The notes under the pieces: model-generated | Databases searched by the model: none | What the model saw: the letters and a program-made list of their open reading frames with translations, nothing else | Told to the model about the DNA's origin: nothing | Program-made: the position numbers and the translations under genes | Part shown: positions 1 through 53,737 of the stretch, one piece after another | How positions within the stretch are numbered: position 1 is the first letter of the stretch | Layout: every line of letters begins with the position of its first letter | Virus record (IMG/VR): IMGVR_UViG_3300002092_000056 | Span: 1-53,737 of that record | Source: a virus | Lineage: Duplodnaviria; Caudoviricetes | Length of the DNA stretch: 53,737 nucleotides | Strand: one strand, 5' to 3'

Positions 1-18
1 GCAGAGTTTCCTGCACCG
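1..18. repeat. Terminal overlap of circular contig (identical to 53720-53737)
   Basis: gcagagtttcctgcaccg is at both ends, and joining the ends keeps the tail-fibre reading frame. Confidence 0.95.
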
Positions 19-1514
19 TCCCCAGCGCCAATGGCTACGTTGTTTGCGCCTGTTGTATTTGAGTAAGCAGCTTGATACCCCACAGCGGTGTTGTTGCTGG
101 CGGTGTTCGCATTGAGTGCGTTAGAACCAATAGCCGTGTTGTAAGAGCCTGTCGTGTTCTTTTCCAAAGCATCCATACCGTTAGCGGTATTATCAGCGCC
201 AGTTGTGTTCAACCGCATTGAAAAATAACCAGTGGCAGTGTTGTTGCTGGCTGTGGTGTTGCTGAACAGTGCCCACATACCCAAAGCAGTGTTACTTGCT
301 CCGGTTGTGTTGGTTTGCAATGCTAATCCACCCATAGCAGTATTGCCTGCGCCGGTTGTGGTGGACACCATTGCACGGTCGCCAACAGCAGTGTTACTGT
401 CCGCAGTGGTACTTGCTTTACCAGCTTGATAACCAAGGTATGTCAGTGAAGTGCCAGTGGTATTGGCATAACCAGCTTGATAACCTACCGCTACGTTGTT
501 GCTAGAAGTGGTAGCTGCTTGAAGCGCAGATGTACCAACAGCTACGTTGTTTGCGCCCGTTGAAATAGTCTGACCAGCGATACTACCGATAAGGGTATTA
601 GACCCGCCACTAGTTAAACTTTGTCCAGCAATATAACCAACCGAAGTGTTGTCGTTTGCATTGGAGCCAACTTGCGCGTTGTAGCCAATACCTGTTCCGT
701 GGACGCCAGTAGAAGCACCCGACAAAGCATTTGTACCAAATGCAGAGTTAGTAGCAACAGCACCTGCACCACGGCCTACTGTGAGGCCGTAAACAGTCAG
801 GTCGGTGCCTGAGTACAGCAAGTTGGCAGAGTTGGTTTGCAGGCCGCCGGTGGTGCTGTACACCACCCGACCGGTGGTCAGGCTGGAGTTGGTGATCGCC
901 GATGATGTTACGCCGGTCAAGCCCGCAAGGGTTGTGCTTGTGCCGCCCAGGCTGATCGCGGTCGAGCCGATGGTCAAAGAGCTGTTGGTCAGCGAGCTGT
1001 TGCCGATTGCGGACAGCGTGTTGCTGGCCCCGCTGATCGTCTTGTTGGTCAGCGTGTCGGTGGTGGCCCGGGCAACCAGGGTGTCGGTGGCCGTCGGCAA
1101 AGTCAAAGTGCCGGTGTTGACAATCGACGCAATGACCGGAGCGGTCAAAGTCTTGTTGGTCAAGGTCTGAGTGACCGTTGTGCCGACCAAAGTCGTGTCC
1201 AGGTCCGGCACTGTGTAAGTGCGCGTGGCGCCGGAAGTTATCCCGCTAGTTTGGAACTGAAACTTCTTGGTGGAATCGACATCATCTTGAATGGTAAAGC
1301 CGGTGTCTGTAAACGTGGCCGGGGGCACGGTGCTGGTTTGAGTCAAGCCTGTGCCGGTCGAATTGATGATGACGTACAAGTTGGCGTTGCCCGCCAACGT
1401 GGGCATCTTGTCGAACCCGGCCGTAACCAGGTCCAGCTCTGCGCGCATGGATGCCGATGTGGCAGCCGATCCGGTGGATGGAAAACTGCCGTGTGTGTAA
1501 AACGAATTGCTCAT
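1..1514 (-). CDS. Tail fibre/adhesin, 5' part (continues across the junction; about 1214 aa in total)
   Basis: ATG at 1514 overlaps the upstream stop (ATGA). Reads MSNSFYTHGSFPSTG...TQTLTNKTLTAP, then NTTG/NTAVG repeats, in frame with 51589..53667. Missing from the ORF track because it runs off the end. Confidence 0.88.
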   Translation of the reverse strand, partial: MSNSFYTHGSFPSTGSAATSASMRAELDLVTAGFDKMPTLAGNANLYVIINSTGTGLTQTSTVPPATFTDTGFTIQDDVDSTKKFQFQTSGITSGATRTYTVPDLDTTLVGTTVTQTLTNKTLTAPVIASIVNTGTLTLPTATDTLVARATTDTLTNKTISGASNTLSAIGNSSLTNSSLTIGSTAISLGGTSTTLAGLTGVTSSAITNSSLTTGRVVYSTTGGLQTNSANLLYSGTDLTVYGLTVGRGAGAVATNSAFGTNALSGASTGVHGTGIGYNAQVGSNANDNTSVGYIAGQSLTSGGSNTLIGSIAGQTISTGANNVAVGTSALQAATTSSNNVAVGYQAGYANTTGTSLTYLGYQAGKASTTADSNTAVGDRAMVSTTTGAGNTAMGGLALQTNTTGASNTALGMWALFSNTTASNNTATGYFSMRLNTTGADNTANGMDALEKNTTGSYNTAIGSNALNANTASNNTAVGYQAAYSNTTGANNVAIGAGDGAGNS

Positions 1515-3562
1515 CGAAGTCCTCTGCGCATGCTGTAGTGCAAGATGGTTGAATTGACAGTGAAGGGGGCGTAGATGTCTGAGATCGATGCGATACGCAC
1601 CGCAATGTTCTCAGCTGTGCCCATGATCTCCACCTCAGAAGGGGCCAGTGTGCGGCCATCCCAGACAAAGTTATCCCAGCTGATTGAGTCCCAATAGCTG
1701 GCCACAAGATTGCTGGAGTAGTTGGTGCCGATGTCCTGGCCAAGATCCGTTGATGAATAGCCCAGGTCGTAGCTGAACGTAAATTCAGCGTAACTGGTGC
1801 CCGAGATCTCCAAGGACCCTTTGCGGTATCGCTTCAAGATCCGAGGGCTGCGAATCGCGTTAAACACCAACGTGATGTTGGCCGCAATCTCAGCCCCGTC
1901 AAAAGAGGTTCCAGCGTCCAGGCGATAGACGAATCCGTTGGTAGACCCGAAGAAAGATGTTTCGGCGCCGTCAGGCGATTCGCCCTCACACACCACGGTC
2001 ACTGGATTGGGAAACTGCACGGGCATGGCGCCCAGCAAGTTGTTGTTTGAGATGGTCAGGTAGAGCGCGTAGCTGTCGCTGAAGAAAACCCGGTACTGGG
2101 CTTTCTCGCGGTTCAGGCTGCTGCCTACTGCCAGGTTGCGCCTTTGCTGAACAAACGGGCGGATGTTCAGCGTAATGGCCGCTGAATCGAAGTTGCCGTA
2201 GTTCAAAGTGGTTTGCAGGTTGATCACGCCCCGGTCGTCAAACACATAGCTCTGAGCCATGTTCTGGGCGGTGTAGGGCTTGGCGCCCGTGCCCACGTTG
2301 TATGACACCAGGCTCCAGTTGGCCGAGCTTGTGCCGTACAGAATGAACGTGTCGCTGTCCGTGTAGATCGCCATGGCGCCAGTGTTCTGATTACCTGGCT
2401 GGACCAAGAAGTTGGTCACGGCGTTGGTCAGCGCGATTTCGCCGGCGCCCAGGATCGGGCTCCACTGGTAGGGTAAACCCAGGCCCGAGAACTGAACGGA
2501 TTCGCTGAAAGCCAAAAACAAATGCTGTTTGTGGAAAGCGACTTTTGTGGGCACGTCGGTCGTCATGCCGGTGCGGATGTTCACATAAATCGTGCCGTCA
2601 AACTCAAACCCGTAATTGACGCTGTCACAGCCATAAACGCGGGTCTGGTTGGTGTTGCCACCAAAGTTGCCCATCGTCGTCTCTACGGTGCCATTTGGCG
2701 CCAGCGTGATGGCTGCCTGCGCGGCAACGGCGTGCGCGTAAGTCGTAGCGCCTATGCGCAAGTTTTCGCCGGCGGTAAAAGTCCCGGTGACGGAACTGAA
2801 CACCAGGTAGCCAGCAGCGGTATTGCTGGTCCAAATGCCGGATGCGTAAACCACGCGTTTGACTACGGCCGACGCGCCACTTGATTGGCCAACCAAAGTC
2901 ATGCCTTCGGTGATTTCGGTAGAACCGGTATTGAAGCCCATCTCATAACCGAGAGGAACCAAGGTCCAGCCGCTGGACGTCGACTTGTAAATGGCCATGG
3001 CTGTGCCGCCGGCGTTGTTGCGCCAGGCATAGGTCACGCCCTTGTAGTAAACGACGCCTCGGATTGAACCGCTGCCGGGCACGGCTGCAATGTCAGCCCG
3101 GTAAACGTCGGCCGCCAAGTTCAAGTAGGTTGCGGAATCTTTGTTGGTCGTGGTGACCGCGCCGCCCAAAGCGGTGACCGTGCCTTTGGCCACACCGCCG
3201 ACGCGGATGGTTTCGCCAACGGTAAACACGCCCGTGGCTTTGGTGAGGACCAGCTGACCCGTACTGGACACGATGACGTAGCCAGTTGCGCCGGAGGTTG
3301 CACCAACAATCGTATTGCTGACGTTCACGGCCGCAGACAAGCTGACCGTCAAGATGCTGTACAGGGCGTCAGAGGGGTTGGGCCGGCCATCAAAGCGTTC
3401 GTAGCCTGCAATGCGGGTGTAGCCGCCGGTGATCGACGCCTCAAAGTTGAGTGCGTCACGGGCGACCCCGGGGGCCAAAGAGAGGGTGGGGGTGACCAAA
3501 TCGAGACCGCCCGCCATGCGGATGATGTCGTACTTGACCTGAGCCATCGAAGGAGCTGCCAT
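1511..3562 (-). CDS. Tail nozzle/DNA stabilisation protein (P22 gp10/T7 gp12-like)
   Basis: About 683 aa, beta-rich, between adaptor and tail fibre; AAGGAG RBS before ATG 3562. Confidence 0.7.
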   Translation of the reverse strand: MAAPSMAQVKYDIIRMAGGLDLVTPTLSLAPGVARDALNFEASITGGYTRIAGYERFDGRPNPSDALYSILTVSLSAAVNVSNTIVGATSGATGYVIVSSTGQLVLTKATGVFTVGETIRVGGVAKGTVTALGGAVTTTNKDSATYLNLAADVYRADIAAVPGSGSIRGVVYYKGVTYAWRNNAGGTAMAIYKSTSSGWTLVPLGYEMGFNTGSTEITEGMTLVGQSSGASAVVKRVVYASGIWTSNTAAGYLVFSSVTGTFTAGENLRIGATTYAHAVAAQAAITLAPNGTVETTMGNFGGNTNQTRVYGCDSVNYGFEFDGTIYVNIRTGMTTDVPTKVAFHKQHLFLAFSESVQFSGLGLPYQWSPILGAGEIALTNAVTNFLVQPGNQNTGAMAIYTDSDTFILYGTSSANWSLVSYNVGTGAKPYTAQNMAQSYVFDDRGVINLQTTLNYGNFDSAAITLNIRPFVQQRRNLAVGSSLNREKAQYRVFFSDSYALYLTISNNNLLGAMPVQFPNPVTVVCEGESPDGAETSFFGSTNGFVYRLDAGTSFDGAEIAANITLVFNAIRSPRILKRYRKGSLEISGTSYAEFTFSYDLGYSSTDLGQDIGTNYSSNLVASYWDSISWDNFVWDGRTLAPSEVEIMGTAENIAVRIASISDIYAPFTVNSTILHYSMRRGLR

Positions 3563-3573
3563 GTCGGTCTCCT

Positions 3574-4251
3574 TCAAGCCAATGGTGGTCCGCTGACGAT
3601 AGTCGGCAGCTGGTCGATTTCCATGCGTGAATACTGCCGGCGAAACTCAAAGTCGCCACGCGACAAGACCTCGGGTGCAGATTCGTAGCCGCCGTAATAC
3701 ATCATGGCTCGGTATACGATCATCATGTGGTAGCGGGCTGGGATAAGGGGCACGTCAGTGTCATCAACCAGATCGACAGGCTGTGTGTAGTATTCGCCAT
3801 CAATGACGTAGGCCAGGTTGGGGATCGCGCCAAAAGCAAGGTCTTTGTTTGGCATGATCGAAACCACCACGGGGCGGGCATACGTCTGGCGCATGTTGGC
3901 GTACTGGTACAAGTTCCTGTACGTCGTCCACTCCATGAAGTTCATGAGCTGTTCGTCTTTGTGGTCAAAGCCCACGGTCGAACAACGGAAGCTGTCGCGC
4001 TTCCAATTGCCAAAGTCGGTGAGCCCGGCATCGGTTGCCGAGTACTCCCAGACTTGGGCGGTGGTGTTGAATGAAAAAGATTCGCGCATGAACAACCAAT
4101 CCTCTTTCGAGGTTTGGATGTCGATCCAGGCTTGTTTAACCCAGGCCGCGATGCGTAAAGATTCGCCGCTCAGGTTCTGCGCTGTAGACAGCGTAGGACC
4201 GGACACGCCGCACTCTACGCGGGCCTGGTTGACAAGTTGAAGGAGGTTCAT
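3574..4251 (-). CDS. Head-tail adaptor (tail tubular protein A-like)
   Basis: 225 aa, MNLLQLVN... start, C-terminal D.P.IP..YH.. pattern, podovirus synteny. Confidence 0.7.
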   Translation of the reverse strand: MNLLQLVNQARVECGVSGPTLSTAQNLSGESLRIAAWVKQAWIDIQTSKEDWLFMRESFSFNTTAQVWEYSATDAGLTDFGNWKRDSFRCSTVGFDHKDEQLMNFMEWTTYRNLYQYANMRQTYARPVVVSIMPNKDLAFGAIPNLAYVIDGEYYTQPVDLVDDTDVPLIPARYHMMIVYRAMMYYGGYESAPEVLSRGDFEFRRQYSRMEIDQLPTIVSGPPLA

Positions 4252-4264
4252 GCGCGACCTTTAA

Positions 4265-4687
4265 TTACGCGGGTTCAGCCAGGACGTTTTGCAACCAAGC
4301 GCGACCGCGCGGGTTGGCATCGTCGACCAAGTCAAACGGGTACGACAAACCATGGCGCGCGACCAGATCGATCTGATCAGGTGCGGATGGGTTGCGCGTC
4401 ACTTGCGAATACTTGGTTTCTTTCATGCGGGCCAGAATCTCAACGTACTTGCGGCGGACCTTTGTGGGGTAACCGCGCATGATCGGTTGGTTCATGCCGT
4501 TGCAGTTGACGATCACTTGCGGGGGCTGGTTTTCGTCGGTGGTCGAATGGACCATGACTGTCACCATCTCGTTCATGAAAGCTTCACTCGCAGCAAGGCT
4601 ACGAAAATCTTGAGACTCGGAAACCGTTTCCACGATCTCCGCGTTGTCAACAATTTCCATGCCTTGGATTACATCTTTTTTTGCCAT
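4265..4687 (-). CDS. Hypothetical protein of the head module
   Basis: 140 aa ORF with GGAG RBS, co-oriented with structural genes. Confidence 0.7.
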   Translation of the reverse strand: MAKKDVIQGMEIVDNAEIVETVSESQDFRSLAASEAFMNEMVTVMVHSTTDENQPPQVIVNCNGMNQPIMRGYPTKVRRKYVEILARMKETKYSQVTRNPSAPDQIDLVARHGLSYPFDLVDDANPRGRAWLQNVLAEPA

Positions 4688-4722
4688 CTCAGTTTCTCCA
4701 GGGGTTTAAAAATCGGTGTGCC

Positions 4723-4750
4723 AAAAAGCCGGGGGCCCGAAGGCCCCCAG
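4723..4750 (-). terminator. Intrinsic terminator
   Basis: GCTGGGGGCC-TTCG-GGCCCCCGGC followed by TTTTT. Confidence 0.8.
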
Positions 4751-4779
4751 CAAAACTCTCAAGAAGAGAGGATGGCAAC

Positions 4780-5211
4780 TTACTGTGCAGAACCAGGCAT
4801 GTCCATGCAGTCGTAGTACGTGGCAGTGTTGCCGGTACCCAATGCGGTGGTGCCTGGTGTGAATGCCGCAGTGGTGGAGACCTTGATCAGGCCCACCAAA
4901 GTCGTACCGCCGGTGACTTGGCCAGGAACTGGGCAAGTGTCAGACGAAGAGTTGATCGGACCTTGAGTGGTCGACACGGCGCCGGCGGCGGTAATCCAAA
5001 CGCCAAACAGGCAAGCCTGGTTTGCAGCCAAGGCGGTGTGGCCAGAGCTGAAAGTCAAGTTGTCGGTTGCGGACTTCGACTTGAAAACACCGTTGCTGGT
5101 GAAAGTCAAAGTGTTGGTGGTCTTGAAAGTACCAGTGTTGGTACCACCAGCCAAACCAGCTGCGGTCAGCGAGAGAAAGCCGCTGTTTGCTTGTTCAATG
5201 TTGTATGACAT
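4780..5211 (-). CDS. Virion structural protein (possible capsid decoration)
   Basis: 143 aa, Thr/Gly/Ala-rich, downstream of the capsid gene. Confidence 0.6.
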   Translation of the reverse strand: MSYNIEQANSGFLSLTAAGLAGGTNTGTFKTTNTLTFTSNGVFKSKSATDNLTFSSGHTALAANQACLFGVWITAAGAVSTTQGPINSSSDTCPVPGQVTGGTTLVGLIKVSTTAAFTPGTTALGTGNTATYYDCMDMPGSAQ

Positions 5212-5222
5212 GGAAAGATTCC

Positions 5223-5432
5223 TTATGCAAGAGTGTTGAGGGTGCCCATGGTGGACGCGTTGGCGACACCAGATGTACCCGCACCGGTTGTGATACCGCC
5301 GTGGGTGTGAGCGTTGAGAGCGGTGCGAAGAGCGGCAAGGTCAGTCAGAACCGATTGCATGAGTTGATACAACTCACCGGCAGTCAGGTCATCGGGCATT
5401 GCGTTCGTGCGAACTACGATACTTTCGGACAT
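5223..5432 (-). CDS. Small structural protein
   Basis: 69 aa, coiled coil followed by HTH-GG motif, directly after the capsid gene. Confidence 0.6.
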   Translation of the reverse strand: MSESIVVRTNAMPDDLTAGELYQLMQSVLTDLAALRTALNAHTHGGITTGAGTSGVANASTMGTLNTLA

Positions 5433-5481
5433 AGTGTTTTCCTTTTGTTAGACGGGGCCGAGTTGCCTCAGCCCCTAGTCA

Positions 5482-6543
5482 TTACAGAGCGGTCACACCG
5501 GCTTCGATACGGGCCATCCAAGCGTCGTTCAAACGCACGGTAGCGAACCAGGTCGAAGCGCCCACGTAGCCGAACTGGCCCAATGGGTTAGCGTGGTTGG
5601 TCTGCGATGCTTTCAGCACCACAGGCTTGATGGCAGACATGCCCTTCAAGGCCACTTGGCCCCAAGCGTCTTCACCGATAACGATGAAGGGATACACGTC
5701 GACGTTGGAAGCACCAACAGACAACATGCCGCTCGAACCGACGCTGGCGCCGGCAGCTGCAAAGGACTTCAACAGCGGAGAGCTGACGAAGCGGAAGTCT
5801 TCACAAGCACCGATCTCACGATCGTGGATTGGCTTGAACGAACCGTACTCTTCCACGCGGGTGAAGCCTGGCAGGTTACGAACGTCAGACACAGCGTCAG
5901 TGTGGCAGAACACCACATAGGCTGGCTGGACTGCGCGTGTACCGAAGTTCACGCCAGGAGCCAAGCGGCTGGTCACGCGGCGGGCACGGTTGGATTCCAA
6001 CGTGCGGGCTGCTTTACGAATGGCGTTCAAGCTGATCGCGGTGTTCACAGCAGAGCGGCTAGAGCCGTTTGTGTAGATCACAGTCGAGCCGGCTTTCAAC
6101 ACACCGTAGCGAACCAATTCCATCACTTCGGCCAGGGTCTCGCCAGTCAGCTTGACCATCTCGCCGGGGATGTCGTCTTCGTACAGTTGCTCGGTTTTCG
6201 AGCTGTACTTGAACAACACACCGTACTGCTGCAACTGAACAGACACGTCCTGGAAGGAGATGGTGTTCGAGTTAGGTGTCACACCTTCGGCCAACACGAA
6301 GTCGGTTGCGGTGATGTTTGGAGTGCCAGCATAACGTGTGCTGTTTTCAATTGTGGTGCCAGCAGTTGTGGCGCCGAATGGCAGAGTACGACGGAACACC
6401 AAGGTGTCTGTCGAGTTCTGAGGCATCTCGCGCTGGGTACCGAAGTCGCCCAGAACGGTGATGGGTTGTGCGTGCTCAAGCATACCTTGGGCAGCGCGAA
6501 TCAGATTTCGCGATGCTACGGTGCCGTAATTTTGGATTGACAT
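5482..6543 (-). CDS. Major capsid protein, N4-gp56 family
   Basis: MPQNSTDTLVFRR, EGVTP, LQQYG and C-terminal NPLGQFGYVG motifs; follows the scaffold gene. Confidence 0.9.
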   Translation of the reverse strand: MSIQNYGTVASRNLIRAAQGMLEHAQPITVLGDFGTQREMPQNSTDTLVFRRTLPFGATTAGTTIENSTRYAGTPNITATDFVLAEGVTPNSNTISFQDVSVQLQQYGVLFKYSSKTEQLYEDDIPGEMVKLTGETLAEVMELVRYGVLKAGSTVIYTNGSSRSAVNTAISLNAIRKAARTLESNRARRVTSRLAPGVNFGTRAVQPAYVVFCHTDAVSDVRNLPGFTRVEEYGSFKPIHDREIGACEDFRFVSSPLLKSFAAAGASVGSSGMLSVGASNVDVYPFIVIGEDAWGQVALKGMSAIKPVVLKASQTNHANPLGQFGYVGASTWFATVRLNDAWMARIEAGVTAL

Positions 6544-6571
6544 GGTCAATATTCCTTTTCAAAGATTAAGT

Positions 6572-7471
6572 TCAGTAGCCCCGATCCGCGAGTTGTTTCT
6601 CACGTTTCTGAGCTTCGTAGTTCCACAGTTCTTCTGGGGACATGTCACCAATGGTTTTAGGTGGCGGTGTCTGCCCAGGTCGAGATGTCGCGGCCGCAGC
6701 GAGACGTGCTCCCCGCTCTTGCTTGATGTCCGAAGCAGGTTTTGCTTTCACGCTGTTGAACAAGTCCAACATCTTGATCGCATCACGCGCTGCCGAGCTT
6801 TCGGCTAAGGCTTTCACGTCAGCAGGTTGGATCGCGTACCACTGTGCGAAGTCCGGTGAGTTCACCGTGTCACGCCAGTTTTCGTGTCTACCTTCGACGC
6901 GTGCCTCTTCGATGGCTGCTTTCATCTGCGCCCGCTCAGCAGCGAGTTGCTCTTGAACGTAGTCCACGACTTGCATCGCTTGAACGCCACTTTGCATACC
7001 GCTGAGTTTCGCGCCGACGTATTCTTCCATCGCGCCAGCCCACTCGGGGAAATCTTGCTTGAGCTGCTCCCACTTCTCGGGGTTCTTGGCCGCAGCAGCG
7101 ATAGCTCCTTGCGAAGGCGCGTCGTTCGGGTTGACCATAGTCGACGCCTGGCGCGCTTGCTGGAACTCTCGCTGCATGGCGGCCACGCGACCCTCAGCAG
7201 TCTTTACGTGGTGCAGCAGTTGAGCATTGGCAGTTTCCAATTCAGTGATCTTGCCAAGGGCAATACGCACTTCTTCGGGAAGACCTGCCAGTGGATCTAC
7301 TTTTGCCTCTTGGGCTGGCGCTGGGTTTGGTTCGTCGTTTGACTGGGGCAGAATATCTGGCTCAGCTGCTTGAGACTGAAACGCGGGTGACTCGTCACCG
7401 GCATCTAGTTTTTTAGCTTCTTCGTTCCAAAGGTTTTGCGCCTCTTCTTGAGACAGGTTGTCAGGATCCAC
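6572..7471 (-). CDS. Capsid scaffolding protein
   Basis: Acidic, helical, coiled-coil ~300 aa immediately upstream of the capsid gene; GTG at 7471 with GGAGAG RBS. Confidence 0.75.
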   Translation of the reverse strand: MDPDNLSQEEAQNLWNEEAKKLDAGDESPAFQSQAAEPDILPQSNDEPNPAPAQEAKVDPLAGLPEEVRIALGKITELETANAQLLHHVKTAEGRVAAMQREFQQARQASTMVNPNDAPSQGAIAAAAKNPEKWEQLKQDFPEWAGAMEEYVGAKLSGMQSGVQAMQVVDYVQEQLAAERAQMKAAIEEARVEGRHENWRDTVNSPDFAQWYAIQPADVKALAESSAARDAIKMLDLFNSVKAKPASDIKQERGARLAAAATSRPGQTPPPKTIGDMSPEELWNYEAQKREKQLADRGY

Positions 7472-7481
7472 GTTGCTCTCC

Positions 7482-7507
7482 AAATAAAAAGCCGCCATAA
7501 AGGCGGC
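7482..7507 (-). terminator. Intrinsic terminator upstream of scaffold gene
   Basis: GCCGCC-TTTAT-GGCGGC then TTTTTATTT. Confidence 0.7.
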
Positions 7508-7530
7508 CTACTCACACAGGTCAAGCGGGA

Positions 7531-7734
7531 TTATTCATCCGGCTCAACCACCACACCCCGAGTTGCCGCATTTGGCAAGTCGAGAAATCGTTTGAGCATT
7601 TTTATCTCACCCCTCAATGACGCCGTGTCCAGATCGGAGAGGGTTACAGCGTCATTCCGCACGCGTGCGCGGGCCAATTCGTCTTCGGCCCATTTGCGCA
7701 ACAAGTGCCAGGTAGGAGAGGTGAAATCGTTCAT
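7531..7734 (-). CDS. Small conserved head-module protein (Bbp19-like position)
   Basis: MNDFTSPTWHLLRKWAE...LRGEIK..KRFLDLP, between portal and scaffold. Confidence 0.65.
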   Translation of the reverse strand: MNDFTSPTWHLLRKWAEDELARARVRNDAVTLSDLDTASLRGEIKMLKRFLDLPNAATRGVVVEPDE

Positions 7735-7740
7735 GCCATC

Positions 7741-7825
7741 AAAAAGCCGGCTCATTGGCCGGCTATGTTATTTTGGACGCGAGGTCCCTGCCAAGATTCT
7801 ATACGCAAGGCGGGGCCTTGTGCAA
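7741..7825 (-). promoter_or_regulatory. Late promoter, short leader and terminator
   Basis: TTGCAC-18-TAGAAT, then GGGACCTCGCGT, then hairpin AGCCGGC-CAATGA-GCCGGCT-TTTT. Confidence 0.65.
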
Positions 7826-7842
7826 GAATCTTTTTTCAGGGG

Positions 7843-8208
7843 TCAATAAGGGCCTTTGGCGTAGCGCGCATGGATCGCGGCCACGCATTTGATCACCACG
7901 CTTGTGCCGCCGGTAACCGACGGGCGAATCCAGGCTGGGTTCTCATTGGCCGTATGGACTGCCGCCGAAGTAAAAGCCAGGTCTGTGCCAACAGAACGGC
8001 GAGTCAATGGGTGCCAGATGGTGTTGTCATTGGAGCCTTGCCAAGTAATCGTAGCGCCCCCAAACGTGCCACTGACTTGGCCGGTTAGGTCTGCCGCATA
8101 GGCGATTGGCACGCCTGCGCCCACGTCGCCGGTCGCCATAGCGGCCCAGGTGGCAAGCACTGCGCCGGGTACGGTGTCACGGTCGATGGTTGGATTGATG
8201 GTAGCCAT
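7843..8208 (-). CDS. Hypothetical virion protein
   Basis: 121 aa beta-rich ORF with AAGGA RBS after the portal. Confidence 0.65.
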   Translation of the reverse strand: MATINPTIDRDTVPGAVLATWAAMATGDVGAGVPIAYAADLTGQVSGTFGGATITWQGSNDNTIWHPLTRRSVGTDLAFTSAAVHTANENPAWIRPSVTGGTSVVIKCVAAIHARYAKGPY

Positions 8209-8233
8209 GGTGATTTCCTTTCAGGATTTCGGG

Positions 8234-10474
8234 TCAGATGCCTGAGCCCGTGGAGAGTTTGAGGTTTTCTTCTGCAGCAAAGAGTTCCTTCTTGCCACGT
8301 TCGCGAAGGGCGGTGTCGGCCAGCTTGGCCTTGATCTGCTCCAGGCTTAGGTGCTGGGTGTTGGCCATCTTCAGCATTTCGATCTCTCGGTTCATCTGAA
8401 GTTCGACCATTGTCGCGTCGTGGTTGAGCTGGGCGATTTGCTGACGTGTCTGCAGCTCGGCCATGTCGCCCTGGTTCTGGGCCTGCGCTTTGGCCTGATC
8501 GGCTTGAGCTCGAATCTGTGCTGCCTGGATGCGTGGGTCCGGCGCGGCTTGCTGGGGGTTCGCGGCTGCAGCGGCTTGCTGTTCCTTGATTTTCTCCAGC
8601 TCGTCCTCGGACTTAAGCACTTCGGTCGGGTCGATGTGCTGCGCCTGCAGCGCTTTCTCAAACAGCTTTTGCGTGTCGATGTAGGCGCCGTACACGGGGT
8701 TGGCGCCAGCGGCCAGCAGGTTCAGGAAAGCCTGGTTCTGAATGTCGCGGACCAGCAAAGCCGATGAGCCTCGGGCGTCGATGTTGAAGTCGCCCTTCAC
8801 CTCTTCGTCCTCGTTGTACATCATGTTGTAGTCATAGTAGCGGCGGATGTGCGGGCGCGTGATCATGTCGTCAAACTGCTTGACCAGGCGGCGCAGCACG
8901 ACGTTGGCGCTGTTCATCAGCATCTGCATGCCACCGACAGTGTCTGGCGCTGCGCCCTTCTCGCCCTGCATGATCGTTGGCACGCCGGTTTCTTGGTCGG
9001 CCAACTCCATGGCCATCTTGATGATGGCGGCCAACTCGGCCTGGTAGCTGTTGAACTCGACCGCCGTGAAGGCTTTGCGCACGTCGTCCACCTCGTCGGT
9101 GGCAAACCAGATTTTGCGGCTGGACAATTGCCACTGCTTGTCGGCCGGCTGGATCGCGCCAGCCTTGATGATGATTTGAGGGCCTGAGCTCACGCCGGCG
9201 TTGTCCATCATCTGGCGCCAGGCTGCGTTCAGCACGCGTTGCTGGGCGCGCATCAGGTACGGGATGCCATAGCCCCACACGCTGTTGGAGACTTTCTCCC
9301 AAACGTAGAAGTCGTATGGCAGCTCGCCGCCTTCAAGCGGGTTCATGAAAGTCTTGACGACCGTGTTGTTGATCATCACGACGCAAGCGCTCACGCTGCG
9401 CAGCTCATCCTTTTCGCCGACCTTCATGCCTGCAGATTCCAGGTCGTCGTGATCGACTTCGCCCCAGTAGGTCCACATCTCGTAGGTGTCGCGCGCAGTG
9501 TCGCGCTGGTCGTCGTCCTTGAGTTCTTGGAACGTGGCCGACTTTCTTGGACCTTCTTCCAGCACCTTGCGCAGTTGGTCCTTCATGAAACCTGGCTGTT
9601 TGGCCAGCTCGCGCACCTGACGTGACGTCATCTGCTCGCGCTCGTAAATGCCTTTGCCGTGGTGGATGCTGTCGCCGCAGCCTGGGTCTGGCCAGACGTT
9701 GCGCGGGTCAATGCTGAACGACGCGGGGCTCACCTCTTGGACGATCTCCATTTGGTGAACCAGGTTGCCTTGCATGTCCTTGTATGGCTGCCAGGCTTTG
9801 CGTGTGCGATTGGTGACGATCGGGCCCTTGATCACGCCGGTGCCCAGCACTGCGGCGTTGTGGATCACCTTGCGCATCTCGCCGTTGTAGTCGCACTCGG
9901 ACAGCTGGTCCTCGATCTCAGTTTGCATGGCCTTGGCTTTGTCGCGTGCCACCTGCATCGCTGCCCTGGCAATATCGCGCATGCGCAAAGGCTGCTGAGT
10001 CTCGGGGTGCAGCAAAGGTTCACCGGTGTCTTTGTCGCCGGCCATTTGCGTGTCACGCCCCATGCTCATGAGAGTTGGCTTGGGCGTTGGCTGAATGCCC
10101 CAATTGCGGTCGTCGGTTGGCAACAAGATGTCGGCCACTCGGGCCTCGGCCGCGTTCGACTTCTGACGGGTCAAGCCGATGAACACCGTGGACCGGTGGG
10201 GCTTGGCGTTTTGCGTGGTCACCGGGTAACCCTGCTCCACGCTGGTCATCATCTGGCTGGCCGCCTTGTTGACGTTGTCCTTGGCGTTGTACTGATCCTC
10301 GTCTTCGAGCCAGCGCTTGTCGACGCCAAAGCTGTAACGGCTGCGCACCCACTCATCGCGTTGCTGGGCCATGCTGTGGCCAAAAGCCTGAAGGCGTTCT
10401 TCGTTCTTCTGCTTCTCCATCTCGGGGTCCATGACCTCGACCTCGACGTCGATCTGTTGGGCTTGTGGGTGCAT
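8234..10474 (-). CDS. Portal protein
   Basis: 746 aa after terminase; GTGVIKGP, WGYGIP and ETGVP..MQG patterns, Gln-rich C-terminal barrel as in P22-like portals. Confidence 0.9.
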   Translation of the reverse strand: MHPQAQQIDVEVEVMDPEMEKQKNEERLQAFGHSMAQQRDEWVRSRYSFGVDKRWLEDEDQYNAKDNVNKAASQMMTSVEQGYPVTTQNAKPHRSTVFIGLTRQKSNAAEARVADILLPTDDRNWGIQPTPKPTLMSMGRDTQMAGDKDTGEPLLHPETQQPLRMRDIARAAMQVARDKAKAMQTEIEDQLSECDYNGEMRKVIHNAAVLGTGVIKGPIVTNRTRKAWQPYKDMQGNLVHQMEIVQEVSPASFSIDPRNVWPDPGCGDSIHHGKGIYEREQMTSRQVRELAKQPGFMKDQLRKVLEEGPRKSATFQELKDDDQRDTARDTYEMWTYWGEVDHDDLESAGMKVGEKDELRSVSACVVMINNTVVKTFMNPLEGGELPYDFYVWEKVSNSVWGYGIPYLMRAQQRVLNAAWRQMMDNAGVSSGPQIIIKAGAIQPADKQWQLSSRKIWFATDEVDDVRKAFTAVEFNSYQAELAAIIKMAMELADQETGVPTIMQGEKGAAPDTVGGMQMLMNSANVVLRRLVKQFDDMITRPHIRRYYDYNMMYNEDEEVKGDFNIDARGSSALLVRDIQNQAFLNLLAAGANPVYGAYIDTQKLFEKALQAQHIDPTEVLKSEDELEKIKEQQAAAAANPQQAAPDPRIQAAQIRAQADQAKAQAQNQGDMAELQTRQQIAQLNHDATMVELQMNREIEMLKMANTQHLSLEQIKAKLADTALRERGKKELFAAEENLKLSTGSGI

Positions 10475-10487
10475 GTTGATTCCTGAG

Positions 10488-10736
10488 TTATGTGCGTCGG
10501 CCGGCCATCATTTGGCCAGCGATTATCCCGCTATTGGAAACTGGCGTGGCGACCGGACCTGCGCCCGTTGGCCCAGCGCTGACCGCAGTTGCGCCAACTG
10601 CGCCCTTCAGCGGAACGCCGGGGGCTTGCAATCCAGTCGGCGCAGGCAAAGCGCCTTGCAGGTTGGGGTCTTGCTTGGCTGCGTTGGCTTTGGCCACTTG
10701 GCCCATGTTGGCCAGGGTGATTTCGTTGGGTTGCAT
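10488..10736 (-). CDS. Hypothetical low-complexity protein
   Basis: MQPNEITLANM..., Pro/Gly/Ala-rich, fills the terminase-portal gap. Confidence 0.55.
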   Translation of the reverse strand: MQPNEITLANMGQVAKANAAKQDPNLQGALPAPTGLQAPGVPLKGAVGATAVSAGPTGAGPVATPVSNSGIIAGQMMAGRRT

Positions 10737-10737
10737 G

Positions 10738-12216
10738 TCAGTATCCAATCGTTTCATCAAAGACGCCAAACGCTGGAACCGAGGGCATGCGGTTGCCCCT
10801 GATGCGAACCTCGGCCTCTTCCTGCGTTTTGGCCTTGCGTTTCATCATCATGCCGTATCGCGTGGCAGCCAATAAGTCGTCGTTGCGGTCCACGATCAGG
10901 CCGTCCTTGCGGTGGTAGAGCCGGAACTCCTCGAACCAATCCTCAAGGTGCGAAAAAACTTTCAGGCGCATGGTCTGCATGCGGGTCAGCATCTCAGACA
11001 CACCGGCCTCCAAGCCGTTGCTGCCGTCGTCAAACGTCGCCCGGTCTGGCAGCATGGCCAGGCCTTGGTCTTTGTACTGTTTGGCCAGCTGCTCGCCGGA
11101 TCCCTTGTCACGCTGCAGGCCGTCGTGCGGCCATGAGACTGGAACCCAGTCGCCGCGCGCCCGGATCGCCGCAGCGTGGATCGCGATGCTGGCATTCTTT
11201 TGCCTGTAGCAATCGGTCACGTAAAGCGTGTCGCTGTCTCGGTCCCATGCCAACCAGGCCACGGCCGTTGGGTGGTCGATGCCGAAGTCCAGGCCGATGA
11301 TGCGCGGCCAATAAGGCGGGATCGGAAAGCTGCGGCACTTGATCGCCTCTTCGACAATCGGGAACACGCGGCCTGAGCCCAAAATCGGAATGCCCTTGGC
11401 GCGTGCATCGCGTTCGTGCTCTGGATAGCTGGCGATGATGGCGTCAGCCTGTTCGGGCGTGTAGTGCTCAGCATCGCTGATCGTCATGTTCGTGACGTTC
11501 GAGCCTGCGGGCTTTTCCAGCAAGAACCGCTTGACCACTTCGGACATGCCGAGCAATGGCGTGAAGGTCACGAAGACCTGGCCGCCCGTTGCGTTGGTGC
11601 GGGTCAGGCCTTCAGAGTAGATGGGCAGCGGCGGCTCTTCGTCGAACCACACGCCGTCGACCGTGTCGGCCTGCCACTTGGTGCGGCCCTGGTCGTAGCT
11701 GTTGAACTGGATCACCGAGTTCTCGCCACTGATGTGCCTGACCACAATGCTGGACACCGCATCGGGCACACCTTGCTTCATGCTGGTGTCCTTGATGCAG
11801 TCGTATGGAATGGCGCCAGTGCCCCATTCCTCGCGCATCTCGGGCGGGCCAAGCAGCAAACGCTGAATGCCCTTGCGCGTCAACTCCGATGACTCAGAGC
11901 CAACCATCCAGCGCGTGGCATGCGGGTATCGCTTGCCTTTCCAGTCGGGCGGGTATCTGCCAGTGACGTGCATGGCGACCTCGAAGGCGCCGGCCCAGGT
12001 CTTGCCAAGCTGGTTGCCTGCCATGAACAAGCGTTCGCGGAACGTCGCGCCGGCGTCATGGAAGGCCACCTGCTTTGCGTAAGGCGCATAAGCGGCCAAG
12101 CGGTTGCGCTTGGCCCTGATGTCCTTGATGCGCATGAGCTCATAGACTTGGATCTTCTCTTCCTGATTCAGCAGGCTGAGGTCAATCTTGGACAGATCCA
12201 GGTCGTCGAGTTTCAT
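10738..12216 (-). CDS. terL: Terminase large subunit (P22 gp2-like)
   Basis: Walker A MAGNQLGKT, Walker B WFDEEP, TFTP motif, nuclease GLDFGIDHPTA and DDLLAATRY. Confidence 0.95.
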   Translation of the reverse strand: MKLDDLDLSKIDLSLLNQEEKIQVYELMRIKDIRAKRNRLAAYAPYAKQVAFHDAGATFRERLFMAGNQLGKTWAGAFEVAMHVTGRYPPDWKGKRYPHATRWMVGSESSELTRKGIQRLLLGPPEMREEWGTGAIPYDCIKDTSMKQGVPDAVSSIVVRHISGENSVIQFNSYDQGRTKWQADTVDGVWFDEEPPLPIYSEGLTRTNATGGQVFVTFTPLLGMSEVVKRFLLEKPAGSNVTNMTISDAEHYTPEQADAIIASYPEHERDARAKGIPILGSGRVFPIVEEAIKCRSFPIPPYWPRIIGLDFGIDHPTAVAWLAWDRDSDTLYVTDCYRQKNASIAIHAAAIRARGDWVPVSWPHDGLQRDKGSGEQLAKQYKDQGLAMLPDRATFDDGSNGLEAGVSEMLTRMQTMRLKVFSHLEDWFEEFRLYHRKDGLIVDRNDDLLAATRYGMMMKRKAKTQEEAEVRIRGNRMPSVPAFGVFDETIGY

Positions 12217-12674
12217 CGCTTAGCCGCCTTGGCAAGCAGAGAGACTAAGCGGTCGTCGAGCTGCTCGTTGGTGAGCTCCAGGTTGCCGGAGACCTTCATC
12301 TCTACGCTCTTGAGCTTGGGCTGCGTGTACTGCAGCAGCTCGTTCAGTGTGCGCAGCTTGGTGTCGTCGTCCAGGGCCGGGACCATCAACGGCTTCTTTG
12401 TCTTTGGGTCGATCTTGGGTTTGCCGTTTGAGTCAAGGACCGGGATCTCTTTCTTCAAGATCTTGATCATCTCAATGGCTGGATCGAGACCCTCAGCGAT
12501 GAGGGCCTCGGATACAGCGCGCAAGTTCATCCCCATGGGCTTTTTGCTTGATCGGCTGACAGCGTACTTGCGGCTGGGCTTGGCTGCGGTTGAGCGCTCC
12601 AAGTCGTCCAGCGTCGCAAGCTTTGGCGGCGCGCCGGCCAGGTCAGCGTGACGCGCGTTTATCTGTTTTGCCAT
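12213..12674 (-). CDS. Putative terminase small subunit
   Basis: About 153 aa overlapping the terL start; LLQY..PKLKSVE and LTNEQLD tail. Confidence 0.6.
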   Translation of the reverse strand: MAKQINARHADLAGAPPKLATLDDLERSTAAKPSRKYAVSRSSKKPMGMNLRAVSEALIAEGLDPAIEMIKILKKEIPVLDSNGKPKIDPKTKKPLMVPALDDDTKLRTLNELLQYTQPKLKSVEMKVSGNLELTNEQLDDRLVSLLAKAAKR

Positions 12675-12825
12675 CTTGCATTGCCTTTTTGATGATGCCG
12701 CTGCCCGCGTCTGCTTTGTTGAAGTCACGGCCGACCGACTCAGGCACGCCAACCTTCTTTGCGAAGGCTGGGTTGTGAGCGACGGCGGCCATGAACCGCG
12801 CTTGCTTGGCGGACGTGCTGGGCAT
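12643..12825 (-). CDS. Small basic hypothetical protein
   Basis: MPSTSAKQARFMAAVAHNPAFAKKVGVP, translationally coupled to neighbours. Confidence 0.7.
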   Translation of the reverse strand: MPSTSAKQARFMAAVAHNPAFAKKVGVPESVGRDFNKADAGSGIIKKAMQDGKTDKRASR

Positions 12826-13058
12826 CAGATCATGCCGTTGATCAAGCCAGCGTTAAAGCCGGGAGGAGTCTTGGCTGTGCCGCCTTTGTAAGGCGTCTGA
12901 TTGGTGTTCGTGCCTGGCAGAGGGACGGACACTTTGCTGGGCAACACGCCAGCGCCCTGGGTTGCGTTACCGCCACCGCCGATGGCTGCGCCAGTTTTCA
13001 TGGGGTTACCGGCTGCGCGCATGGTGTTGCGGCTGGCTGGGTTTGAATAGTCTTGCAT
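12825..13058 (-). CDS. Hypothetical protein
   Basis: 77 aa with AAGGAG RBS. Confidence 0.65.
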   Translation of the reverse strand: MQDYSNPASRNTMRAAGNPMKTGAAIGGGGNATQGAGVLPSKVSVPLPGTNTNQTPYKGGTAKTPPGFNAGLINGMI

Positions 13059-13074
13059 GGATAGCTCCTTGTGA

Positions 13075-13317
13075 TTAGGCCATCAGGCCGGGTTGGGGTT
13101 TGCGGGCTTGGGCTTCCTGGTTCCACATCTGACCGTAGTCTTCAGGGCCTTCGGTTGCTTGCTCTTGCGGGCTCTCGCCGCCTTCTTCTGCCAGCATCTT
13201 GTCGACGTACTGGCGGCACTCGTCAATGCTGCTGCACTTGTATGGCTCTTGCATTTCGTCCGAAGCGACGGTGATCGTGCCGTCGTCTTCCATTGTGATC
13301 GTGATGGTTTTGGCCAT
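13075..13317 (-). CDS. Hypothetical acidic protein, first gene of the packaging operon
   Basis: MAKTITITMEDDG..., GGAG RBS. Confidence 0.65.
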   Translation of the reverse strand: MAKTITITMEDDGTITVASDEMQEPYKCSSIDECRQYVDKMLAEEGGESPQEQATEGPEDYGQMWNQEAQARKPQPGLMA

Positions 13318-13337
13318 GGTGGGGGTCTCCGAGAATG

Positions 13338-13440
13338 AAAAAAGCCACCTTGAGGGGTGGCTGAGGTTTGGGAGTTTGGCGCCTTTTTCAACGCGCACGG
13401 GCCCCCCGAGATAGTAGCCGAAACGTGTTTGCCTCGTCAA
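13338..13440 (-). promoter_or_regulatory. Late promoter, short leader and terminator
   Basis: TTGACG-18-TACTAT, then GGGGCCCGTGCGC, then AGCCACC-CCTCAA-GGTGGCT-TTTTT. Confidence 0.7.
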
Positions 13441-13482
13441 GTGCTGAAAAACCAGAAAATTAAAATAAATTTTAAGCAAATT

Positions 13483-13857
13483 TTATTCATTGGAAAAAGT
13501 AAAAATTGGTTGATTGCGGACCAAATGTGGAAATTTGTAGCTCATTTCTTCTTTTGTAAAGTGGTGGGGGGCGGGCGCGCTGTTGACCAATTGCTTTCCG
13601 TAGCTTTTGATCAACTTTCCCTCAATAATGTTTTTTAATCTCCGGTCATCCGTTACCAACCACGGCTCAAAAATCGGTTTAAAGCCAAGGTTTTTTAAGG
13701 CTTCGCGCCAGGCGCCGTAGCTGCCGCCAAAGACGGTGCTGCAGCTTGCGTGTTCGTATTTGCGGCGTTCAAAATTTTTGGTTTGGCCAACGTATTTGAT
13801 CTCCTCGGTTTTAGGATCTCGTAAAACGTACACCCCGCCTAATATTTCTTTTTTCAT
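13483..13857 (-). CDS. GIY-YIG nuclease (free-standing homing endonuclease-like)
   Basis: GVY-x11-YVGQT..R...H and downstream E; AT-rich relative to neighbours. Confidence 0.85.
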   Translation of the reverse strand: MKKEILGGVYVLRDPKTEEIKYVGQTKNFERRKYEHASCSTVFGGSYGAWREALKNLGFKPIFEPWLVTDDRRLKNIIEGKLIKSYGKQLVNSAPAPHHFTKEEMSYKFPHLVRNQPIFTFSNE

Positions 13858-13933
13858 GTCGCAATTTTGCCTTGTACTTACGAATGTTGTGTTGTAATTT
13901 TGCAACATTTGTAAAAATATTTTATTTTCGTAA

Positions 13934-13961
13934 TTGACAGTGACTGTCATTGTGCTACATT
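13934..13961 (+). promoter_or_regulatory. Early promoter with overlapping palindromic operator
   Basis: TTGACA-16-TACATT with TG extension and upstream AT tract; TGACAG-TGA-CTGTCA palindrome at 13935-13949. Confidence 0.7.
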
Positions 13962-14103
13962 TGAGTTGTGGTCATTAACGACCCACCCCGAAGGACCAGG
14001 GGGATACAAAAAGGGAACCAGCCGATTACAGAGTACCGACCAGGGAAATAAAAGGCCAGACCGCTAAGACTCAGTCCCCCAGACTGCCGAGTGCGAAGGA
14101 AGA

Positions 14104-14160
14104 CCAAAGAGCAGCGTGCTGTTCTTTGGCGGCGTATCCAGGCGGCCGTAACAGCTTGGT
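14104..14160 (+). repeat. Structured leader element, copy 1
   Basis: Hairpin with CGTG loop plus GGCGGCGTATCCAGGCGGCCG..AACAGCTTGGT; repeated at 14685-14742. Confidence 0.75.
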
Positions 14161-14176
14161 TCTTTTGGAGATCGAT

Positions 14177-14371
14177 ATGCCAGTTGTTTTCTTGACCATC
14201 AAAATCGTTTACGGCGTTCCTAAAATTTACCCGGCCGACGGTAACCTGACCGCAAATCGGCTTGCCCGGCTCGTTGGCGCCAAGACTTTCAACGCAACTC
14301 AAGTTGCCGACATCAAGGCCCTCGGCTTTGAAATTCAATACAACGACGCGTACACCGACGCTCAAATTTAA
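14177..14371 (+). CDS. Early hypothetical protein
   Basis: GGAG RBS; ..VYG..KIYP....A..LA.L.G.KT...IKALGFEI. Confidence 0.7.
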   Translation: MPVVFLTIKIVYGVPKIYPADGNLTANRLARLVGAKTFNATQVADIKALGFEIQYNDAYTDAQI

Positions 14372-14381
14372 GGAGCTAATC

Positions 14382-14567
14382 ATGGACATCAAAAAAGCAA
14401 TTCAAATCATCAACGACAAACGCCAGGTCTACGGCATGAGCCTGCTTGACATGGCGATCGTGATGAAAGAGATGTTGGACAACGATGAGTTGGACAACCA
14501 AGAAGCCGCTGCCATCCGCGTGTTTATGCGGGAAGGCCGCACATTGTTCGCACCTACAGGAGCTTGA
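14382..14567 (+). CDS. Early hypothetical protein
   Basis: AAGGAG RBS, MDIKKAIQ... Confidence 0.7.
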   Translation: MDIKKAIQIINDKRQVYGMSLLDMAIVMKEMLDNDELDNQEAAAIRVFMREGRTLFAPTGA

Positions 14568-14568
14568 T

Positions 14569-14664
14569 ATGCAAAAACTGCTTGACCGTTACAACGTTTA
14601 CGTGGCCTGTGCCGAGTCTCTCGGCTGGCCAATCAAATCATTTGAGGAGTGGCTCAACTCCTAA
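14569..14664 (+). CDS. 31-aa early peptide
   Basis: AGGAG RBS; MQKLLDRYNVYVACAESLGWPIKSFEEWLNS; below the ORF-track cutoff. Confidence 0.65.
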   Translation: MQKLLDRYNVYVACAESLGWPIKSFEEWLNS

Positions 14665-14684
14665 CCCCCAGGGCTTCGGCCCTT

Positions 14685-14742
14685 CCAATGCCCGGCGTGC
14701 TCGGCATTGGCGGCGTATCCAGGCGGCCGACAACAGCTTGGT
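14685..14742 (+). repeat. Structured leader element, copy 2
   Basis: Same loop and 3' sequence as 14104-14160, with compensatory stem changes. Confidence 0.75.
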
Positions 14743-14760
14743 ATTTTCAAGGAAACCATC

Positions 14761-15051
14761 ATGGCTAAGAAAATCATTTCCGCCGTCACCAAAGACGACA
14801 TCGACAACCTCGGCTTCTTGTTGGCCGACATCAGCCGCTTGACCGAGCAGGCCGATGAGATCAAGACCCGCTTGAAAAAGGGCGGTGTCGACAGCTACAA
14901 CGGCGACTTGTTCTGCGCCGTGGTCGTCAAGCAAGAACGCACCAGCTACGACCCCCGCAAGGTCGAAGTGATCCTCGGTGACAAGATCAGCCTGGTCGAA
15001 CGCACAATCAGCGTGACCAGCGTGAAGGTCACTGCCCTGAAATCTTTTTGA
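14761..15051 (+). CDS. Early hypothetical protein
   Basis: AAGGA RBS, MAKKIISAVT..., coiled coil followed by beta strands. Confidence 0.7.
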   Translation: MAKKIISAVTKDDIDNLGFLLADISRLTEQADEIKTRLKKGGVDSYNGDLFCAVVVKQERTSYDPRKVEVILGDKISLVERTISVTSVKVTALKSF

Positions 15052-15061
15052 GGAGATCATC

Positions 15062-15232
15062 ATGAGAATCGTTTACCGGGCCGCTTCGGCCACTGTGTTT
15101 TACGACTTTGACTTTGAGGAGTTCATTGTCAGGTTTTACCGCGACGGTGTTTATCTGCCCGAGGCAGATTATTTCACCGACGACCGCACCGACGCCTGCG
15201 CTACGGCCGACGCTTTTGAGGTGGCCGCATGA
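15062..15232 (+). CDS. Early hypothetical protein (56 aa)
   Basis: GAGGAG RBS; MRIVYRAASATVFYDFDFEEFIVRFY...ADYFTDD. Confidence 0.65.
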   Translation: MRIVYRAASATVFYDFDFEEFIVRFYRDGVYLPEADYFTDDRTDACATADAFEVAA

Positions 15233-15390
15233 CCTACACCGACTACCTTTGCCGCTCGCCGGTCTACCCTGTCAAAGTGCAGGCTGTCAAAGACAACAAG
15301 GTGAAGGTCTTCACCATCGAAGCAATCAACGGCGTTGATTTTCGCAAGGCTCTCGTCGAGGCCGGTTTCGCTTACATCCAATTCATCTGA
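15229..15390 (+). CDS. Early hypothetical protein (53 aa)
   Basis: ATGA overlap with the previous gene, GAGGT RBS. Confidence 0.6.
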   Translation: MTYTDYLCRSPVYPVKVQAVKDNKVKVFTIEAINGVDFRKALVEAGFAYIQFI

Positions 15391-15400
15391 GGATCTCACC

Positions 15401-15736
15401 ATGACTGCACCCACCACCTATCTGCGCCGCAAAATCTACGGCGACAAATCCTGGACCGCCAAGACTGCCGAAGAGTTTGATCTCAACGGCCGCACGGCCC
15501 AGCTGGTCGTCAGCACCACCAAGAACGACAGCGGTGTGCTGACCACGTCAGCATCCATCGGTTTTGTTACTGGTCCCGGAGTTGTGACCACCGCGATCTT
15601 CAGCGATTACTTCGCCTGGATCGAACGCACGAAGACACGCTGCACCGAAAAAGCTGTGTCCGAACAACAGGCTCGCGCCGTTGCCAACTGGCCCATCATC
15701 AAGGCCGCTGCTTTTGACTTTTACGCTTCTAAATAA
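15401..15736 (+). CDS. Early hypothetical protein
   Basis: GAGGA RBS, MTAPTTYLRR... Confidence 0.7.
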   Translation: MTAPTTYLRRKIYGDKSWTAKTAEEFDLNGRTAQLVVSTTKNDSGVLTTSASIGFVTGPGVVTTAIFSDYFAWIERTKTRCTEKAVSEQQARAVANWPIIKAAAFDFYASK

Positions 15737-15746
15737 GGAAATCATC

Positions 15747-16607
15747 ATGTACCGCTATTCTTCTTCGCGCGCTGTCGCTCAGTCTTTCCGTTCACAGTCT
15801 CCTTTGTCCAACGATCAGATCGCCCGTTACGCTCCAAGCGTGATGGCTTCTGAAGCCCACGAGTCACGCGGGGATCGCTACGCTTTTATCCCCACCATCG
15901 ACGTGATCGACGGCCTGCGTGACAACGGCTTTCAGCCCTACGAGATCAGCCAGACCAAGGTGCGCGATCAGTCCAAGCGCGAGTTCACCAAGCACATGGT
16001 TCGCCTGCGCCAGGCCGGCGCCAGTGAGTCGGGCGCCGAAGTGCCTGAGATCATCTTGCTCAACAGCCACGACGGCTCGTCCAGCTACCAGCTGCTGTCG
16101 GGCTTCTTTCGCTTCGTGTGCGCCAACGGCCTGATCGCAAGTGACGTTCAAAACGACATCCGCGTGCGCCACTCCGGCAACGTGGTGGACGACGTGATCG
16201 AGGGCGCCACTCGCGTGCTCGACAACCTGGAGCTGGCCAACAACAGCATCGACAGCTTCAAGTCCACCAGCCTGGACTTTGAAGAACAGCTGGTGTTTGC
16301 CAACTCGGCATTGCAGTTGCGCTGGGGTGACAACGCCCCGGTGGTAGCCGAAACCTTGTTGCGCTCGCGCCGCTTTGAAGACCAAAGGTCTGACCTGTGG
16401 ACCACGTTCAACCGGGTTCAAGAAAACCTGCTTCGCGGTGGCCTGAACGGTCGCACCGCAACCAACCGCCGCACCACGACCCGTGCCGTCGGCGGCGTCA
16501 ACGAAAACGTGAAGCTCAACCGCGCTCTGTGGTCCCTTGCCGACGGCATGGCCCAGATCAAGCGTGAGGACGGCTTCATCAACCGCTATGACGAATCCTT
16601 TGCTTAA
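15747..16607 (+). CDS. DUF932/DUF945 family protein
   Basis: APSV.A...HESR..RY.FIPT, TKHM.RLR, PEIILLNSHDGSSSYQ, FRFVC.NG, RR.ED..DLW.TFNRVQEN. Confidence 0.9.
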   Translation: MYRYSSSRAVAQSFRSQSPLSNDQIARYAPSVMASEAHESRGDRYAFIPTIDVIDGLRDNGFQPYEISQTKVRDQSKREFTKHMVRLRQAGASESGAEVPEIILLNSHDGSSSYQLLSGFFRFVCANGLIASDVQNDIRVRHSGNVVDDVIEGATRVLDNLELANNSIDSFKSTSLDFEEQLVFANSALQLRWGDNAPVVAETLLRSRRFEDQRSDLWTTFNRVQENLLRGGLNGRTATNRRTTTRAVGGVNENVKLNRALWSLADGMAQIKREDGFINRYDESFA

Positions 16608-16971
16608 AGGCTCTTCACCCGAAGTGGTCCGTGCCTATCGCCGGTTTGGCTATCTTCGGGACGAATCCTTTCCGGACCTTCCTTTGGACTGCTCAGTTCA
16701 AACTGAAAACAGTTCAATGGAAGACCGGCTTTACGCAAAAGAAATCTTAAAACTTTTAGAAAATGTTTTTGACGATAGGGCAAAAGATATTGTTTTGCTC
16801 TACTACGGTTACGGTTGGACCGACACCGAACTGGCCGAATTTTTTGACGTTTCAAGAGGCCGTATTCAGGTCCTAAGAAACAATTTTTTATTCAAAATGC
16901 GCTTGTATTTAAAAAGGAAATGCCGTGAGTTACAAACCCTGGAATCAAAAACAAATCGATCAAGTCACTGA
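16588..16971 (+). CDS. Sigma-70 region 4-like HTH protein
   Basis: DDRAKDIVLLYYGYGWTDTELAEFFDVSRGRIQ; no recognisable region 2. Confidence 0.7.
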   Translation: MTNPLLKGSSPEVVRAYRRFGYLRDESFPDLPLDCSVQTENSSMEDRLYAKEILKLLENVFDDRAKDIVLLYYGYGWTDTELAEFFDVSRGRIQVLRNNFLFKMRLYLKRKCRELQTLESKTNRSSH

Positions 16972-17047
16972 CAAGGTTTACATCCTTGTCATCATCTTGG
17001 CCTTCGTTGTTCTCTACTTCAACTTCTGTGTCTGGTACCCAAACTGA
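16925..17047 (+). CDS. 40-aa single-pass membrane peptide
   Basis: AAGGA RBS, GTG start; ...DKVYILVIILAFVVLYFNFCVWYPN. Confidence 0.5.
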   Translation: MSYKPWNQKQIDQVTDKVYILVIILAFVVLYFNFCVWYPN

Positions 17048-17181
17048 CCGCCTTCAAGCCGACCATGACTTGCTCTACTCGGCTTTGAAGGCTCTCCTCG
17101 GGTCACTTGAATTTGGCGCCGAGGCCACTACCCGTTTGCGGGCTAAAAACAAAGCGCGTCGCGCGCTTGCTGGAGTTGCGA

Positions 17182-17307
17182 ATGTTCCATCCTCTACGCG
17201 TTTGCACAAAGTGCAATCGTGAACGTGTCCCCGAAGGGGGCGTCGAAACCAAGCCCGGCCGCTGGTACTGCGCCAGCTGCTGGTCTTCATACACCCAAAG
17301 AAAATGA
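17182..17307 (+). CDS. 41-aa zinc-ribbon peptide
   Basis: GGAG RBS; CTKC...WYCASC; ATGA coupling to the next gene. Confidence 0.6.
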   Translation: MFHPLRVCTKCNRERVPEGGVETKPGRWYCASCWSSYTQRK

Positions 17308-17726
17308 AAAATTTAAATCTCGAAGACTTCTTGGCCCTGGCCTGGTCGCCTGGCGTTCGCGCCAAGCTTGCCGACCTGGTCAAGTCCAACCCCGACGTGC
17401 GCTACCTGGTGGCCTGGGACAACGCCGGCAAGCTGTCCGGCTCGGCTTTCTCGGCTCAGCCTGAAGTCTGGCCGGACCATGCCGTGGCCCTGTGGTCCAA
17501 GGACGTTAAGCCCAAGGCCGCCAAGGTGGCCAAGGCCAAGCCCGTGGCCGGCCCCTCGCGCACCATGCAGGCCGTGGCCCTGGTGGCTGACGGCATGTCC
17601 ACTTACGCCGCTGCCAAGCAGATCGGCGTCAACCAGTCCGCCGTCCACCGGGCCATCACCCGGCGCGTCGGCAAAGAGATCTGCAGCCACTGCGGCCAGG
17701 TCGTCAAAAGTCCAGCTGCCGGCTGA
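17304..17726 (+). CDS. HTH DNA-binding protein with C-terminal CxxC
   Basis: GMSTYAAAKQIGVNQSAVHRA HTH; CSHCGQ. Confidence 0.7.
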   Translation: MKNLNLEDFLALAWSPGVRAKLADLVKSNPDVRYLVAWDNAGKLSGSAFSAQPEVWPDHAVALWSKDVKPKAAKVAKAKPVAGPSRTMQAVALVADGMSTYAAAKQIGVNQSAVHRAITRRVGKEICSHCGQVVKSPAAG

Positions 17727-18165
17727 GCTTCTTCATCACTGCGGTGGCCATCTCTTGCTCATAGCGTTTGATGGTCTCCATCAGTGCCCTTTCCGCCTCA
17801 CCAAACAGCTCTTTGCGACCCGTCCCCCGGCAGTCGCTGCAGACCTCGTCATCCAAAACCGGTGTCCCAAAAATCGTGCCGTATCCACGGCCAAAGCATT
17901 TTGGGCAAACGTCGTTCACCATGTGCATCAGCACCCGGTGGACAAGTGGCACCGCGTAACCCAAATCCACCAACCCCTCCGCCACCTTGTACACCGACCT
18001 TTGGTCGCCGCTGTACCGCCACCTGAACACCGACAAGCCAAGCGGGTTCACCTGCGCTGCCATTCCCACCGCCCTGATGATGTCCACGTCTGCAAGCTCG
18101 TCCGCCGGCTTCTCGCCCAGGTTCTTGCTCGTCTGCGCTCTGCTGATGCTTTCTCTGCTGGTCAT
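17704..18165 (-). CDS. Late antiterminator, lambda Q-like
   Basis: CPKCFGRG...CSDCRGTG zinc finger in a ~150-aa helical protein ending the replication operon. Confidence 0.65.
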   Translation of the reverse strand: MTSRESISRAQTSKNLGEKPADELADVDIIRAVGMAAQVNPLGLSVFRWRYSGDQRSVYKVAEGLVDLGYAVPLVHRVLMHMVNDVCPKCFGRGYGTIFGTPVLDDEVCSDCRGTGRKELFGEAERALMETIKRYEQEMATAVMKKLSRQLDF

Positions 18166-19523
18166 GATTTGCCTTCTAAGTGCTGGTAAAAAATCTCTTG
18201 CTCGGCTTCCTTCTCTGCAAGGCGCCTGACAATTCTTTCGTCTGCGATGCCGTTCTCGGCAATGATCCGGTAGATGCTCACCGTCTCATCCTGACCGCTC
18301 CTGACAATCCGTTTGTTGCACTGGTCGTACATCTCAAAGCTGTCCGGCAGGCAGAACCACGCCACTGTGCTGAAGTGCTTTTGCAGGCCATCGATCCCGT
18401 GCCCAGCGCTGGCCGGGTGCAGCAGCGCCATGTCGACCTTGCCCGCCTTGGCCGCCGCCAGCCCCTGCTCGGTGGTGATGTCCACCGCGTGCGGGAACCT
18501 GGCCACCAGGCGTTCGTAGTCGTGGCTGTACCAGTACGCCACGATCATGGGCCCGTCCACCTCTTCGGCGATCTGCTCCAGCTCGTCCAGCTTTTCGTTG
18601 TGCAGATGTTTGACTTGGCCGCTGTCGGTGAAAGTCGCGCCCTGGCACATCTGGTGAAGCTTGCCGGCCACCGTGCCCTGGCTGGCCGCCGTAATTTCAA
18701 ATTCAGCCTCGCCAAGGATTTGGTTTCGCATCAAATCCTGGCACATCGTCTCGACCCTGCCCGGCATGCGCACCCTGCGGTCGATCGTCACGCTCTTAAG
18801 ACCCAGGTCAGGTGAGACCGCAAAGTACAAATCGCTGATCTTGCTGTAAAGGGCCTTTTCCAAACCATCCCTCAGCTTCCAGCTGTACACCTGTCCGGTG
18901 TGCCGATTTTGCTTAAATGGCTCAAGGTATTCGATCCTGAACCCGGTCACGGTCTTACCCAGGCGCGCGCCCTGGTCCAGCAAAAACACCGGTGCAAACA
19001 GCTCATGCGCTGTGCCCGGCCTGGGTGACCCGCTCATCAAGATGATCCGTGCATTGGTCTTTGAGCTGATCGCGTTCATGGCCTTCCAGCCCACGCTGCC
19101 CTGGCGCCCACCCTTTCGCAGGCGGCTTGCCTCGTCGAACACCACCAGATCAAACGGCCAGCTGGCCAGCTTGAACTGCTTGACCAGCTCGGGGAAGAAC
19201 TCAAAACTGCACCCCAGGACGTCATAAAATGAGCTCAGGGCAACCTTTCGGTCATCCTGGGTACCCAGGTACAGGCTAAACCTCAAACGCGCCCCGAAGG
19301 CCCATTTCCTCGCCTCCTGCGCCCACTGCGGCACCACCCTCTTGGGCCCCACCACCAAAACCTTGCTGACCTCAAACCGGTCAAACATCAAAGCGTCGAT
19401 CACGGCCAGCGCGCATGCCGTCTTTCCGGCGCCCGGCTTGGCTGCCAAGTACGTTCTGCGGTTGGCCAGGCTGAACGCCACGGCTTCGTGCTGGTACTGG
19501 CGAAAATCTTTTGATGTGTTCAT
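18162..19523 (-). CDS. SNF2-like SF2 helicase
   Basis: PGAGKT, VVFDEAS, MSGSP, SAGHGIDGLQ, Q...RIVRSGQ. Confidence 0.9.
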   Translation of the reverse strand: MNTSKDFRQYQHEAVAFSLANRRTYLAAKPGAGKTACALAVIDALMFDRFEVSKVLVVGPKRVVPQWAQEARKWAFGARLRFSLYLGTQDDRKVALSSFYDVLGCSFEFFPELVKQFKLASWPFDLVVFDEASRLRKGGRQGSVGWKAMNAISSKTNARIILMSGSPRPGTAHELFAPVFLLDQGARLGKTVTGFRIEYLEPFKQNRHTGQVYSWKLRDGLEKALYSKISDLYFAVSPDLGLKSVTIDRRVRMPGRVETMCQDLMRNQILGEAEFEITAASQGTVAGKLHQMCQGATFTDSGQVKHLHNEKLDELEQIAEEVDGPMIVAYWYSHDYERLVARFPHAVDITTEQGLAAAKAGKVDMALLHPASAGHGIDGLQKHFSTVAWFCLPDSFEMYDQCNKRIVRSGQDETVSIYRIIAENGIADERIVRRLAEKEAEQEIFYQHLEGKS

Positions 19524-19786
19524 TGGAATAAAGCGTCCACGCCTTCGGTCGAATCGATCACGCGCACATCAGCCCCCAGGTCGGTCAGCATTTTGTGGAT
19601 CCGCTCTTGCAGCGGGGTCGGACTTTTGCCCGGCGCCTTCAGCTCCACAAAAATAATTCGGCCCCCCGGCAAGAACACAATCCGATCCGGCACTCCAGCA
19701 AAAGCAGGCGACACCCACTTCATGGCCAGGCCGCCGGCGTCTTTGGCTCGGTTCACCAGGCGTTGTTCAATCGTCTTTTCCAGCAT
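19520..19786 (-). CDS. VRR-NUC nuclease
   Basis: E..IE, GVPDR, FVELKAPG, PTPLQ. Confidence 0.92.
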   Translation of the reverse strand: MLEKTIEQRLVNRAKDAGGLAMKWVSPAFAGVPDRIVFLPGGRIIFVELKAPGKSPTPLQERIHKMLTDLGADVRVIDSTEGVDALFQ

Positions 19787-19794
19787 GTTCGCTC

Positions 19795-20008
19795 CTACAG
19801 GGTAAAGGGCAGTTAAGGGTAATGGATTTGACAGCCTTTAAATATAGGACATATACTGTACCTTTATACAGCATATACTCCTACTATAACCTACAACTTA
19901 TTCTATTACCCTTATTACCCTATTGATGTTTTTGTTAATGAAATCAAGGACTTAGGACAGGGCAGTAATACTAGGGTAGTAGTACTTGCCCTAATGCCCT
20001 TTACCCTA
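19795..20008. other. Probable replication origin
   Basis: AT-rich non-coding gap after the primase with multiple AGGG(T/C)A repeats in both orientations. Confidence 0.6.
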
Positions 20009-22313
20009 GAAAATCCGACTCTGAAGACGGAACCGCGAAAAGCACTTTCCCGTTTGACTTCTTGCGCTTGCCGCCGTTCAGCTTTTTCAAAGCCTTGCCG
20101 GCCGCGATCGTCTGAAATTTGTTCGGTTCGCGTGTTCCCAAGCGCACCAAAACCTCGGTTGCGGTAATCCATTCCACCAAATCCGTGTCCACATGCCAGT
20201 TGAAACCGCCCGCAATCCGCTCCTCCACCGGGTCCATTACGGTGAAATCTTCGTTGTGCGCGTTCAGCTCCTTGGCCTCGTCCTGATCCAGCGACCAGCG
20301 CTCCCCCTCCTGATACAGCACCAAGGCTTCGGCCCAGACCTGCTGCATGTCGATGCCGTGATCCAAGTCAAAACCCGACACCGAGATCGACCAGTAACGC
20401 CTGTTGCCGGTCGGATCGTTCAAGTATTGATCGTCGTTGACCGTCGCGCCGAAGACCGTGCGGCGGCCAAAAGAGGACTCGGTTGCGGCGTATGGCCTGC
20501 GCATCTTGTCCATGTTTTGCGTGATGAACGACTTCAGAGCCGAGATCTCGGACTTTGAAAAGGTGGCGTCCAGCTCACCCAGCTCGACAATCCAGTAGGA
20601 CAGGGCGATGAAAATCGAGTCCTTGGACCTCATGTCCAGGGTGTGCCCGGTCAATACGGCGTCCAGTTCGACCGGCGCCAAGCGCTGGAACCAGGTTGTC
20701 TTGCCCACGTTTTGCGGACCCACAAACGTCAGCACGCCCTGGTTTGCGATGCCGTCGTATGAGAACGCCGCGCCCACGGCCTGGATCAGCCACTTGCGCA
20801 TGAGCTTTTTCTTCATGCCGTCGCTCGCCGCGTCTGCGCACCGCACAGTGGCGTAGAACGCGTCCAGCCTGGACACGCCGTCCCACGGGACAGACTCGAT
20901 CCAAGTTGCCACCGGGTTGTACAGGTTCTCGTCTGCAAGAGAGATCATGAACTGCTTTGCATGGCGCGGCGACATGCGCGCGCTCTCGCACTCTGACGTG
21001 ATCCTGGCAATGGCCACGTTGTCTCGGTTGTCGCGCGAAGACGACGAATCAGGTATCAAGACCTCAATCGATTTTTTGATCACGTTGTACCGGATCACGT
21101 ACTCAAGCTGAGACAGCAGGGCGCGCAAGTTGGCCAGCGTCGGCAGCGGGTGGCCGTCGTCGTCGAACTCAACAAAGCCACTGGCCACCACCGCATTGAC
21201 CCGGCGCACCCAGCGGCGCACAGTGCCGATCGGCAGGCGCACACCCAGCTCACGCGAGCGCAGCTGGATGGCCGAGCACAGCTGCTCGCGCTCCACCTCG
21301 GACAGCGAGGCCTGGGCAATGTCGCGCGCGATGACCTCCTCCAGCCGATTGGGGTCGGTCTCGGCCAGCACGGCTGCCATGAACGCGGTCACGACGACGG
21401 CGCGCTCGGTGCGCACGGCGCCCAGGCGCGCGTCGCGTGTCTGCTTGAGCAGGGAGGCCAGGGTCAGGGCGCCGCGCCCGACGGCCCTTTGTTCGCTGAA
21501 CGACGCCCACTTGTTGGCGCAGTAGCCCTCGACCCACTTGCCCGACGCGGCCGACCAGTTGTCCCAGGCATCCAGCCATTCCAGATCGCCTTCGCCCTGG
21601 TGATGCAGGGCGGCGCCCACGCGCAGCCAGTCCTCATACCCGCCGTCCGGGTCCAGGTGTGGGAGAACTTCAGTCATCACACGATCTAATTCCCAGTCTT
21701 CAAGCGGGGGCTTGTAGTTGGCCAGGTCGCCGCCGCCGCCGCTGCCAACAGACAGGCTTTCGTGCCAAATTTTCTCAATGAACCAGCCAAGGTCTTGCAC
21801 CACGCTGCCCACGCTGGCGTGATCCCTGTCCGTAACATGTCCTGTCACTGTAAAGTAGCGCCCGTCACGGTACAGCTCAACACCGACTTCTTTTTTGGTG
21901 CGCGAGCCGTCCAGGTTGGTCCGGGTAAACATCTTCAGACCGGTGCCGGAGGGCGAGATCTCGGCGTAGCCGCCGATGCGGTCGAGCACCTCTTGGGCCA
22001 GATCGGTGAGAGTGCCGTCAGGTGCGCGGCAGTCGTCCAGGTCGATGCCGTGCAGGCCCTCGCCCAGCACCAGGCCTATGCCGTCGTAGCCTCCGGTAAT
22101 CAGGGTGTCTGCTGCGTCGTCGAACGTGGTCCAGGTGGCAGAGTTGGTCGATGACGCGGCAGCGCCGTGCACGGTCATGGGCATCTTGGTCCAGACTTTT
22201 GAGCCATCGGGCTTGCTGCGCTGGACAGAGCGCCACATGACCCAGCGCGGCAGCTCTTGCATCTCGACGGGAATGTTTTCAAGCTGCACAGGCAGTACGT
22301 TTGGCCGGGTCAT
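20001..22313 (-). CDS. Primase-helicase (AEP primase, PriCT-2, VirE/VapE-type ATPase)
   Basis: GIDLDDC, EISPSGTG, Y.DWLRVGAALH...W..WS, GPQNVGKT, ELGEL, D.TGNRRY. Confidence 0.92.
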   Translation of the reverse strand: MTRPNVLPVQLENIPVEMQELPRWVMWRSVQRSKPDGSKVWTKMPMTVHGAAASSTNSATWTTFDDAADTLITGGYDGIGLVLGEGLHGIDLDDCRAPDGTLTDLAQEVLDRIGGYAEISPSGTGLKMFTRTNLDGSRTKKEVGVELYRDGRYFTVTGHVTDRDHASVGSVVQDLGWFIEKIWHESLSVGSGGGGDLANYKPPLEDWELDRVMTEVLPHLDPDGGYEDWLRVGAALHHQGEGDLEWLDAWDNWSAASGKWVEGYCANKWASFSEQRAVGRGALTLASLLKQTRDARLGAVRTERAVVVTAFMAAVLAETDPNRLEEVIARDIAQASLSEVEREQLCSAIQLRSRELGVRLPIGTVRRWVRRVNAVVASGFVEFDDDGHPLPTLANLRALLSQLEYVIRYNVIKKSIEVLIPDSSSSRDNRDNVAIARITSECESARMSPRHAKQFMISLADENLYNPVATWIESVPWDGVSRLDAFYATVRCADAASDGMKKKLMRKWLIQAVGAAFSYDGIANQGVLTFVGPQNVGKTTWFQRLAPVELDAVLTGHTLDMRSKDSIFIALSYWIVELGELDATFSKSEISALKSFITQNMDKMRRPYAATESSFGRRTVFGATVNDDQYLNDPTGNRRYWSISVSGFDLDHGIDMQQVWAEALVLYQEGERWSLDQDEAKELNAHNEDFTVMDPVEERIAGGFNWHVDTDLVEWITATEVLVRLGTREPNKFQTIAAGKALKKLNGGKRKKSNGKVLFAVPSSESDFLG

Positions 22314-22630
22314 TTGTTCAGCTCCTTGAGTTCAGCCTCAAATGATCTTGCCAACGCCAAGATGTCTGCCCAGTCATCCCCGTGGTCTTTGCCCTTCAGC
22401 CAAATTTCTTTGATTTTTTCCTCTGTCAAACCCACCCACCCACGCTGCTTGCGCTCCCTCAAGCTGGCATCAAGCCACTGCTCAAGGCGATCGATGTCAA
22501 GCATCCCGGTTTGCTTTGGCAGCGTCAGCAGCTTGGCACGCTGCGCTTTGCGCTCCTCATAGCGCTGCTCATCAAGCTCCATGCGGTCATAGAAGTCGTA
22601 GCCGCCGTAGTCGTCTGAAAAGTCACCCAT
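22310..22630 (-). CDS. Hypothetical protein (modular small-ORF cluster)
   Basis: WVGLTEEKI...ARSFEA.LKELN. Confidence 0.6.
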   Translation of the reverse strand: MGDFSDDYGGYDFYDRMELDEQRYEERKAQRAKLLTLPKQTGMLDIDRLEQWLDASLRERKQRGWVGLTEEKIKEIWLKGKDHGDDWADILALARSFEAELKELNK

Positions 22631-22805
22631 GCTGCTGCTCCTTGTTGAAGGCGTCGTTAAAAACCTTTGCGGCAATCTCATCGAACCTATCGTTCCAATA
22701 CTTTTTTTGAACGGCTTCCTCTTCTTCGCTTATCGGGACCCAGTTGTCGTGAGCGTCCCGCTTATGCCACCATGGATTGCCGTCTTTTTGTCCTAGCATC
22801 CACAT
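22623..22805 (-). CDS. Hypothetical protein
   Basis: AAGGAG RBS, overlaps neighbours. Confidence 0.55.
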   Translation of the reverse strand: MWMLGQKDGNPWWHKRDAHDNWVPISEEEEAVQKKYWNDRFDEIAAKVFNDAFNKEQQHG

Positions 22806-23098
22806 GTGTTCTCCTTTATGCCGTGGGCGGCTTCAATGGCTCGGGCAAAGTCGTGGTGGTCTGGTGGGTTACCTTCTTCGTCGTACAAGAATTGCCAGTT
22901 GCGCTCAATCTCCTCATCCGTCAGCGGCTTGCGCTGTGGTGGGGTGATGTAAAGCCTTCTGACTTCGTAATGCCAGTCATGCAAATATGGAGTTTTTTCA
23001 TACGCTTGTGCCGATTCTTTGCTACATGTATTCCATCCGTTCCATTCAGGAATCCAATCTGGTCGAGTCCTGTACTGATATTCAACTGGTTCGCTCAT
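22793..23098 (-). CDS. Hypothetical protein (modular)
   Basis: EPV..QYR...LYITPPQRKPLTDEEI...FARAIEAAHGI. Confidence 0.65.
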   Translation of the reverse strand: MSEPVEYQYRTRPDWIPEWNGWNTCSKESAQAYEKTPYLHDWHYEVRRLYITPPQRKPLTDEEIERNWQFLYDEEGNPPDHHDFARAIEAAHGIKENTCGC

Positions 23099-23099
23099 A

Positions 23100-23237
23100 T
23101 TAATACCCCCACCGAATACGGAAACAGATTAAGTACAAATGCAGTACAAATTCGTTTCCAGCGGCAATAAACCCAATGGCAAAGCACGGCCATTTTCTAG
23201 GCAAAAATTCTGTTGTTAAATGAAGGCTTTTTCTCAT
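23100..23237 (-). CDS. 45-aa hypothetical protein
   Basis: TAATG coupling; MRKSLHLTTEFLPRKWPCFAIGF... Confidence 0.5.
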   Translation of the reverse strand: MRKSLHLTTEFLPRKWPCFAIGFIAAGNEFVLHLYLICFRIRWGY

Positions 23238-23461
23238 TATTCTTCCCCCGTCAAGTTTCTAATCTCATCTTGTAGGTCAACGATGCGCTCGGCACTGCGA
23301 ACAAGTATCATGTCTTGAGATTCAACCATTGCTTTTAACCGCTTAATTTCAAAGTTTGCTTCACGCAGTTCGTCAAGTGTGAGACAGTGCAAATCCACGG
23401 CCTTTTGATATTCTTCTTTCCAATCAGGCTGATAATCCAAGCCAATTTCGTTCTCGTTCAT
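23237..23461 (-). CDS. Coiled-coil hypothetical protein
   Basis: 74 aa, coupled to neighbours. Confidence 0.6.
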   Translation of the reverse strand: MNENEIGLDYQPDWKEEYQKAVDLHCLTLDELREANFEIKRLKAMVESQDMILVRSAERIVDLQDEIRNLTGEE

Positions 23462-23643
23462 TTCTTTTCCTTTATATAAAAAGCAACGCCTTTATTGTTT
23501 TGTCGGTTTTCAACCCATGCATCAAGGCGAATGTCGTATTGAAAATACCCAAACAATTTCATTTCTTTCTTTAGTGTTGAACATGGTTCATCGCACAATG
23601 ATTGACAAGGCTCGTTTCCAACTGGGCAGTAATCTGGCCTCAT
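23458..23643 (-). CDS. Cys-rich hypothetical protein
   Basis: YCPVGNEPCQSLCDEPC. Confidence 0.55.
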   Translation of the reverse strand: MRPDYCPVGNEPCQSLCDEPCSTLKKEMKLFGYFQYDIRLDAWVENRQNNKGVAFYIKEKK

Positions 23644-24095
23644 GCGTCTCTCCCTGTTTGGTCAAGCATCACAGTTCGAGCCAATGCCTCACAAGTAGGA
23701 CATGGTGGTGGGGTGGTGTAGAGGGGGCGAATCCAATACGCATAGGAAGACCCAGAAAGTTTTTCCCGAACACACCATTCATCTGCCGCATCTTTTGTTG
23801 AAAACTCTTTCATGGCGCAGTCTTCAACCATTACCTGCCACGCCACAGGCTCCTGCTCTGGCTGTGCCTTGCATTTATCACACTGGCAAACAACATGGCG
23901 TGGGCCTTCTACTTTCATTGATTGCATTGCATTGTATGAATCCATCAAAATATTGCCTGTAGTTATCTCTGGCTCTGCCAATGCTTCTTTGATGGCGGTG
24001 ACAGCAGGGTCAAGATAAACACAGCCATGTTCATGATGTGTTAAATGCAATTCCAGCGCCTCCAGCGCCTGCTTAAGTGCTTCGTCTTTAGTCAT
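23640..24095 (-). CDS. Hypothetical protein (modular)
   Basis: MTKDEALKQALEALE...QPEQEPVAW...PLYTTPP. Confidence 0.65.
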   Translation of the reverse strand: MTKDEALKQALEALELHLTHHEHGCVYLDPAVTAIKEALAEPEITTGNILMDSYNAMQSMKVEGPRHVVCQCDKCKAQPEQEPVAWQVMVEDCAMKEFSTKDAADEWCVREKLSGSSYAYWIRPLYTTPPPCPTCEALARTVMLDQTGRDA

Positions 24096-24454
24096 TGGTA
24101 GTCCTTACAGAAATGGTGTTTAGCATCTTCACGATCTGTCCATGTACCTGTGCAACCTGTACATTTAAATTTCCCTGCGGTAATTGAAAACTTACCCGTC
24201 AACCTCGGCTCGGGTAACTCAAATTGCTCGGCATAAATTCTGTCACGCTCATCAGCACGCACCAGCGCGGCAAAGGCTTCAAGACCATCTTTGAACATTG
24301 GCTTTCCAGCAAGCCCTGCTTCACGCGCCATCTCCATGATGGTTTTGTTGTAGTCCAGCCCAAGTTCACGCGCATTTTCAGCCTTCTTGTCAAGGGCAAT
24401 CTGCCGCTTGCGCCAGCCGGGGTCTGTTTGATTTATGTTGTGGTCGCCGCTCAT
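24092..24454 (-). CDS. Hypothetical protein (modular)
   Basis: ALDKKAENARELGLDY, MAREAG, LEAFAALVRADER. Confidence 0.65.
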   Translation of the reverse strand: MSGDHNINQTDPGWRKRQIALDKKAENARELGLDYNKTIMEMAREAGLAGKPMFKDGLEAFAALVRADERDRIYAEQFELPEPRLTGKFSITAGKFKCTGCTGTWTDREDAKHHFCKDYQ

Positions 24455-24627
24455 AGGTGCTCCTTAGTAAGCGCCTGGATCAGCGCCTTGCGCAAGCCAT
24501 TCAAGCTGTCCGACAGGACCAGGGCAGCGACGATAGCGGGTTGATGTTCTTCGGGTACCTTGGTTGCATTGGCTGCGTCAAAGCAGTCGTTCAGCAAGTC
24601 GTCGAAATAGAGTTTTCGGGCGTTCAT
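24451..24627 (-). CDS. 58-aa hypothetical protein
   Basis: AAGGAG RBS; MNARKLYFDDLLNDCF... Confidence 0.6.
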   Translation of the reverse strand: MNARKLYFDDLLNDCFDAANATKVPEEHQPAIVAALVLSDSLNGLRKALIQALTKEHL

Positions 24628-24669
24628 ATAGCTCCTTCAAAAATACCGGCATCCGGCCGGCTCGGTTTT

Positions 24670-24864
24670 TCAATTTGGTAAAGTGCCCACGGGCAGCATG
24701 TGCAAAAGCGCACGTTCCACCTGTGTCTTAAAAGCCACAACGGCCAAGTCATCACACCTCATGATGATCCGAATGCCGTCTTCGTCAATGTCAAATGCAA
24801 TCTCGTTTCCCTCCGCCATCTCACGCACGGCGTCCATGGACAGAGCAAGCCTGAGCTCGATCAT
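24670..24864 (-). CDS. Hypothetical protein
   Basis: ATGA overlap with the Cro-like gene. Confidence 0.55.
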   Translation of the reverse strand: MIELRLALSMDAVREMAEGNEIAFDIDEDGIRIIMRCDDLAVVAFKTQVERALLHMLPVGTLPN

Positions 24865-25088
24865 GTTGCGCAAGCGCAACGCAGCGCCGCCCAGTCAATG
24901 TCCCGCCGCATCTGCTCTGCCCGCAGGGGCACGCCCAGCTCTGTGGCCAGGCGTTCGAGCTGAGGCACGCGCTCTGCAGGGATGCGATCCTTCGTGCCCC
25001 ACAGTGACACGGCTTGAGACCGGATACCAAGCCTGGCCGCTATTGCGGCCGGGCCCCCAAGGCGTTTGATGATGGTTGTTGCTTTCAT
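24861..25088 (-). CDS. Cro/YdaS-like HTH regulator
   Basis: LGGPAAIAARLGIRSQAVSLW...IPAER...R.DIDW. Confidence 0.85.
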   Translation of the reverse strand: MKATTIIKRLGGPAAIAARLGIRSQAVSLWGTKDRIPAERVPQLERLATELGVPLRAEQMRRDIDWAALRCACAT

Positions 25089-25089
25089 G

Positions 25090-25180
25090 TGTGGCATGAT
25101 AGCATCGCTTACCAAACAACAAAAGAAATTTATTTTTAAAAAATTGTTTGCAAGCGCTGCTTACGTGATGTAAGATCCAA
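25090..25180. promoter_or_regulatory. Divergent promoters with repeated operator-like sites
   Basis: Rightward TTGCAA-17-TAAGAT (25148-25176); leftward TGCTATCAT 7 nt from the Cro ATG; AGC-N3-GCTTAC at 25101 and 25153. Confidence 0.65.
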
Positions 25181-25215
25181 ACCGCCACACCGGCGTTAAG
25201 TAAATAAGGACCACA

Positions 25216-25410
25216 ATGAACAAGCTATTTGATTTTTTCAAAGCGCCGACGCCCTTGGCGCTGGCAACCAAAGAGCTGGAAGAAGCTCAGCGCGAACTGC
25301 TTGCAGCGCAAAGCGCGGCAGACTATGCCCTGAACATGTGCGCGTACAACACCGACCGCATTGGCCGCTTGACAAAGTACCTGCGTGCCCAGGTGGAGGA
25401 CAAATCATGA
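25216..25410 (+). CDS. Hypothetical protein
   Basis: AAGGA RBS; helical 64 aa. Confidence 0.7.
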   Translation: MNKLFDFFKAPTPLALATKELEEAQRELLAAQSAADYALNMCAYNTDRIGRLTKYLRAQVEDKS

Positions 25411-25568
25411 ACCCTCAATTGCTTGAACAATTTAGCGACGATCAGTTGCTTGATGAGGCTTGCAAAAACTTAGGCAATGCTTTGATTGCCGAGTTGGCCA
25501 AACGCTTGGCCAAACAAATTGATCTTAACGATCCTTTGACTTGCCCCGAGTGCGGCATAGACCTTTAA
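25407..25568 (+). CDS. Hypothetical protein with CPECG
   Basis: GGAGG RBS, ATGA overlap. Confidence 0.6.
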   Translation: MNPQLLEQFSDDQLLDEACKNLGNALIAELAKRLAKQIDLNDPLTCPECGIDL

Positions 25569-25586
25569 CCACAACGAAAGACGGCA

Positions 25587-26012
25587 ATGATGCAAATCAC
25601 ATTCAACCCTACAAACCCAAGTCAAGCCGCGCTGATCGGCGAGATGATGGCCCGCTACCTGCAGATCGAAGCCGACATGGCCGACACTGTGCCAACCGAG
25701 CCGGCAGCCTCAGAGGTTACAGCTGCGCCCACCGTGGTCAAGCGCGTGCGCAAAGCCCCGGCGCCCGTTGAAGCTGAAGCCCCAAACGCTGTTGCGGTGG
25801 ATTCCGTACCGGAGACCACCGCTGTATCGACTGCCTCCTCGCCCGTTGCCGCGATCTCCATCGCTGACATTCGCGCAGTGCTGGCGCCCTTGAGCCAGGA
25901 TGGCAAAAGAGCCGAGGTCATAAAGCTGATGGGCGAATTTGGCGTTACCAAACTGACCGAGTTGCCGATTGAAAAATACGCGGACATGTTGGCCGCTGCA
26001 AAGGAGCTGTGA
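25587..26012 (+). CDS. Hypothetical protein of the APSE-like replication module
   Basis: Ala/Pro linker plus C-terminal ..FGVTKLTELP.EKY domain upstream of DUF2800. Confidence 0.7.
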   Translation: MMQITFNPTNPSQAALIGEMMARYLQIEADMADTVPTEPAASEVTAAPTVVKRVRKAPAPVEAEAPNAVAVDSVPETTAVSTASSPVAAISIADIRAVLAPLSQDGKRAEVIKLMGEFGVTKLTELPIEKYADMLAAAKEL

Positions 26013-26362
26013 TGCAAGAACGCTACTACGAACGCGACGAAATGGCCAAGCGCGAAGCCTATGCGCAAGAGTCTTTGATAATGCAAGGAACGCGTTTGGG
26101 CGCCAACGTTGCTGGCCGTGAAGTGCCTATGGCCGAGGTTATGAACCGATTAACTCAAACCATTAGCGCCATGGACGACGCAATCGTTGAGCTGGATCAG
26201 CGCACGCAAAGCATTCGTCAAGTGCGCCCCGCGAACAACTCAAAAGACGCTCGCCCTGATCAGTGTTACAGCCCCTTGGTTGGGTCGCTCAATGAGCAGG
26301 TCAACCGACTCGAACGGTTGCACCTAAGCATCCGCATGATTACATCAGAATTGGAAATTTAA
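26009..26362 (+). CDS. Hypothetical coiled-coil protein
   Basis: AAGGAG RBS, overlap with previous gene. Confidence 0.65.
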   Translation: MMQERYYERDEMAKREAYAQESLIMQGTRLGANVAGREVPMAEVMNRLTQTISAMDDAIVELDQRTQSIRQVRPANNSKDARPDQCYSPLVGSLNEQVNRLERLHLSIRMITSELEI

Positions 26363-26363
26363 G

Positions 26364-26588
26364 ATGAAAACCACCATGACCATTGTCTTGATCGAAGAGG
26401 ACGGCAACCTGAGTACAACAGGCACCATTGATCCGCCCTTGGAAAACGATCAAATGATTTTCAACACTGCTCAAATCGTTGGCTTGTTTATGCGCGAGCA
26501 CATGGAGCACATTGTCAAGCTGGCGATTGACTGGGCACGCGAGGCCAAGGACGCACCCCAGATCATCTTGCCTGAGGCAATCAAGTGA
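26364..26588 (+). CDS. Hypothetical protein
   Basis: 74 aa, coupled to neighbours. Confidence 0.55.
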   Translation: MKTTMTIVLIEEDGNLSTTGTIDPPLENDQMIFNTAQIVGLFMREHMEHIVKLAIDWAREAKDAPQIILPEAIK

Positions 26589-27763
26589 TCGAGCGCGCAC
26601 ACGCCAAGCTGTCCGCATCGGGCAGCGAGAAGTGGATGACCTGCACGCCCAGCGCGCAGCTTGAGGACGGCTTTGAGGACGAAGGCAGCGAGTTTTCCAA
26701 GGAAGGCACGTTTGCCCATGAGCTGTTGTCTCACCGCCTGCTGGGCTATCTTGGCCGGCCGCAAGAGCACAAGGATGAGTTGTCGATCCCAGGCTACGCA
26801 AGGTTTTGGAGCACAGACCTGCACGACTACGTGGTGGAGACCATGCGCTTTGTCATGGACGCCATCAAGGCCGCGCGTGCACGCTGCAAGGACCCGGTGA
26901 TCATGGTCGAGCAGCGCCTGGACTTCAGCGTCTGGGTGCCCGAAGGCTTCGGCACAGGCGACGTGGTGATCGTCACCGACGGCCTGGTCGAGGTGCTGGA
27001 TTTGAAGTATGGCAAGGGCATCTACGTGGACGCCACGAACAACAGCCAAATGCGGCTGTACGGTTTGGGTGCGTTCAATGAGCTGAACCACTTGTACGAC
27101 CTTACGCACGTCGCGATGACCATCATGCAGCCGCGCTTAAACAACTGGGGCAGCGAGACCTTGGCGGCCGAAGCCTTGCTGGCCTGGGCCGACGATGAGG
27201 TTGTGCCCAAAGCCAAGCTGGCCTGGGCCGGCGAGGGTGACTTCGTTGCCGGTGATCATTGCACCAGCTGCTTTTGCAAGGCACGTTACACATGCCCGGC
27301 GCGAGCCGAGCAGTCGCTGGCCGTGGCCAAGGTTGAGTTTGCGCAAGCCGTGCCGCCGGCCGTGGAGACTTTGTCAGTCGAACGCATTGCGCAGCTGCTG
27401 CCCAAGGCCGACATGGTGATCGATTGGTTCAACGATTTGAAGGCGTACAGCCTTGAGCAGGCGACCAAGCACGGCAACATCGTGCCAGGCTTCAAGCTGG
27501 TCGAGGGCCGGGCAAATAGAAAGTACAGCAACCAAGATGACGTTGCCGCCACACTCAAGGCGGCCGGCATTGAAGAAGCTGTGATGTACGAACGCAGCCT
27601 CCTTGGCATCACAGCCATGGAGAAGGCGATCGGCAAGAAGGTGTTGACCGAAGTGCTGGGCGATCTGATCGTCAAGCCCGAAGGTAAACCAACGCTGGTG
27701 CCTGTCTCTGACAAGCGTCCAGCACTCGCTTCAGCAGCGTCAGCTGCCGAAGATTTTTCGTAA
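26585..27763 (+). CDS. DUF2800 PD-(D/E)xK exonuclease
   Basis: HAKLSASGS..W..C.PS, EGT.AHE, FGTGD, DLKYGKG, QMRLYGLG, HC..CFCKA...C. Confidence 0.92.
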   Translation: MIERAHAKLSASGSEKWMTCTPSAQLEDGFEDEGSEFSKEGTFAHELLSHRLLGYLGRPQEHKDELSIPGYARFWSTDLHDYVVETMRFVMDAIKAARARCKDPVIMVEQRLDFSVWVPEGFGTGDVVIVTDGLVEVLDLKYGKGIYVDATNNSQMRLYGLGAFNELNHLYDLTHVAMTIMQPRLNNWGSETLAAEALLAWADDEVVPKAKLAWAGEGDFVAGDHCTSCFCKARYTCPARAEQSLAVAKVEFAQAVPPAVETLSVERIAQLLPKADMVIDWFNDLKAYSLEQATKHGNIVPGFKLVEGRANRKYSNQDDVAATLKAAGIEEAVMYERSLLGITAMEKAIGKKVLTEVLGDLIVKPEGKPTLVPVSDKRPALASAASAAEDFS

Positions 27764-27782
27764 ATCAGTAAGAAAGTTTTTT

Positions 27783-28328
27783 ATGTCTACTACCAAAGTT
27801 GTTACGGGCAAAGTCCGTTTGTCTTATGCGTTTTTGTTTGAGGCTCGCGCCCCACGCGAGAACCCCGAAGGCGAGAAGAAGTTTTCCACAAGCATCTTGA
27901 TCCCCAAGACTGACAAGGAAACCCTGGCCAAGATCAAAGAAGCGCAAGAGGCAGCGATCACAGCCAAATGGCCAGGCAAGCGCCCAGCCAAAATTGCGAG
28001 CACCTTGCATGGCGGCGACGGCGTGAAAGAGAAAACAGGCGAGCCCTACGGTCCTGAATGCAAAGGTCACTACGTCATGGCCGTGTCGTCCAAGCTGCGC
28101 CCAGGCGTTGTTGACACCAACATGAACAAGATCATCGATTCGTCGGAGATCTCAAGCGGTGACTATGCACGCGTCTCAATCAATGCCTACGCATACGACG
28201 TAAGCGGCAACCGTGGCGTGAGCTTTGGCTTGGGCAACGTGCAGCTTTTGGCCAAGGGCGAACCCCTGGGCGGATCCACCCGTGCCGAAGACGACTTCAC
28301 TGCCGTCGACGACGACTTCCTTTCTTAA
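27783..28328 (+). CDS. DUF2815 ssDNA-binding protein
   Basis: VRLSYA, LIPK.D, SG.YARVS, GN.GV.FGLGNVQ, acidic DDDFLS tail. Confidence 0.92.
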   Translation: MSTTKVVTGKVRLSYAFLFEARAPRENPEGEKKFSTSILIPKTDKETLAKIKEAQEAAITAKWPGKRPAKIASTLHGGDGVKEKTGEPYGPECKGHYVMAVSSKLRPGVVDTNMNKIIDSSEISSGDYARVSINAYAYDVSGNRGVSFGLGNVQLLAKGEPLGGSTRAEDDFTAVDDDFLS

Positions 28329-28343
28329 CCCCTGGAGAAAACC

Positions 28344-28568
28344 ATGACTGAACAAGTCCAAGCTATCGTGAACATCCAGTTCACACCCGCCGGCGCCGAG
28401 TTGGCAATTGCCGCTTTGCGCAAACTGCCTCATGAGCAGGTCGATGAATTGGTAAAACAATTCTTCGCTCAATACCAAGCGGAGATCAAAAGTTTGCAGG
28501 CCGACGCCGAAGCAGCCCAGCGCCAGCTGGACGCTGAGGTTTCTGACGTCGAGCCAAAGGCCGAGTAA
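28344..28568 (+). CDS. Hypothetical protein
   Basis: GGAG RBS; AL.KLP.EQV motif. Confidence 0.7.
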   Translation: MTEQVQAIVNIQFTPAGAELAIAALRKLPHEQVDELVKQFFAQYQAEIKSLQADAEAAQRQLDAEVSDVEPKAE

Positions 28569-28571
28569 GTT

Positions 28572-28719
28572 TCGCAGCGACGCGGTGTTATGGGCACCGC
28601 TTGCGATGACACCCCGGAAAGACGGGGACCTTTTGGCGAGGCGATCACCAGGCGGGCACTGCGAAAGCCTCTGCCCAGTTCGGTTTTTACCGGCATGCCG
28701 TACGGCCATCGCCTCACCA
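28572..28719 (+). ncRNA. Candidate structured RNA(s), including an 82-nt tRNA-like element ending ACCA
   Basis: Hairpins GCGGTG/CACCGC and CCCCG-GAAAGA-CGGGG; stem GAGGCGAT/ATCGCCTC plus ACCA enclosing three short hairpins. Confidence 0.45.
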
Positions 28720-28721
28720 AA

Positions 28722-28820
28722 ATGGAAAACGACTACACACCCGAAGAGCTTTGGATGCTGATCCGCCGGTACGAGGCGCTGATCCTGAAACTACTTAAAC
28801 GATTGGAACAACATGACTGA
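28722..28820 (+). CDS. 32-aa peptide
   Basis: MENDYTPEELWMLIRRYEALILKLLKRLEQHD; weak RBS. Confidence 0.4.
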   Translation: MENDYTPEELWMLIRRYEALILKLLKRLEQHD

Positions 28821-28977
28821 TGCAGACGAATTTTATTCAGGCTTTAAAGACGCTCTCGACTTTCTTGGCATATCTTGGTCGGATAAACAGTTGGCCGACG
28901 TTTACATAGACGGAAACAAAATTGTATTTGAGCATGAAGGCCGGACCGCGACCATCGAGCTGAAAGAACAAGCATGA
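28813..28977 (+). CDS. 54-aa hypothetical protein
   Basis: MTDADEFYSGFKDALDFLGISW...; ATGA overlap with the polymerase gene. Confidence 0.55.
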   Translation: MTDADEFYSGFKDALDFLGISWSDKQLADVYIDGNKIVFEHEGRTATIELKEQA

Positions 28978-31058
28978 ACACCTTACGAATTGACCTTGAG
29001 ACCTACAGCGATGTAGACCTGCGCAAGTGCGGTGTGCACAAGTACGCTGCAAGCCCCAACTTTCAAATCATGTTGTTTGGTTTTAAGTACGGCGACGGCC
29101 CGGCGCGCGTGATCGATCTGATGGCCGGCGAGAAAATCCCCGCTCACATCGTCAGCGCTTTGTACGACCCCTCTGTGCAAAAGACCGCATACAACGCCGC
29201 ATTTGAGCTGACCTGTTTGAGCCGGCACTTCGATGAGCCCATGCCCGTCGAGCAGTGGCGCTGCACCAGCGTGCACGCCCTTTACCTGGGCATGCCCGGC
29301 AACCTGGCTGACGTCGGCAAGGTCGTCGGCTTGCCGCCAGAGAAGCAAAAGATGTCGATTGGCTGGACCCTGATTCGATACTTCTGCATACCTTGCAAAG
29401 CGACCAAGGTCAACGGCGGGCGCACACGCAACTTGCCTCATCACGACACGGCCAAGTGGAAGCTGTTCAAAGACTACTGCGCGGCCGACGTTGAGGCTGA
29501 GGCCGCCATCGCTGCCAAGATCGACAAGTTCCCAGTGCCCGGCAAAGAATGGGTCCTCTGGCATCTGGACCAGCGCATGATGAACCGGGGCGTGAAGGTT
29601 GACCGAGAGCTGGTCTATGCCGCGATTGAATGCGACACCATTTTCAAGGAGCGCTTGACCAATGAGGCCGTCAAGCTGACGGGGTTGGACAACCCCAACA
29701 GCCGAAACCAATTGATGGACTGGCTGAACGAAGAACTCAAAGAGGGCGAGGAGGCTATCACCGACGTCACCAAGAAGACCGTGCAGCGCATGCTGGGCGA
29801 GGCCCCCACCGAGGTCATCACCCGGGTGCTGCAGATCCGTCAGGAGCTGGCCAAGACCAGCGTGTCTAAGTTCCACGCGATGGCCAGGGCGATGGACGAC
29901 AACGACGATTGCGTGCGCGGGCTGACCCAGTTCTATGGCGCCAACCGCACAGGCCGATGGGCCGGCCGCATTGTGCAGGTGCAGAACCTGCCGCAGAACA
30001 AACTCAAGGACATCGACCTGGCGCGCAACCTGCTGAAGGCGCGCGAGTACGACCTGCTGGAGACTTTGTTTGGCAATGTGCCTGACACGCTCTCACAGCT
30101 CATCAGGACGGCGTTTGTTGCCCGGCCAGGGGCTAGGTTCATCCCTGTCGATTTCAGCGCCATTGAGGCCCGTGTGATTGCTTGGCTGGCATGGTGTGAG
30201 TGGCGCCTTGATGTGTTCAAAACACACGGCATGATTTATGAGGCCTCGGCCTCGGCCATGTTTAAGGTTCCGCTGGAGTCGATCCAGTACAAGGGCGCCG
30301 ACGGCAAGAAGCACAAGGGCGTGAACTATGCGCTTCGTCAAAAGGGCAAGATCTCCGAGCTGGCTTTAGGGTATCAAGGCGGAGCCGGCGCGCTCAAGAC
30401 CATGGGCGCACTGGAGATGGGGATCGCTGAGGATGAGCTGGACGGGATCAAGGATGCTTGGCGCGCGGCCAACCTAGAGATCTCCAGCTTTGACCACCGC
30501 AGCCCCGGGCTGTGGCTTAAATGCGATACCGCATCCAAGCAGGCGGTGGCCAGGCGCACCAGCGTGAAGGTGGATGTGGCCGGCGGCCGGGCGCATTTGG
30601 TGTTTGCTTTGGAGTCGGGCTTCTTGACGATCAAGCTACCATCGGGGCGCAAGCTGTACTACGTAAAACCACGTATCGAGGCTGAGGATTTGGTGCGCGA
30701 GAACAGCAAGACCGGCAAACCTTTTATGGTGGCCAGTGCCGGGTCGCTGACCTACGAAGGCCTGGACCAGAAGACCAAACAATGGACACGCCTGTCTACT
30801 TACGGCGGCAAGCTGGTGGAGAACATTACCCAGGCGATTGCCCGGGACTGCATGGCCGACTCGATGCTGGCGCTGGACGAAGAGGATTACGAACAGCTGT
30901 TCACCGTGCACGACGAAGACGTGCTGGAGATGCCGATTGGCACGGGCTCTCTGGCCGAGGCCGAAGAGATCATGGGCCGAGCCCTGCACTGGGCGCCAGG
31001 CCTGCCGCTGCGCGCCGATGGATTTGAAACACCTTATTACATGAAAGAGATCGACTGA
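28974..31058 (+). CDS. DNA polymerase, family A (phage type)
   Basis: Exonuclease DLETYS and YNAAFE; RTGRW; motif A DFSAIEAR, motif B RQKGKISELALGY, motif C VHDE. Confidence 0.95.
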   Translation: MNTLRIDLETYSDVDLRKCGVHKYAASPNFQIMLFGFKYGDGPARVIDLMAGEKIPAHIVSALYDPSVQKTAYNAAFELTCLSRHFDEPMPVEQWRCTSVHALYLGMPGNLADVGKVVGLPPEKQKMSIGWTLIRYFCIPCKATKVNGGRTRNLPHHDTAKWKLFKDYCAADVEAEAAIAAKIDKFPVPGKEWVLWHLDQRMMNRGVKVDRELVYAAIECDTIFKERLTNEAVKLTGLDNPNSRNQLMDWLNEELKEGEEAITDVTKKTVQRMLGEAPTEVITRVLQIRQELAKTSVSKFHAMARAMDDNDDCVRGLTQFYGANRTGRWAGRIVQVQNLPQNKLKDIDLARNLLKAREYDLLETLFGNVPDTLSQLIRTAFVARPGARFIPVDFSAIEARVIAWLAWCEWRLDVFKTHGMIYEASASAMFKVPLESIQYKGADGKKHKGVNYALRQKGKISELALGYQGGAGALKTMGALEMGIAEDELDGIKDAWRAANLEISSFDHRSPGLWLKCDTASKQAVARRTSVKVDVAGGRAHLVFALESGFLTIKLPSGRKLYYVKPRIEAEDLVRENSKTGKPFMVASAGSLTYEGLDQKTKQWTRLSTYGGKLVENITQAIARDCMADSMLALDEEDYEQLFTVHDEDVLEMPIGTGSLAEAEEIMGRALHWAPGLPLRADGFETPYYMKEID

Positions 31059-31507
31059 TGGACCACGAACAAACCCCTCGCAGCTGCTCCAATTGCAAGC
31101 ACGCCTTTGCTTCGCCTCTTGAGCAACCTTGCCAAAGCTGCTTGCCTCACCCTACACATGTGAATTGGGAGATAAGCGATCACCCTGTAGAAATGTTGGA
31201 TGAGATGCCCACGGCCGCGCCGGGGCGCAAGTTTGATGGCGACAAACGTGACTACACCTTGCTTCCATGGGATGCACTGGAAGAGATTGTAAAGGTGTTG
31301 GAGTTTGGCGCAAAGAAGTATGACCGGGACAACTGGAAACACGTCGACGACGCCCAGCACCGGTACACCAAAGCGGCGTTGCGCCACCTTGTTGCGCACA
31401 CCAAGGGCGAGGCCAACGACGCCGAGAGCGGGCTTTCACACTTGGCTCATCTTGGGTGCTGCGTTTTATTTTTACTTGCCTTGGAAAAAACAGATGACCA
31501 TCCGTGA
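31058..31507 (+). CDS. dATP/dGTP diphosphohydrolase domain protein (DUF5664-like)
   Basis: G.K.D..K....LLP, V..FGAKKY...NW, A..RH, D.ESGL.HLAH..C. Confidence 0.85.
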   Translation: MDHEQTPRSCSNCKHAFASPLEQPCQSCLPHPTHVNWEISDHPVEMLDEMPTAAPGRKFDGDKRDYTLLPWDALEEIVKVLEFGAKKYDRDNWKHVDDAQHRYTKAALRHLVAHTKGEANDAESGLSHLAHLGCCVLFLLALEKTDDHP

Positions 31508-31805
31508 ACGCATGCCCCAGGCAGCGGTGGCTGAGATGTCTGCACGCATGGCTGAGATCTTGCAACAGCGCGCCGCCCTTGGCCATGAAGACCTTGGCTA
31601 TGTGGTCGAGGCGGTGGCCAAGCTAAAAGACGAAAAGCTCAAAAGCTTGATCGCCGAGCTGATTGGCTGGGGCGATGACGAACGCGCCGAACTTGAAAGC
31701 TTTATTGCGGTGGCCATCGAGGTCATGCGCAAAACCAATCCCTCAAAACTGCGCGAAGCGACACGCATTGTGGAGCTGCGCTACCTACTGAAAGAGCAAT
31801 CGTGA
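31494..31805 (+). CDS. Hypothetical protein
   Basis: MTIRERMPQ..., helical 103 aa. Confidence 0.6.
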   Translation: MTIRERMPQAAVAEMSARMAEILQQRAALGHEDLGYVVEAVAKLKDEKLKSLIAELIGWGDDERAELESFIAVAIEVMRKTNPSKLREATRIVELRYLLKEQS

Positions 31806-31909
31806 ACACCCTTTTGATGGGGGCCCTAGCGGCCCTTCTCATTGCCCTTGGAGTGGCTGTCTTTGTCCTGGTCATCGGCAGCATTTTGCTGCTGATGGCC
31901 AAGCGCTGA
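31802..31909 (+). CDS. 35-aa membrane peptide
   Basis: GTGA overlap; one long hydrophobic helix. Confidence 0.5.
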   Translation: MNTLLMGALAALLIALGVAVFVLVIGSILLLMAKR

Positions 31910-34900
31910 TCAGTCCTTCTCGGATCCGCCGACGGTAAGTCCTTCTTTCAGGTTTTCCTTTTTCGTGCGCAGGCGTTCGACCAACTCGTCTGCACGCTTG
32001 GGCGTATAGAACCCGCGCCCCTCGCCCCGGTGCACAGCTTTAATCTGCTTGTCGATTTCGGCAATCAGTTTTTTGCGTTCGCTGTTTGCCATTTGTGCAG
32101 ACACATCCAGGTCAACCGGCCGCACCTTGATGCCGACCGTTTGCATGGCCGCGTACTTGGCTTGGACGGGCTGGCCCATCTTGTCGGTGCCGGTGTACTC
32201 GCGGAAATACAGATCGATGTCTTTGCCAGTGGCGTTGGCCAGCGCGTTCATCACGCGGTCAAAGTGGTAGTTGAACGGAGCCACCGCAGGCGCGGCCTGC
32301 TTGTATGCCCACTCTCCCCACTTCTGACTTTTCTCGGCCGCCGTGTCTAGCTTGGCGCTGACGACGTCCTTGGCCGTGAACAGATCCCGGTTGCCGAGCA
32401 AGGCTGACAAGGTTGAAAACACCGGGCTGTTTGGCGTAAGCCAAGACGGCAACGGCAGGCCACCGGTGTTGTTGACGAAGTCGCCCATGTCGCCGCCTGG
32501 GAACATGCGGCTGATGTCCAAGAACAAAGGCAAGCCAGTCAGCTCATCCATACCAAGGCGGATAACCTTGGGTGTGCCAAAAATGCTGAGGCCCTTTTGC
32601 CATTCAGGCAAATTCTTGCGCTCTTCTTTTTCCAGGCCGTTTGCTTTGGCGCGGAACTCGGGGTCCATGAGGTAGCGCTGGGCAAGCTTCCACCATTCGT
32701 CGTCGCCGTCTCCGCCGCTGGCGCCGGCCGCGATAGCGTAGCCCATGGCATTGACCGCAGCCAAAATGGCAGCCGGACCGGCAAACCGGTGCGGGTGCTC
32801 GGCCAGGGTTTGAGCAATTATGGGCATGGCCTTGTAGGACCATGAGAAAAACGGAATGCCGATTGGCGCATCGCGAATCGTGCGCGCGCCCTTGGGCAGG
32901 TCGTCGTATGTGAAGATGTATTTCTGCGCGTAGTCAACTGCATCATCGACTTCCAAACCACGCTGGCGCGCGTCGCGGTAAATGAGGTATCGGAAATACA
33001 AGTCTTCAGCCTCATACGCCACGGCCAAAGGTTTGCGCAAACCCAAGGACGCAATGTTCCAAGCCAGGTTGCCAAGCTTTGCAGCCTGACTTTCGGTTTT
33101 GCCGGCCAATACTTTGAGCTCATCGGGCAGCATGTTGACCAGCTCTTCTTGGTTGAAAGTGCCCAAGAACAAGCCCGCGTCTTTGGCTTCTTTGACCATG
33201 TCGGAGTTGCTGACCAGATCCTTCAAGGCGCCAAAGTATTTGTGGCCATCCCAATATGAGACCCCGGCAAAGTGCGCCATGGTCACGTTGGAAGCCACGT
33301 TGTTGACGTGAGCCACAGGGTTGAGAACGGTCTTGCCCTCTTTCCATTTTGACAAGCCGGCGCGGTACAGCTTGAGCAGCTCGCCTTGCATGGCTTCGTC
33401 GTTTGAGCTCAGCTGGTCGAGCACTTCCTGCGGCACCCACATGTCAGCCAGGGCGCCGTAGCGTTTGGCGTTGGTGTCTTCGACTTTGGTGGCCGGCACT
33501 TGAGCAAACCCAGGCTGCTCGGTGCGCGAGGCAAGATCGGATGCGATGCGCTCATACAGCCGGCCCAGGGCGATGTCGCGCTGGCTTCGGTTGTAACCCA
33601 TCACAAAGCGAAACATGGCGTCGCGAATCTCGCCCATGTTTTCGCGTTCGTCTTTGGTGTAATCGCGCCACACCATGATCACGTCATGCTTGGCCGAGTC
33701 AAACTTGGCGTCGCGAACTTCCCAGCCTTCGGCCAGCCAGTCATTGAGGTCTTCGACGTTGATTGTCTGGAACAAACCCCGGCTTTTGAGACTGGAGCCG
33801 CCGATACCTTGCATGGTTTTCTGGCGGCCAAGCAAAGCCTTGGCTGCTTTCACCCAGCCTGCGGCTTCAGACTTCAACGTCTGTTCATAAAAGCGCGGCA
33901 GATACTGGCCATCCCACCGGCCGGCGGCTTCTTTGGACAGCATGCCCAGGCGCACCAGCTCATTAGACTGCTCCGTCATCAAGGCCTGCATGGACGCGGC
34001 CAGCTCAAGCACGCGCTTGGGCGGAATCACACCAAAGGCAAGCTGGCCTTCAATGACGTCGCTGATCATTTGGCGTTCGTCTTCTGGCAGCTCTTGCAGG
34101 TTCTTGGCCACGTCGACTGTGAGGTTGCGAGCCTTGGCCACTTCAACTTTCATCTGACGCATGTAGCGCGACAGCTCAGGGCTGACGGGCTTGAGCGAAC
34201 CGATGAGGGGCGTCTTCTCCAAAAGGGTGTTGGCCACATCGCCAACATACCGGTAAGCCTTGGCGCCTGCGCCAAAACGGAACCGGCCCAGGGCGTCGCG
34301 GCTGACGATCCAGCCGTCTGATTCTCGGCCGACTTGTTTGTTGCTGAACGCGATTGGCGCGCCGGTAACATCTGTTTCGGTCTCGCTGAAGGTGGCATTC
34401 TTGGCCAGGACCAGGGGACCAATTTGAATTACCTCGTCGGCCTGCAGCACAGGGCGCATGGTATCGCGATCGTAAAAATAGCTGTGACGGAATGGATCCA
34501 TGCCGACCTGAGTCCAAGCCGGATCTTTCAAGGCAGCGTCTGCGCGCACTTGGGCGGCAGATACACTGATGGGTTTCCATTTCCCAAAAACTGTGGCAAT
34601 TGTGCCTTTGGCTGAGCCTGTTGCAATCTTGGCTGCAGCCTTTTGATTCATACCAAAGTAGGCGTCAGTGATCGCGGCCACGGACTCATAACCAACGACT
34701 TGGCCGGCGTCATACGCGGCTTGCACATTGGTGTTGGTGGACTTGGGCGTGTGCACACTGACAACCCAGGCGTCGTGGTTTTGATAGGACGGTATGTCCA
34801 GGCGCAGCTGGGCAAAGTCTCCGGCTTTCAATTCTTTGGACGGCAGGCCGTACTTGGCCGCCTTTTCAGAACTCTGACCCCGGCCTGTTTCCAAAGCGTA

Positions 34901-36145
34901 AATTGCTTCGGCTTTGGTGGTGATGGCCGGCACAGCAGCATAAGGGTAGACGGGGCGCAGCTCGTCCACCATGCGGTTGTATTCGTCCAGGGTGATTTTG
35001 CCTTCTTGCAGATCGGTTACGCCCTGTTGAAGCGCTTCGGTGCGTTTGAAACGATCGGCGCTTGTGCCCTCGACCCGGCTGGCGGCAGCGTTCTTTTGCT
35101 CTGCCCGGTTTACGGCGTATCCTGGTTGGCCAGGCTCATTCCGTTCTTGAACTGTTCCTTCACCGCTCGGTCGAACGCCTGCGCGTTTGCCCTCGCCTCC
35201 ATTTGTTTTGCTGGAGACATTGGCGCCCGTGGTCGAGTCGTAGACGGTTTGGCTGATCCAGCCTTCGGCAAGGGCTTTGTCTGTTTCATCTTTAAATTTC
35301 TCCAATAAACCTTCGCGAGTAACGGCGGGCACGTCGGCAAGCGTAGAAAACACGGCGTTGTTGTGGCCGCGCGAGTTGTCAATTACAGCGATTTTAAAAT
35401 CGGGGTTGCTGCCAAACGTCTCTTCGAGTTTGCGCACGACTTCGCTGGACCCGGCATGCCCCTTGGCCAAAGCGTCAAGAGGCACAGTGCGGCCCTTCTT
35501 CATGGCCCGGTCAAGCACGCCACCCTTTCGGTTGGCTAAGGCATCGACAGGTTCCCGATACACATAGGCTATGCGGACGCTCTGGTTGTTGTCAAGGGCA
35601 AGCTGGACATTCTTGACCGCCTTGTCGTAGTTTGACAACGTGCCGTCAAGGATTGTGTTTGCCCTGTCCATTTCGGCGCTGAGCAGGTGTTCGGCGCTGG
35701 ACTTACCTGCCCCACCACCGCCGGCCATAAAGACCACCAAGGCCCCGTCAGGTGCGTTGGCCATGCGTTTTTCAAACGATGTCTGGGTAAACTCGCTGGC
35801 GGCTTCGTGCACTTCAAAAGCACGGCTGCGATCTGCGCGGTATTCAGGCGACAGCTCACGCGCCTGGTCGGTATCTAGCAGCTTGCCGCCCTTGGTAGCA
35901 GGCAAAGAGCTGTACTCGCGCACGGCTGCGTCAAAGTCGGAAAAGATTTTTTGTCTCAGGCGGTCATCGAGATTGTCTTGCTTAAGGCTGAACGCAGGCG
36001 CGGCCCCGCCGGGCATCCGCGCAGCAAAGGATGGCAGCAGCTGCTTCAGGCCACCATCCAGCAAGAACGCTTTAAAGGCAGCCTGGCCGGTGATGACCTG
36101 ACGTCCGCCGTCAGCATTTGTGAAAGCGTAGGTACAGGTCGTCAT
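31910..36145 (-). CDS. Large polyvalent internal virion protein 2 (zeta-toxin-like kinase, unknown domain, C-terminal ejection-protein region)
   Basis: FMAGGGGAGKSS, ILDGTL, YVYREP, R...GRTVP; helical C-terminal region typical of podovirus ejection proteins. Confidence 0.85.
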   Translation of the reverse strand: MTTCTYAFTNADGGRQVITGQAAFKAFLLDGGLKQLLPSFAARMPGGAAPAFSLKQDNLDDRLRQKIFSDFDAAVREYSSLPATKGGKLLDTDQARELSPEYRADRSRAFEVHEAASEFTQTSFEKRMANAPDGALVVFMAGGGGAGKSSAEHLLSAEMDRANTILDGTLSNYDKAVKNVQLALDNNQSVRIAYVYREPVDALANRKGGVLDRAMKKGRTVPLDALAKGHAGSSEVVRKLEETFGSNPDFKIAVIDNSRGHNNAVFSTLADVPAVTREGLLEKFKDETDKALAEGWISQTVYDSTTGANVSSKTNGGEGKRAGVRPSGEGTVQERNEPGQPGYAVNRAEQKNAAASRVEGTSADRFKRTEALQQGVTDLQEGKITLDEYNRMVDELRPVYPYAAVPAITTKAEAIYALETGRGQSSEKAAKYGLPSKELKAGDFAQLRLDIPSYQNHDAWVVSVHTPKSTNTNVQAAYDAGQVVGYESVAAITDAYFGMNQKAAAKIATGSAKGTIATVFGKWKPISVSAAQVRADAALKDPAWTQVGMDPFRHSYFYDRDTMRPVLQADEVIQIGPLVLAKNATFSETETDVTGAPIAFSNKQVGRESDGWIVSRDALGRFRFGAGAKAYRYVGDVANTLLEKTPLIGSLKPVSPELSRYMRQMKVEVAKARNLTVDVAKNLQELPEDERQMISDVIEGQLAFGVIPPKRVLELAASMQALMTEQSNELVRLGMLSKEAAGRWDGQYLPRFYEQTLKSEAAGWVKAAKALLGRQKTMQGIGGSSLKSRGLFQTINVEDLNDWLAEGWEVRDAKFDSAKHDVIMVWRDYTKDERENMGEIRDAMFRFVMGYNRSQRDIALGRLYERIASDLASRTEQPGFAQVPATKVEDTNAKRYGALADMWVPQEVLDQLSSNDEAMQGELLKLYRAGLSKWKEGKTVLNPVAHVNNVASNVTMAHFAGVSYWDGHKYFGALKDLVSNSDMVKEAKDAGLFLGTFNQEELVNMLPDELKVLAGKTESQAAKLGNLAWNIASLGLRKPLAVAYEAEDLYFRYLIYRDARQRGLEVDDAVDYAQKYIFTYDDLPKGARTIRDAPIGIPFFSWSYKAMPIIAQTLAEHPHRFAGPAAILAAVNAMGYAIAAGASGGDGDDEWWKLAQRYLMDPEFRAKANGLEKEERKNLPEWQKGLSIFGTPKVIRLGMDELTGLPLFLDISRMFPGGDMGDFVNNTGGLPLPSWLTPNSPVFSTLSALLGNRDLFTAKDVVSAKLDTAAEKSQKWGEWAYKQAAPAVAPFNYHFDRVMNALANATGKDIDLYFREYTGTDKMGQPVQAKYAAMQTVGIKVRPVDLDVSAQMANSERKKLIAEIDKQIKAVHRGEGRGFYTPKRADELVERLRTKKENLKEGLTVGGSEKD
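35110..35289 (-). CDS. Overprinted +1-frame ORF (59 aa), candidate antitoxin for the zeta domain
   Basis: GGAG 10 nt before ATG; ends ...AQAFDRAVKEQFKNGMSLANQDTP; starts at the zeta domain C-terminus. Confidence 0.55.
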   Translation of the reverse strand: MKQTKPLPKAGSAKPSTTRPRAPMSPAKQMEARANAQAFDRAVKEQFKNGMSLANQDTP

Positions 36146-36149
36146 CGGT

Positions 36150-36647
36150 TTACTCTCCCAGCTCTTGGTCGATCAGGAGCATGCCGGCTTTGTCTTGGTC
36201 GACCAGCTCGATGCGGGCCAACAAATCGCCATACTCGCCAACGCTGGTGCGCTGGATCTCCAAGAACTGAAGCAAGAATTGCTGAACCACTGGGTCGCTG
36301 TCAGCCTGGGCGTACCACTTTTTGTAGTCGTTGTACAACTCCAGCTCGGTCTCGTAACCCAGCTCGATGGCGTCGCTTAGCGTTTTGATGGACTCGTTCA
36401 TGGCCTCGACCATGGGGATCTTGGCCTCTGTGCCGACGTCGTTTTGGAACTCGACGTGGCGCTGGTAGTGAGTCAACTCGTCAGCGCTCTCGTTCAAAAA
36501 GAACTTGGCGGCGCCAAAGTAGCCGATGCGCTGCAGCGCGTTGGCGATGTGCTTGTACAGGTTCGATGCGTACAGCTCCGAGTGAACGGCGTCGTCCAGC
36601 ATAGCCTTGTGCTCGGCCGAGATAATCATTTTTGGAAGCATGTGCAT
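36150..36647 (-). CDS. Ferritin
   Basis: ELYASNLY, G.AKFF..ES.DE..H, YETE, FL..FLEIQ, IDQEL; 165-aa four-helix pattern; AAGGA RBS. Confidence 0.88.
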   Translation of the reverse strand: MHMLPKMIISAEHKAMLDDAVHSELYASNLYKHIANALQRIGYFGAAKFFLNESADELTHYQRHVEFQNDVGTEAKIPMVEAMNESIKTLSDAIELGYETELELYNDYKKWYAQADSDPVVQQFLLQFLEIQRTSVGEYGDLLARIELVDQDKAGMLLIDQELGE

Positions 36648-36655
36648 GATGGTCC

Positions 36656-39600
36656 TTAGTCGCAGTTGATTTTAACCAGGCCGGAGTCATCCAGCTCGGC
36701 CAGAATGTCGAGAAAATTGTCTTGCACGAATTTAATTTGTGCGCCGTCCGGCCGTGAAGTAAACGCCGTCTCGGCTTTGGCCTTGGCCATGCCGCGTTTG
36801 TCTAGCCCGGCGAAAACTGATTCTAAATCTGGCGTTGCACCAGAAGCAAGCTGATCGCGCAGGCGCGCTACATCCTCGGTCTTTAATCCGAGGTTGCGAA
36901 TGTCTCCCGCCGAAAGGTTGGCAAGTTCTTGGAGGCTGTTGTAAGCCCGTCGGACCACAGGTGCTGCGTTATCAGCTCCTTGAATCCTTCCAGCCGGTCC
37001 ATTGTCACCGCCTGGGGCCCGTCCTTCTGCACCACGGAATGTATCGCGTTGTTCAGCAGGGTTACCTGTTGCGGCGCCAAAGTAATCTGGTCCGGTTGAA
37101 ACACCTGTCTCACCCGTGCGTACATAGCGTTCAATGACTGATTTTCTGTCGGCATCTTTTCCTTTCCAGCGCATGACCACCACATCAGGATAGCCATCCG
37201 CTTCTTTCCAACCGCCCTTGGCCCAGAAGGCTTTTAGGTCGGACAATTTATTTGCGTCGTAGTAGCTTGCGTCAAACGGGATCGTGCCGATTGTCTCGAA
37301 GCCAAACTGACCATACATTTGGGGCAAGAATCCGTCAGGGAAGCGCTTGCTTTTGACAGCAAACGCATCTAATACGGTGGCGCCCTCAGCGATGGCCTTT
37401 GTAATGATAGCAGGAGTTGCCACTCCTGACGCTCCCGGTTCGTTGTTTGTAACCGACACTACCTCAACTTCGTTGTCCTTTATTCCGTCGACCATGTCGG
37501 CGTACCAGGGCTTACCCCGCTTCAGGCCAAAGAAGATTTGGAGGTTCTTGTTGCCGCCCTCTTTACCAAGCTGGTAAATTTTGAACGACCCGTCCTTGAC
37601 GCCAGCCTTCACCTCGTCGGCGTCGTAAAGCGTCAGGGCCGCAGCTCCTTCATTGGCGCGCAGGGCATCAACGAACTCGGTGGTCGAGATGCCGCCGGTG
37701 GCTTTTGTCTTGCCGGATTCCAGCCACTGGTTGTTGGCCAAGGCCAGCGAGGCCTGAGCCTGGCGCGAGGACGTGATGTTTTCGTAGCCGCCTTCGCCCA
37801 GGGCATCGGCGATTTCCGAAGTAATTTCCTGAATGGGCAAAACCCGATCAAAGGCATACCAAGCGCCAACTTCTTTATTGGCCAGGGTAGGCACCTTATT
37901 ATCAAAGTAATCCCGGAAAATCAATTCGTAGTTGACGCCCTTGGCCAGCTTGCCGACAACGCGCCCACGCAAACCCAGAGGGTAAGAAGGGTGCATCTTT
38001 GTACCAGCCTCGCCCAGCTTTACCGTTGGGTTTGTCTTGTCGATCTCGATCACCAGCATGGTGTCGCCCTGACGGTATCCGGCGTATTCAAGGTCCAAGG
38101 TCTCCCGACGAAAACGGTCCAGGTTGGGCAGGCCCAAAGCCTGCGCCTGTTTCGTCTCCAGCATCTTGGCCAAGGCCCCGCGCTGGTCGAAGGACAGACC
38201 GTCGATGTAGCCGAGAATGCCGGGGCTTTCAAACCCGGGGAAGTCGGGCAACGAGTTTTTGTTTTCCGAGGACTGGACGATTTTGTCGAGCGCCAGCAGG
38301 TTGTCCGGGGTGATGCGCTTGTCCCGCAGGTAGGCTTCAACCGTCTGGATGTAGGCCTGCGACACGGTGGCGTTGGTCAGGTGGCTGTTGTCGTTCATGG
38401 CGTGCACGAGGACGTAGTCCGACTCGTTCACCTTGGCCATGATCTTGGAAAGGGTCGCGCCCCCGCGCACCGCCCACACCACGTTGGCCTTTGTGTTTTC
38501 CGGAAGGCGAACAAAGTTCGGACCGCCCAGCATCTCAACCGGGAACTCCAGTTGGCTGCCGTCGATTCCGGTGTAGCTGATACCCGCTGTGGTCAGGTCC
38601 GCCTTGATCCCCATAACCCGTTTCCCGATTAGGTCACGGATGGTGATGGTGGGGATGCTGGTGAGGTTGCGTTGCTTGGCAGAAAACTTGATGCCGTTAA
38701 GCTCAAGCTCGGTACTTGTTTTCGTTACAGGGACGGGGCCTTGTCGTTCTTGATTTCTCGCACCAACTGCGCCGCCAACCTGAAGGCCTCCTCCCGTTCC
38801 GCGTCCGTGGTAGGCGCGTAAGGCTGCAATGGTGTCTGCTCTTGCTTCAAGGATTTTGTCATAGCTCTCCACCTTTGCCGGGTCGGTGCCCAGGCGTACT
38901 TGGTTAAAGGCCCACAGTGCGGCTTGCACTTGGCGGGGTTCCCATTCTAGCCGAGCGGCAATGATTTTAATCCGCTCTTTGGCAGAGGCGATCTGCCGTG
39001 GGTTGGGCGTCTTCGTGTTGAAGAACAACATGGCAATGTGGCGGTCTACTGCAATGGCGTCAACGTCGCCCTCGTTTGCCTGGCCGTATTGCGAAATTTT
39101 TGCACCCGCAAGTTTTTCATCATTGGCAATGCGGTCCAAGTTTTTAATAACCGCAGGCAGATACCCCGTAAAGGGTCGGCCAGACAGCAGCTGGTCATAC
39201 GCTTTTAACGCCAAGGTGACGTTGCCTTTGACGCCGGTCGCCTGGCTTGTTGCCGAAAGTAATTTTTGAAAAAGGTTTGAATCTTCGCCAAACGTATCAA
39301 CAATTGTTTTTTCGTGTCGGGTATACCAAGTGCGCCAAGAGCTCTGCGAATCAGCGGCGGCGACCAGCTCTTCAATGCTTCGACGGATCCGGCCTTCAGC
39401 CACGGTCTTTTGTTTTGCGCTGAAGCGCACATCGCTGCCAATCCTGGCCAACTCGACGTTGGCGGCTTCGGTCTGCCCGGCCGGAATTTGCAAATTGCCC
39501 ATGCGGACCTGGGCGCCGGGGATGTTTGTCACGTCGATGGCATTGGCTTCGCGTGAGAGTAAACCCTTAGTCAGCGTGGTGGGCGCGGCGACCTGGGGCG

Positions 39601-42600
39601 CGGCAGCAGCCAGGGGTTGTCCGATGGCGCGCACCGGCACGGCCTTGTGCTTTTGGCCAAGCAGCACGACTGCCGATTGATTGTTGCCGAACGGTGCCAT
39701 GTAGCCGTCAAAGCCGGCATTGATCACAGCCGACTCAAACGCGTTGGCGTCGACCTGGGGTTTGATCAGGCGGGATGCTGGGTCGTAGATGTTGTTGAGC
39801 TGAACTTCATGGGCGTGGCCACCAACGCCAGATTCTGGCCGAATGCCGGCGCCCTGGTCGGCGTAGAAGTAGACCCGATTTTTCAGACGCGGGTCTGTGC
39901 TGGCATCCAGACGTGTGGCCTCGGCGCCCTTCAGTCCTCGGCCGTAGTAAGCCCCGCTCAGCGACTGACGGGGAGTTGTTGAGTAATGTCGGCCGACAAC
40001 GGAGACGGCGCCCTCACGGGCTGTACCGTAGCTGGGGATCTCACCGCCCCCACCGAGTGCAGGTATTTGTCCAGCTGTGCCTGCAAGGCCTGGTGCGACT
40101 TCACCTCCTGGGGTGACATTGATTCGTTCATTTGTTTCTCCTTGCTGCTGACTGAAAGCCAGGGGCGCGGTTGCTGGGGCAGACTGTTGAAGTGTGCCGT
40201 TGCGGAACGCCACCATGGCATCACGCGCAACCATCTTAGCTTGATTTAGGTCTTTCAGGTAGCTATCTACCTTGACCGATTCCAGTTCAGTTTTGTCTTT
40301 GACGCCGCGCAACCGGACCAGCATGTTGTCCAAAATGCCAATCCACTTTTGCACGAAACCGCCAAAACCCTTGGGGTCTGCCTTGGCCAGGTCGGCCAGG
40401 AATGTCCGATCCGTGGCGCGGTTGCCCATGAAGTCGGCCGCCATTTCTGAACGCAAAGTCTGGCCAGAAAGAAGTTGCTGTAAGCGTTGTTCCCGCGCAA
40501 CAGGGTCGGCGATGCGGGCTAGTTCTTTCTTGTGCAAAAAGTTTTCAGCGTATGAGCGCTTGCCCGCTTCGGACATATCGTCAAACAAACTGTGAATCGA
40601 TGACACATATTGCTGCGCCGGTGTGTCAGTGCGCCCGGCCTGAGTATCCGCTTCTGCAATACGCTCGGCAATGTGAAAGTTTTCGTGAAAAGCTGTGGGC
40701 GCAATACCTTTTTGAGTTTTGGTATTTATTGCAATTGCGCCGCCCAGTTCAAAACCGTCTGCGCCATTGGGATCAGCATAGGCCACCACGGGGCCTGTGA
40801 CGCCAAGGGCTTTGCCTATGGCGGTGACTGCGGCTTCATCCGATTTTGCGGGCGCGGCAAGGGTTGGGACCGCGACGTTGTGTTGAGCCGCAGTTTCGTC
40901 TAGCCTGGCTTGGAGATCGGCACGGGCCGTGTCTCCAGTTCCCGTAACAGGGGCGTTAGACACCCGCCCTTGGGCGGCGCCCAAACCGAAATTGGTTTCG
41001 GGGGCTGCAGGAGCCACGGCACTTGGCGGCTTGGGGGTGAAAGTGATTGAGCCATCGTCGTTCTCCGTTTGATCAAACTCGCGCGCCAGTGTACGCCGAT
41101 CGCCCAGACGCATCTGCCCCAGCTCAGCCGGAGTCATGGTTTTAACGGCCACAGGAGGCGCTTCAACCACTGGGGTAGGCGCTGCTATGGGCGCGGCTTC
41201 GATCGGGGCTACAGCGGGCGCCTGCTCAGCCTGGCGGGCAGTCAGCTCAATGGCTGCACCGCGCCGGGTCATCGCGTGAACGGACTCGTCATTGACGATC
41301 TCAGTCAGCTTGTCGTCAGTAAGATTCGCAACAGGTTCGCCTTGAATGCTTTGAGGACGGGGTGCATTCAGGCGCAGCTTGTCTAGGCCAAACAGTTTCT
41401 CGGTCTCGGGGTTAACCGCTGGCAACGGGGCCGGGGCTGGCGCAGCAGGCAAGCCGGGAACCGGTGGCAGCTCGGTCAGGATAGCGGGGGCTGGCGCAGC
41501 AGGCAAGCCGGGGATAGGCGGCAGCTCGGTTGGCGCCGTGACCTCGGGCAGAGTAGGCGCGGCAGCGGTTGGGGGAACAATGGTGTTTGGGACCAAAAGC
41601 TCATCCACTGAGCCAGCCATCAGGTTGGCGGCGGCGACCACATCTTCGGCCGAGGTTGCTTTGCCAAACGCTTGCCCGGCCTGCGCCATCTTGGCAGTCT
41701 GCTGCGGCGTGATGATGTTGGCGTCATACGACTGAACATCAAGCAGGCGGCGGGCGACTACGTCAGCCGGAGCGGCATATTGGGCGCCGGCTACGTCTTG
41801 CGCAAAGGCTCCACCAAAAGCGCCAGCGCCGCCTTGAAAAGCTTTGACCGTTTGAGGGATGGCCAATGGGCCTTGCATAAAAGCGCCCAGTACGGCGGCA
41901 TCCGTGACTTGGTCAAGTAAGCCAACATTTTTTCCTTCGACAAATTTGTCAACGCCGTTTTGAAAAATTTGCGTAGTGGCTTCTTCAATCGATCCGGCCA
42001 CGGCCTGAGCGGTAACGACTTTACCGGTTGCAGCCAGGGCTCGACCAACAGATTGAACCGTCGGTGCTTGCAAGCTCAGAGGCAATTTACTCAGCGCAGA
42101 AAAGCTGTGATCAAAAATTCCAAGGGTGGCTTTTTCTCCCAGAATTTCAGCTCCGCCTTTGAGCACGGCGGCCAAAGAACTGTCGCCTTCGCCATAGGCT
42201 TGGCCGGCGGTTTGAGCGCCCATGGCTGGAAGCATGAACGGCCGAGTGACGGGCGCCAAGGCAGCAATAAAATTGCCAACCATTTGCGGAGCTTGTGCAG
42301 TTAAGTTGAGGCCAAGCCAAGAAGCAAATTCGCCTTTGGATACGGCACTAGCCAGGTTTTGTTTTCCGGCTTCCGGCATTGCGCTTTTGGCGCTGACGGC
42401 AAGGCGATCTGCCCAGTCATAAGTAGGTGCCCGGACATTGAAACCTTCAGGCTCAAGCTGTCCGCCAGAAAGCAGGTTGACTGTTTTCGCGGCAAAGTCG
42501 ACCATGGTCGGAATGGCGTTGGCCAAGCCGGACACGATTTGACCAGAGCCAGAAGCCAAGGCGCCAAGAACAGGGTTCTCTTTGGCAAAGGCTTCGGCGC

Positions 42601-43399
42601 TTAAATCTTGACTGGCCAAATTGATTTTGTCGGCCATGGCCGCCAAGCCGGTATCCGCTTGGACCACACCCCGTGTGGCTTCATCCAAGCGCAAAGCTTT
42701 GTCGACGCGCTGGCTTTCGGGTATGTCTTCTCTGACGTCAAAAGGTTTCTGAGAAACGTCTGGAAAAGTAACAAGAGCAGGGGCTTCTGTGCCAAGCTTC
42801 TTGATGCTTGGAGCTGTGCGAGCGGCGTTCGCGATAAGGCCAATCATGCCTTCGCGGCCCTGACTCAAATCTTTGTTGCGAACGTCTTCGGCTTGGACAT
42901 CAGCCAAAAGCCGTTGCGCGGCCTGCGCTTGAGCGTCAGTGCCATTTGCCATTTCAGACAAAGCGTCGCGACGTTTCTCGGCAGGCAGATTGGCAAAGCT
43001 GCTGCGCACCGAGTCGATGTATTCCTGGCGCAGCATACCGCCAGGTTTGCCCAAGCGTTCTTCTTGGTACGCTCGGGTTGCTTGAGGCGTATTCAGCACC
43101 GACTTGACGGACGGCGCGGGCTCCATGCCATAGGGCATTTCAGCGCCGCCCAGGGCGTTGCCCATGGCGTCGGTGTACTCGGCTGCAGCTGGCGGGGTTT
43201 CAGCCCTGGCCACGGGCGCAGCCTCTGGCGGGCGTACATAAGCAGACGCGGGCGCAGAGCCACGGCCTCCGCCAGCCTCTGATGGTTTTACGCCTTCAGG
43301 AAGTTCGCGCCTTGCAGCGTCTTCAACCGCATACCCGGACCACCAATTGTCTTTTGACTCGGTCGCCGGAGCGTAGGATTCCCACCAGTCTTTTGCCAT
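36656..43399 (-). CDS. Large polyvalent internal virion protein 1 (HExxH peptidase, ART-like, HhH glycosylase-like, unknown and GNAT domains)
   Basis: HENFH...E.AAD; HYS...YGRG...RVYFY...GFDG; WY..LLSATS...VDRH...QVQAALW; LDAF...LPQMYGQFGF...PDVVVM. Confidence 0.85.
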   Translation of the reverse strand: MAKDWWESYAPATESKDNWWSGYAVEDAARRELPEGVKPSEAGGGRGSAPASAYVRPPEAAPVARAETPPAAAEYTDAMGNALGGAEMPYGMEPAPSVKSVLNTPQATRAYQEERLGKPGGMLRQEYIDSVRSSFANLPAEKRRDALSEMANGTDAQAQAAQRLLADVQAEDVRNKDLSQGREGMIGLIANAARTAPSIKKLGTEAPALVTFPDVSQKPFDVREDIPESQRVDKALRLDEATRGVVQADTGLAAMADKINLASQDLSAEAFAKENPVLGALASGSGQIVSGLANAIPTMVDFAAKTVNLLSGGQLEPEGFNVRAPTYDWADRLAVSAKSAMPEAGKQNLASAVSKGEFASWLGLNLTAQAPQMVGNFIAALAPVTRPFMLPAMGAQTAGQAYGEGDSSLAAVLKGGAEILGEKATLGIFDHSFSALSKLPLSLQAPTVQSVGRALAATGKVVTAQAVAGSIEEATTQIFQNGVDKFVEGKNVGLLDQVTDAAVLGAFMQGPLAIPQTVKAFQGGAGAFGGAFAQDVAGAQYAAPADVVARRLLDVQSYDANIITPQQTAKMAQAGQAFGKATSAEDVVAAANLMAGSVDELLVPNTIVPPTAAAPTLPEVTAPTELPPIPGLPAAPAPAILTELPPVPGLPAAPAPAPLPAVNPETEKLFGLDKLRLNAPRPQSIQGEPVANLTDDKLTEIVNDESVHAMTRRGAAIELTARQAEQAPAVAPIEAAPIAAPTPVVEAPPVAVKTMTPAELGQMRLGDRRTLAREFDQTENDDGSITFTPKPPSAVAPAAPETNFGLGAAQGRVSNAPVTGTGDTARADLQARLDETAAQHNVAVPTLAAPAKSDEAAVTAIGKALGVTGPVVAYADPNGADGFELGGAIAINTKTQKGIAPTAFHENFHIAERIAEADTQAGRTDTPAQQYVSSIHSLFDDMSEAGKRSYAENFLHKKELARIADPVAREQRLQQLLSGQTLRSEMAADFMGNRATDRTFLADLAKADPKGFGGFVQKWIGILDNMLVRLRGVKDKTELESVKVDSYLKDLNQAKMVARDAMVAFRNGTLQQSAPATAPLAFSQQQGETNERINVTPGGEVAPGLAGTAGQIPALGGGGEIPSYGTAREGAVSVVGRHYSTTPRQSLSGAYYGRGLKGAEATRLDASTDPRLKNRVYFYADQGAGIRPESGVGGHAHEVQLNNIYDPASRLIKPQVDANAFESAVINAGFDGYMAPFGNNQSAVVLLGQKHKAVPVRAIGQPLAAAAPQVAAPTTLTKGLLSREANAIDVTNIPGAQVRMGNLQIPAGQTEAANVELARIGSDVRFSAKQKTVAEGRIRRSIEELVAAADSQSSWRTWYTRHEKTIVDTFGEDSNLFQKLLSATSQATGVKGNVTLALKAYDQLLSGRPFTGYLPAVIKNLDRIANDEKLAGAKISQYGQANEGDVDAIAVDRHIAMLFFNTKTPNPRQIASAKERIKIIAARLEWEPRQVQAALWAFNQVRLGTDPAKVESYDKILEARADTIAALRAYHGRGTGGGLQVGGAVGARNQERQGPVPVTKTSTELELNGIKFSAKQRNLTSIPTITIRDLIGKRVMGIKADLTTAGISYTGIDGSQLEFPVEMLGGPNFVRLPENTKANVVWAVRGGATLSKIMAKVNESDYVLVHAMNDNSHLTNATVSQAYIQTVEAYLRDKRITPDNLLALDKIVQSSENKNSLPDFPGFESPGILGYIDGLSFDQRGALAKMLETKQAQALGLPNLDRFRRETLDLEYAGYRQGDTMLVIEIDKTNPTVKLGEAGTKMHPSYPLGLRGRVVGKLAKGVNYELIFRDYFDNKVPTLANKEVGAWYAFDRVLPIQEITSEIADALGEGGYENITSSRQAQASLALANNQWLESGKTKATGGISTTEFVDALRANEGAAALTLYDADEVKAGVKDGSFKIYQLGKEGGNKNLQIFFGLKRGKPWYADMVDGIKDNEVEVVSVTNNEPGASGVATPAIITKAIAEGATVLDAFAVKSKRFPDGFLPQMYGQFGFETIGTIPFDASYYDANKLSDLKAFWAKGGWKEADGYPDVVVMRWKGKDADRKSVIERYVRTGETGVSTGPDYFGAATGNPAEQRDTFRGAEGRAPGGDNGPAGRIQGADNAAPVVRRAYNSLQELANLSAGDIRNLGLKTEDVARLRDQLASGATPDLESVFAGLDKRGMAKAKAETAFTSRPDGAQIKFVQDNFLDILAELDDSGLVKINCD
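36883..37155 (-). CDS. Overprinted +1-frame ORF (90 aa) after the GNAT domain, candidate immunity protein
   Basis: AAAGGAAAAG-ATG; MPTENQSLNAMYARVRQVF...LEGFKELITQHLW. Confidence 0.55.
   Translation of the reverse strand: MPTENQSLNAMYARVRQVFQPDQITLAPQQVTLLNNAIHSVVQKDGPQAVTMDRLEGFKELITQHLWSDGLTTASKNLPTFRRETFATSD
38725..38862 (-). CDS. Overprinted +1-frame ORF (45 aa) after the HhH-like domain, candidate immunity protein
   Basis: AGGTGGAGAGCT-ATG; MTKSLKQEQTPLQPYAPTTDAEREEAFRLAAQLVREIKNDKAPSL. Confidence 0.55.
   Translation of the reverse strand: MTKSLKQEQTPLQPYAPTTDAEREEAFRLAAQLVREIKNDKAPSL
39958..40131 (-). CDS. Overprinted +1-frame ORF (57 aa) before the ART-like domain, candidate immunity protein
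   Basis: AAGGAG-AAACAA-ATG; MNESMSPQEVKSHQALQAQLDKYLHSVGAV... Confidence 0.55.
   Translation of the reverse strand: MNESMSPQEVKSHQALQAQLDKYLHSVGAVRSPATVQPVRAPSPLSADITQQLPVSR
41433..41530 (-). repeat. Intragenic tandem duplication (54-nt period)
   Basis: TELPP(I/V)PGLPAAPAPA twice; ggggctggcgcagcaggcaagccggg twice. Confidence 0.8.
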
Positions 43400-43404
43400 A
43401 TTTT

Positions 43405-44457
43405 TTACCTGAAACGGATGGAGCCATCTGGGGCTTTGAAGCGAGTGCCTGGCGCAAGTTTAGCAACTTCGGCGGCCGACTTAGGTTCGGGCAAGCTTGC
43501 GCTTGAAGGAGCGGCTGGCGCGGTAGCGCTGGGTCCTTTGGCTTCCCAAGAATTAAGGCGAGTGCGGGCCGTGGACACCGCATCAATCGCGTCTTTTGCG
43601 GCTTCAAGTTTGGCTTTAGAAGTCGGGTCTGATTCAGCGCGTTTTCTCAGACGACTTAACTCTTCATTGACGTTGGTCGTGTTAACGCCAAGATGTTCTG
43701 CCAAATCGTCTTTTGCCGATTTGAGTTTTCGGTCCAGGTCCATCGTGGTTTCACGGTGATCGCGTCCGCCGGTATCTTTGTTCGCCCGAGTCTCCGCCGC
43801 CCCGGCCATGCGGGCGGTGCTGTTAGCGTTTTGAGCCAGGATGTCCAGGCGGGCATTGGTGCTTGCTTCAAAAGCTTCTTGCTTTTTGACTCGGTTTTCT
43901 TCGCTGATTTCTTTAAGGACGGCAGTGCGTTGATCTTGCAAATCTTTGATAGTGCTTGAGTGCGCGCCGGCTTCCATAGCGGCTTTAACCGTGTCCGAAG
44001 CTGCTTGCAAACGCGGATTTTCTTTTTGGATCAGACCGGCGTCCTCATACACTTTTCGGTATTGCGGGTTTTTATCAACCAACTCTTTGATTTGTTCAGG
44101 CGTAGCCGCAGGCGATTCGCCCGCAACTTGAGACCCATACTGGCTGATCTGCGCGACCTCGCGCTCGTTTGGCATTTGCTGAGCCCGAGCTTCAGCTGCT
44201 GTAATTTCCTTAATTTTGCGCTGCTGCAAAGCCTCATCCGCAGCTTTGACTTTTTGCTCGCGATAGTCAACCATCGCCTCTTGGCTTTTCAAAGCATTGG
44301 CCGAGCGTTGATCTTCGCGTTCAGCCAAAGCCCTGGCGCGTGCGTCTTCGCGTGCAGCCAAGGCCTCTTGCTCGCCCTGGCGCGCATACATGCTGCCGAT
44401 CATCGAGCCGGTGTCTGCCAGGCTTTTGCCCAGCGCGCCCCAAATCAATCCGCTCAT
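43405..44457 (-). CDS. Internal virion/DNA ejection protein
   Basis: 350 aa helical; C-terminal LAPGTRFKAPDG motif; directly upstream of the giant protein. Confidence 0.65.
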   Translation of the reverse strand: MSGLIWGALGKSLADTGSMIGSMYARQGEQEALAAREDARARALAEREDQRSANALKSQEAMVDYREQKVKAADEALQQRKIKEITAAEARAQQMPNEREVAQISQYGSQVAGESPAATPEQIKELVDKNPQYRKVYEDAGLIQKENPRLQAASDTVKAAMEAGAHSSTIKDLQDQRTAVLKEISEENRVKKQEAFEASTNARLDILAQNANSTARMAGAAETRANKDTGGRDHRETTMDLDRKLKSAKDDLAEHLGVNTTNVNEELSRLRKRAESDPTSKAKLEAAKDAIDAVSTARTRLNSWEAKGPSATAPAAPSSASLPEPKSAAEVAKLAPGTRFKAPDGSIRFR

Positions 44458-44972
44458 ACAGGTGCTCCTTGTGCTGGAGGCGCAGCTGGCGCCGGGGCCA
44501 TGGGTGCAGGTGCAGGTGCAGAGCCCTTCTTCTTAGCCACGGCCTGGTTGAAATCTTCAGGGTTGACTTGGCTCATGGCTTGCTGCAGCTTTGACGTGTC
44601 GACGCCTTGCTCGCCCAGGTAGCGCAGAATCATGTCCTTCAAGGCCATCGCGATGTCCGACGGTTTGAGATCAATGTGCGCCGCCTCTGCAATGTCGGCA
44701 ACCTCTTGCAAAATCTTGGCCGCCAGCAAGGCGAATAGCTCGTCCGGCACTGAGCCCTTGGTCTTCTCATCCACCAGGGCGGTCATACTGTACGCGGTGT
44801 TGGACAAAGCCTCGACTGGGTCGCGAGACTTCTTCAAGCTGTCTGCAACATGCTTTGCGCCGCCGTTGCTGTAAAGCGCTTGCATTGCAAAAGTCAAAGC
44901 CGCTTTATAGGCCGGGTTCGAGTTGGCGTCAGGCGCCTGTTTCGGCATTTGGTTTTTGATCATTCCGGCCAT
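44454..44972 (-). CDS. Hypothetical protein of the ejection module
   Basis: 172 aa, AAGGA RBS, coupled. Confidence 0.65.
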   Translation of the reverse strand: MAGMIKNQMPKQAPDANSNPAYKAALTFAMQALYSNGGAKHVADSLKKSRDPVEALSNTAYSMTALVDEKTKGSVPDELFALLAAKILQEVADIAEAAHIDLKPSDIAMALKDMILRYLGEQGVDTSKLQQAMSQVNPEDFNQAVAKKKGSAPAPAPMAPAPAAPPAQGAPV

Positions 44973-44981
44973 GATAAATCC

Positions 44982-45791
44982 TTAAGTGTTCCAGAGTCGG
45001 GTACCGACGTTGGCGTTGTATCTGTTGCGGTTTTGATTGGCTACGTTTTCTGCAGCAGCGCCCTGGATCAAGCCGCCAGCAATGTTGGTTCCGGCCAAGA
45101 TGGCCATGCCTTTGCCGGTGGTTCCCAGACCGTTCCAAAAGCTTGTGCCGGTAGCCTGGTTCATGGCGCTATTGACGAGGCCACTGCCGCTGCTTGGCGC
45201 ATTGATTGCGTATGAAGGATTGAAACCGGCGGTTGGGTTGTAGCCGGGCATGCCTGGACCAGGCATGGCCGCGCCGCCAGGGGCCGCGCTGGCCGCAGTA
45301 TTTGCGCCCATGCCAGTGGCGTCATTGATGGCGCCTTGAACAAGACCTTGATTGGTTCCGGCATTGCCCAAAGCAGTGTCGGTCAAAGCAGTTGACTCCG
45401 CAGCGGGAAGCACGGAGCTGCCTTCAGCTATCGTGCCGGCAGCCGGAGCTGCGCCCGCGCCGGTTCCAGCCATATCGCCTGTTACGCTTTCAACACCCGA
45501 CAGGGTGCTACCCGTGCCGGCTTCAGTTGCACCGGTCAACCCCGCCCAGGCGTTACTGATCCCCGTCGCCGCGTTCGATAATCCCGCCGACGCCCCCTCG
45601 AAGAATGATCCCCCACCGGCAAGGCCTGCCTCACCAAAGCCGCCCATCAGGGCAGCGCCGCCAAAGTAGATGGCCGCACCCATGATCAGAGCCTTGCCCA
45701 AGCCGGAACTGGCAACGCTTTTGACGATGTCAGTCACGCCCTTCACGACACCGCTTATGGCGCGGCCGATCCCAGAAACAATACTGCTCAT
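44982..45791 (-). CDS. Gly/Ala-rich internal virion protein with hydrophobic helix
   Basis: Amphipathic N-terminus plus ALIMGAAIYFGGAAL segment; position like P22 gp7/T7 gp14. Confidence 0.6.
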   Translation of the reverse strand: MSSIVSGIGRAISGVVKGVTDIVKSVASSGLGKALIMGAAIYFGGAALMGGFGEAGLAGGGSFFEGASAGLSNAATGISNAWAGLTGATEAGTGSTLSGVESVTGDMAGTGAGAAPAAGTIAEGSSVLPAAESTALTDTALGNAGTNQGLVQGAINDATGMGANTAASAAPGGAAMPGPGMPGYNPTAGFNPSYAINAPSSGSGLVNSAMNQATGTSFWNGLGTTGKGMAILAGTNIAGGLIQGAAAENVANQNRNRYNANVGTRLWNT

Positions 45792-46234
45792 GATTCAATC
45801 CTTCTCAGGTAAGTAAGGGTCGTGCTCTCGCGTGAGAACCCGACTTTCTTCAAAAATTTAATGATGCGCGGATCAACTCCGGGCTCCAGGGAAAATACTG
45901 CAATCTTGATACCGGACCGGCTCTTGACCCAGGCTGCAAATTCGCGCAGCAAAGGAAGGCCAGCGCCCGGTACACGGGTGTAAAACAAAAGCACAGAACA
46001 CTGCATGCGCTCAAACCAAAAGCCTTGCTGCACACATGCCGCAACGGCCGCAACCACTTTGCCATCCGAGTCTTCTGCCACCCACATAAAGTGGGCCGGA
46101 TTCAAACAGACCTTTGCTGTTTCGGCCATTGCCTCACGCGAGATCTTGACCGGCAAGGGATCACGCGAAACCGACTCCACCGCGATGTCAACAATCGCGG
46201 GGACGTCAGTGAGTTTGGCTTTGCGAAAGATCAT
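45788..46234 (-). CDS. GNAT-fold protein of the virion module
   Basis: FRKA...DVPAI, WVAED.DGKVVA, GAG..LLREF..W, FLKKVGF. Confidence 0.7.
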   Translation of the reverse strand: MIFRKAKLTDVPAIVDIAVESVSRDPLPVKISREAMAETAKVCLNPAHFMWVAEDSDGKVVAAVAACVQQGFWFERMQCSVLLFYTRVPGAGLPLLREFAAWVKSRSGIKIAVFSLEPGVDPRIIKFLKKVGFSRESTTLTYLRRIES

Positions 46235-46239
46235 TCGTT

Positions 46240-49200
46240 TTAATAGCCGCCGTAGTTGTCGTAGGTGTTGTTGTCAGGAGGAGCAGAGGTAGTAGTCGCC
46301 GCTTTAGGCGGTGCTGCAATCAACGGCACGGTTGTATTTTGGAAAGCGTTTGACCATTTCAAAGTTGAGTTGGCTGTATCAATTACGTTTTGAATAGCAT
46401 TGGTTTTTGCCGTGCCATCCAAACTGCCATCGGCCTGAATGTTGTTTATCGCGGTCAGCGTGTTCTGTGCGGTCTGCAGCGCAAAGCCCTTGGACACGGT
46501 GGCCTGCTGAAATTGATTCTGCAAAGTCGCAATCGCAGTTTGCTGCGTGCGGTCCAGCCCGGCCTGGGTAGACTGGAACGACTGTTGCAAGCCAAGCAGA
46601 TCTTTGGCCGATGTGATCTGAGTGTTGGCAATGTTGGTCTGCTGAGTGCGATCCAAAGCTGATTGCGCAGTTTGAAAATCTTGCTGTGCTTTTTGCAAAG
46701 TGGACTGAGCCGTCAAGCTCTTGTCGGTAATCGCTGTCTGCTGCGCACGGTCCAGGGCTGTCTGAGCCGACTGGAATGTTTGCTGAGCAGTTTGCAGATT
46801 TGATTGCGCGGTTGTCTGCGCAGTCTGCATTGTGGTTTGCTGCTGACGGTCGAGTTCTGACTGGGCGCCGGCAAAATCCTGTTGTGCTTTTTGCAAAGCC
46901 TGCTGAGCGCCAATGCTCTTGTCGGTCATCGCTGTTTGCTGCGCACGATCCAAAGCGGACTGGGCGGTCTGGAACTGCTGCTGCGCGCCCTGCACGTCTT
47001 TCTGCGCAGTGATCTGCAAGTTGGCGATCGCGGTCTGCTGAGCCCGATCTAAGCCCGACTGAGCGCCGGCAAAATCCTGTTGTGCTTTTTGCAGCGCAGC
47101 CTGTGCGCCAATGCTCTTGTCGGTCAAAGCGGTTTGCTGTGCACGATCTAGCGCGGTCTGAGCCGATTGGAAATTTTGTTGTGCAGTCTGAACACCAGTT
47201 TGATAGGTCTGCTGTGAAGTCTGCAACGCTGTTTGTTGCGAACGGTCCAGCTCTGACTGGGCACCGGCAAAGTCTTGCTGTGCTTTTTGCAGCGCAGCCT
47301 GAGCGGCCAAGCTCTTGTCAGTTTGCGCGGTCTGCTGTGCACGGTCCAAGGCCGTCTGCGCAGCCTGGAATTGCTGCTGAGCGCCCTGCACATCTTTCTG
47401 GGCGGTGATCTGCAAGTTGGCGACCGAGGTCTGCTGCTGACGGTCAAGCTCTGACTGGGCACCGGCAAAGTCTTGCTGTGCTTTTTGCAGCGCAGCCTGA
47501 GCGCCTAAGCTCTTGTCAGTGATCGCGGTTTGTTGTGCGCGGTCCAGGGCTGTCTGAGCCGACTGGAATTGCTGTTGAGCGCCTTGAATGTCTTTCTGCG
47601 CGGTGATCTGCAATTGAGCGACACCGGTCTGCTGCTGACGGTCGAGCTCAGCCTGGGCACCAGAGAAGTTCTGTTGCGCGGTCTGCAAGGCTTGCTGGGC
47701 AGCCAGGCTTTTGTCAGTGATTGCGGTTTGCTGCGCACGGTCCAGCGCGGTTTGCGCGGCCTGGAATTGCTGTTGGGCGCCCTGCAGGGTTTGCTGTGCA
47801 GTGATTTGCATGCCGGCAACAGAAGTCTGCTGCTGACGGTCGAGTTCGGCTTGGGCACCGGAAAAGTCTTGCTGTGCCTTTTGAAGCGCGGCCTGCGCGG
47901 CCAAGCTCTTGTCGGTCGTTGCTGTCTGCTGCGCACGGTCCAGCGCGGTCTGTGCTGCTTGGAATTGCTGCTGCGCGCCTTGAATATCTTTTTGCGCAGT
48001 GATCTGCAGCTGGGCAACGCCGGTCTGCTGCTTACGGTCGAGCTCGGCTTGGGCGCCAGAGAAGTTCTGTTGCGCGGTCTGCAAAGCCTGCTGGGCGCCA
48101 AGGCTCTTGTCAGTCAAGGCTGTCTGCTGCGCGCGATCCAGCGCTGTCTGCGCGGCCTGGAACTGCTGTTGTGCGCCTTGCAAAGTCTGCTGAGCGGTGA
48201 TCTGCAAAGTAGCAACGCCGGTCTGCTGCTGACGGTCGAGCTCAGCCTGAGCGCCAGAAAAGTCTTGTTGCGCTTTCTGAAGCGCGGCTTGCGCGGCCAG
48301 GCTCTTGTCAGTTGTCGCTGTCTGCTGCGCACGGTCCAGCACTGTCTGCGCTGCTTGGAATTGCTGCTGTGCGCCCTGCAGGGTTTGCTGAGCTGTGATC
48401 TGCAACTGGGCAACGCCGGTCTGCTGTTGGCGATCGAGCTCGGCCTGAGCTCCTGCAAAATTCTGTTGCGCAGTTTGCAAAGCCGCCTGAGCAGCGATAC
48501 CTTTATCGGTCTGAGCGGTTTGCTGCGCACGGTCCAGCGCTGTCTGCGCTGCTTGGAATTGCTGCTGTGCGCCCTGCAGGGTTTGCTGAGCTGTGATCTG
48601 GACGACGTTTTGGCCAGCTGTGAATTGCTGTTGGCTTTCCTGCAAAGCAGTTTGTTGGCCACGATTCAAAGCCTGCTGAGCCGCGTCAAAGTTTTGCTGC
48701 GCAGTCTGCAAGGCCTGCTGAGCACCGATGCTCTTGTCGGCCAAAGCGGTTTGCTGGGCGCGGTCGAGCTGAGTTTGCGCAGCCTGGAAGTTCTGAGTCA
48801 GCTGGGCTTGCTGAGCCGTAAACGCCTGGGCGCCGGTCTGCAAACCAAATTGATTTTGCGCATTGGCATTGAACTGGCCGCCAGTGTTGATGGCCTGTTG
48901 ATTGGCCAAGGCCCGGTTGGCGTAGGTCGTTGCGTCGGCATTGGCGATTGGGACCGCCTTCTCCAGCATGGCAGCCACGCCAGCGCCCTGAGCCATGGAG
49001 CTGTTGACCAGGCCCCGCGCGGCCATGCCTTGGCTGGCCTGTGTGCGAGCCAGCTGCATGAGCTGGCTGTCTTTGGATAGGATGCTGCCCAGCTGACCAG
49101 CTGTGGTCTCTGTGGGCGCGTTGACGGTGCTTTGTTGGGTGCCGAACTGGGCAGCGGTGGCCGGGCTTGTTGCCGAGGCGTTTGTGGCGGGGATAAGGGA

Positions 49201-49326
49201 GCCCTGAGCTGGCGCCTGATTGACTGTTTGGTCAGCCCCGGTCTGCGGAGTTTGGCCGGCAGCCGCCCCGGCGGCGTCAGTTACGGCGGCTCCGGATTGA
49301 ATGTCGAAAGGGTTTGCTGTTGCCAT
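46240..49326 (-). CDS. Gln/Ala-rich hendecad-repeat virion protein (candidate DNA pilot/tube)
   Basis: 1028 aa; ARGLVNSSMA N-terminal motif; 66-aa (6x11) tandem repeats. Confidence 0.75.
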   Translation of the reverse strand: MATANPFDIQSGAAVTDAAGAAAGQTPQTGADQTVNQAPAQGSLIPATNASATSPATAAQFGTQQSTVNAPTETTAGQLGSILSKDSQLMQLARTQASQGMAARGLVNSSMAQGAGVAAMLEKAVPIANADATTYANRALANQQAINTGGQFNANAQNQFGLQTGAQAFTAQQAQLTQNFQAAQTQLDRAQQTALADKSIGAQQALQTAQQNFDAAQQALNRGQQTALQESQQQFTAGQNVVQITAQQTLQGAQQQFQAAQTALDRAQQTAQTDKGIAAQAALQTAQQNFAGAQAELDRQQQTGVAQLQITAQQTLQGAQQQFQAAQTVLDRAQQTATTDKSLAAQAALQKAQQDFSGAQAELDRQQQTGVATLQITAQQTLQGAQQQFQAAQTALDRAQQTALTDKSLGAQQALQTAQQNFSGAQAELDRKQQTGVAQLQITAQKDIQGAQQQFQAAQTALDRAQQTATTDKSLAAQAALQKAQQDFSGAQAELDRQQQTSVAGMQITAQQTLQGAQQQFQAAQTALDRAQQTAITDKSLAAQQALQTAQQNFSGAQAELDRQQQTGVAQLQITAQKDIQGAQQQFQSAQTALDRAQQTAITDKSLGAQAALQKAQQDFAGAQSELDRQQQTSVANLQITAQKDVQGAQQQFQAAQTALDRAQQTAQTDKSLAAQAALQKAQQDFAGAQSELDRSQQTALQTSQQTYQTGVQTAQQNFQSAQTALDRAQQTALTDKSIGAQAALQKAQQDFAGAQSGLDRAQQTAIANLQITAQKDVQGAQQQFQTAQSALDRAQQTAMTDKSIGAQQALQKAQQDFAGAQSELDRQQQTTMQTAQTTAQSNLQTAQQTFQSAQTALDRAQQTAITDKSLTAQSTLQKAQQDFQTAQSALDRTQQTNIANTQITSAKDLLGLQQSFQSTQAGLDRTQQTAIATLQNQFQQATVSKGFALQTAQNTLTAINNIQADGSLDGTAKTNAIQNVIDTANSTLKWSNAFQNTTVPLIAAPPKAATTTSAPPDNNTYDNYGGY
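46600..48800 (-). repeat. Coding tandem repeat, 198-nt unit made of 99-nt halves
   Basis: gtgat(c/t)tg recurs at about 48593, 48395, 48197, 47999, 47801, 47603 and 47405. Confidence 0.9.
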
Positions 49327-49342
49327 TATTGCTCCACGATTG

Positions 49343-49420
49343 AAAAAGCCGCATTAAAGCGGCTTCATGCGGGCGCACGGGCCCCGCCAGAATTTTATGC
49401 CAATATGCGCGTTTGCGCAA
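49343..49420 (-). promoter_or_regulatory. Late promoter, short leader and terminator
   Basis: TTGCGC-17-TAAAAT, then GGGGCCCGTGCGC, then AAGCCGC-TTTAAT-GCGGCTT-TTT. Confidence 0.7.
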
Positions 49421-49428
49421 ATCGGGTC

Positions 49429-49857
49429 TTAAGCGTAGGCGCGAGTGCCTGCTTTGTCGATGATCAGCTTGCTTTTACGGGCAGCGGTGGACACTGAGTT
49501 GGGCACGCTGATGTGAGTCCAACGATCAAACTCACGGATGACCTGGTCGTAGGCCAGGGGGCTGGCGATGATTGCTTTGACCACTTCGTCGGGCGTCATG
49601 CCCGGCACGCGGATGTCAGCCGCGCAACCGACTCGATGCTGGCTGGTGTCCTTGGATCCAACGGCGTCGTTCACTTGTTTGGACCTGAACGCGCTGTTGA
49701 CCATGATCGGCTTGCCGCCCAGGATCACTTTGACCTGCTCCAAGAAGTCGGCCAGACGAACCAGGTTGGCCAGCTCGTCGCCGTTGGGAGTGTTGTCAAA
49801 CTCGCGATGGTCTGTGTGCGTGAGCTCTTCAAGAGTGAAGTGTGGGGTAAGGTTCAT
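49429..49857 (-). CDS. Endolysin, peptidase M15 family
   Basis: LTPHFTLEEL, SAFRS..VN.AVG...SQH..G.AADI, DQVIRE..WTHIS. Confidence 0.92.
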   Translation of the reverse strand: MNLTPHFTLEELTHTDHREFDNTPNGDELANLVRLADFLEQVKVILGGKPIMVNSAFRSKQVNDAVGSKDTSQHRVGCAADIRVPGMTPDEVVKAIIASPLAYDQVIREFDRWTHISVPNSVSTAARKSKLIIDKAGTRAYA

Positions 49858-49859
49858 GG

Positions 49860-50321
49860 TCAGTGCTTGTGTGAGTTGCCAAAGTAGTACGACAGGATCA
49901 GCATGTTGGCTGCATCCAAAGAACCCAACATCCGTATCACGATCTCGCGCATGGCATCGGGAATGTTGTTGTTCAGCAGCAGAATGTTGACGGTCGCCCA
50001 AAGAATGAAGACACCAAGCGCCAGAGCAGGGGTGACCATCTTTGAGTACCAAGGTGCCGAGGCGCTGGTGGCGATGGACAACTCCCGATTACGGGCACTG
50101 TCTCGGTCAGCCGAGTCCAGCTTGGCGTATTCCAACTCTAAGTCAGCCAGCTTCTGCGCTGCTTGTGGGTCTCCTGCGATGGCTTTCGCCACGGCTTCGA
50201 CAGAATCAGATACGCCAAATTTAGAGGCAATAGCACTGACAGCAGCACCGCCCAAAGGGCCAGCAACGGCGGTAGCCAAAAGAGGCGCAGCGCCCCTGAT
50301 GAGAGAAAGTAGTTCATCCAT
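49860..50321 (-). CDS. Holin-like membrane protein
   Basis: AP.LATA.AGPLGG, DRDSAR.RE, two TM segments, YYFG.S; adjacent to the endolysin. Confidence 0.7.
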   Translation of the reverse strand: MDELLSLIRGAAPLLATAVAGPLGGAAVSAIASKFGVSDSVEAVAKAIAGDPQAAQKLADLELEYAKLDSADRDSARNRELSIATSASAPWYSKMVTPALALGVFILWATVNILLLNNNIPDAMREIVIRMLGSLDAANMLILSYYFGNSHKH

Positions 50322-50361
50322 ATTTGCCCCAGTTGTAAACTTAAAAAGTTTGGTTGTAAAC

Positions 50362-50853
50362 TTAACCCTTGAGTTTGTAAACAACAAATTCAAAAGTGCC
50401 CCAACAAATCAGGCCACCTACTATACACCCGCAAAATCCGTAAAACAAAATGTTGAGCGTCTCAGCCAGGTTTTCGCGCTTGAGCTTTTTGGCCTCTTCA
50501 GCCTCGCGCTCTTCGCGCCTGCGATTTGATTGGATCAAGTTGTACTCCGCTTGAATCGCTTCCCACACATCGCCTTGGCCCGAGTAGATCAGTTGCTCTT
50601 TGAGCTTCTTCTCTGCATCCCTGAGCGCCTTTGCTTGCATCACCGTGTCGAGGGCTTGCCCCATATCCGAGCGAGGCTTCTTGCCCTTGTCCTGGACCGC
50701 AGCCCTGGCCACCGTGTCCCGCATCTCAAAAAACTTGATGAGGTCACCACTGCACTCATGCAGGTCTTTCCCCATCTGAATCGCTTCTTGAACCCCTGCA
50801 ATCGTGCTCTTTGCGATGGCAAACGCGGCGCTGATGGTAATCGGGTCAATCAT
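50362..50853 (-). CDS. Coiled-coil membrane protein of the lysis region
   Basis: MIDPITI..., C-terminal TM segment. Confidence 0.65.
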   Translation of the reverse strand: MIDPITISAAFAIAKSTIAGVQEAIQMGKDLHECSGDLIKFFEMRDTVARAAVQDKGKKPRSDMGQALDTVMQAKALRDAEKKLKEQLIYSGQGDVWEAIQAEYNLIQSNRRREEREAEEAKKLKRENLAETLNILFYGFCGCIVGGLICWGTFEFVVYKLKG

Positions 50854-50984
50854 TTCTTTTCAACCTTTTTCCATTCAAGGCATTGGGCCACCTGGTACTT
50901 GTACTCGGCGTCCCACCACCAGATCCATCTGACGCATCGGTACTCTGCCGTGTCTATCAGCAGAGCAACGATGATCGATGTCAT
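50850..50984 (-). CDS. 44-aa peptide (YRCVRW...CLEW)
   Basis: ATGA overlaps at both ends; below the ORF-track cutoff. Confidence 0.55.
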   Translation of the reverse strand: MTSIIVALLIDTAEYRCVRWIWWWDAEYKYQVAQCLEWKKVEKK

Positions 50985-51214
50985 TTGTCTACTTTGTTGT
51001 CCAGCTTGTCAAAGATCTTTCCCAGCATTTCTTTGATCTCGCGCATGTCGTCGCGATAGTCATCGCGTGTCACATACGTTTTAGGCAGCTCTTCACGCAA
51101 CTTGGCCAGGTCCATTTTTAATTCCTTGACGGCCGCCCACAATTCGCGAGCAAACCAGCCAAGCACCGAAAAACCGATTGCCAGGGCCGAATCAATCAAA
51201 TGCTGAAGTTCCAT
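50981..51214 (-). CDS. TM plus coiled-coil protein (holin-like)
   Basis: GWFARELW...LPKTYV.RDDY...IFDKLDNK.DK. Confidence 0.7.
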   Translation of the reverse strand: MELQHLIDSALAIGFSVLGWFARELWAAVKELKMDLAKLREELPKTYVTRDDYRDDMREIKEMLGKIFDKLDNKVDK

Positions 51215-51244
51215 GAATTACTGCCTAAAAGTTGATGTGGTATT

Positions 51245-51568
51245 TTACGCGTTTGCCCAGGGCAGTGCTTGGCTTGATGGGCTCACAGGCGGAGTCACCA
51301 TGCTGTCGATCTGGCCTTGCACACAGGCTTGTGCGCTGGTGATCTGTTCGGCTGGAATCCAGCCAATGACTTGAGCTTGAGTCAGGTCTGCGTAGGGTGT
51401 GAAGCCCGCGCCTTGGGTGATGGTGAACTGGCTGTTGCCATCGATGGAGGCGGTGTAGGTGTCCTGTACTCCAGTGACTTCCCACATAGCGTTGACGACT
51501 ACATCCGTTTGGCCCTCAACTTGAGGAAGGGTATACATCGCTTTGATGGTTGTTGTAAAAGTTGTCAT
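51245..51568 (-). CDS. Tail-fibre-associated small protein
   Basis: DVV....W, FTPYADLTQAQVIGW, LPW; directly after the tail fibre. Confidence 0.7.
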   Translation of the reverse strand: MTTFTTTIKAMYTLPQVEGQTDVVVNAMWEVTGVQDTYTASIDGNSQFTITQGAGFTPYADLTQAQVIGWIPAEQITSAQACVQGQIDSMVTPPVSPSSQALPWANA

Positions 51569-51588
51569 GATATTTCCTTTGTAAAAAA

Positions 51589-53737
51589 TTAGTTCCAAGA
51601 GATTACGACACAAATGCCGTCAGCGCCAGCACCACCAGCACCAGAATTACCAACGGCGTCTGTGCAAGCACCGCCGCCACCACCACCAGCGCCGTACAAG
51701 GCTCCAGCACCACCAGCGCCGCCGCTACCCAACAATGAGGCATTACCGCCACCACCCCCGCCGCCGCCGTAAGGCTTGCTTGTTGTAGCGGCAGTTCCAG
51801 CACCGCCTGCTGCGCCATCAGTCAAGGATGCTGTGCCACCAGCAAAACCGCCGTTGATGTTTGTTGCGCCGTAGCCGCCATAACCTACAGAAGCACCTAA
51901 GGCATTGGCTGTTGTAAGCGAATTACCACCACCGCCAGAGCCTGGGCCAAATATACCGTACATACCACCTGTACCGTTAGCTACTGCACCACCTCCCGGC
52001 GTAGTAAAATTACCGCCGTTAGCGTAACCTGATGTACTCTGGATAACCATTGTAATTTCAGTTTGAGGCTTTCCCGTAGGAACAATAAATGATGCCGCAG
52101 TAGATCCACCACCACCAGCCCAACCACCATAAGAAGTAAGATAAGTTCCGAATGTGGTGTCATTGCCAACAGTACCATTGTTTCCGCTTGTACTATTTGT
52201 TACCTGTGAAGCACCACCAGCTCCGCCAGTGCCTACCGTTACTGTAACTGTTGAGGTTAAATCAGCAGCGTTTAGGGTCATGTCAATATAGTTACCTTTA
52301 AAGCCACCAGCACCGCCAGTACGCACAGAAGCCAATGCACCCTTACGGCCTGAACCTCCACCACCACCACCGCCAATTGCAATGACACGCACGTTGGTCA
52401 CGCCTGTTGGCTTAGTCCATGTACCACCAGCGGTGAATGTCTGGACGTTGTAGACGTTGGAGGCAGTTGTTTGAGTGCTGCCGTCAGAAAAGCCAAGGCT
52501 ACCGTTCAAATTGAACTTGCCTGTGTTGTCAAAGTAACCCAGTGGATTACCGTCCCCATCACTCAGAACAACATAGTTGCTGGCTGTGCGAATATCGAGG
52601 CCACCTTGGTTGCCTGTGTAGCGCCCAATGATGGTATTTTTGGCTCCAGTGGTAATTGCGCTTCCAGATTGATAACCCACAGCCGTGTTGCTGGCGGCTG
52701 TGGTGTTATTTGCAAGTGCGCCAGTTCCAAGAGCAGTGTTAAAACTACCTGTGGTGTTGTAGCGCAAAGCCGCATCAGTTGTACCTGTATGAATACCGCC
52801 AACAGCCACGTTACCATTACCAGTGGTATTGGCTTGCAGAACTTGAGCGCCTACCGCAGTAATTTGACCTGTTGTATTTGAAAGTCCTGCACTACCGCCG
52901 ATAGCAGTTACGTTTGCAACGGTGGTGTTGTATGCAGCCTGATACCCAAACGCAGTGTTGTTGTTAGCCGTGCTGTTGGAGTAAAGAGCTTGGTTGCCAA
53001 AGGCTACGTTGTAGGAACCCGTGGTGTTAAGTGCAAGTGTGCCAGTTCCAAATGCACTGTTGTGTGAGCCTGTCGTGTTGTACCGCAAAGCAGCATCAAT
53101 GGCCCCAGAAGCATACCCACCAAACGCATTGTTAGCTGAGCCTGTTGTGTTGGCATAAAGAGCAAAAGCGCCAAAAGCATTTGTGCCAATAGCTGAAGTG
53201 TTTGAGTATGCTGCCCCATAACCGACCGCAGTGTTTCCGGCAACTGTGTTGGCATATAGCGCTTGATAACCTACTGCCGTGCTGTTGCTGGCGGTGGTGT
53301 TTGTAATAAGAGCTTGGTCACCGATGGCAGTGTTGTAATTGCCGGTGGTGTTGTAGCGCAGAGCCGTGTAGCCCATTGCAGTCAAGCCGCTGCCAGTGGT
53401 GTTGGCAAGAGCAACAGCGCCGCCAAATGCGGAGTTCTCATTGCCTGTTGTATTTCCACCCAGAGCGTTTGTACCAAAAGCCGAGTTGTATCCAGCAGTC
53501 GTGTTTGCCCCAAGAGCTGACTTGCCGACCGCCACGTTGTTGCTTCCCGTGGTGTTGCTCTCTAAAGCCCCTTGACCAAACGCAGCAAGTTCTGATCCGG
53601 TAGTATTGGCCTTGAGTGCTTGGTAGCCAAACGCACTGTTGTTGCTGGCTGTGGTGTTGAGGCCCAAAGCACCGTTACCAACGGCAGTATTTTGACCGCC
53701 TGTTGTGTTGGTTTTTAAGGCAGAGTTTCCTGCACCG
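51589..53737 (-). CDS. Tail fibre/adhesin, 3' part (17-aa beta-roll repeats plus Gly-rich C-terminal domain)
   Basis: NTTGSxNxAxGxxAL repeats; TFT.GGTWTKP.GV..V.V.AIGGGGGG domain; in frame with 1..1514. Confidence 0.88.
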   Translation of the reverse strand, partial: GAGNSALKTNTTGGQNTAVGNGALGLNTTASNNSAFGYQALKANTTGSELAAFGQGALESNTTGSNNVAVGKSALGANTTAGYNSAFGTNALGGNTTGNENSAFGGAVALANTTGSGLTAMGYTALRYNTTGNYNTAIGDQALITNTTASNSTAVGYQALYANTVAGNTAVGYGAAYSNTSAIGTNAFGAFALYANTTGSANNAFGGYASGAIDAALRYNTTGSHNSAFGTGTLALNTTGSYNVAFGNQALYSNSTANNNTAFGYQAAYNTTVANVTAIGGSAGLSNTTGQITAVGAQVLQANTTGNGNVAVGGIHTGTTDAALRYNTTGSFNTALGTGALANNTTAASNTAVGYQSGSAITTGAKNTIIGRYTGNQGGLDIRTASNYVVLSDGDGNPLGYFDNTGKFNLNGSLGFSDGSTQTTASNVYNVQTFTAGGTWTKPTGVTNVRVIAIGGGGGGGSGRKGALASVRTGGAGGFKGNYIDMTLNAADLTSTVTVTVGTGGAGGASQVTNSTSGNNGTVGNDTTFGTYLTSYGGWAGGGGSTAASFIVPTGKPQTEITMVIQSTSGYANGGNFTTPGGGAVANGTGGMYGIFGPGSGGGGNSLTTANALGASVGYGGYGATNINGGFAGGTASLTDGAAGGAGTAATTSKPYGGGGGGGGNASLLGSGGAGGAGALYGAGGGGGGACTDAVGNSGAGGAGADGICVVISWN

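Follow-up and report, generated by a model that had tools for sequence, protein, structure and literature searches.

The window, the whole stretch of 53,737 nucleotides of phage DNA analysed here, contains two giant genes, G2247 and G1411, with a ferritin-like gene between them (Pfam Ferritin, E 4.4e-17) that is listed as context only (Table 1). G2247 has 210 homologues at E <= 0.001, one of which is named 'Large polyvalent protei...' at its source, and PF06414, PF18760, PF18857 and PF23802 are present among its relatives. Four small ORFs, n1 to n4, lie inside the two genes at or near domain boundaries.

Table 1. Features of the locus, with coordinates as positions in the window and residues numbered in the host protein.
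Feature	Host residues	Coordinates	Strand	Remarks
G2247 (host gene 1)		36656..43399	minus	2247-codon single open frame; multidomain 'polyvalent' virion protein carrying n1, n2 and n3
G1411 (host gene 2)		31910..36145	minus	1411-aa polyvalent protein with N-terminal zeta-toxin-like kinase; carries n4
Ferritin-like gene		36150..36647	minus	between G2247 and G1411
n1 (57 aa)	G2247 aa 1090-1148	39958..40131	minus	linker between HExxH-motif module and ART-fold-like domain
n1 Shine-Dalgarno AAGGAG		40138..40143	minus	6 nt before ATG
'HYS' domain, possibly ART fold	G2247 aa 1122-1328	39416..40036	minus	AF2 mean pLDDT 81.5
DUF7178-like module	G2247 aa 1340-1512	38864..39382	minus	HhH-like in the earlier note; n2 starts at its end
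n2 (45 aa)	G2247 aa 1513-1559	38725..38862	minus	DUF7178-like module end and the Gly-rich linker after it
Conserved module	G2247 aa 1557-2085	37145..38731	minus	C-terminal end was GNAT in the earlier note; n3 starts at its last residues
n3 (90 aa)	G2247 aa 2082-2173	36883..37155	minus	after the aa 1557-2085 module
Zeta-toxin-like kinase domain	G1411 aa 60-290	35276..35968	minus	Walker A GGGGAGKS
n4 (59 aa)	G1411 aa 286-346	35110..35289	minus	directly after zeta kinase domain

The domain labels given in the earlier note held in part. G1411 matches Pfam Zeta_toxin (E 7.1e-14, above the curated cut-off) and Phage_L5_gp82, the zeta domain profile finds 6eph_B, 'Zeta_1 toxin', in the PDB (E 4e-15), and the Walker A motif is invariant (G83-S90 in the alignment). 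The ART label has weak fold support: the best Foldseek rows of the HYS domain against the PDB are weak (E 0.03-1) and include an 'anti-CRISPR protein' chain (6kyf), the MbcT toxin, the diphtheria toxin catalytic domain, Tpt1, tankyrase and AvrPphF, and a Pfam search with this domain gave no ART match. Neither GNAT nor HhH was borne out by Pfam, NCBIfam or PDB profile searches. The second of these corresponds to a module resembling DUF7178 (PF23802, E 5.4e-4, 20.4 bits, under the cut-off of 27), and the module at aa 1557-2085, about 70% identical across at least 30 proteins and seven loci, matched nothing in Pfam, NCBIfam or PDB-sequence searches.

The geometry of the small ORFs was as the earlier note had described it. 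All four are on the strand of their host gene, offset by +1, begin with ATG, end at a stop codon and follow a Shine-Dalgarno (SD)-like site, those of n2, n3 and n4 being GGAG, AAGGA and GGAG at spacings of 4, 4 and 10 nt. The late genes of the phage itself carry AAGGAG or AAGGA 5-8 nt ahead of ATG. The host frame at the nested ORFs does read as Gly/Arg-rich linker, and the n1 stop codon falls within the first strand region of the HYS domain. The claim that the products are amphipathic helical proteins was sustained for n3 only, which AF2 models as a three-helix bundle (mean pLDDT 64.7).

Open +1 frames are common in this phage. Across the window's 44 greedy ORFs (46,755 nt), there are 40 +1 ATG-ORFs of at least 45 aa, 11 of them in G2247 and 5 in G1411, versus only 10 in the +2 frame; an open +1 frame alone therefore means nothing here. 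As to whether such ORFs exceed codon-shuffled controls, the two host genes differ. Synonymous shuffles of G2247 gave 6.8 +/- 1.8 +1 ORFs with any start versus 11 observed (fraction at or above the observed count, 0.017) and 2.0 +/- 1.3 with an SD-like site versus 8 observed, a count reached by 0/300 shuffles under an SD pattern defined after the four sites had been seen, and the G1411 count was no different from its shuffles. Several non-conserved +1 ORFs also bear SD-like sites. Both this and the genome-wide openness of the +1 frame would fit ORFs that are untranslated, chance frames in G+C-rich, Gly/Ala/Pro-rich linkers with constraint at the level of the nucleotides (RNA structure or ribosome pausing), an explanation that we consider highly improbable in view of what follows.

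Among the +1 ORFs compared, only n1-n4 retain frame, start and stop in relatives. By tblastn n1 is present in 37 IMG/VR loci; its 30 aligned variants are 53-58 aa long with a fixed stop position, and the open frame and start are kept in 22/30 by strict column and in all listed rows uncut by a contig end. In four metagenome loci the n2 ATG falls at the identical host site (VESYD) and the +1 frame is open, with differing host modules downstream (2/2 by strict column). Frame and ATG of n3 are retained in 6/6 homologous loci, which represent about four lineages. The open frame and start of n4 are kept in 5/8 by strict column, and in 13/13 fetched zeta-bearing loci, across which the zeta domain is 44-72% identical, that domain is followed by an SD-preceded +1 ORF of 58-60 aa. 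This ORF is there whatever domain comes next, and it is absent from the two loci (L017 and L037) whose aligned stretch has no zeta motif. In the sequences compared, the neighbour that n4 accompanies is thus the zeta kinase, and for n2 it is the DUF7178-like module.

In contrast, eight +1 ORFs elsewhere in the two genes kept open frame and start in 0/13, 0/17, 0/33, 11/31, 5/39, 0/15, 0/6 and 0/6 relatives, a comparison confined to ORFs with homologue coverage, which four further G1411 +1 ORFs lack. Longer alternative starts of n1 and n3 did so in 6/33 and 0/6. The SD is retained in most homologues of the nested ORFs, and most n1 homologues have AAGGAG or AAAGG(A/G) 5-8 nt upstream, in the style of the late genes. 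The expectation in the earlier note that homologues would conserve the +1 ORF, SD and ATG was thus borne out for n1-n4, and the control ORFs failed it. Peptide length, start and stop stay constant at host identities as low as about 45%, which speaks against untranslated chance frames, as does the loss of frame or start in the controls.

Related peptides also occur in the protein database, where profile searches found one called protein for n2 (E 8.7e-15), 15 n4-like called proteins, of which 11 are exactly 60 aa, and 41 proteins of the n3 family at E <= 0.001 among 1.84 billion representatives, some of them fused in-frame to other sequence. In the bacterial contig L072 an intact n3-like gene stands alone, its former host frame carrying two stops. 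Both the database families and the persistence of an n3-like copy where the host frame has decayed argue against untranslated ORFs. When 313 SD-started nested ORFs from all fetched loci were clustered without bias, n1-n4 were recovered, and so were further protein-like families in which identity in the nested frame equals or exceeds that in the host frame (for example 35 loci, 0.64 versus 0.52). By-product clusters have host identity far above nested (for example 0.85 versus 0.60). At the junction between the HExxH module and the aa 1557-2085 module, the linker is short in seven loci and holds no nested ORF, so not every domain has a partner.

Selection appears to act on the nested frame in parts of each ORF. 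As pN/pS is biased in overlapping frames, we relied on the contrast of core and edge and not on absolute values: in the cores (about codons 1-30 of n1 and 21-66 of n3) pN/pS in the nested versus the host frame was 0.50 versus 1.83 for n1, 0.57 versus 1.02 for n2, 0.47 versus 2.48 for n3 and 0.70 versus 1.11 for n4, and at the edges the pattern flips for n1, n2 and n3 (host 0.29, 0.42 and 0.27) and the frames of n4 are about equal (host 0.68, nested 0.76). Inside each nested ORF the codon-position pattern passes between frames, with nested position 2 least variable and nested position 3 most variable. In n3, host differences of about 0.15/0.10/0.50 at positions 1/2/3 become 0.42/0.44/0.15 and 0.26/0.27/0.06, a flip unique within aa 1540-2247, and the same flip is found at n1. 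Such codon-periodic variation in the nested frame is a further point against constraint on the nucleotides.

Host synonymous variation is suppressed at all four ORFs, as the earlier note had anticipated, with observed/expected ratios of 0.33, 0.56, 0.46-0.66 and 0.63 for n1, n2, n3 and n4. The dip at n1 is the deepest of G2247 (z -10.4), that at n2 has z -4.2 and n4 is the minimum of G1411 (z -4.1), though these z-scores are inflated because the homologues are related to each other (sd of z along G2247 = 2.3). Synonymous dips occur elsewhere without an ATG ORF, as at host aa 976-1010 (z -6), which would suit the untranslated explanation. An RNA-library contig spans 36771-39424 at about 89% identity, with DNA carry-over as a possible source.

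A second alternative is programmed +1 frameshifting, by which truncated polyproteins with short alternative C-termini would be made and the SD-like site would be a stimulator and not a start. Internal SD-like sites are known frameshift stimulators in prfB and dnaX, and the shared +1 offset of all four ORFs would fit. We nevertheless regard this as very improbable. A +1 stop lies directly ahead of the ATG in six n1 variants and 2-7 codons ahead of it in n2, n3 and n4 homologues, too close for a shift site to fit in between; the start codon is itself conserved, with GTG replacing ATG in three n1 variants; and neither slippery nor stop-codon contexts were seen in the host frame. The standalone n3-like gene and the calling of n4-like ORFs as 60-aa proteins also count against it.

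Given the conserved frame, start, SD and stop, the codon-position switch, the synonymous dip and the failure of the controls, we judge n1-n4 to be coding. This comparative evidence upholds, for all four, the proposal of selection on the nested frame and of real genes at domain edges; the case is strongest for n1 and n3 and good for n4, with n2 the most thinly supported. On these sequence comparisons, n1 and n3 are very probably real protein-coding overlapping genes, n4 is probably one as well, and for n2 the same is fairly likely.

What the products do is less certain. On balance, it seems somewhat probable that the overlapping genes are genuine and that each product binds the adjacent domain as its cognate partner. 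Co-folding covered one pair, n4 and the zeta domain, with our own alignments as input, and in this check, of a kind that the earlier note suggested, the pair passed: ipSAE was 0.82, 0.81 and 0.82 versus 0.00 for the best of three controls, on a measure whose mark is reached by 58/80 solved complexes and 2/110 mismatched pairs, although the domain was excised from the polyprotein, so that surfaces may be exposed, and epsilon/zeta complexes are already solved, so that the pass may reflect likeness. The runs share at least 85% of contacts (partner pLDDT 68-69), and the predicted n4 contacts include chain residues 88-103, adjoining Walker A (chain 83-90).

That each nested product is specifically an antidote of the adjacent domain, the central proposal of the earlier note, we hold tentatively. 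The pairing of n4 with zeta, the co-fold and the standalone n3-like gene plausibly favour it. Plausible points against it are that no Pfam, PHROG, NCBIfam family or Atlas cluster matched the n1-n4 peptides, and hence no homology to known antitoxins was found (an n3 fold search likewise gave no match), that the GNAT and HhH labels are unconfirmed and the ART label weak, that some junctions have no nested ORF, and that self-protection late in a lytic cycle is a presumed need. It is also possible, if somewhat doubtful, that the genes are real and their products are folding or packaging chaperones, capsid-loading scaffolds, regulators or anti-defence proteins born in tolerant linkers. All of the coding evidence fits such roles equally well, linkers are places where genes can readily arise, many of them hold nested families, some junctions lack nested ORFs, and predicted binding of n4 to zeta suits a chaperone as well as an inhibitor. 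The n3-like domains fused in-frame to unrelated sequence or alone in a bacterial chromosome fit a more general function. However, n4 is strictly paired with a known toxin family that a small helical antitoxin normally keeps in check, a pairing most simply read as inhibition, and the predicted contacts adjoin the nucleotide-binding loop.

The host proteins resemble the polyvalent proteins of phages and conjugative elements, for which zeta-toxin-like kinases are noted by Iyer, Burroughs, Anand, de Souza and Aravind 2017 (PMC5512222). Like those, they are giant phage multidomain proteins with peptidase-like, ART-like, zeta-kinase and other 'conflict' domains, and G2247 homologues carry ART-PolyVal (PF18760) and LPD38 (PF18857). 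The main text of that paper uses none of the words 'overlapping', 'frameshift' and 'linker' (0 occurrences) and does not describe nested genes or in-gene partners, and our literature searches found no description of such nested genes in polyprotein linkers.

With the type II epsilon/zeta (PezA/PezT) systems, n4 and its host share a zeta-family kinase and a small helical protein predicted to bind near the P-loop. The classical epsilon/zeta antitoxin is a separate upstream gene; n4, in contrast, lies within the gene for a 1411-aa virion protein, where its +1 frame overprints the linker and, before it, the 3' end of the sequence for the kinase domain, and it has no detectable sequence similarity to known antitoxins. 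Embedded genes are known in phages, such as lambda Rz1 inside Rz (+1 frame), whose products are functionally coupled, and phiX174 B in A and E in D. Like Rz1, B and E, the nested ORFs are complete small genes with their own start signals in another frame of a larger gene. Unlike them, several occur per host gene, each linked to one domain and placed in the stretch between domains, and families with this arrangement are found again across many related phages. In polymorphic toxin cassettes (CdiA-CT/CdiI, Rhs, colicins), modular toxin domains are swapped together with a small cognate protector, the immunity gene is separate and downstream, and orphan protectors occur in genomes. The standalone n3-like gene is comparable to these orphans, its protector role being putative. 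Here the putative partner lies instead inside the toxin-like gene, and delivery would be by phage ejection and not by secretion.

Under the favoured reading, each small protein would be made from an SD and ATG of its own, in the +1 frame of a linker between domains. On the comparative evidence, selection in these stretches acts on the small +1 protein and the host frame need do no more than stay open, so that it reads as Gly/Arg/Ala-rich filler. Each small protein most likely binds the neighbouring domain as its cognate partner, and the best-supported version of such binding is that of an inhibitor or antidote that would silence the enzyme during late polyprotein synthesis. The antidote would be left behind once the polyprotein unfolds for packaging or ejection, and domain and nested partner would move as one cassette when these polyproteins are reshuffled.

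The virus record of 53,737 bases is complete or nearly so (CheckV 98%), and it carries two giant genes, G2247 and G1411, on its minus strand. G1411 opens with a zeta-toxin-type kinase domain and joins it to an L5_gp82-like domain, and G2247 holds an HExxH-motif module (motif at about aa 905), an ART-fold-like domain, a DUF7178-like module and a conserved 530-aa module. In both, several unrelated conflict-type domains are united in one phage polypeptide. Among the 210 homologues of G2247 (E <= 0.001), one is named by its source 'Large polyvalent protei...' and many carry ART-PolyVal, LPD38, Zeta_toxin or DUF7178. Given this name and these domains, we place G2247 and G1411 in the class of polyvalent proteins as defined by Iyer et al. 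2017 (PMC5512222). As their operon also holds tail-spike and virion-like genes, we infer that both proteins are virion cargo, injected together with the DNA. The operon is headed by a 1028-aa protein without a Pfam or PHROG match. On the other strand, a dATP/dGTP diphosphohydrolase N-terminal domain adjoins the gene for DNA polymerase A; enzymes of this type accompany 2-aminoadenine (Z) genomes.

Features of the window and of related loci (L handles denote related loci or contigs)
Feature	Location	Strand	Remarks
G2247	36656-43399	-	2247 aa
G1411	31910-36145	-	1411 aa
Ferritin-like gene	36150-36647	-	PF00210, E 4.4e-17; between both polyvalent genes, same operon
n1	39958-40131	-	In G2247, before the ART-fold-like domain
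n2	38725-38862	-	In G2247, after the DUF7178-like module
n3	36883-37155	-	In G2247, after the aa 1557-2085 module
n4	35110-35289	-	In G1411, after the zeta kinase domain
Candidate fifth nested +1 ORF	40900-41055	-	51 aa; GGAG 8 nt upstream
Stretch of reduced synonymous variation	40370-40474	-	Host aa 976-1010
[IV]-x-F-S-x-K-Q type motifs	39380-39420, 38670-38700, 34330-34360	-	At domain boundaries, just past linkers
Operon-heading protein	46240-49326	-	1028 aa
dATP/dGTP diphosphohydrolase N-terminal domain	31058-31507	+	PF18909, E 1.4e-31
DNA polymerase A	28974-31058		
Standalone n3-like ORF	L072:4001-4390		129 aa, with SD
Nested +1 family, 63 aa	L002:7033-7221		35 loci in all; in the Gly-rich linker that follows a further conserved module; identity nested 0.64, host 0.52
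Nested +1 family, 69 aa	L002:2668-2874		8 loci
Nested +1 family, 73 aa	L019:6828-7046		4 loci

The earlier note had proposed that four small ORFs, n1 to n4, lie inside these two genes. All four are found on the minus strand, offset +1 to the reading frame of the giant gene (the host frame), each with an ATG, a stop and a Shine-Dalgarno (SD)-like site. The late genes of this phage have AAGGAG or AAGGA 5-8 nt before the ATG, and the sites upstream of the nested ORFs match this style. Compared with shuffled controls, the two genes differ. SD-started +1 ORFs exceed the shuffles in G2247 (8 observed versus 2.0 +/- 1.3, with 0/300 shuffles reaching 8), although the loose SD pattern used was written after the four sites had been seen; with any start, the figures are 11 and 6.8 +/- 1.8. 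However, the count in G1411 shows no excess over shuffles, and +1 ATG-ORFs of at least 45 aa are common, with 40 in 44 ORFs (11 in G2247, where the +1 frame is open across most of the gene length, and 5 in G1411). Because the SD pattern is post hoc and G1411 shows no excess, the single-genome statistics are suggestive at most.

Related loci were collected with several queries: the whole of protein P0001 (6 loci, matched only in the ART-like domain), alignments of the aa 1557-2185 module (7) and of aa 823-1340 (48), the n2 module (4 metagenome loci, with no match among viral contigs) and the n3 family (one bacterial contig). In a further search, the n3 family alignment returned only contigs already in the set, and proteins P0133 and P0129 had no match as contig-search queries. 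A blastn search of the 5.2-kb region against phage GenBank records gave one trivial match.

In these diverged homologues the +1 ORF is kept with its start and stop, for n1 in 37 loci, n3 in 6, n4 in 13 and n2 in 4, while control +1 ORFs fail to show this. By tblastn, the n1 peptide lies in the +1 frame in all 37 loci. Its 30 aligned variants (consensus M..QEVKTYQ.LQRQLD..L.KMGAVRPQ.TEQPAKA.SP) are 53-58 aa long with a fixed stop position, most have AAGGAG 5-8 nt upstream, and three start with GTG rather than ATG. At n3, 6/6 loci have an open +1 frame and retain the ATG, the homologues carry ATGATGATG directly after a +1 stop, and the peptide read in +1 is both better conserved and more regular than the host frame. 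The claim that the host frame degrades into Gly/Arg-rich filler was borne out at n3, where six loci were compared. An SD-bearing +1 ORF of 58-60 aa corresponding to n4 is present in 13/13 fetched zeta-domain loci, in which the zeta domain is 44-72% identical, and it begins and ends at the same host positions even though the downstream host domain varies by locus. In loci L017 and L037, the aligned stretch has neither the zeta motif nor an n4-type ORF. On short contigs, gene callers had already predicted 15 n4-like proteins, and 11 of these have a length of exactly 60 aa. The n2 ATG falls on the same host codons (VESYD) in all four metagenome loci, which also have an open +1 frame and a common motif, MT.S.K....Y.P.S..EK.EAF.L...L..E.K; one further called protein was found. 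As the downstream host modules differ among these loci, n2 travels with the upstream DUF7178-like module. More distant relatives (L002-L007) have ATG-started +1 ORFs of 63-66 aa upstream of the homologous ART-like domain, with no detectable similarity to n1.

The control table comprised sixteen first-ATG +1 ORFs and the starts first proposed for n1 and n3, under strict column mapping, which host-frame indels blur in the n1 linker. Frame and start are kept in 22/30 homologues for n1, 2/2 for n2, 6/6 for n3 and 5/8 for n4. Longer alternative starts retain both in 6/33 (n1) and 0/6 (n3), and eight other +1 ORFs do so in 0/13, 0/17, 0/33, 11/31, 5/39, 0/15, 0/6 and 0/6; four further +1 ORFs of G1411 had no homologue coverage. 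Chance alone is therefore rejected as an explanation, as +1 ORFs are common but the conserved ones are the four that had been flagged, possibly joined by the candidate fifth. This candidate is open in 30/31 homologues, with the start kept in 11/31; the synonymous ratio of the host frame there is 0.70. In a cluster of three loci its nested identity is 0.70 versus 0.61 for the host frame. Because its peptide is rich in Pro and conservation extends to the host frame itself, we treat it as a candidate. Synonymous variation is also reduced (ratio 0.68-0.76, z to -6.0) at host aa 976-1010, where 83 codons of the +1 frame run without a stop but also without an ATG.

Purifying selection in the nested frame and lowered synonymous variation in the host frame, both anticipated earlier, are seen at all four ORFs, with weaker signals at n2 and n4 and among homologues that are not independent. 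The synonymous scan has its deepest dip in G2247 at n1 (observed/expected 0.33, z -10.4, against an sd of 2.3 for z over the whole gene), followed by n3 (0.46-0.66, z -4.6) and n2 (0.56, z -4.2), and n4 is the minimum of G1411 (0.63, z -4.1). Along host aa 1540-2247, differences at codon positions 1/2/3 are usually about 0.15/0.10/0.50. The pattern flips only at aa 2095-2155, that is at n3, to 0.42/0.44/0.15 and 0.26/0.27/0.06, and there the +1 identity (0.50-0.76) exceeds that of frame 0 (0.32-0.57). When the DNA is threaded on the peptide alignments, a hand-over between frames is visible within each nested ORF: the host pattern rules where the ORF overlaps a conserved host domain, and the nested pattern, with position 2 the least and position 3 the most variable, takes over in the linker. 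In the cores, Nei-Gojobori pN/pS is 0.50, 0.57, 0.47 and 0.70 in the nested frame of n1 to n4, and the host-frame values are 1.83, 1.02, 2.48 and 1.11. The edges show the reverse for n1, n2 and n3 (host 0.29, 0.42 and 0.27), and for n4 the frames are about equal (host 0.68, nested 0.76). Since the homologues are interrelated and overlap biases pN/pS, we place weight on the internal contrast between core and edge. Contigs from public runs include relatives in three DNA runs of later years and in one RNA-library run. From the latter, which is labelled a metatranscriptome, a 13-kb contig covers 36771-39424 at about 89% identity, cover that is not evidence of transcription or translation. Among the differences listed for it, small indels within n3 (37084-37096) sum to +3 bases, so both frames are kept.

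A +1 peptide with conserved ends might instead arise by programmed +1 frameshifting from the host frame. That reading is disfavored, as many homologues have a +1 stop only 0-7 codons ahead of the conserved start, which leaves no uninterrupted path; for n1, the stop directly precedes the ATG in six variants. The position of these stops favors independent initiation, and most homologues keep the SD and an ATG or GTG. Taken together, the comparative data confirm at the sequence level that the four ORFs behave as conserved overlapping genes overprinted on inter-domain linkers, far more than chance would produce.

Such genes are likely not confined to the window. In the fetched loci, host ORFs of at least 700 aa contain 313 nested ORFs that have an SD-marked start and reach at least 40 aa (285 in +1, 28 in +2), and all of these were clustered. 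The clusters include n1 (38 loci), n4, n3 and n2, and the analysis yields further protein-like families with nested identity equal to or above host identity. Those of 63, 69 and 73 aa are absent from the window and look like ordinary proteins written over low-complexity host sequence. By-product clusters have host identity well above nested, for example 0.85 versus 0.60. Because unbiased clustering finds these further families, hidden linker genes appear to be a recurrent feature of the polyvalent-protein family.

The labels first given to the neighboring domains fared unevenly. The zeta assignment is sound: with PF06414 the domain reaches 52.1 bits (cut-off 22.3), a profile built from the domain matches 'Zeta_1 toxin' in the PDB (E 4e-15), and the Walker A motif GGGGAGKS is intact and invariant in 13 sequences. 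The domain after n1 (aa 1122-1328) has a confident AF2 fold (pLDDT 81.5). Its best Foldseek matches are weak (E 0.03-1, TM 0.3-0.45) and comprise 6kyf ('anti-CRISPR protein'), MbcT, the diphtheria toxin catalytic domain, Tpt1, tankyrase and AvrPphF, all of which we take to be ART-fold proteins. Pfam gives no match for G2247 aa 1100-1340, and PF18760 (ART-PolyVal) in relatives marks a different domain. The GNAT label for aa 1557-2085 found no match in Pfam, NCBIfam or PDB sequence or profile searches, and the resemblance is presumably at motif level only; the HhH label was likewise unconfirmed by Pfam and NCBIfam. The protein P0004, a 1558-aa variant 98-99% identical to G2247, does not have aa ~110-261 and 1355-1866 of the window protein. 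Missing with the latter range are the DUF7178-like module, together with n2, and the beginning of the module that follows, a clean in-frame deletion that shows cassette-wise loss. At domain boundaries of many loci a motif of [IV]-x-F-S-x-K-Q type recurs (RFSAKQ, KFSAKQ and AFSNKQ in the window; RFAKKQ, QFSKR and SFSQR in relatives), which could be a processing site.

Outside the giant gene, a search of 1.84 billion representatives with an n3 profile finds 41 proteins at E <= 0.001 (7 of them below 1e-30). Some have a length near 90 aa, and in others the n3-like domain is fused in frame to other ordinary-looking sequence; the longer ones belong to no Pfam family. On a Pseudomonadota MAG contig (L072), a standalone intact n3-like ORF, 55% identical over 85 residues, lies between a Crp-like regulator/hemerythrin and serS (seryl-tRNA synthetase). 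The phage host frame is still recognizable around it, broken by two stops, and the gene is possibly a captured 'orphan' copy. The AF2 model of n3, built from 7 sequences (mean pLDDT 64.7), is a three-helix bundle (H4-19, H28-45, H52-73) with a disordered tail; it is on this tail that the host frame imposes its constraint. Foldseek returned no meaningful match for this model. Long n3 homologues share 'GAVR/GAIR' in their C-terminal tail with n1, but a homology between the two was dismissed (hhalign, 5 columns, probability 1.1).

The nested peptides have no match in Pfam, PHROG or NCBIfam, and Atlas look-ups gave no usable match; for n4, examined for homology to epsilon/PezA antitoxins, none of the first three gives any match at E <= 1. 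The zeta domain, cut out of the polyprotein, was co-folded with n4, both as our own alignments. The ipSAE values are 0.82, 0.81 and 0.82, with the best control at 0.00, and the mark applied is reached by 58/80 solved complexes and 2/110 mismatched pairs. As epsilon/zeta complexes have been solved, the high score may reflect likeness to them. Contacts agree by at least 85% between runs (partner pLDDT 68-69) and join n4 residues 19-53 with chain residues 74-79, 88-103, 126-136 and 189-207, the second of which adjoins Walker A (83-90). As a prediction, the modelling supports binding of n4 to the zeta kinase domain.

The earlier note had gone further, with each toxic or host-takeover domain carrying its own antidote overprinted at its edge, so that toxin and antidote would move as one in-frame cassette. 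Two of the ORFs are linked to a particular domain, n4 to zeta and n2 to the DUF7178-like module upstream of it, but the junction between the HExxH and aa-1557 modules has no nested ORF in seven loci. That the nested products are cognate binders of some kind is, in our judgment, slightly favored. An antidote role is the best-supported specific function and remains tentative; the peptides may instead be chaperones or serve another role. The full picture, in which the Gly/Arg-rich linkers are shadows of a small-gene layer rather than simple spacers, domain and edge-overprinted antidote pass through inheritance, shuffling and loss as one indivisible cassette and bacteria may capture antidotes alone, seems to us rather unlikely as a whole. 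Under it, nested antidotes captured by bacteria, as perhaps on L072, would provide ready-made immunity against injected phage effectors.

In searches of open-access papers and preprints, we found no paper on nested genes in polyvalent proteins, nor one in which a toxin gene has its immunity gene overprinted on it. As the nested genes lie wholly inside a longer ORF, gene callers miss them, and a whole class of small phage proteins, in short, conserved families, is consequently missing from annotation; what are described as 'low-complexity linkers' of polyvalent proteins are currently misread. Should the products prove to be cognate inhibitors, toxin and antidote would be arranged as a pair that recombination cannot separate, and this would explain how enzymes of the zeta-kinase type are synthesized late without harm to phage production. 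Each nested peptide would then offer a direct handle on the function of the uncharacterized domain beside it.

Follow-up and report, generated by a model that had tools for sequence, protein, structure and literature searches.

The question raised by this locus is whether a 59-codon open reading frame, lying out of frame inside the gene for a 1411-amino acid phage protein, encodes a partner for the kinase specified by the same DNA, or is one of the open frames that chance alone would leave. A sequence-only reading had proposed a zeta-toxin-like kinase with a nested, antitoxin-like partner, resembling small helical proteins encoded downstream of bacterial zeta-like ATPases. Zeta and PezT kinases phosphorylate UDP-GlcNAc. 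Small protein partners of zeta kinases are already known, as are zeta-like modules in phage polyvalent proteins, and the kinase module itself is of an already known kind. What is new is a partner gene that annotation has missed; it occupies the +1 frame of the kinase sequence at its 3′ end, and it persists even where the kinase is enclosed in a protein 1000-2000 residues long or longer.

The giant protein and its kinase module

The window, i.e., the whole 53,737-nucleotide stretch analysed, is a near-complete phage genome of 53.7 kb that has no direct nucleotide match among known phages; PurZ of the Z-base pathway was not found in the record. The gene for the giant protein closes a minus-strand block of tail, M15 peptidase, and giant-protein genes, and the gene upstream of it is ferritin-like. 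Table 1 gives the coordinates of its parts. Relatives of the protein are 57-94% identical and have their modules in shuffled order, and in them the N-terminal 46 residues stay N-terminal regardless of the module that follows; AF2 places strands at residues 5-9 and 15-19 and a helix at 21-42 of this segment (pLDDT 71-88). The L5 gp82-like domain was detected both with Pfam (PF25735; E 3.1e-6, bit score 27.5, cut-off 27) and with PHROGs (phrog_586; E 7.7e-7). It stands before the kinase module, not after it, in three relatives (L005, L006, and L007), and in a fourth (L008) the giant protein carries an insertion. The C-terminal ~816 residues are 59% identical in relatives and 22% identical to hypothetical proteins in Helicobacter pullorum phage records, with no match in the PDB or NCBIfam. 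The unrelated effector-type modules in variable order that mark a polyvalent protein are found here as the zeta module, the L5 gp82-like domain, and the 816-residue C-terminal part, and with its shuffled modules the protein fits the class as set out in the relevant passages of Iyer et al. (2017; PMC5512222).

Table 1. Features of the giant gene and of the frame nested within it (window coordinates).
Feature	Position	Strand	Basis or remark
1411-aa multi-module (polyvalent-type) phage protein gene	31910..36145	-	single open frame
N-terminal 46 residues, conserved (beta-hairpin and short helices)	36008..36145	-	AF2 and relatives
Zeta-toxin-type kinase module, residues 47-312	35210..36007	-	PF06414, 6eph, AF2, Foldseek
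D93 codon, aligned to catalytic Asp56 of ng_zeta1	35867..35869	-	alignment to 6eph
P-loop G142-S149 (GGGGAGKS)	35699..35722	-	K148 aligned to ng_zeta1 K115
GGAG Shine-Dalgarno-like motif	35300..35303	-	10 nt 5′ of nested ATG, within kinase coding sequence
Nested ORF, 59 aa and stop, candidate small partner gene	35110..35289	-	+1 frame, over main codons 286-346
L5 gp82-like domain (PF25735), residues 478-573	34427..34714	-	Pfam and PHROGs
C-terminal ~816 residues, no assigned family	31913..34360	-	relatives

Profile, sequence, and fold agree with the initial proposal that the module near the N-terminus is a zeta-toxin-type kinase. The Zeta_toxin family (PF06414) matches the protein with E 7.1e-14 (52.1 bits; Pfam cut-off 22.3), and a six-frame search of the record returned the family again at 35387..35665 and 35660..35740. 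The closest PDB entry by sequence is gonococcal ng_zeta1 (6eph; E 5.5e-8, ~20% identity). The AF2 kinase model, with a pLDDT of 88.6 overall and >90 across most of residues 60-310, found 6eph_B as its best Foldseek match (E 7e-13, TMq 0.63); ranks 1-6 are all chains of ng_zeta1 (TMq 0.62-0.64, E 7e-13 to 1e-11), and 1gvn, 2p5t, 3q8x, and AvrRxo1 (4z8q) come next. All four motifs claimed for the module were found: AGGGGAGKSS at residues 141-150 (35696..35725), DGTL at 167-170 (35636..35647), YVYREP at 193-198 (35552..35569), and R...GRTVP as R213 with GRTVP at 218-222 (35480..35494). Relatives of the module number 2208 representatives (E <= 1e-3), in which it lies anywhere from position 1 to ~3485 of proteins of 256-4597 amino acids.

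The catalytic Asp is not the one in DGTL: the alignment to ng_zeta1 puts it at D93, upstream of the P-loop. Residues D56, K115, R175, and R181 of ng_zeta1 align with D93, K148, R213, and R219 of the phage kinase, which are invariant or nearly so in alignment A1 (20 sequences); G142, G143, G145, G147, and K148 are invariant in 20/20 sequences of that alignment, and D93 and R96 are also invariant. In the structural account of ng_zeta1, Asp56 (D67 in zeta) is the catalytic residue, which takes the proton from the hydroxyl of the sugar, and entry 6epg is the K115A mutant (PMC5923241). Judged by these alignments, the phage kinase is of the ng_zeta1 type and its predicted catalytic set is intact. 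Two UNAM contacts of ng_zeta1 differ: K59 is replaced by Arg (R96), and N75 falls in a three-residue gap of the phage kinase, so that the substrate may not be that of ng_zeta1.

A reading frame conserved in the 3′ end of the kinase

The 59-amino acid ORF is present and overprinted as had been described, although its C-terminus is not where it had been placed: the peptide ends ...AFDRAVKEQFKNGMSLANQDTP, five residues past the end originally quoted. Neither its length nor its openness was accepted as evidence for a gene. The 1411-amino acid gene contains seven same-strand, alternative-frame ORFs of at least 59 amino acids that begin with ATG, the nested ORF being the shortest of them, and when main-frame codons were resampled synonymously the ORF remained open in 72% of trials for the window; the median probability of remaining open over 34 fully nested loci was 0.69. 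What goes beyond chance, as read from the relatives, is the conservation of the ORF.

A small ORF occupies the same aligned place in ~85 phage and 10 bacterial loci, which bears out the proposal that it is a conserved partner of the kinase rather than a chance frame. The +1 frame is open there, for 52-170 codons from stop to stop, in 86/86 viral loci that reach codon 286. Of 75 distinct contexts, 62 have their ATG at codon 0 or -1 of the alignment, corresponding to 23 of 32 clusters at 70% identity, and the other 13 have none at the aligned codon. The main-frame dipeptide across this ATG varies (DA, NA, NE, DE, HE, HA, DV, YA, YE, YD), yet the codons across it are always NAT followed by one beginning with G; the same main-frame residues elsewhere use NAT in 490/1631 cases. 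Among 45 unique start contexts, 37 have a strong Shine-Dalgarno motif at a distance of 5-16 nt before the ATG; the background frequency in the same ORFs is 7.8%.

The surroundings of the small ORF depend on the architecture of the kinase gene. In 40 loci the kinase ORF stops 22-31 codons past the ATG and the small ORF continues; where the kinase stands alone in this way, the nested ORF becomes a conventional small gene that overlaps the kinase gene from downstream, in keeping with the downstream genes invoked in the initial proposal, and the next gene begins -8 to +30 nt from its end in 31/38 loci. Homologues of the peptide do, then, occur beside zeta genes, the absence of which had been set in advance as grounds for giving up the idea. 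Where the kinase is embedded the small ORF remains nested, in full ORFs of 1403-1597 amino acids and in open-ended frames of up to 2241, and its start and stop are preserved when modules change order. An HMM made from the tails that are not overlapped, run against 4749 six-frame pieces of 35 embedded-type loci, ranked nested ORFs in its top seven places and in 9 of its top 10, and gave no match to the window's own nested ORF. Tails of the window clade and of the wider group of 'LN'-motif peptides were not significantly similar by hhalign (E 0.042, probability 1.3%; reversed control 0.014), so the homology of these two sets of peptides rests on shared position, start, and length. The motif alignment left out nine peptides with divergent tails.

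Selection was examined in the window clade, consisting of 12 unique sequences and thus 66 pairs. Read in the +1 frame, the tails have an identity of 0.60, against 0.41 for the main frame and 0.40 for the +2 frame, and the +1 value exceeds that of the main frame in 66/66 pairs; in the upstream control region the order is the reverse (main frame 0.65, +1 frame 0.42). Variability at main-frame third positions is 0.405 in the overlap, compared with 0.55-0.63 before it and 0.70 after it, and codon-position variability is inverted in the overlap region. By pairwise identity and codon-position variability, purifying selection acts on the nested ORF's own frame, and by comparison with its relatives the ORF is a real gene.

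Searches of 43 peptides against Pfam and PHROGs gave scattered single matches only, with E of at least 0.0012; NCBIfam and PADLOC gave no match, the best E in a PDB profile search was 2.2, and the ESM Atlas returned nothing of use. No similarity of the peptide to epsilon, PezA, or any PDB chain was detected. Similar predicted proteins number nine among 5.8 billion clusters, all labelled 'hypothetical', and in GenBank MW202577.1 the partner gene carries no annotation, which implies that gene callers miss a whole family of small proteins. The literature searched for a described partner or overlapping gene yielded nothing relevant, and the hidden partner appears to be undescribed.

The predicted complex and its nearest relatives

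In AF2 models of the peptide alone, residues 1-25 are irregular and residues 26-50 form a helix. When kinase and peptide were predicted together, the complex scored an ipSAE of 0.82, whereas the best control scored 0.01, although the score may reflect likeness because a similar complex (epsilon1/zeta1, 6EPG) has already been solved. The ipSAE mark applied was reached by 58/80 solved complexes and by 2/110 mismatched pairs. Contacts agreed between runs by at least 83%, and the pLDDT of the partner was at least 67. Residues 20-54 of the peptide would contact helix alpha1, P-loop residues 146-147, and the loop at 257-266 after strand 4 of the kinase, the interface being mostly a sheet face (residues 136, 138, 189-197, and 249-257) rather than the catalytic cleft. 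Binding of the peptide to the kinase module is thereby supported in silico.

Gene arrangement separates the phage pair from the characterised ones. The epsilon/PezA antitoxin gene lies upstream of the toxin gene and the epsilon1 gene upstream of zeta1, and the Arc1 gene is downstream of its kinase gene, separate and non-overlapping. In the window, no gene for an epsilon or PezA family antitoxin lies directly upstream, the gene there being the ferritin-like one, and the partner is both downstream and overlapping. The best match to the phage kinase in sequence and in fold is ng_epsilon1/ng_zeta1 of Neisseria gonorrhoeae (6EPG/6EPH/6EPI), and ng_zeta1 shares with it the 'rewired' order in which the catalytic Asp is ahead of the P-loop; unlike that pair, the phage module is without an OB domain, and its partner overlaps the kinase 3′ end in the +1 frame, whereas epsilon1 is a separate gene. 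Streptococcal epsilon/zeta and PezAT (1GVN, 2P5T, 3Q8X) belong to the same Zeta_toxin Pfam family, have a P-loop phosphotransferase fold that Foldseek matches to the phage kinase (E 1e-4 to 3e-4), and, like the phage pair, combine a kinase with a small helical partner, but their structures match the phage kinase with a TMq of only 0.31-0.37. AvrRxo1-ORF1/ORF2 (Arc1) of Xanthomonas (4Z8Q) is also a zeta-like kinase with a small partner; the fold match is weak (E 1.3e-3, TMq 0.37), and no sequence similarity of the phage peptide to Arc1 was found.

In the ng_zeta1 study, the epsilon/PezA antitoxin is described as a bundle of three helices, two copies of which assemble with two of zeta into a heterotetramer (2:2); control of ng_zeta1 falls to a small non-globular peptide that sits on the kinase surface in a 1:1 complex (PMC5923241). 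For polyvalent proteins, zeta-toxin-like kinase domains have been proposed to weaken the wall and so aid DNA entry; the passages on zeta-like domains in the paper that proposed this mention no partner gene, and its main text does not contain the word 'overlapping' (Iyer et al. 2017; PMC5512222).

Alternative readings of the locus

Most likely, the locus is a cassette of kinase and partner comparable to epsilon/zeta or AvrRxo1/Arc1, in which an unrelated partner is overprinted. The form of this that we consider probable, though by no means secure, is a polyvalent protein with an ng_zeta1-type kinase and a separate overprinted partner gene whose product holds the kinase in check. The 1411-amino acid protein would be a phage polyvalent protein, with independent effector modules on one chain, encoded together with tail and internal-protein genes; within the 3′ end of its kinase module would lie a separate +1-frame gene with its own Shine-Dalgarno motif and ATG. 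The 59-residue product, whose N-terminal half is irregular and whose C-terminal part forms an amphipathic helix, would sit on the kinase against helix alpha1, the edge of the P-loop, and one sheet face. Kinase and small partner may be an old two-gene cassette in which fusion of the kinase to downstream modules left the partner as an overprinted gene. The partner would restrain the kinase in the producing cell, as epsilon does for zeta and Arc1 for AvrRxo1, and the free kinase would act only without it, e.g., once delivered to a new host; its target would probably be a UDP-sugar or a comparable precursor of the cell wall. We infer inhibition, substrate, and packaging or delivery alike, packaging from gene position only.

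That the ORF is unexpressed in this phage seems very improbable to us. It could be open simply since linker residues rarely give +1 stops, as the resampling value of 0.72 and the seven such ORFs in the gene suggest, and it could be conserved as a nucleotide-level element or as the relic of an ancestral downstream gene; the peptide has no family, name, or expression record, which would fit. Against it stand a +1 identity that is above the main-frame value in every pair, main-frame third positions that are least variable within the overlap, a preserved ATG and Shine-Dalgarno motif, and a start and stop that survive module reordering. Under programmed +1 ribosomal frameshifting, the product would be a shortened kinase isoform whose C-terminus ends in an alternative helix, and there would be no separate peptide. 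The ORF lies exactly at the module end, where its helix could pack against the predicted interface face in cis; Shine-Dalgarno-like motifs can stimulate frameshifting. We nevertheless hold this to be very improbable, because the ATG keeps to the same codon in most contexts despite variable main-frame residues, +1-frame stops lie 1-10 codons 5′ of it in most loci, the spacing of the Shine-Dalgarno motif suits initiation, and inspection by eye found no common slippery motif among the start contexts.

The small protein may also be real and bind the kinase, yet serve as an obligate subunit, structural or activating, with its helix completing the alpha/beta/alpha sandwich. Because the interface is largely a sheet face, such a role fits it as well as that of an inhibitor: the predicted contacts fall on alternate residues of three strands (136/138, 189-197, 249-257) and on one side of helix alpha1, and kinase and peptide are paired in every architecture. 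We still regard a subunit as unlikely. The interface also takes in the P-loop at 146-147 and the loop at 257-266, and the AF2 monomer has a pLDDT of >95 at the interface strands without the peptide; in addition, the inhibitor of the nearest solved relative is a non-globular peptide lying across that kinase's surface (PMC5923241).

Among double-stranded DNA phages, the locus provides a clear and testable example of an overprinted gene that has been conserved, and it suggests that the effectors of polyvalent proteins can bring their own regulators. A bolder extension, which we put forward as possible but doubtful, is that the nested ORF is a family-wide, unannotated immunity gene overprinted on zeta-type kinase modules. 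A single stretch of phage DNA would yield both kinase and inhibitor. The kinase would be packaged in the ejected giant protein, its non-covalently bound inhibitor would be stripped off in tail passage, and activity would begin only once the kinase is in the next host; in Acidobacteria, Actinobacteria, and Proteobacteria, the same cassette would represent a toxin-antitoxin family so far unrecognised, with an antitoxin encoded by codons of the toxin itself. The ORF is retained in nine metagenome loci and in 10/10 bacterial loci whose alignment covers the site.

The zeta-type kinase module

The kinase motifs named in the sequence-only reading were all found in the 1411-aa protein, and its call of a zeta-toxin-like kinase was borne out by an HMM search (Pfam Zeta_toxin, E 7.1e-14, 52.1 bits against a cut-off of 22.3). 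Sequence search found a single solved relative of the module, ng_zeta1 from the gonococcal epsilon1/zeta1 pair (6eph, E 5.5e-8, over query residues 71-263). With an AF2 model of the module made from 20 aligned sequences (mean pLDDT 88.6), Foldseek likewise ranked ng_zeta1 chains first (E 7e-13, TMq 0.63), followed by streptococcal zeta, PezT, and AvrRxo1. In ng_zeta1, Asp56 is the catalytic base, the K115A mutant is inactive, Arg175 and Arg181 neutralize phosphate, and Lys59 and Asn75 hold the carboxyethyl group of UDP-MurNAc (PMC5923241). By alignment, Asp56, Lys115, Arg175, and Arg181 correspond to D93, K148, R213, and R219 of the phage module, all invariant or nearly so in the same 20 sequences; the module is thus judged from sequence to be a zeta kinase of the ng_zeta1 type whose catalytic set is intact. 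Lys59 aligns with R96, and Asn75 falls in a three-residue gap of the phage query, so the substrate may differ. The DGTL aspartate, D167, is invariant as well but is not the residue aligned with Asp56.

Such a module, and its occurrence in polyvalent proteins, are already known; Iyer et al. (2017, PMC5512222) noted zeta-toxin-like kinases in polyvalent proteins and MuF fusions and proposed that they help DNA enter by weakening the wall. Scanning all 1.84 billion representative proteins gave 2208 relatives of the module at E <= 1e-3, and among the 150 matches listed it lies at positions from 1 to ~3485 in proteins of 256 to 4597 aa. In close relatives of the whole 1411-aa protein, the architecture is shuffled: the L5 gp82-like domain, which follows the kinase module in the window protein, precedes it in three related loci (L005, L006, and L007), and a fourth (L008) carries an insertion following the first 49 residues. 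An N-terminal leader of ~46 residues is common to the relatives whose ORF start lies in the locus (L003, L004, L005, L006, and L008); L007 is 5'-truncated.

A conserved small ORF in the +1 frame

The +1 frame is open at the aligned place in all 86 viral loci that reach codon 286 (kinase identity 35-72%). After removal of duplicates, an ATG was present at aligned codon 0 or -1 in 62 of 75 contexts, corresponding to 23 of 32 clusters at 70% identity, and was lacking in 13. Ten kinds of main-frame dipeptide span this ATG, yet they are always encoded by NAT and then a codon starting with G; at other sites of these ORFs, NAT encodes the same residues in just 490 of 1631 cases. Of 45 unique contexts, 37 have GGAG, GAGG, or AGGA 5-16 nt before the ATG; the background is 7.8%. 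Nested start and stop are kept in relatives with reordered modules, in a 93-94% identical metagenome relative, and in other metagenome relatives.

Two arrangements were seen. In 40 loci the kinase stands alone or is the C-terminal module, ending 22-31 codons past the ATG, and the small ORF extends ~30 codons further; in 31 of 38 such loci the next gene starts -8 to +30 nt from the end of the small ORF, often with an ATGA overlap, and thus 80-102 nt from the kinase stop. In the other 35 loci, including the window, the main frame continues for 100 to >1100 codons and the small ORF is fully nested. When the non-overlapped tails of the kinase-terminal loci (35 unique) alone were made into an HMM and run against 4749 six-frame pieces of the embedded-type loci, the nested ORF supplied the top seven hits and nine of the top ten (E 2.6e-4 to 5); by sequence, the two arrangements share one small gene. 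Two of the stand-alone cassettes (L047 and L042) lie among small genes and methyltransferases directly upstream of terminase genes (GP3_package, Terminase_6N/6C), a setting that differs from the structural block of the window.

Openness of the nested ORF is not evidence by itself, because synonymous codon resampling of the main frame left the +1 frame open in 72% of trials for the window and in a median of 0.69 for 34 fully nested loci. The 1411-aa gene also contains seven ATG ORFs of 59 aa or more in alternative frames of the same strand, of which this one is the shortest. These seven (up to 134 aa) compare with 2.2 +/- 1.2 in codon-shuffled versions of the gene; the comparison with relatives covered the 59-aa ORF only. 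Within the window's clade (twelve unique 59-codon sequences without indels, 66 pairs), the +1 frame has a mean identity of 0.60 over nested codons 25-59, the main frame 0.41, and the +2 frame 0.40, with +1 identity exceeding main-frame identity in every pair; over the 60 codons upstream, identity is higher in the main frame (0.65) than in the +1 frame (0.42). Of the main-frame codon positions, the third varies most within the domain (0.55-0.63) and least in the overlap (0.405), and its variability rises to 0.70 after the nested stop; this variability was also computed on a five-sequence set. These sequence comparisons indicate that selection acts on the nested +1 frame in the clade.

The ORF is kept in all ten loci from bacterial genomes whose alignment reaches the site, at kinase identities down to 27% (record titles: Aquiluna, Methylovorus, Porphyrobacter, Luteibacter, Sulfuritalea, Acidimicrobiaceae, and Acidobacteriaceae), and most of the ten carry a motif like NL-x-(R/H)-N in the tail. 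In GenBank phage MW202577.1 (locus L113), the module is the C-terminal end of a CDS labelled thymidylate kinase, which is overlapped by a +1 ORF that has the tail motif and is unannotated in the record. Tails of the window clade follow the pattern F-K-x-G-x-S-L-A ... T-P and those of the wider group L-N-x-x-V. Placing both in one family rests on identical position, start context, and length, since the profile comparison of the tails, which left out nine peptides with odd tails, was not significant (E 0.042, probability 1.3%; reversed control 0.014) and the tail HMM had no match to the window ORF; the overlap itself imposes the 'PST' stretch that they have in common.

Predicted binding and proposed role of the putative small protein

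The sequence-only reading had likened the nested product to an antitoxin. The peptide gave no match in Pfam, PHROGs, NCBIfam, PADLOC, or PDB chains, and a profile search of 5.8 billion protein clusters returned only nine proteins of 55-65 aa, 'hypothetical' or unnamed. AF2 of the peptide alone (pLDDT 75.7) left the first half irregular and formed a single helix over residues 26-50. Prediction of its complex with kinase residues 47-312, using alignments of 43 and 20 rows, respectively, scored 0.82 in three runs against 0.01 for the best control; 58 of 80 solved complexes attain the score mark, as do 2 of 110 mismatched pairs, counts that are only approximate here because the alignments were our own. 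Agreement between runs is at least 83% of contacts, with partner pLDDT at least 67. Peptide residues 20-54 are predicted to contact kinase residues 133-138, 146-147 (P-loop), one side of helix alpha1 (150-162), strands 189-197 and 249-257, and loop 259-266. Because a similar complex, epsilon1/zeta1, has been solved, the pass may reflect likeness to it. No solved chain is similar to the peptide.

Going by epsilon/zeta, epsilon1/zeta1, and AvrRxo1/Arc1, the most likely role of the partner is to restrain the kinase in the cell that makes them; the kinase would then be active wherever it lacks its partner. With its gene among those for tail and internal proteins, the kinase would find itself in that position in the next host, after ejection; the inhibitor role, the kinase substrate, and action in the next host are what we infer. 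The partner might instead be a structural or activating subunit. Predicted contacts lie partly over the nucleotide site and partly along the sheet face, a pattern compatible with an inhibitor or a structural subunit that does not alone decide. Much less probably, the +1 product is a frameshift isoform, a reading that the recurrent ATG and its upstream motif speak against, or the ORF is a non-expressed relic, which the frequent openness on resampling favours and the +1-frame identities speak against.

In the proposed history, kinase and partner descend from an old two-gene cassette in which the partner's start lay inside the kinase gene near its 3' end. Once the kinase had been fused to modules downstream, the partner would have remained overprinted on the last helix of the module and on the linker, where the main frame is weakly constrained. 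What appears to be new, on sequence and model, is that the small predicted binding partner of a zeta-type kinase is of an unrelated family and lies within the codons of the kinase itself; no description of an overlapping partner gene was found in the literature searched or in the passages of PMC5512222 consulted.

Genomic setting

The window, a single IMG/VR virus record of 53,737 bases estimated to be 98% complete, has no DNA-level match to known phages. Allowing for the arbitrary record ends, its - strand runs from packaging and head genes through tail genes to very large genes (1028, 2247, and 1411 aa).

Features of the window and of related loci
Feature	Position	Strand	Remark
Nested ORF, 59 aa	35110..35289	-	+1 frame, over main codons 286-346
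GGAG motif	35300..35303	-	upstream of nested ATG
1411-aa gene	31910..36145	-	last of very-large-gene run
Ferritin-like, 165 aa	36150..36647	-	between both giant genes
2247-aa gene	36656..43399	-	directly upstream of 1411-aa gene
MazZ-type N-terminal domain	31058..31507	+	adjoins PolA
PolA	28974..31058
Large terminase, SU10-type portal and adaptor, capsid			head/packaging
Family A DNA polymerase, VapE-type primase, SNF2 helicase, DUF2800, M15 peptidase			other genes
1411-aa-protein relative, L005	4669..9459
1411-aa-protein relative, L006	3301..8091
878-aa CDS, MW202577.1 (L113)	758..3394
40-aa +1 ORF, L113	3375..3497

The MazZ-type domain is that of a dATP/dGTP diphosphohydrolase (PF18909, E 1.4e-31); the record has no PurZ or adenylosuccinate-synthetase homologue and so gives no sign of a full 2-aminoadenine pathway. 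The 2247-aa protein had no Pfam, PHROGs, or NCBIfam family above threshold, and a HENFH (HExxH) stretch in its translation may point to a second polyvalent protein with a peptidase module of zincin type. The ferritin-like gene (PF00210, E 4.4e-17; phrog_16594) is an unusual neighbour within a block of virion genes.
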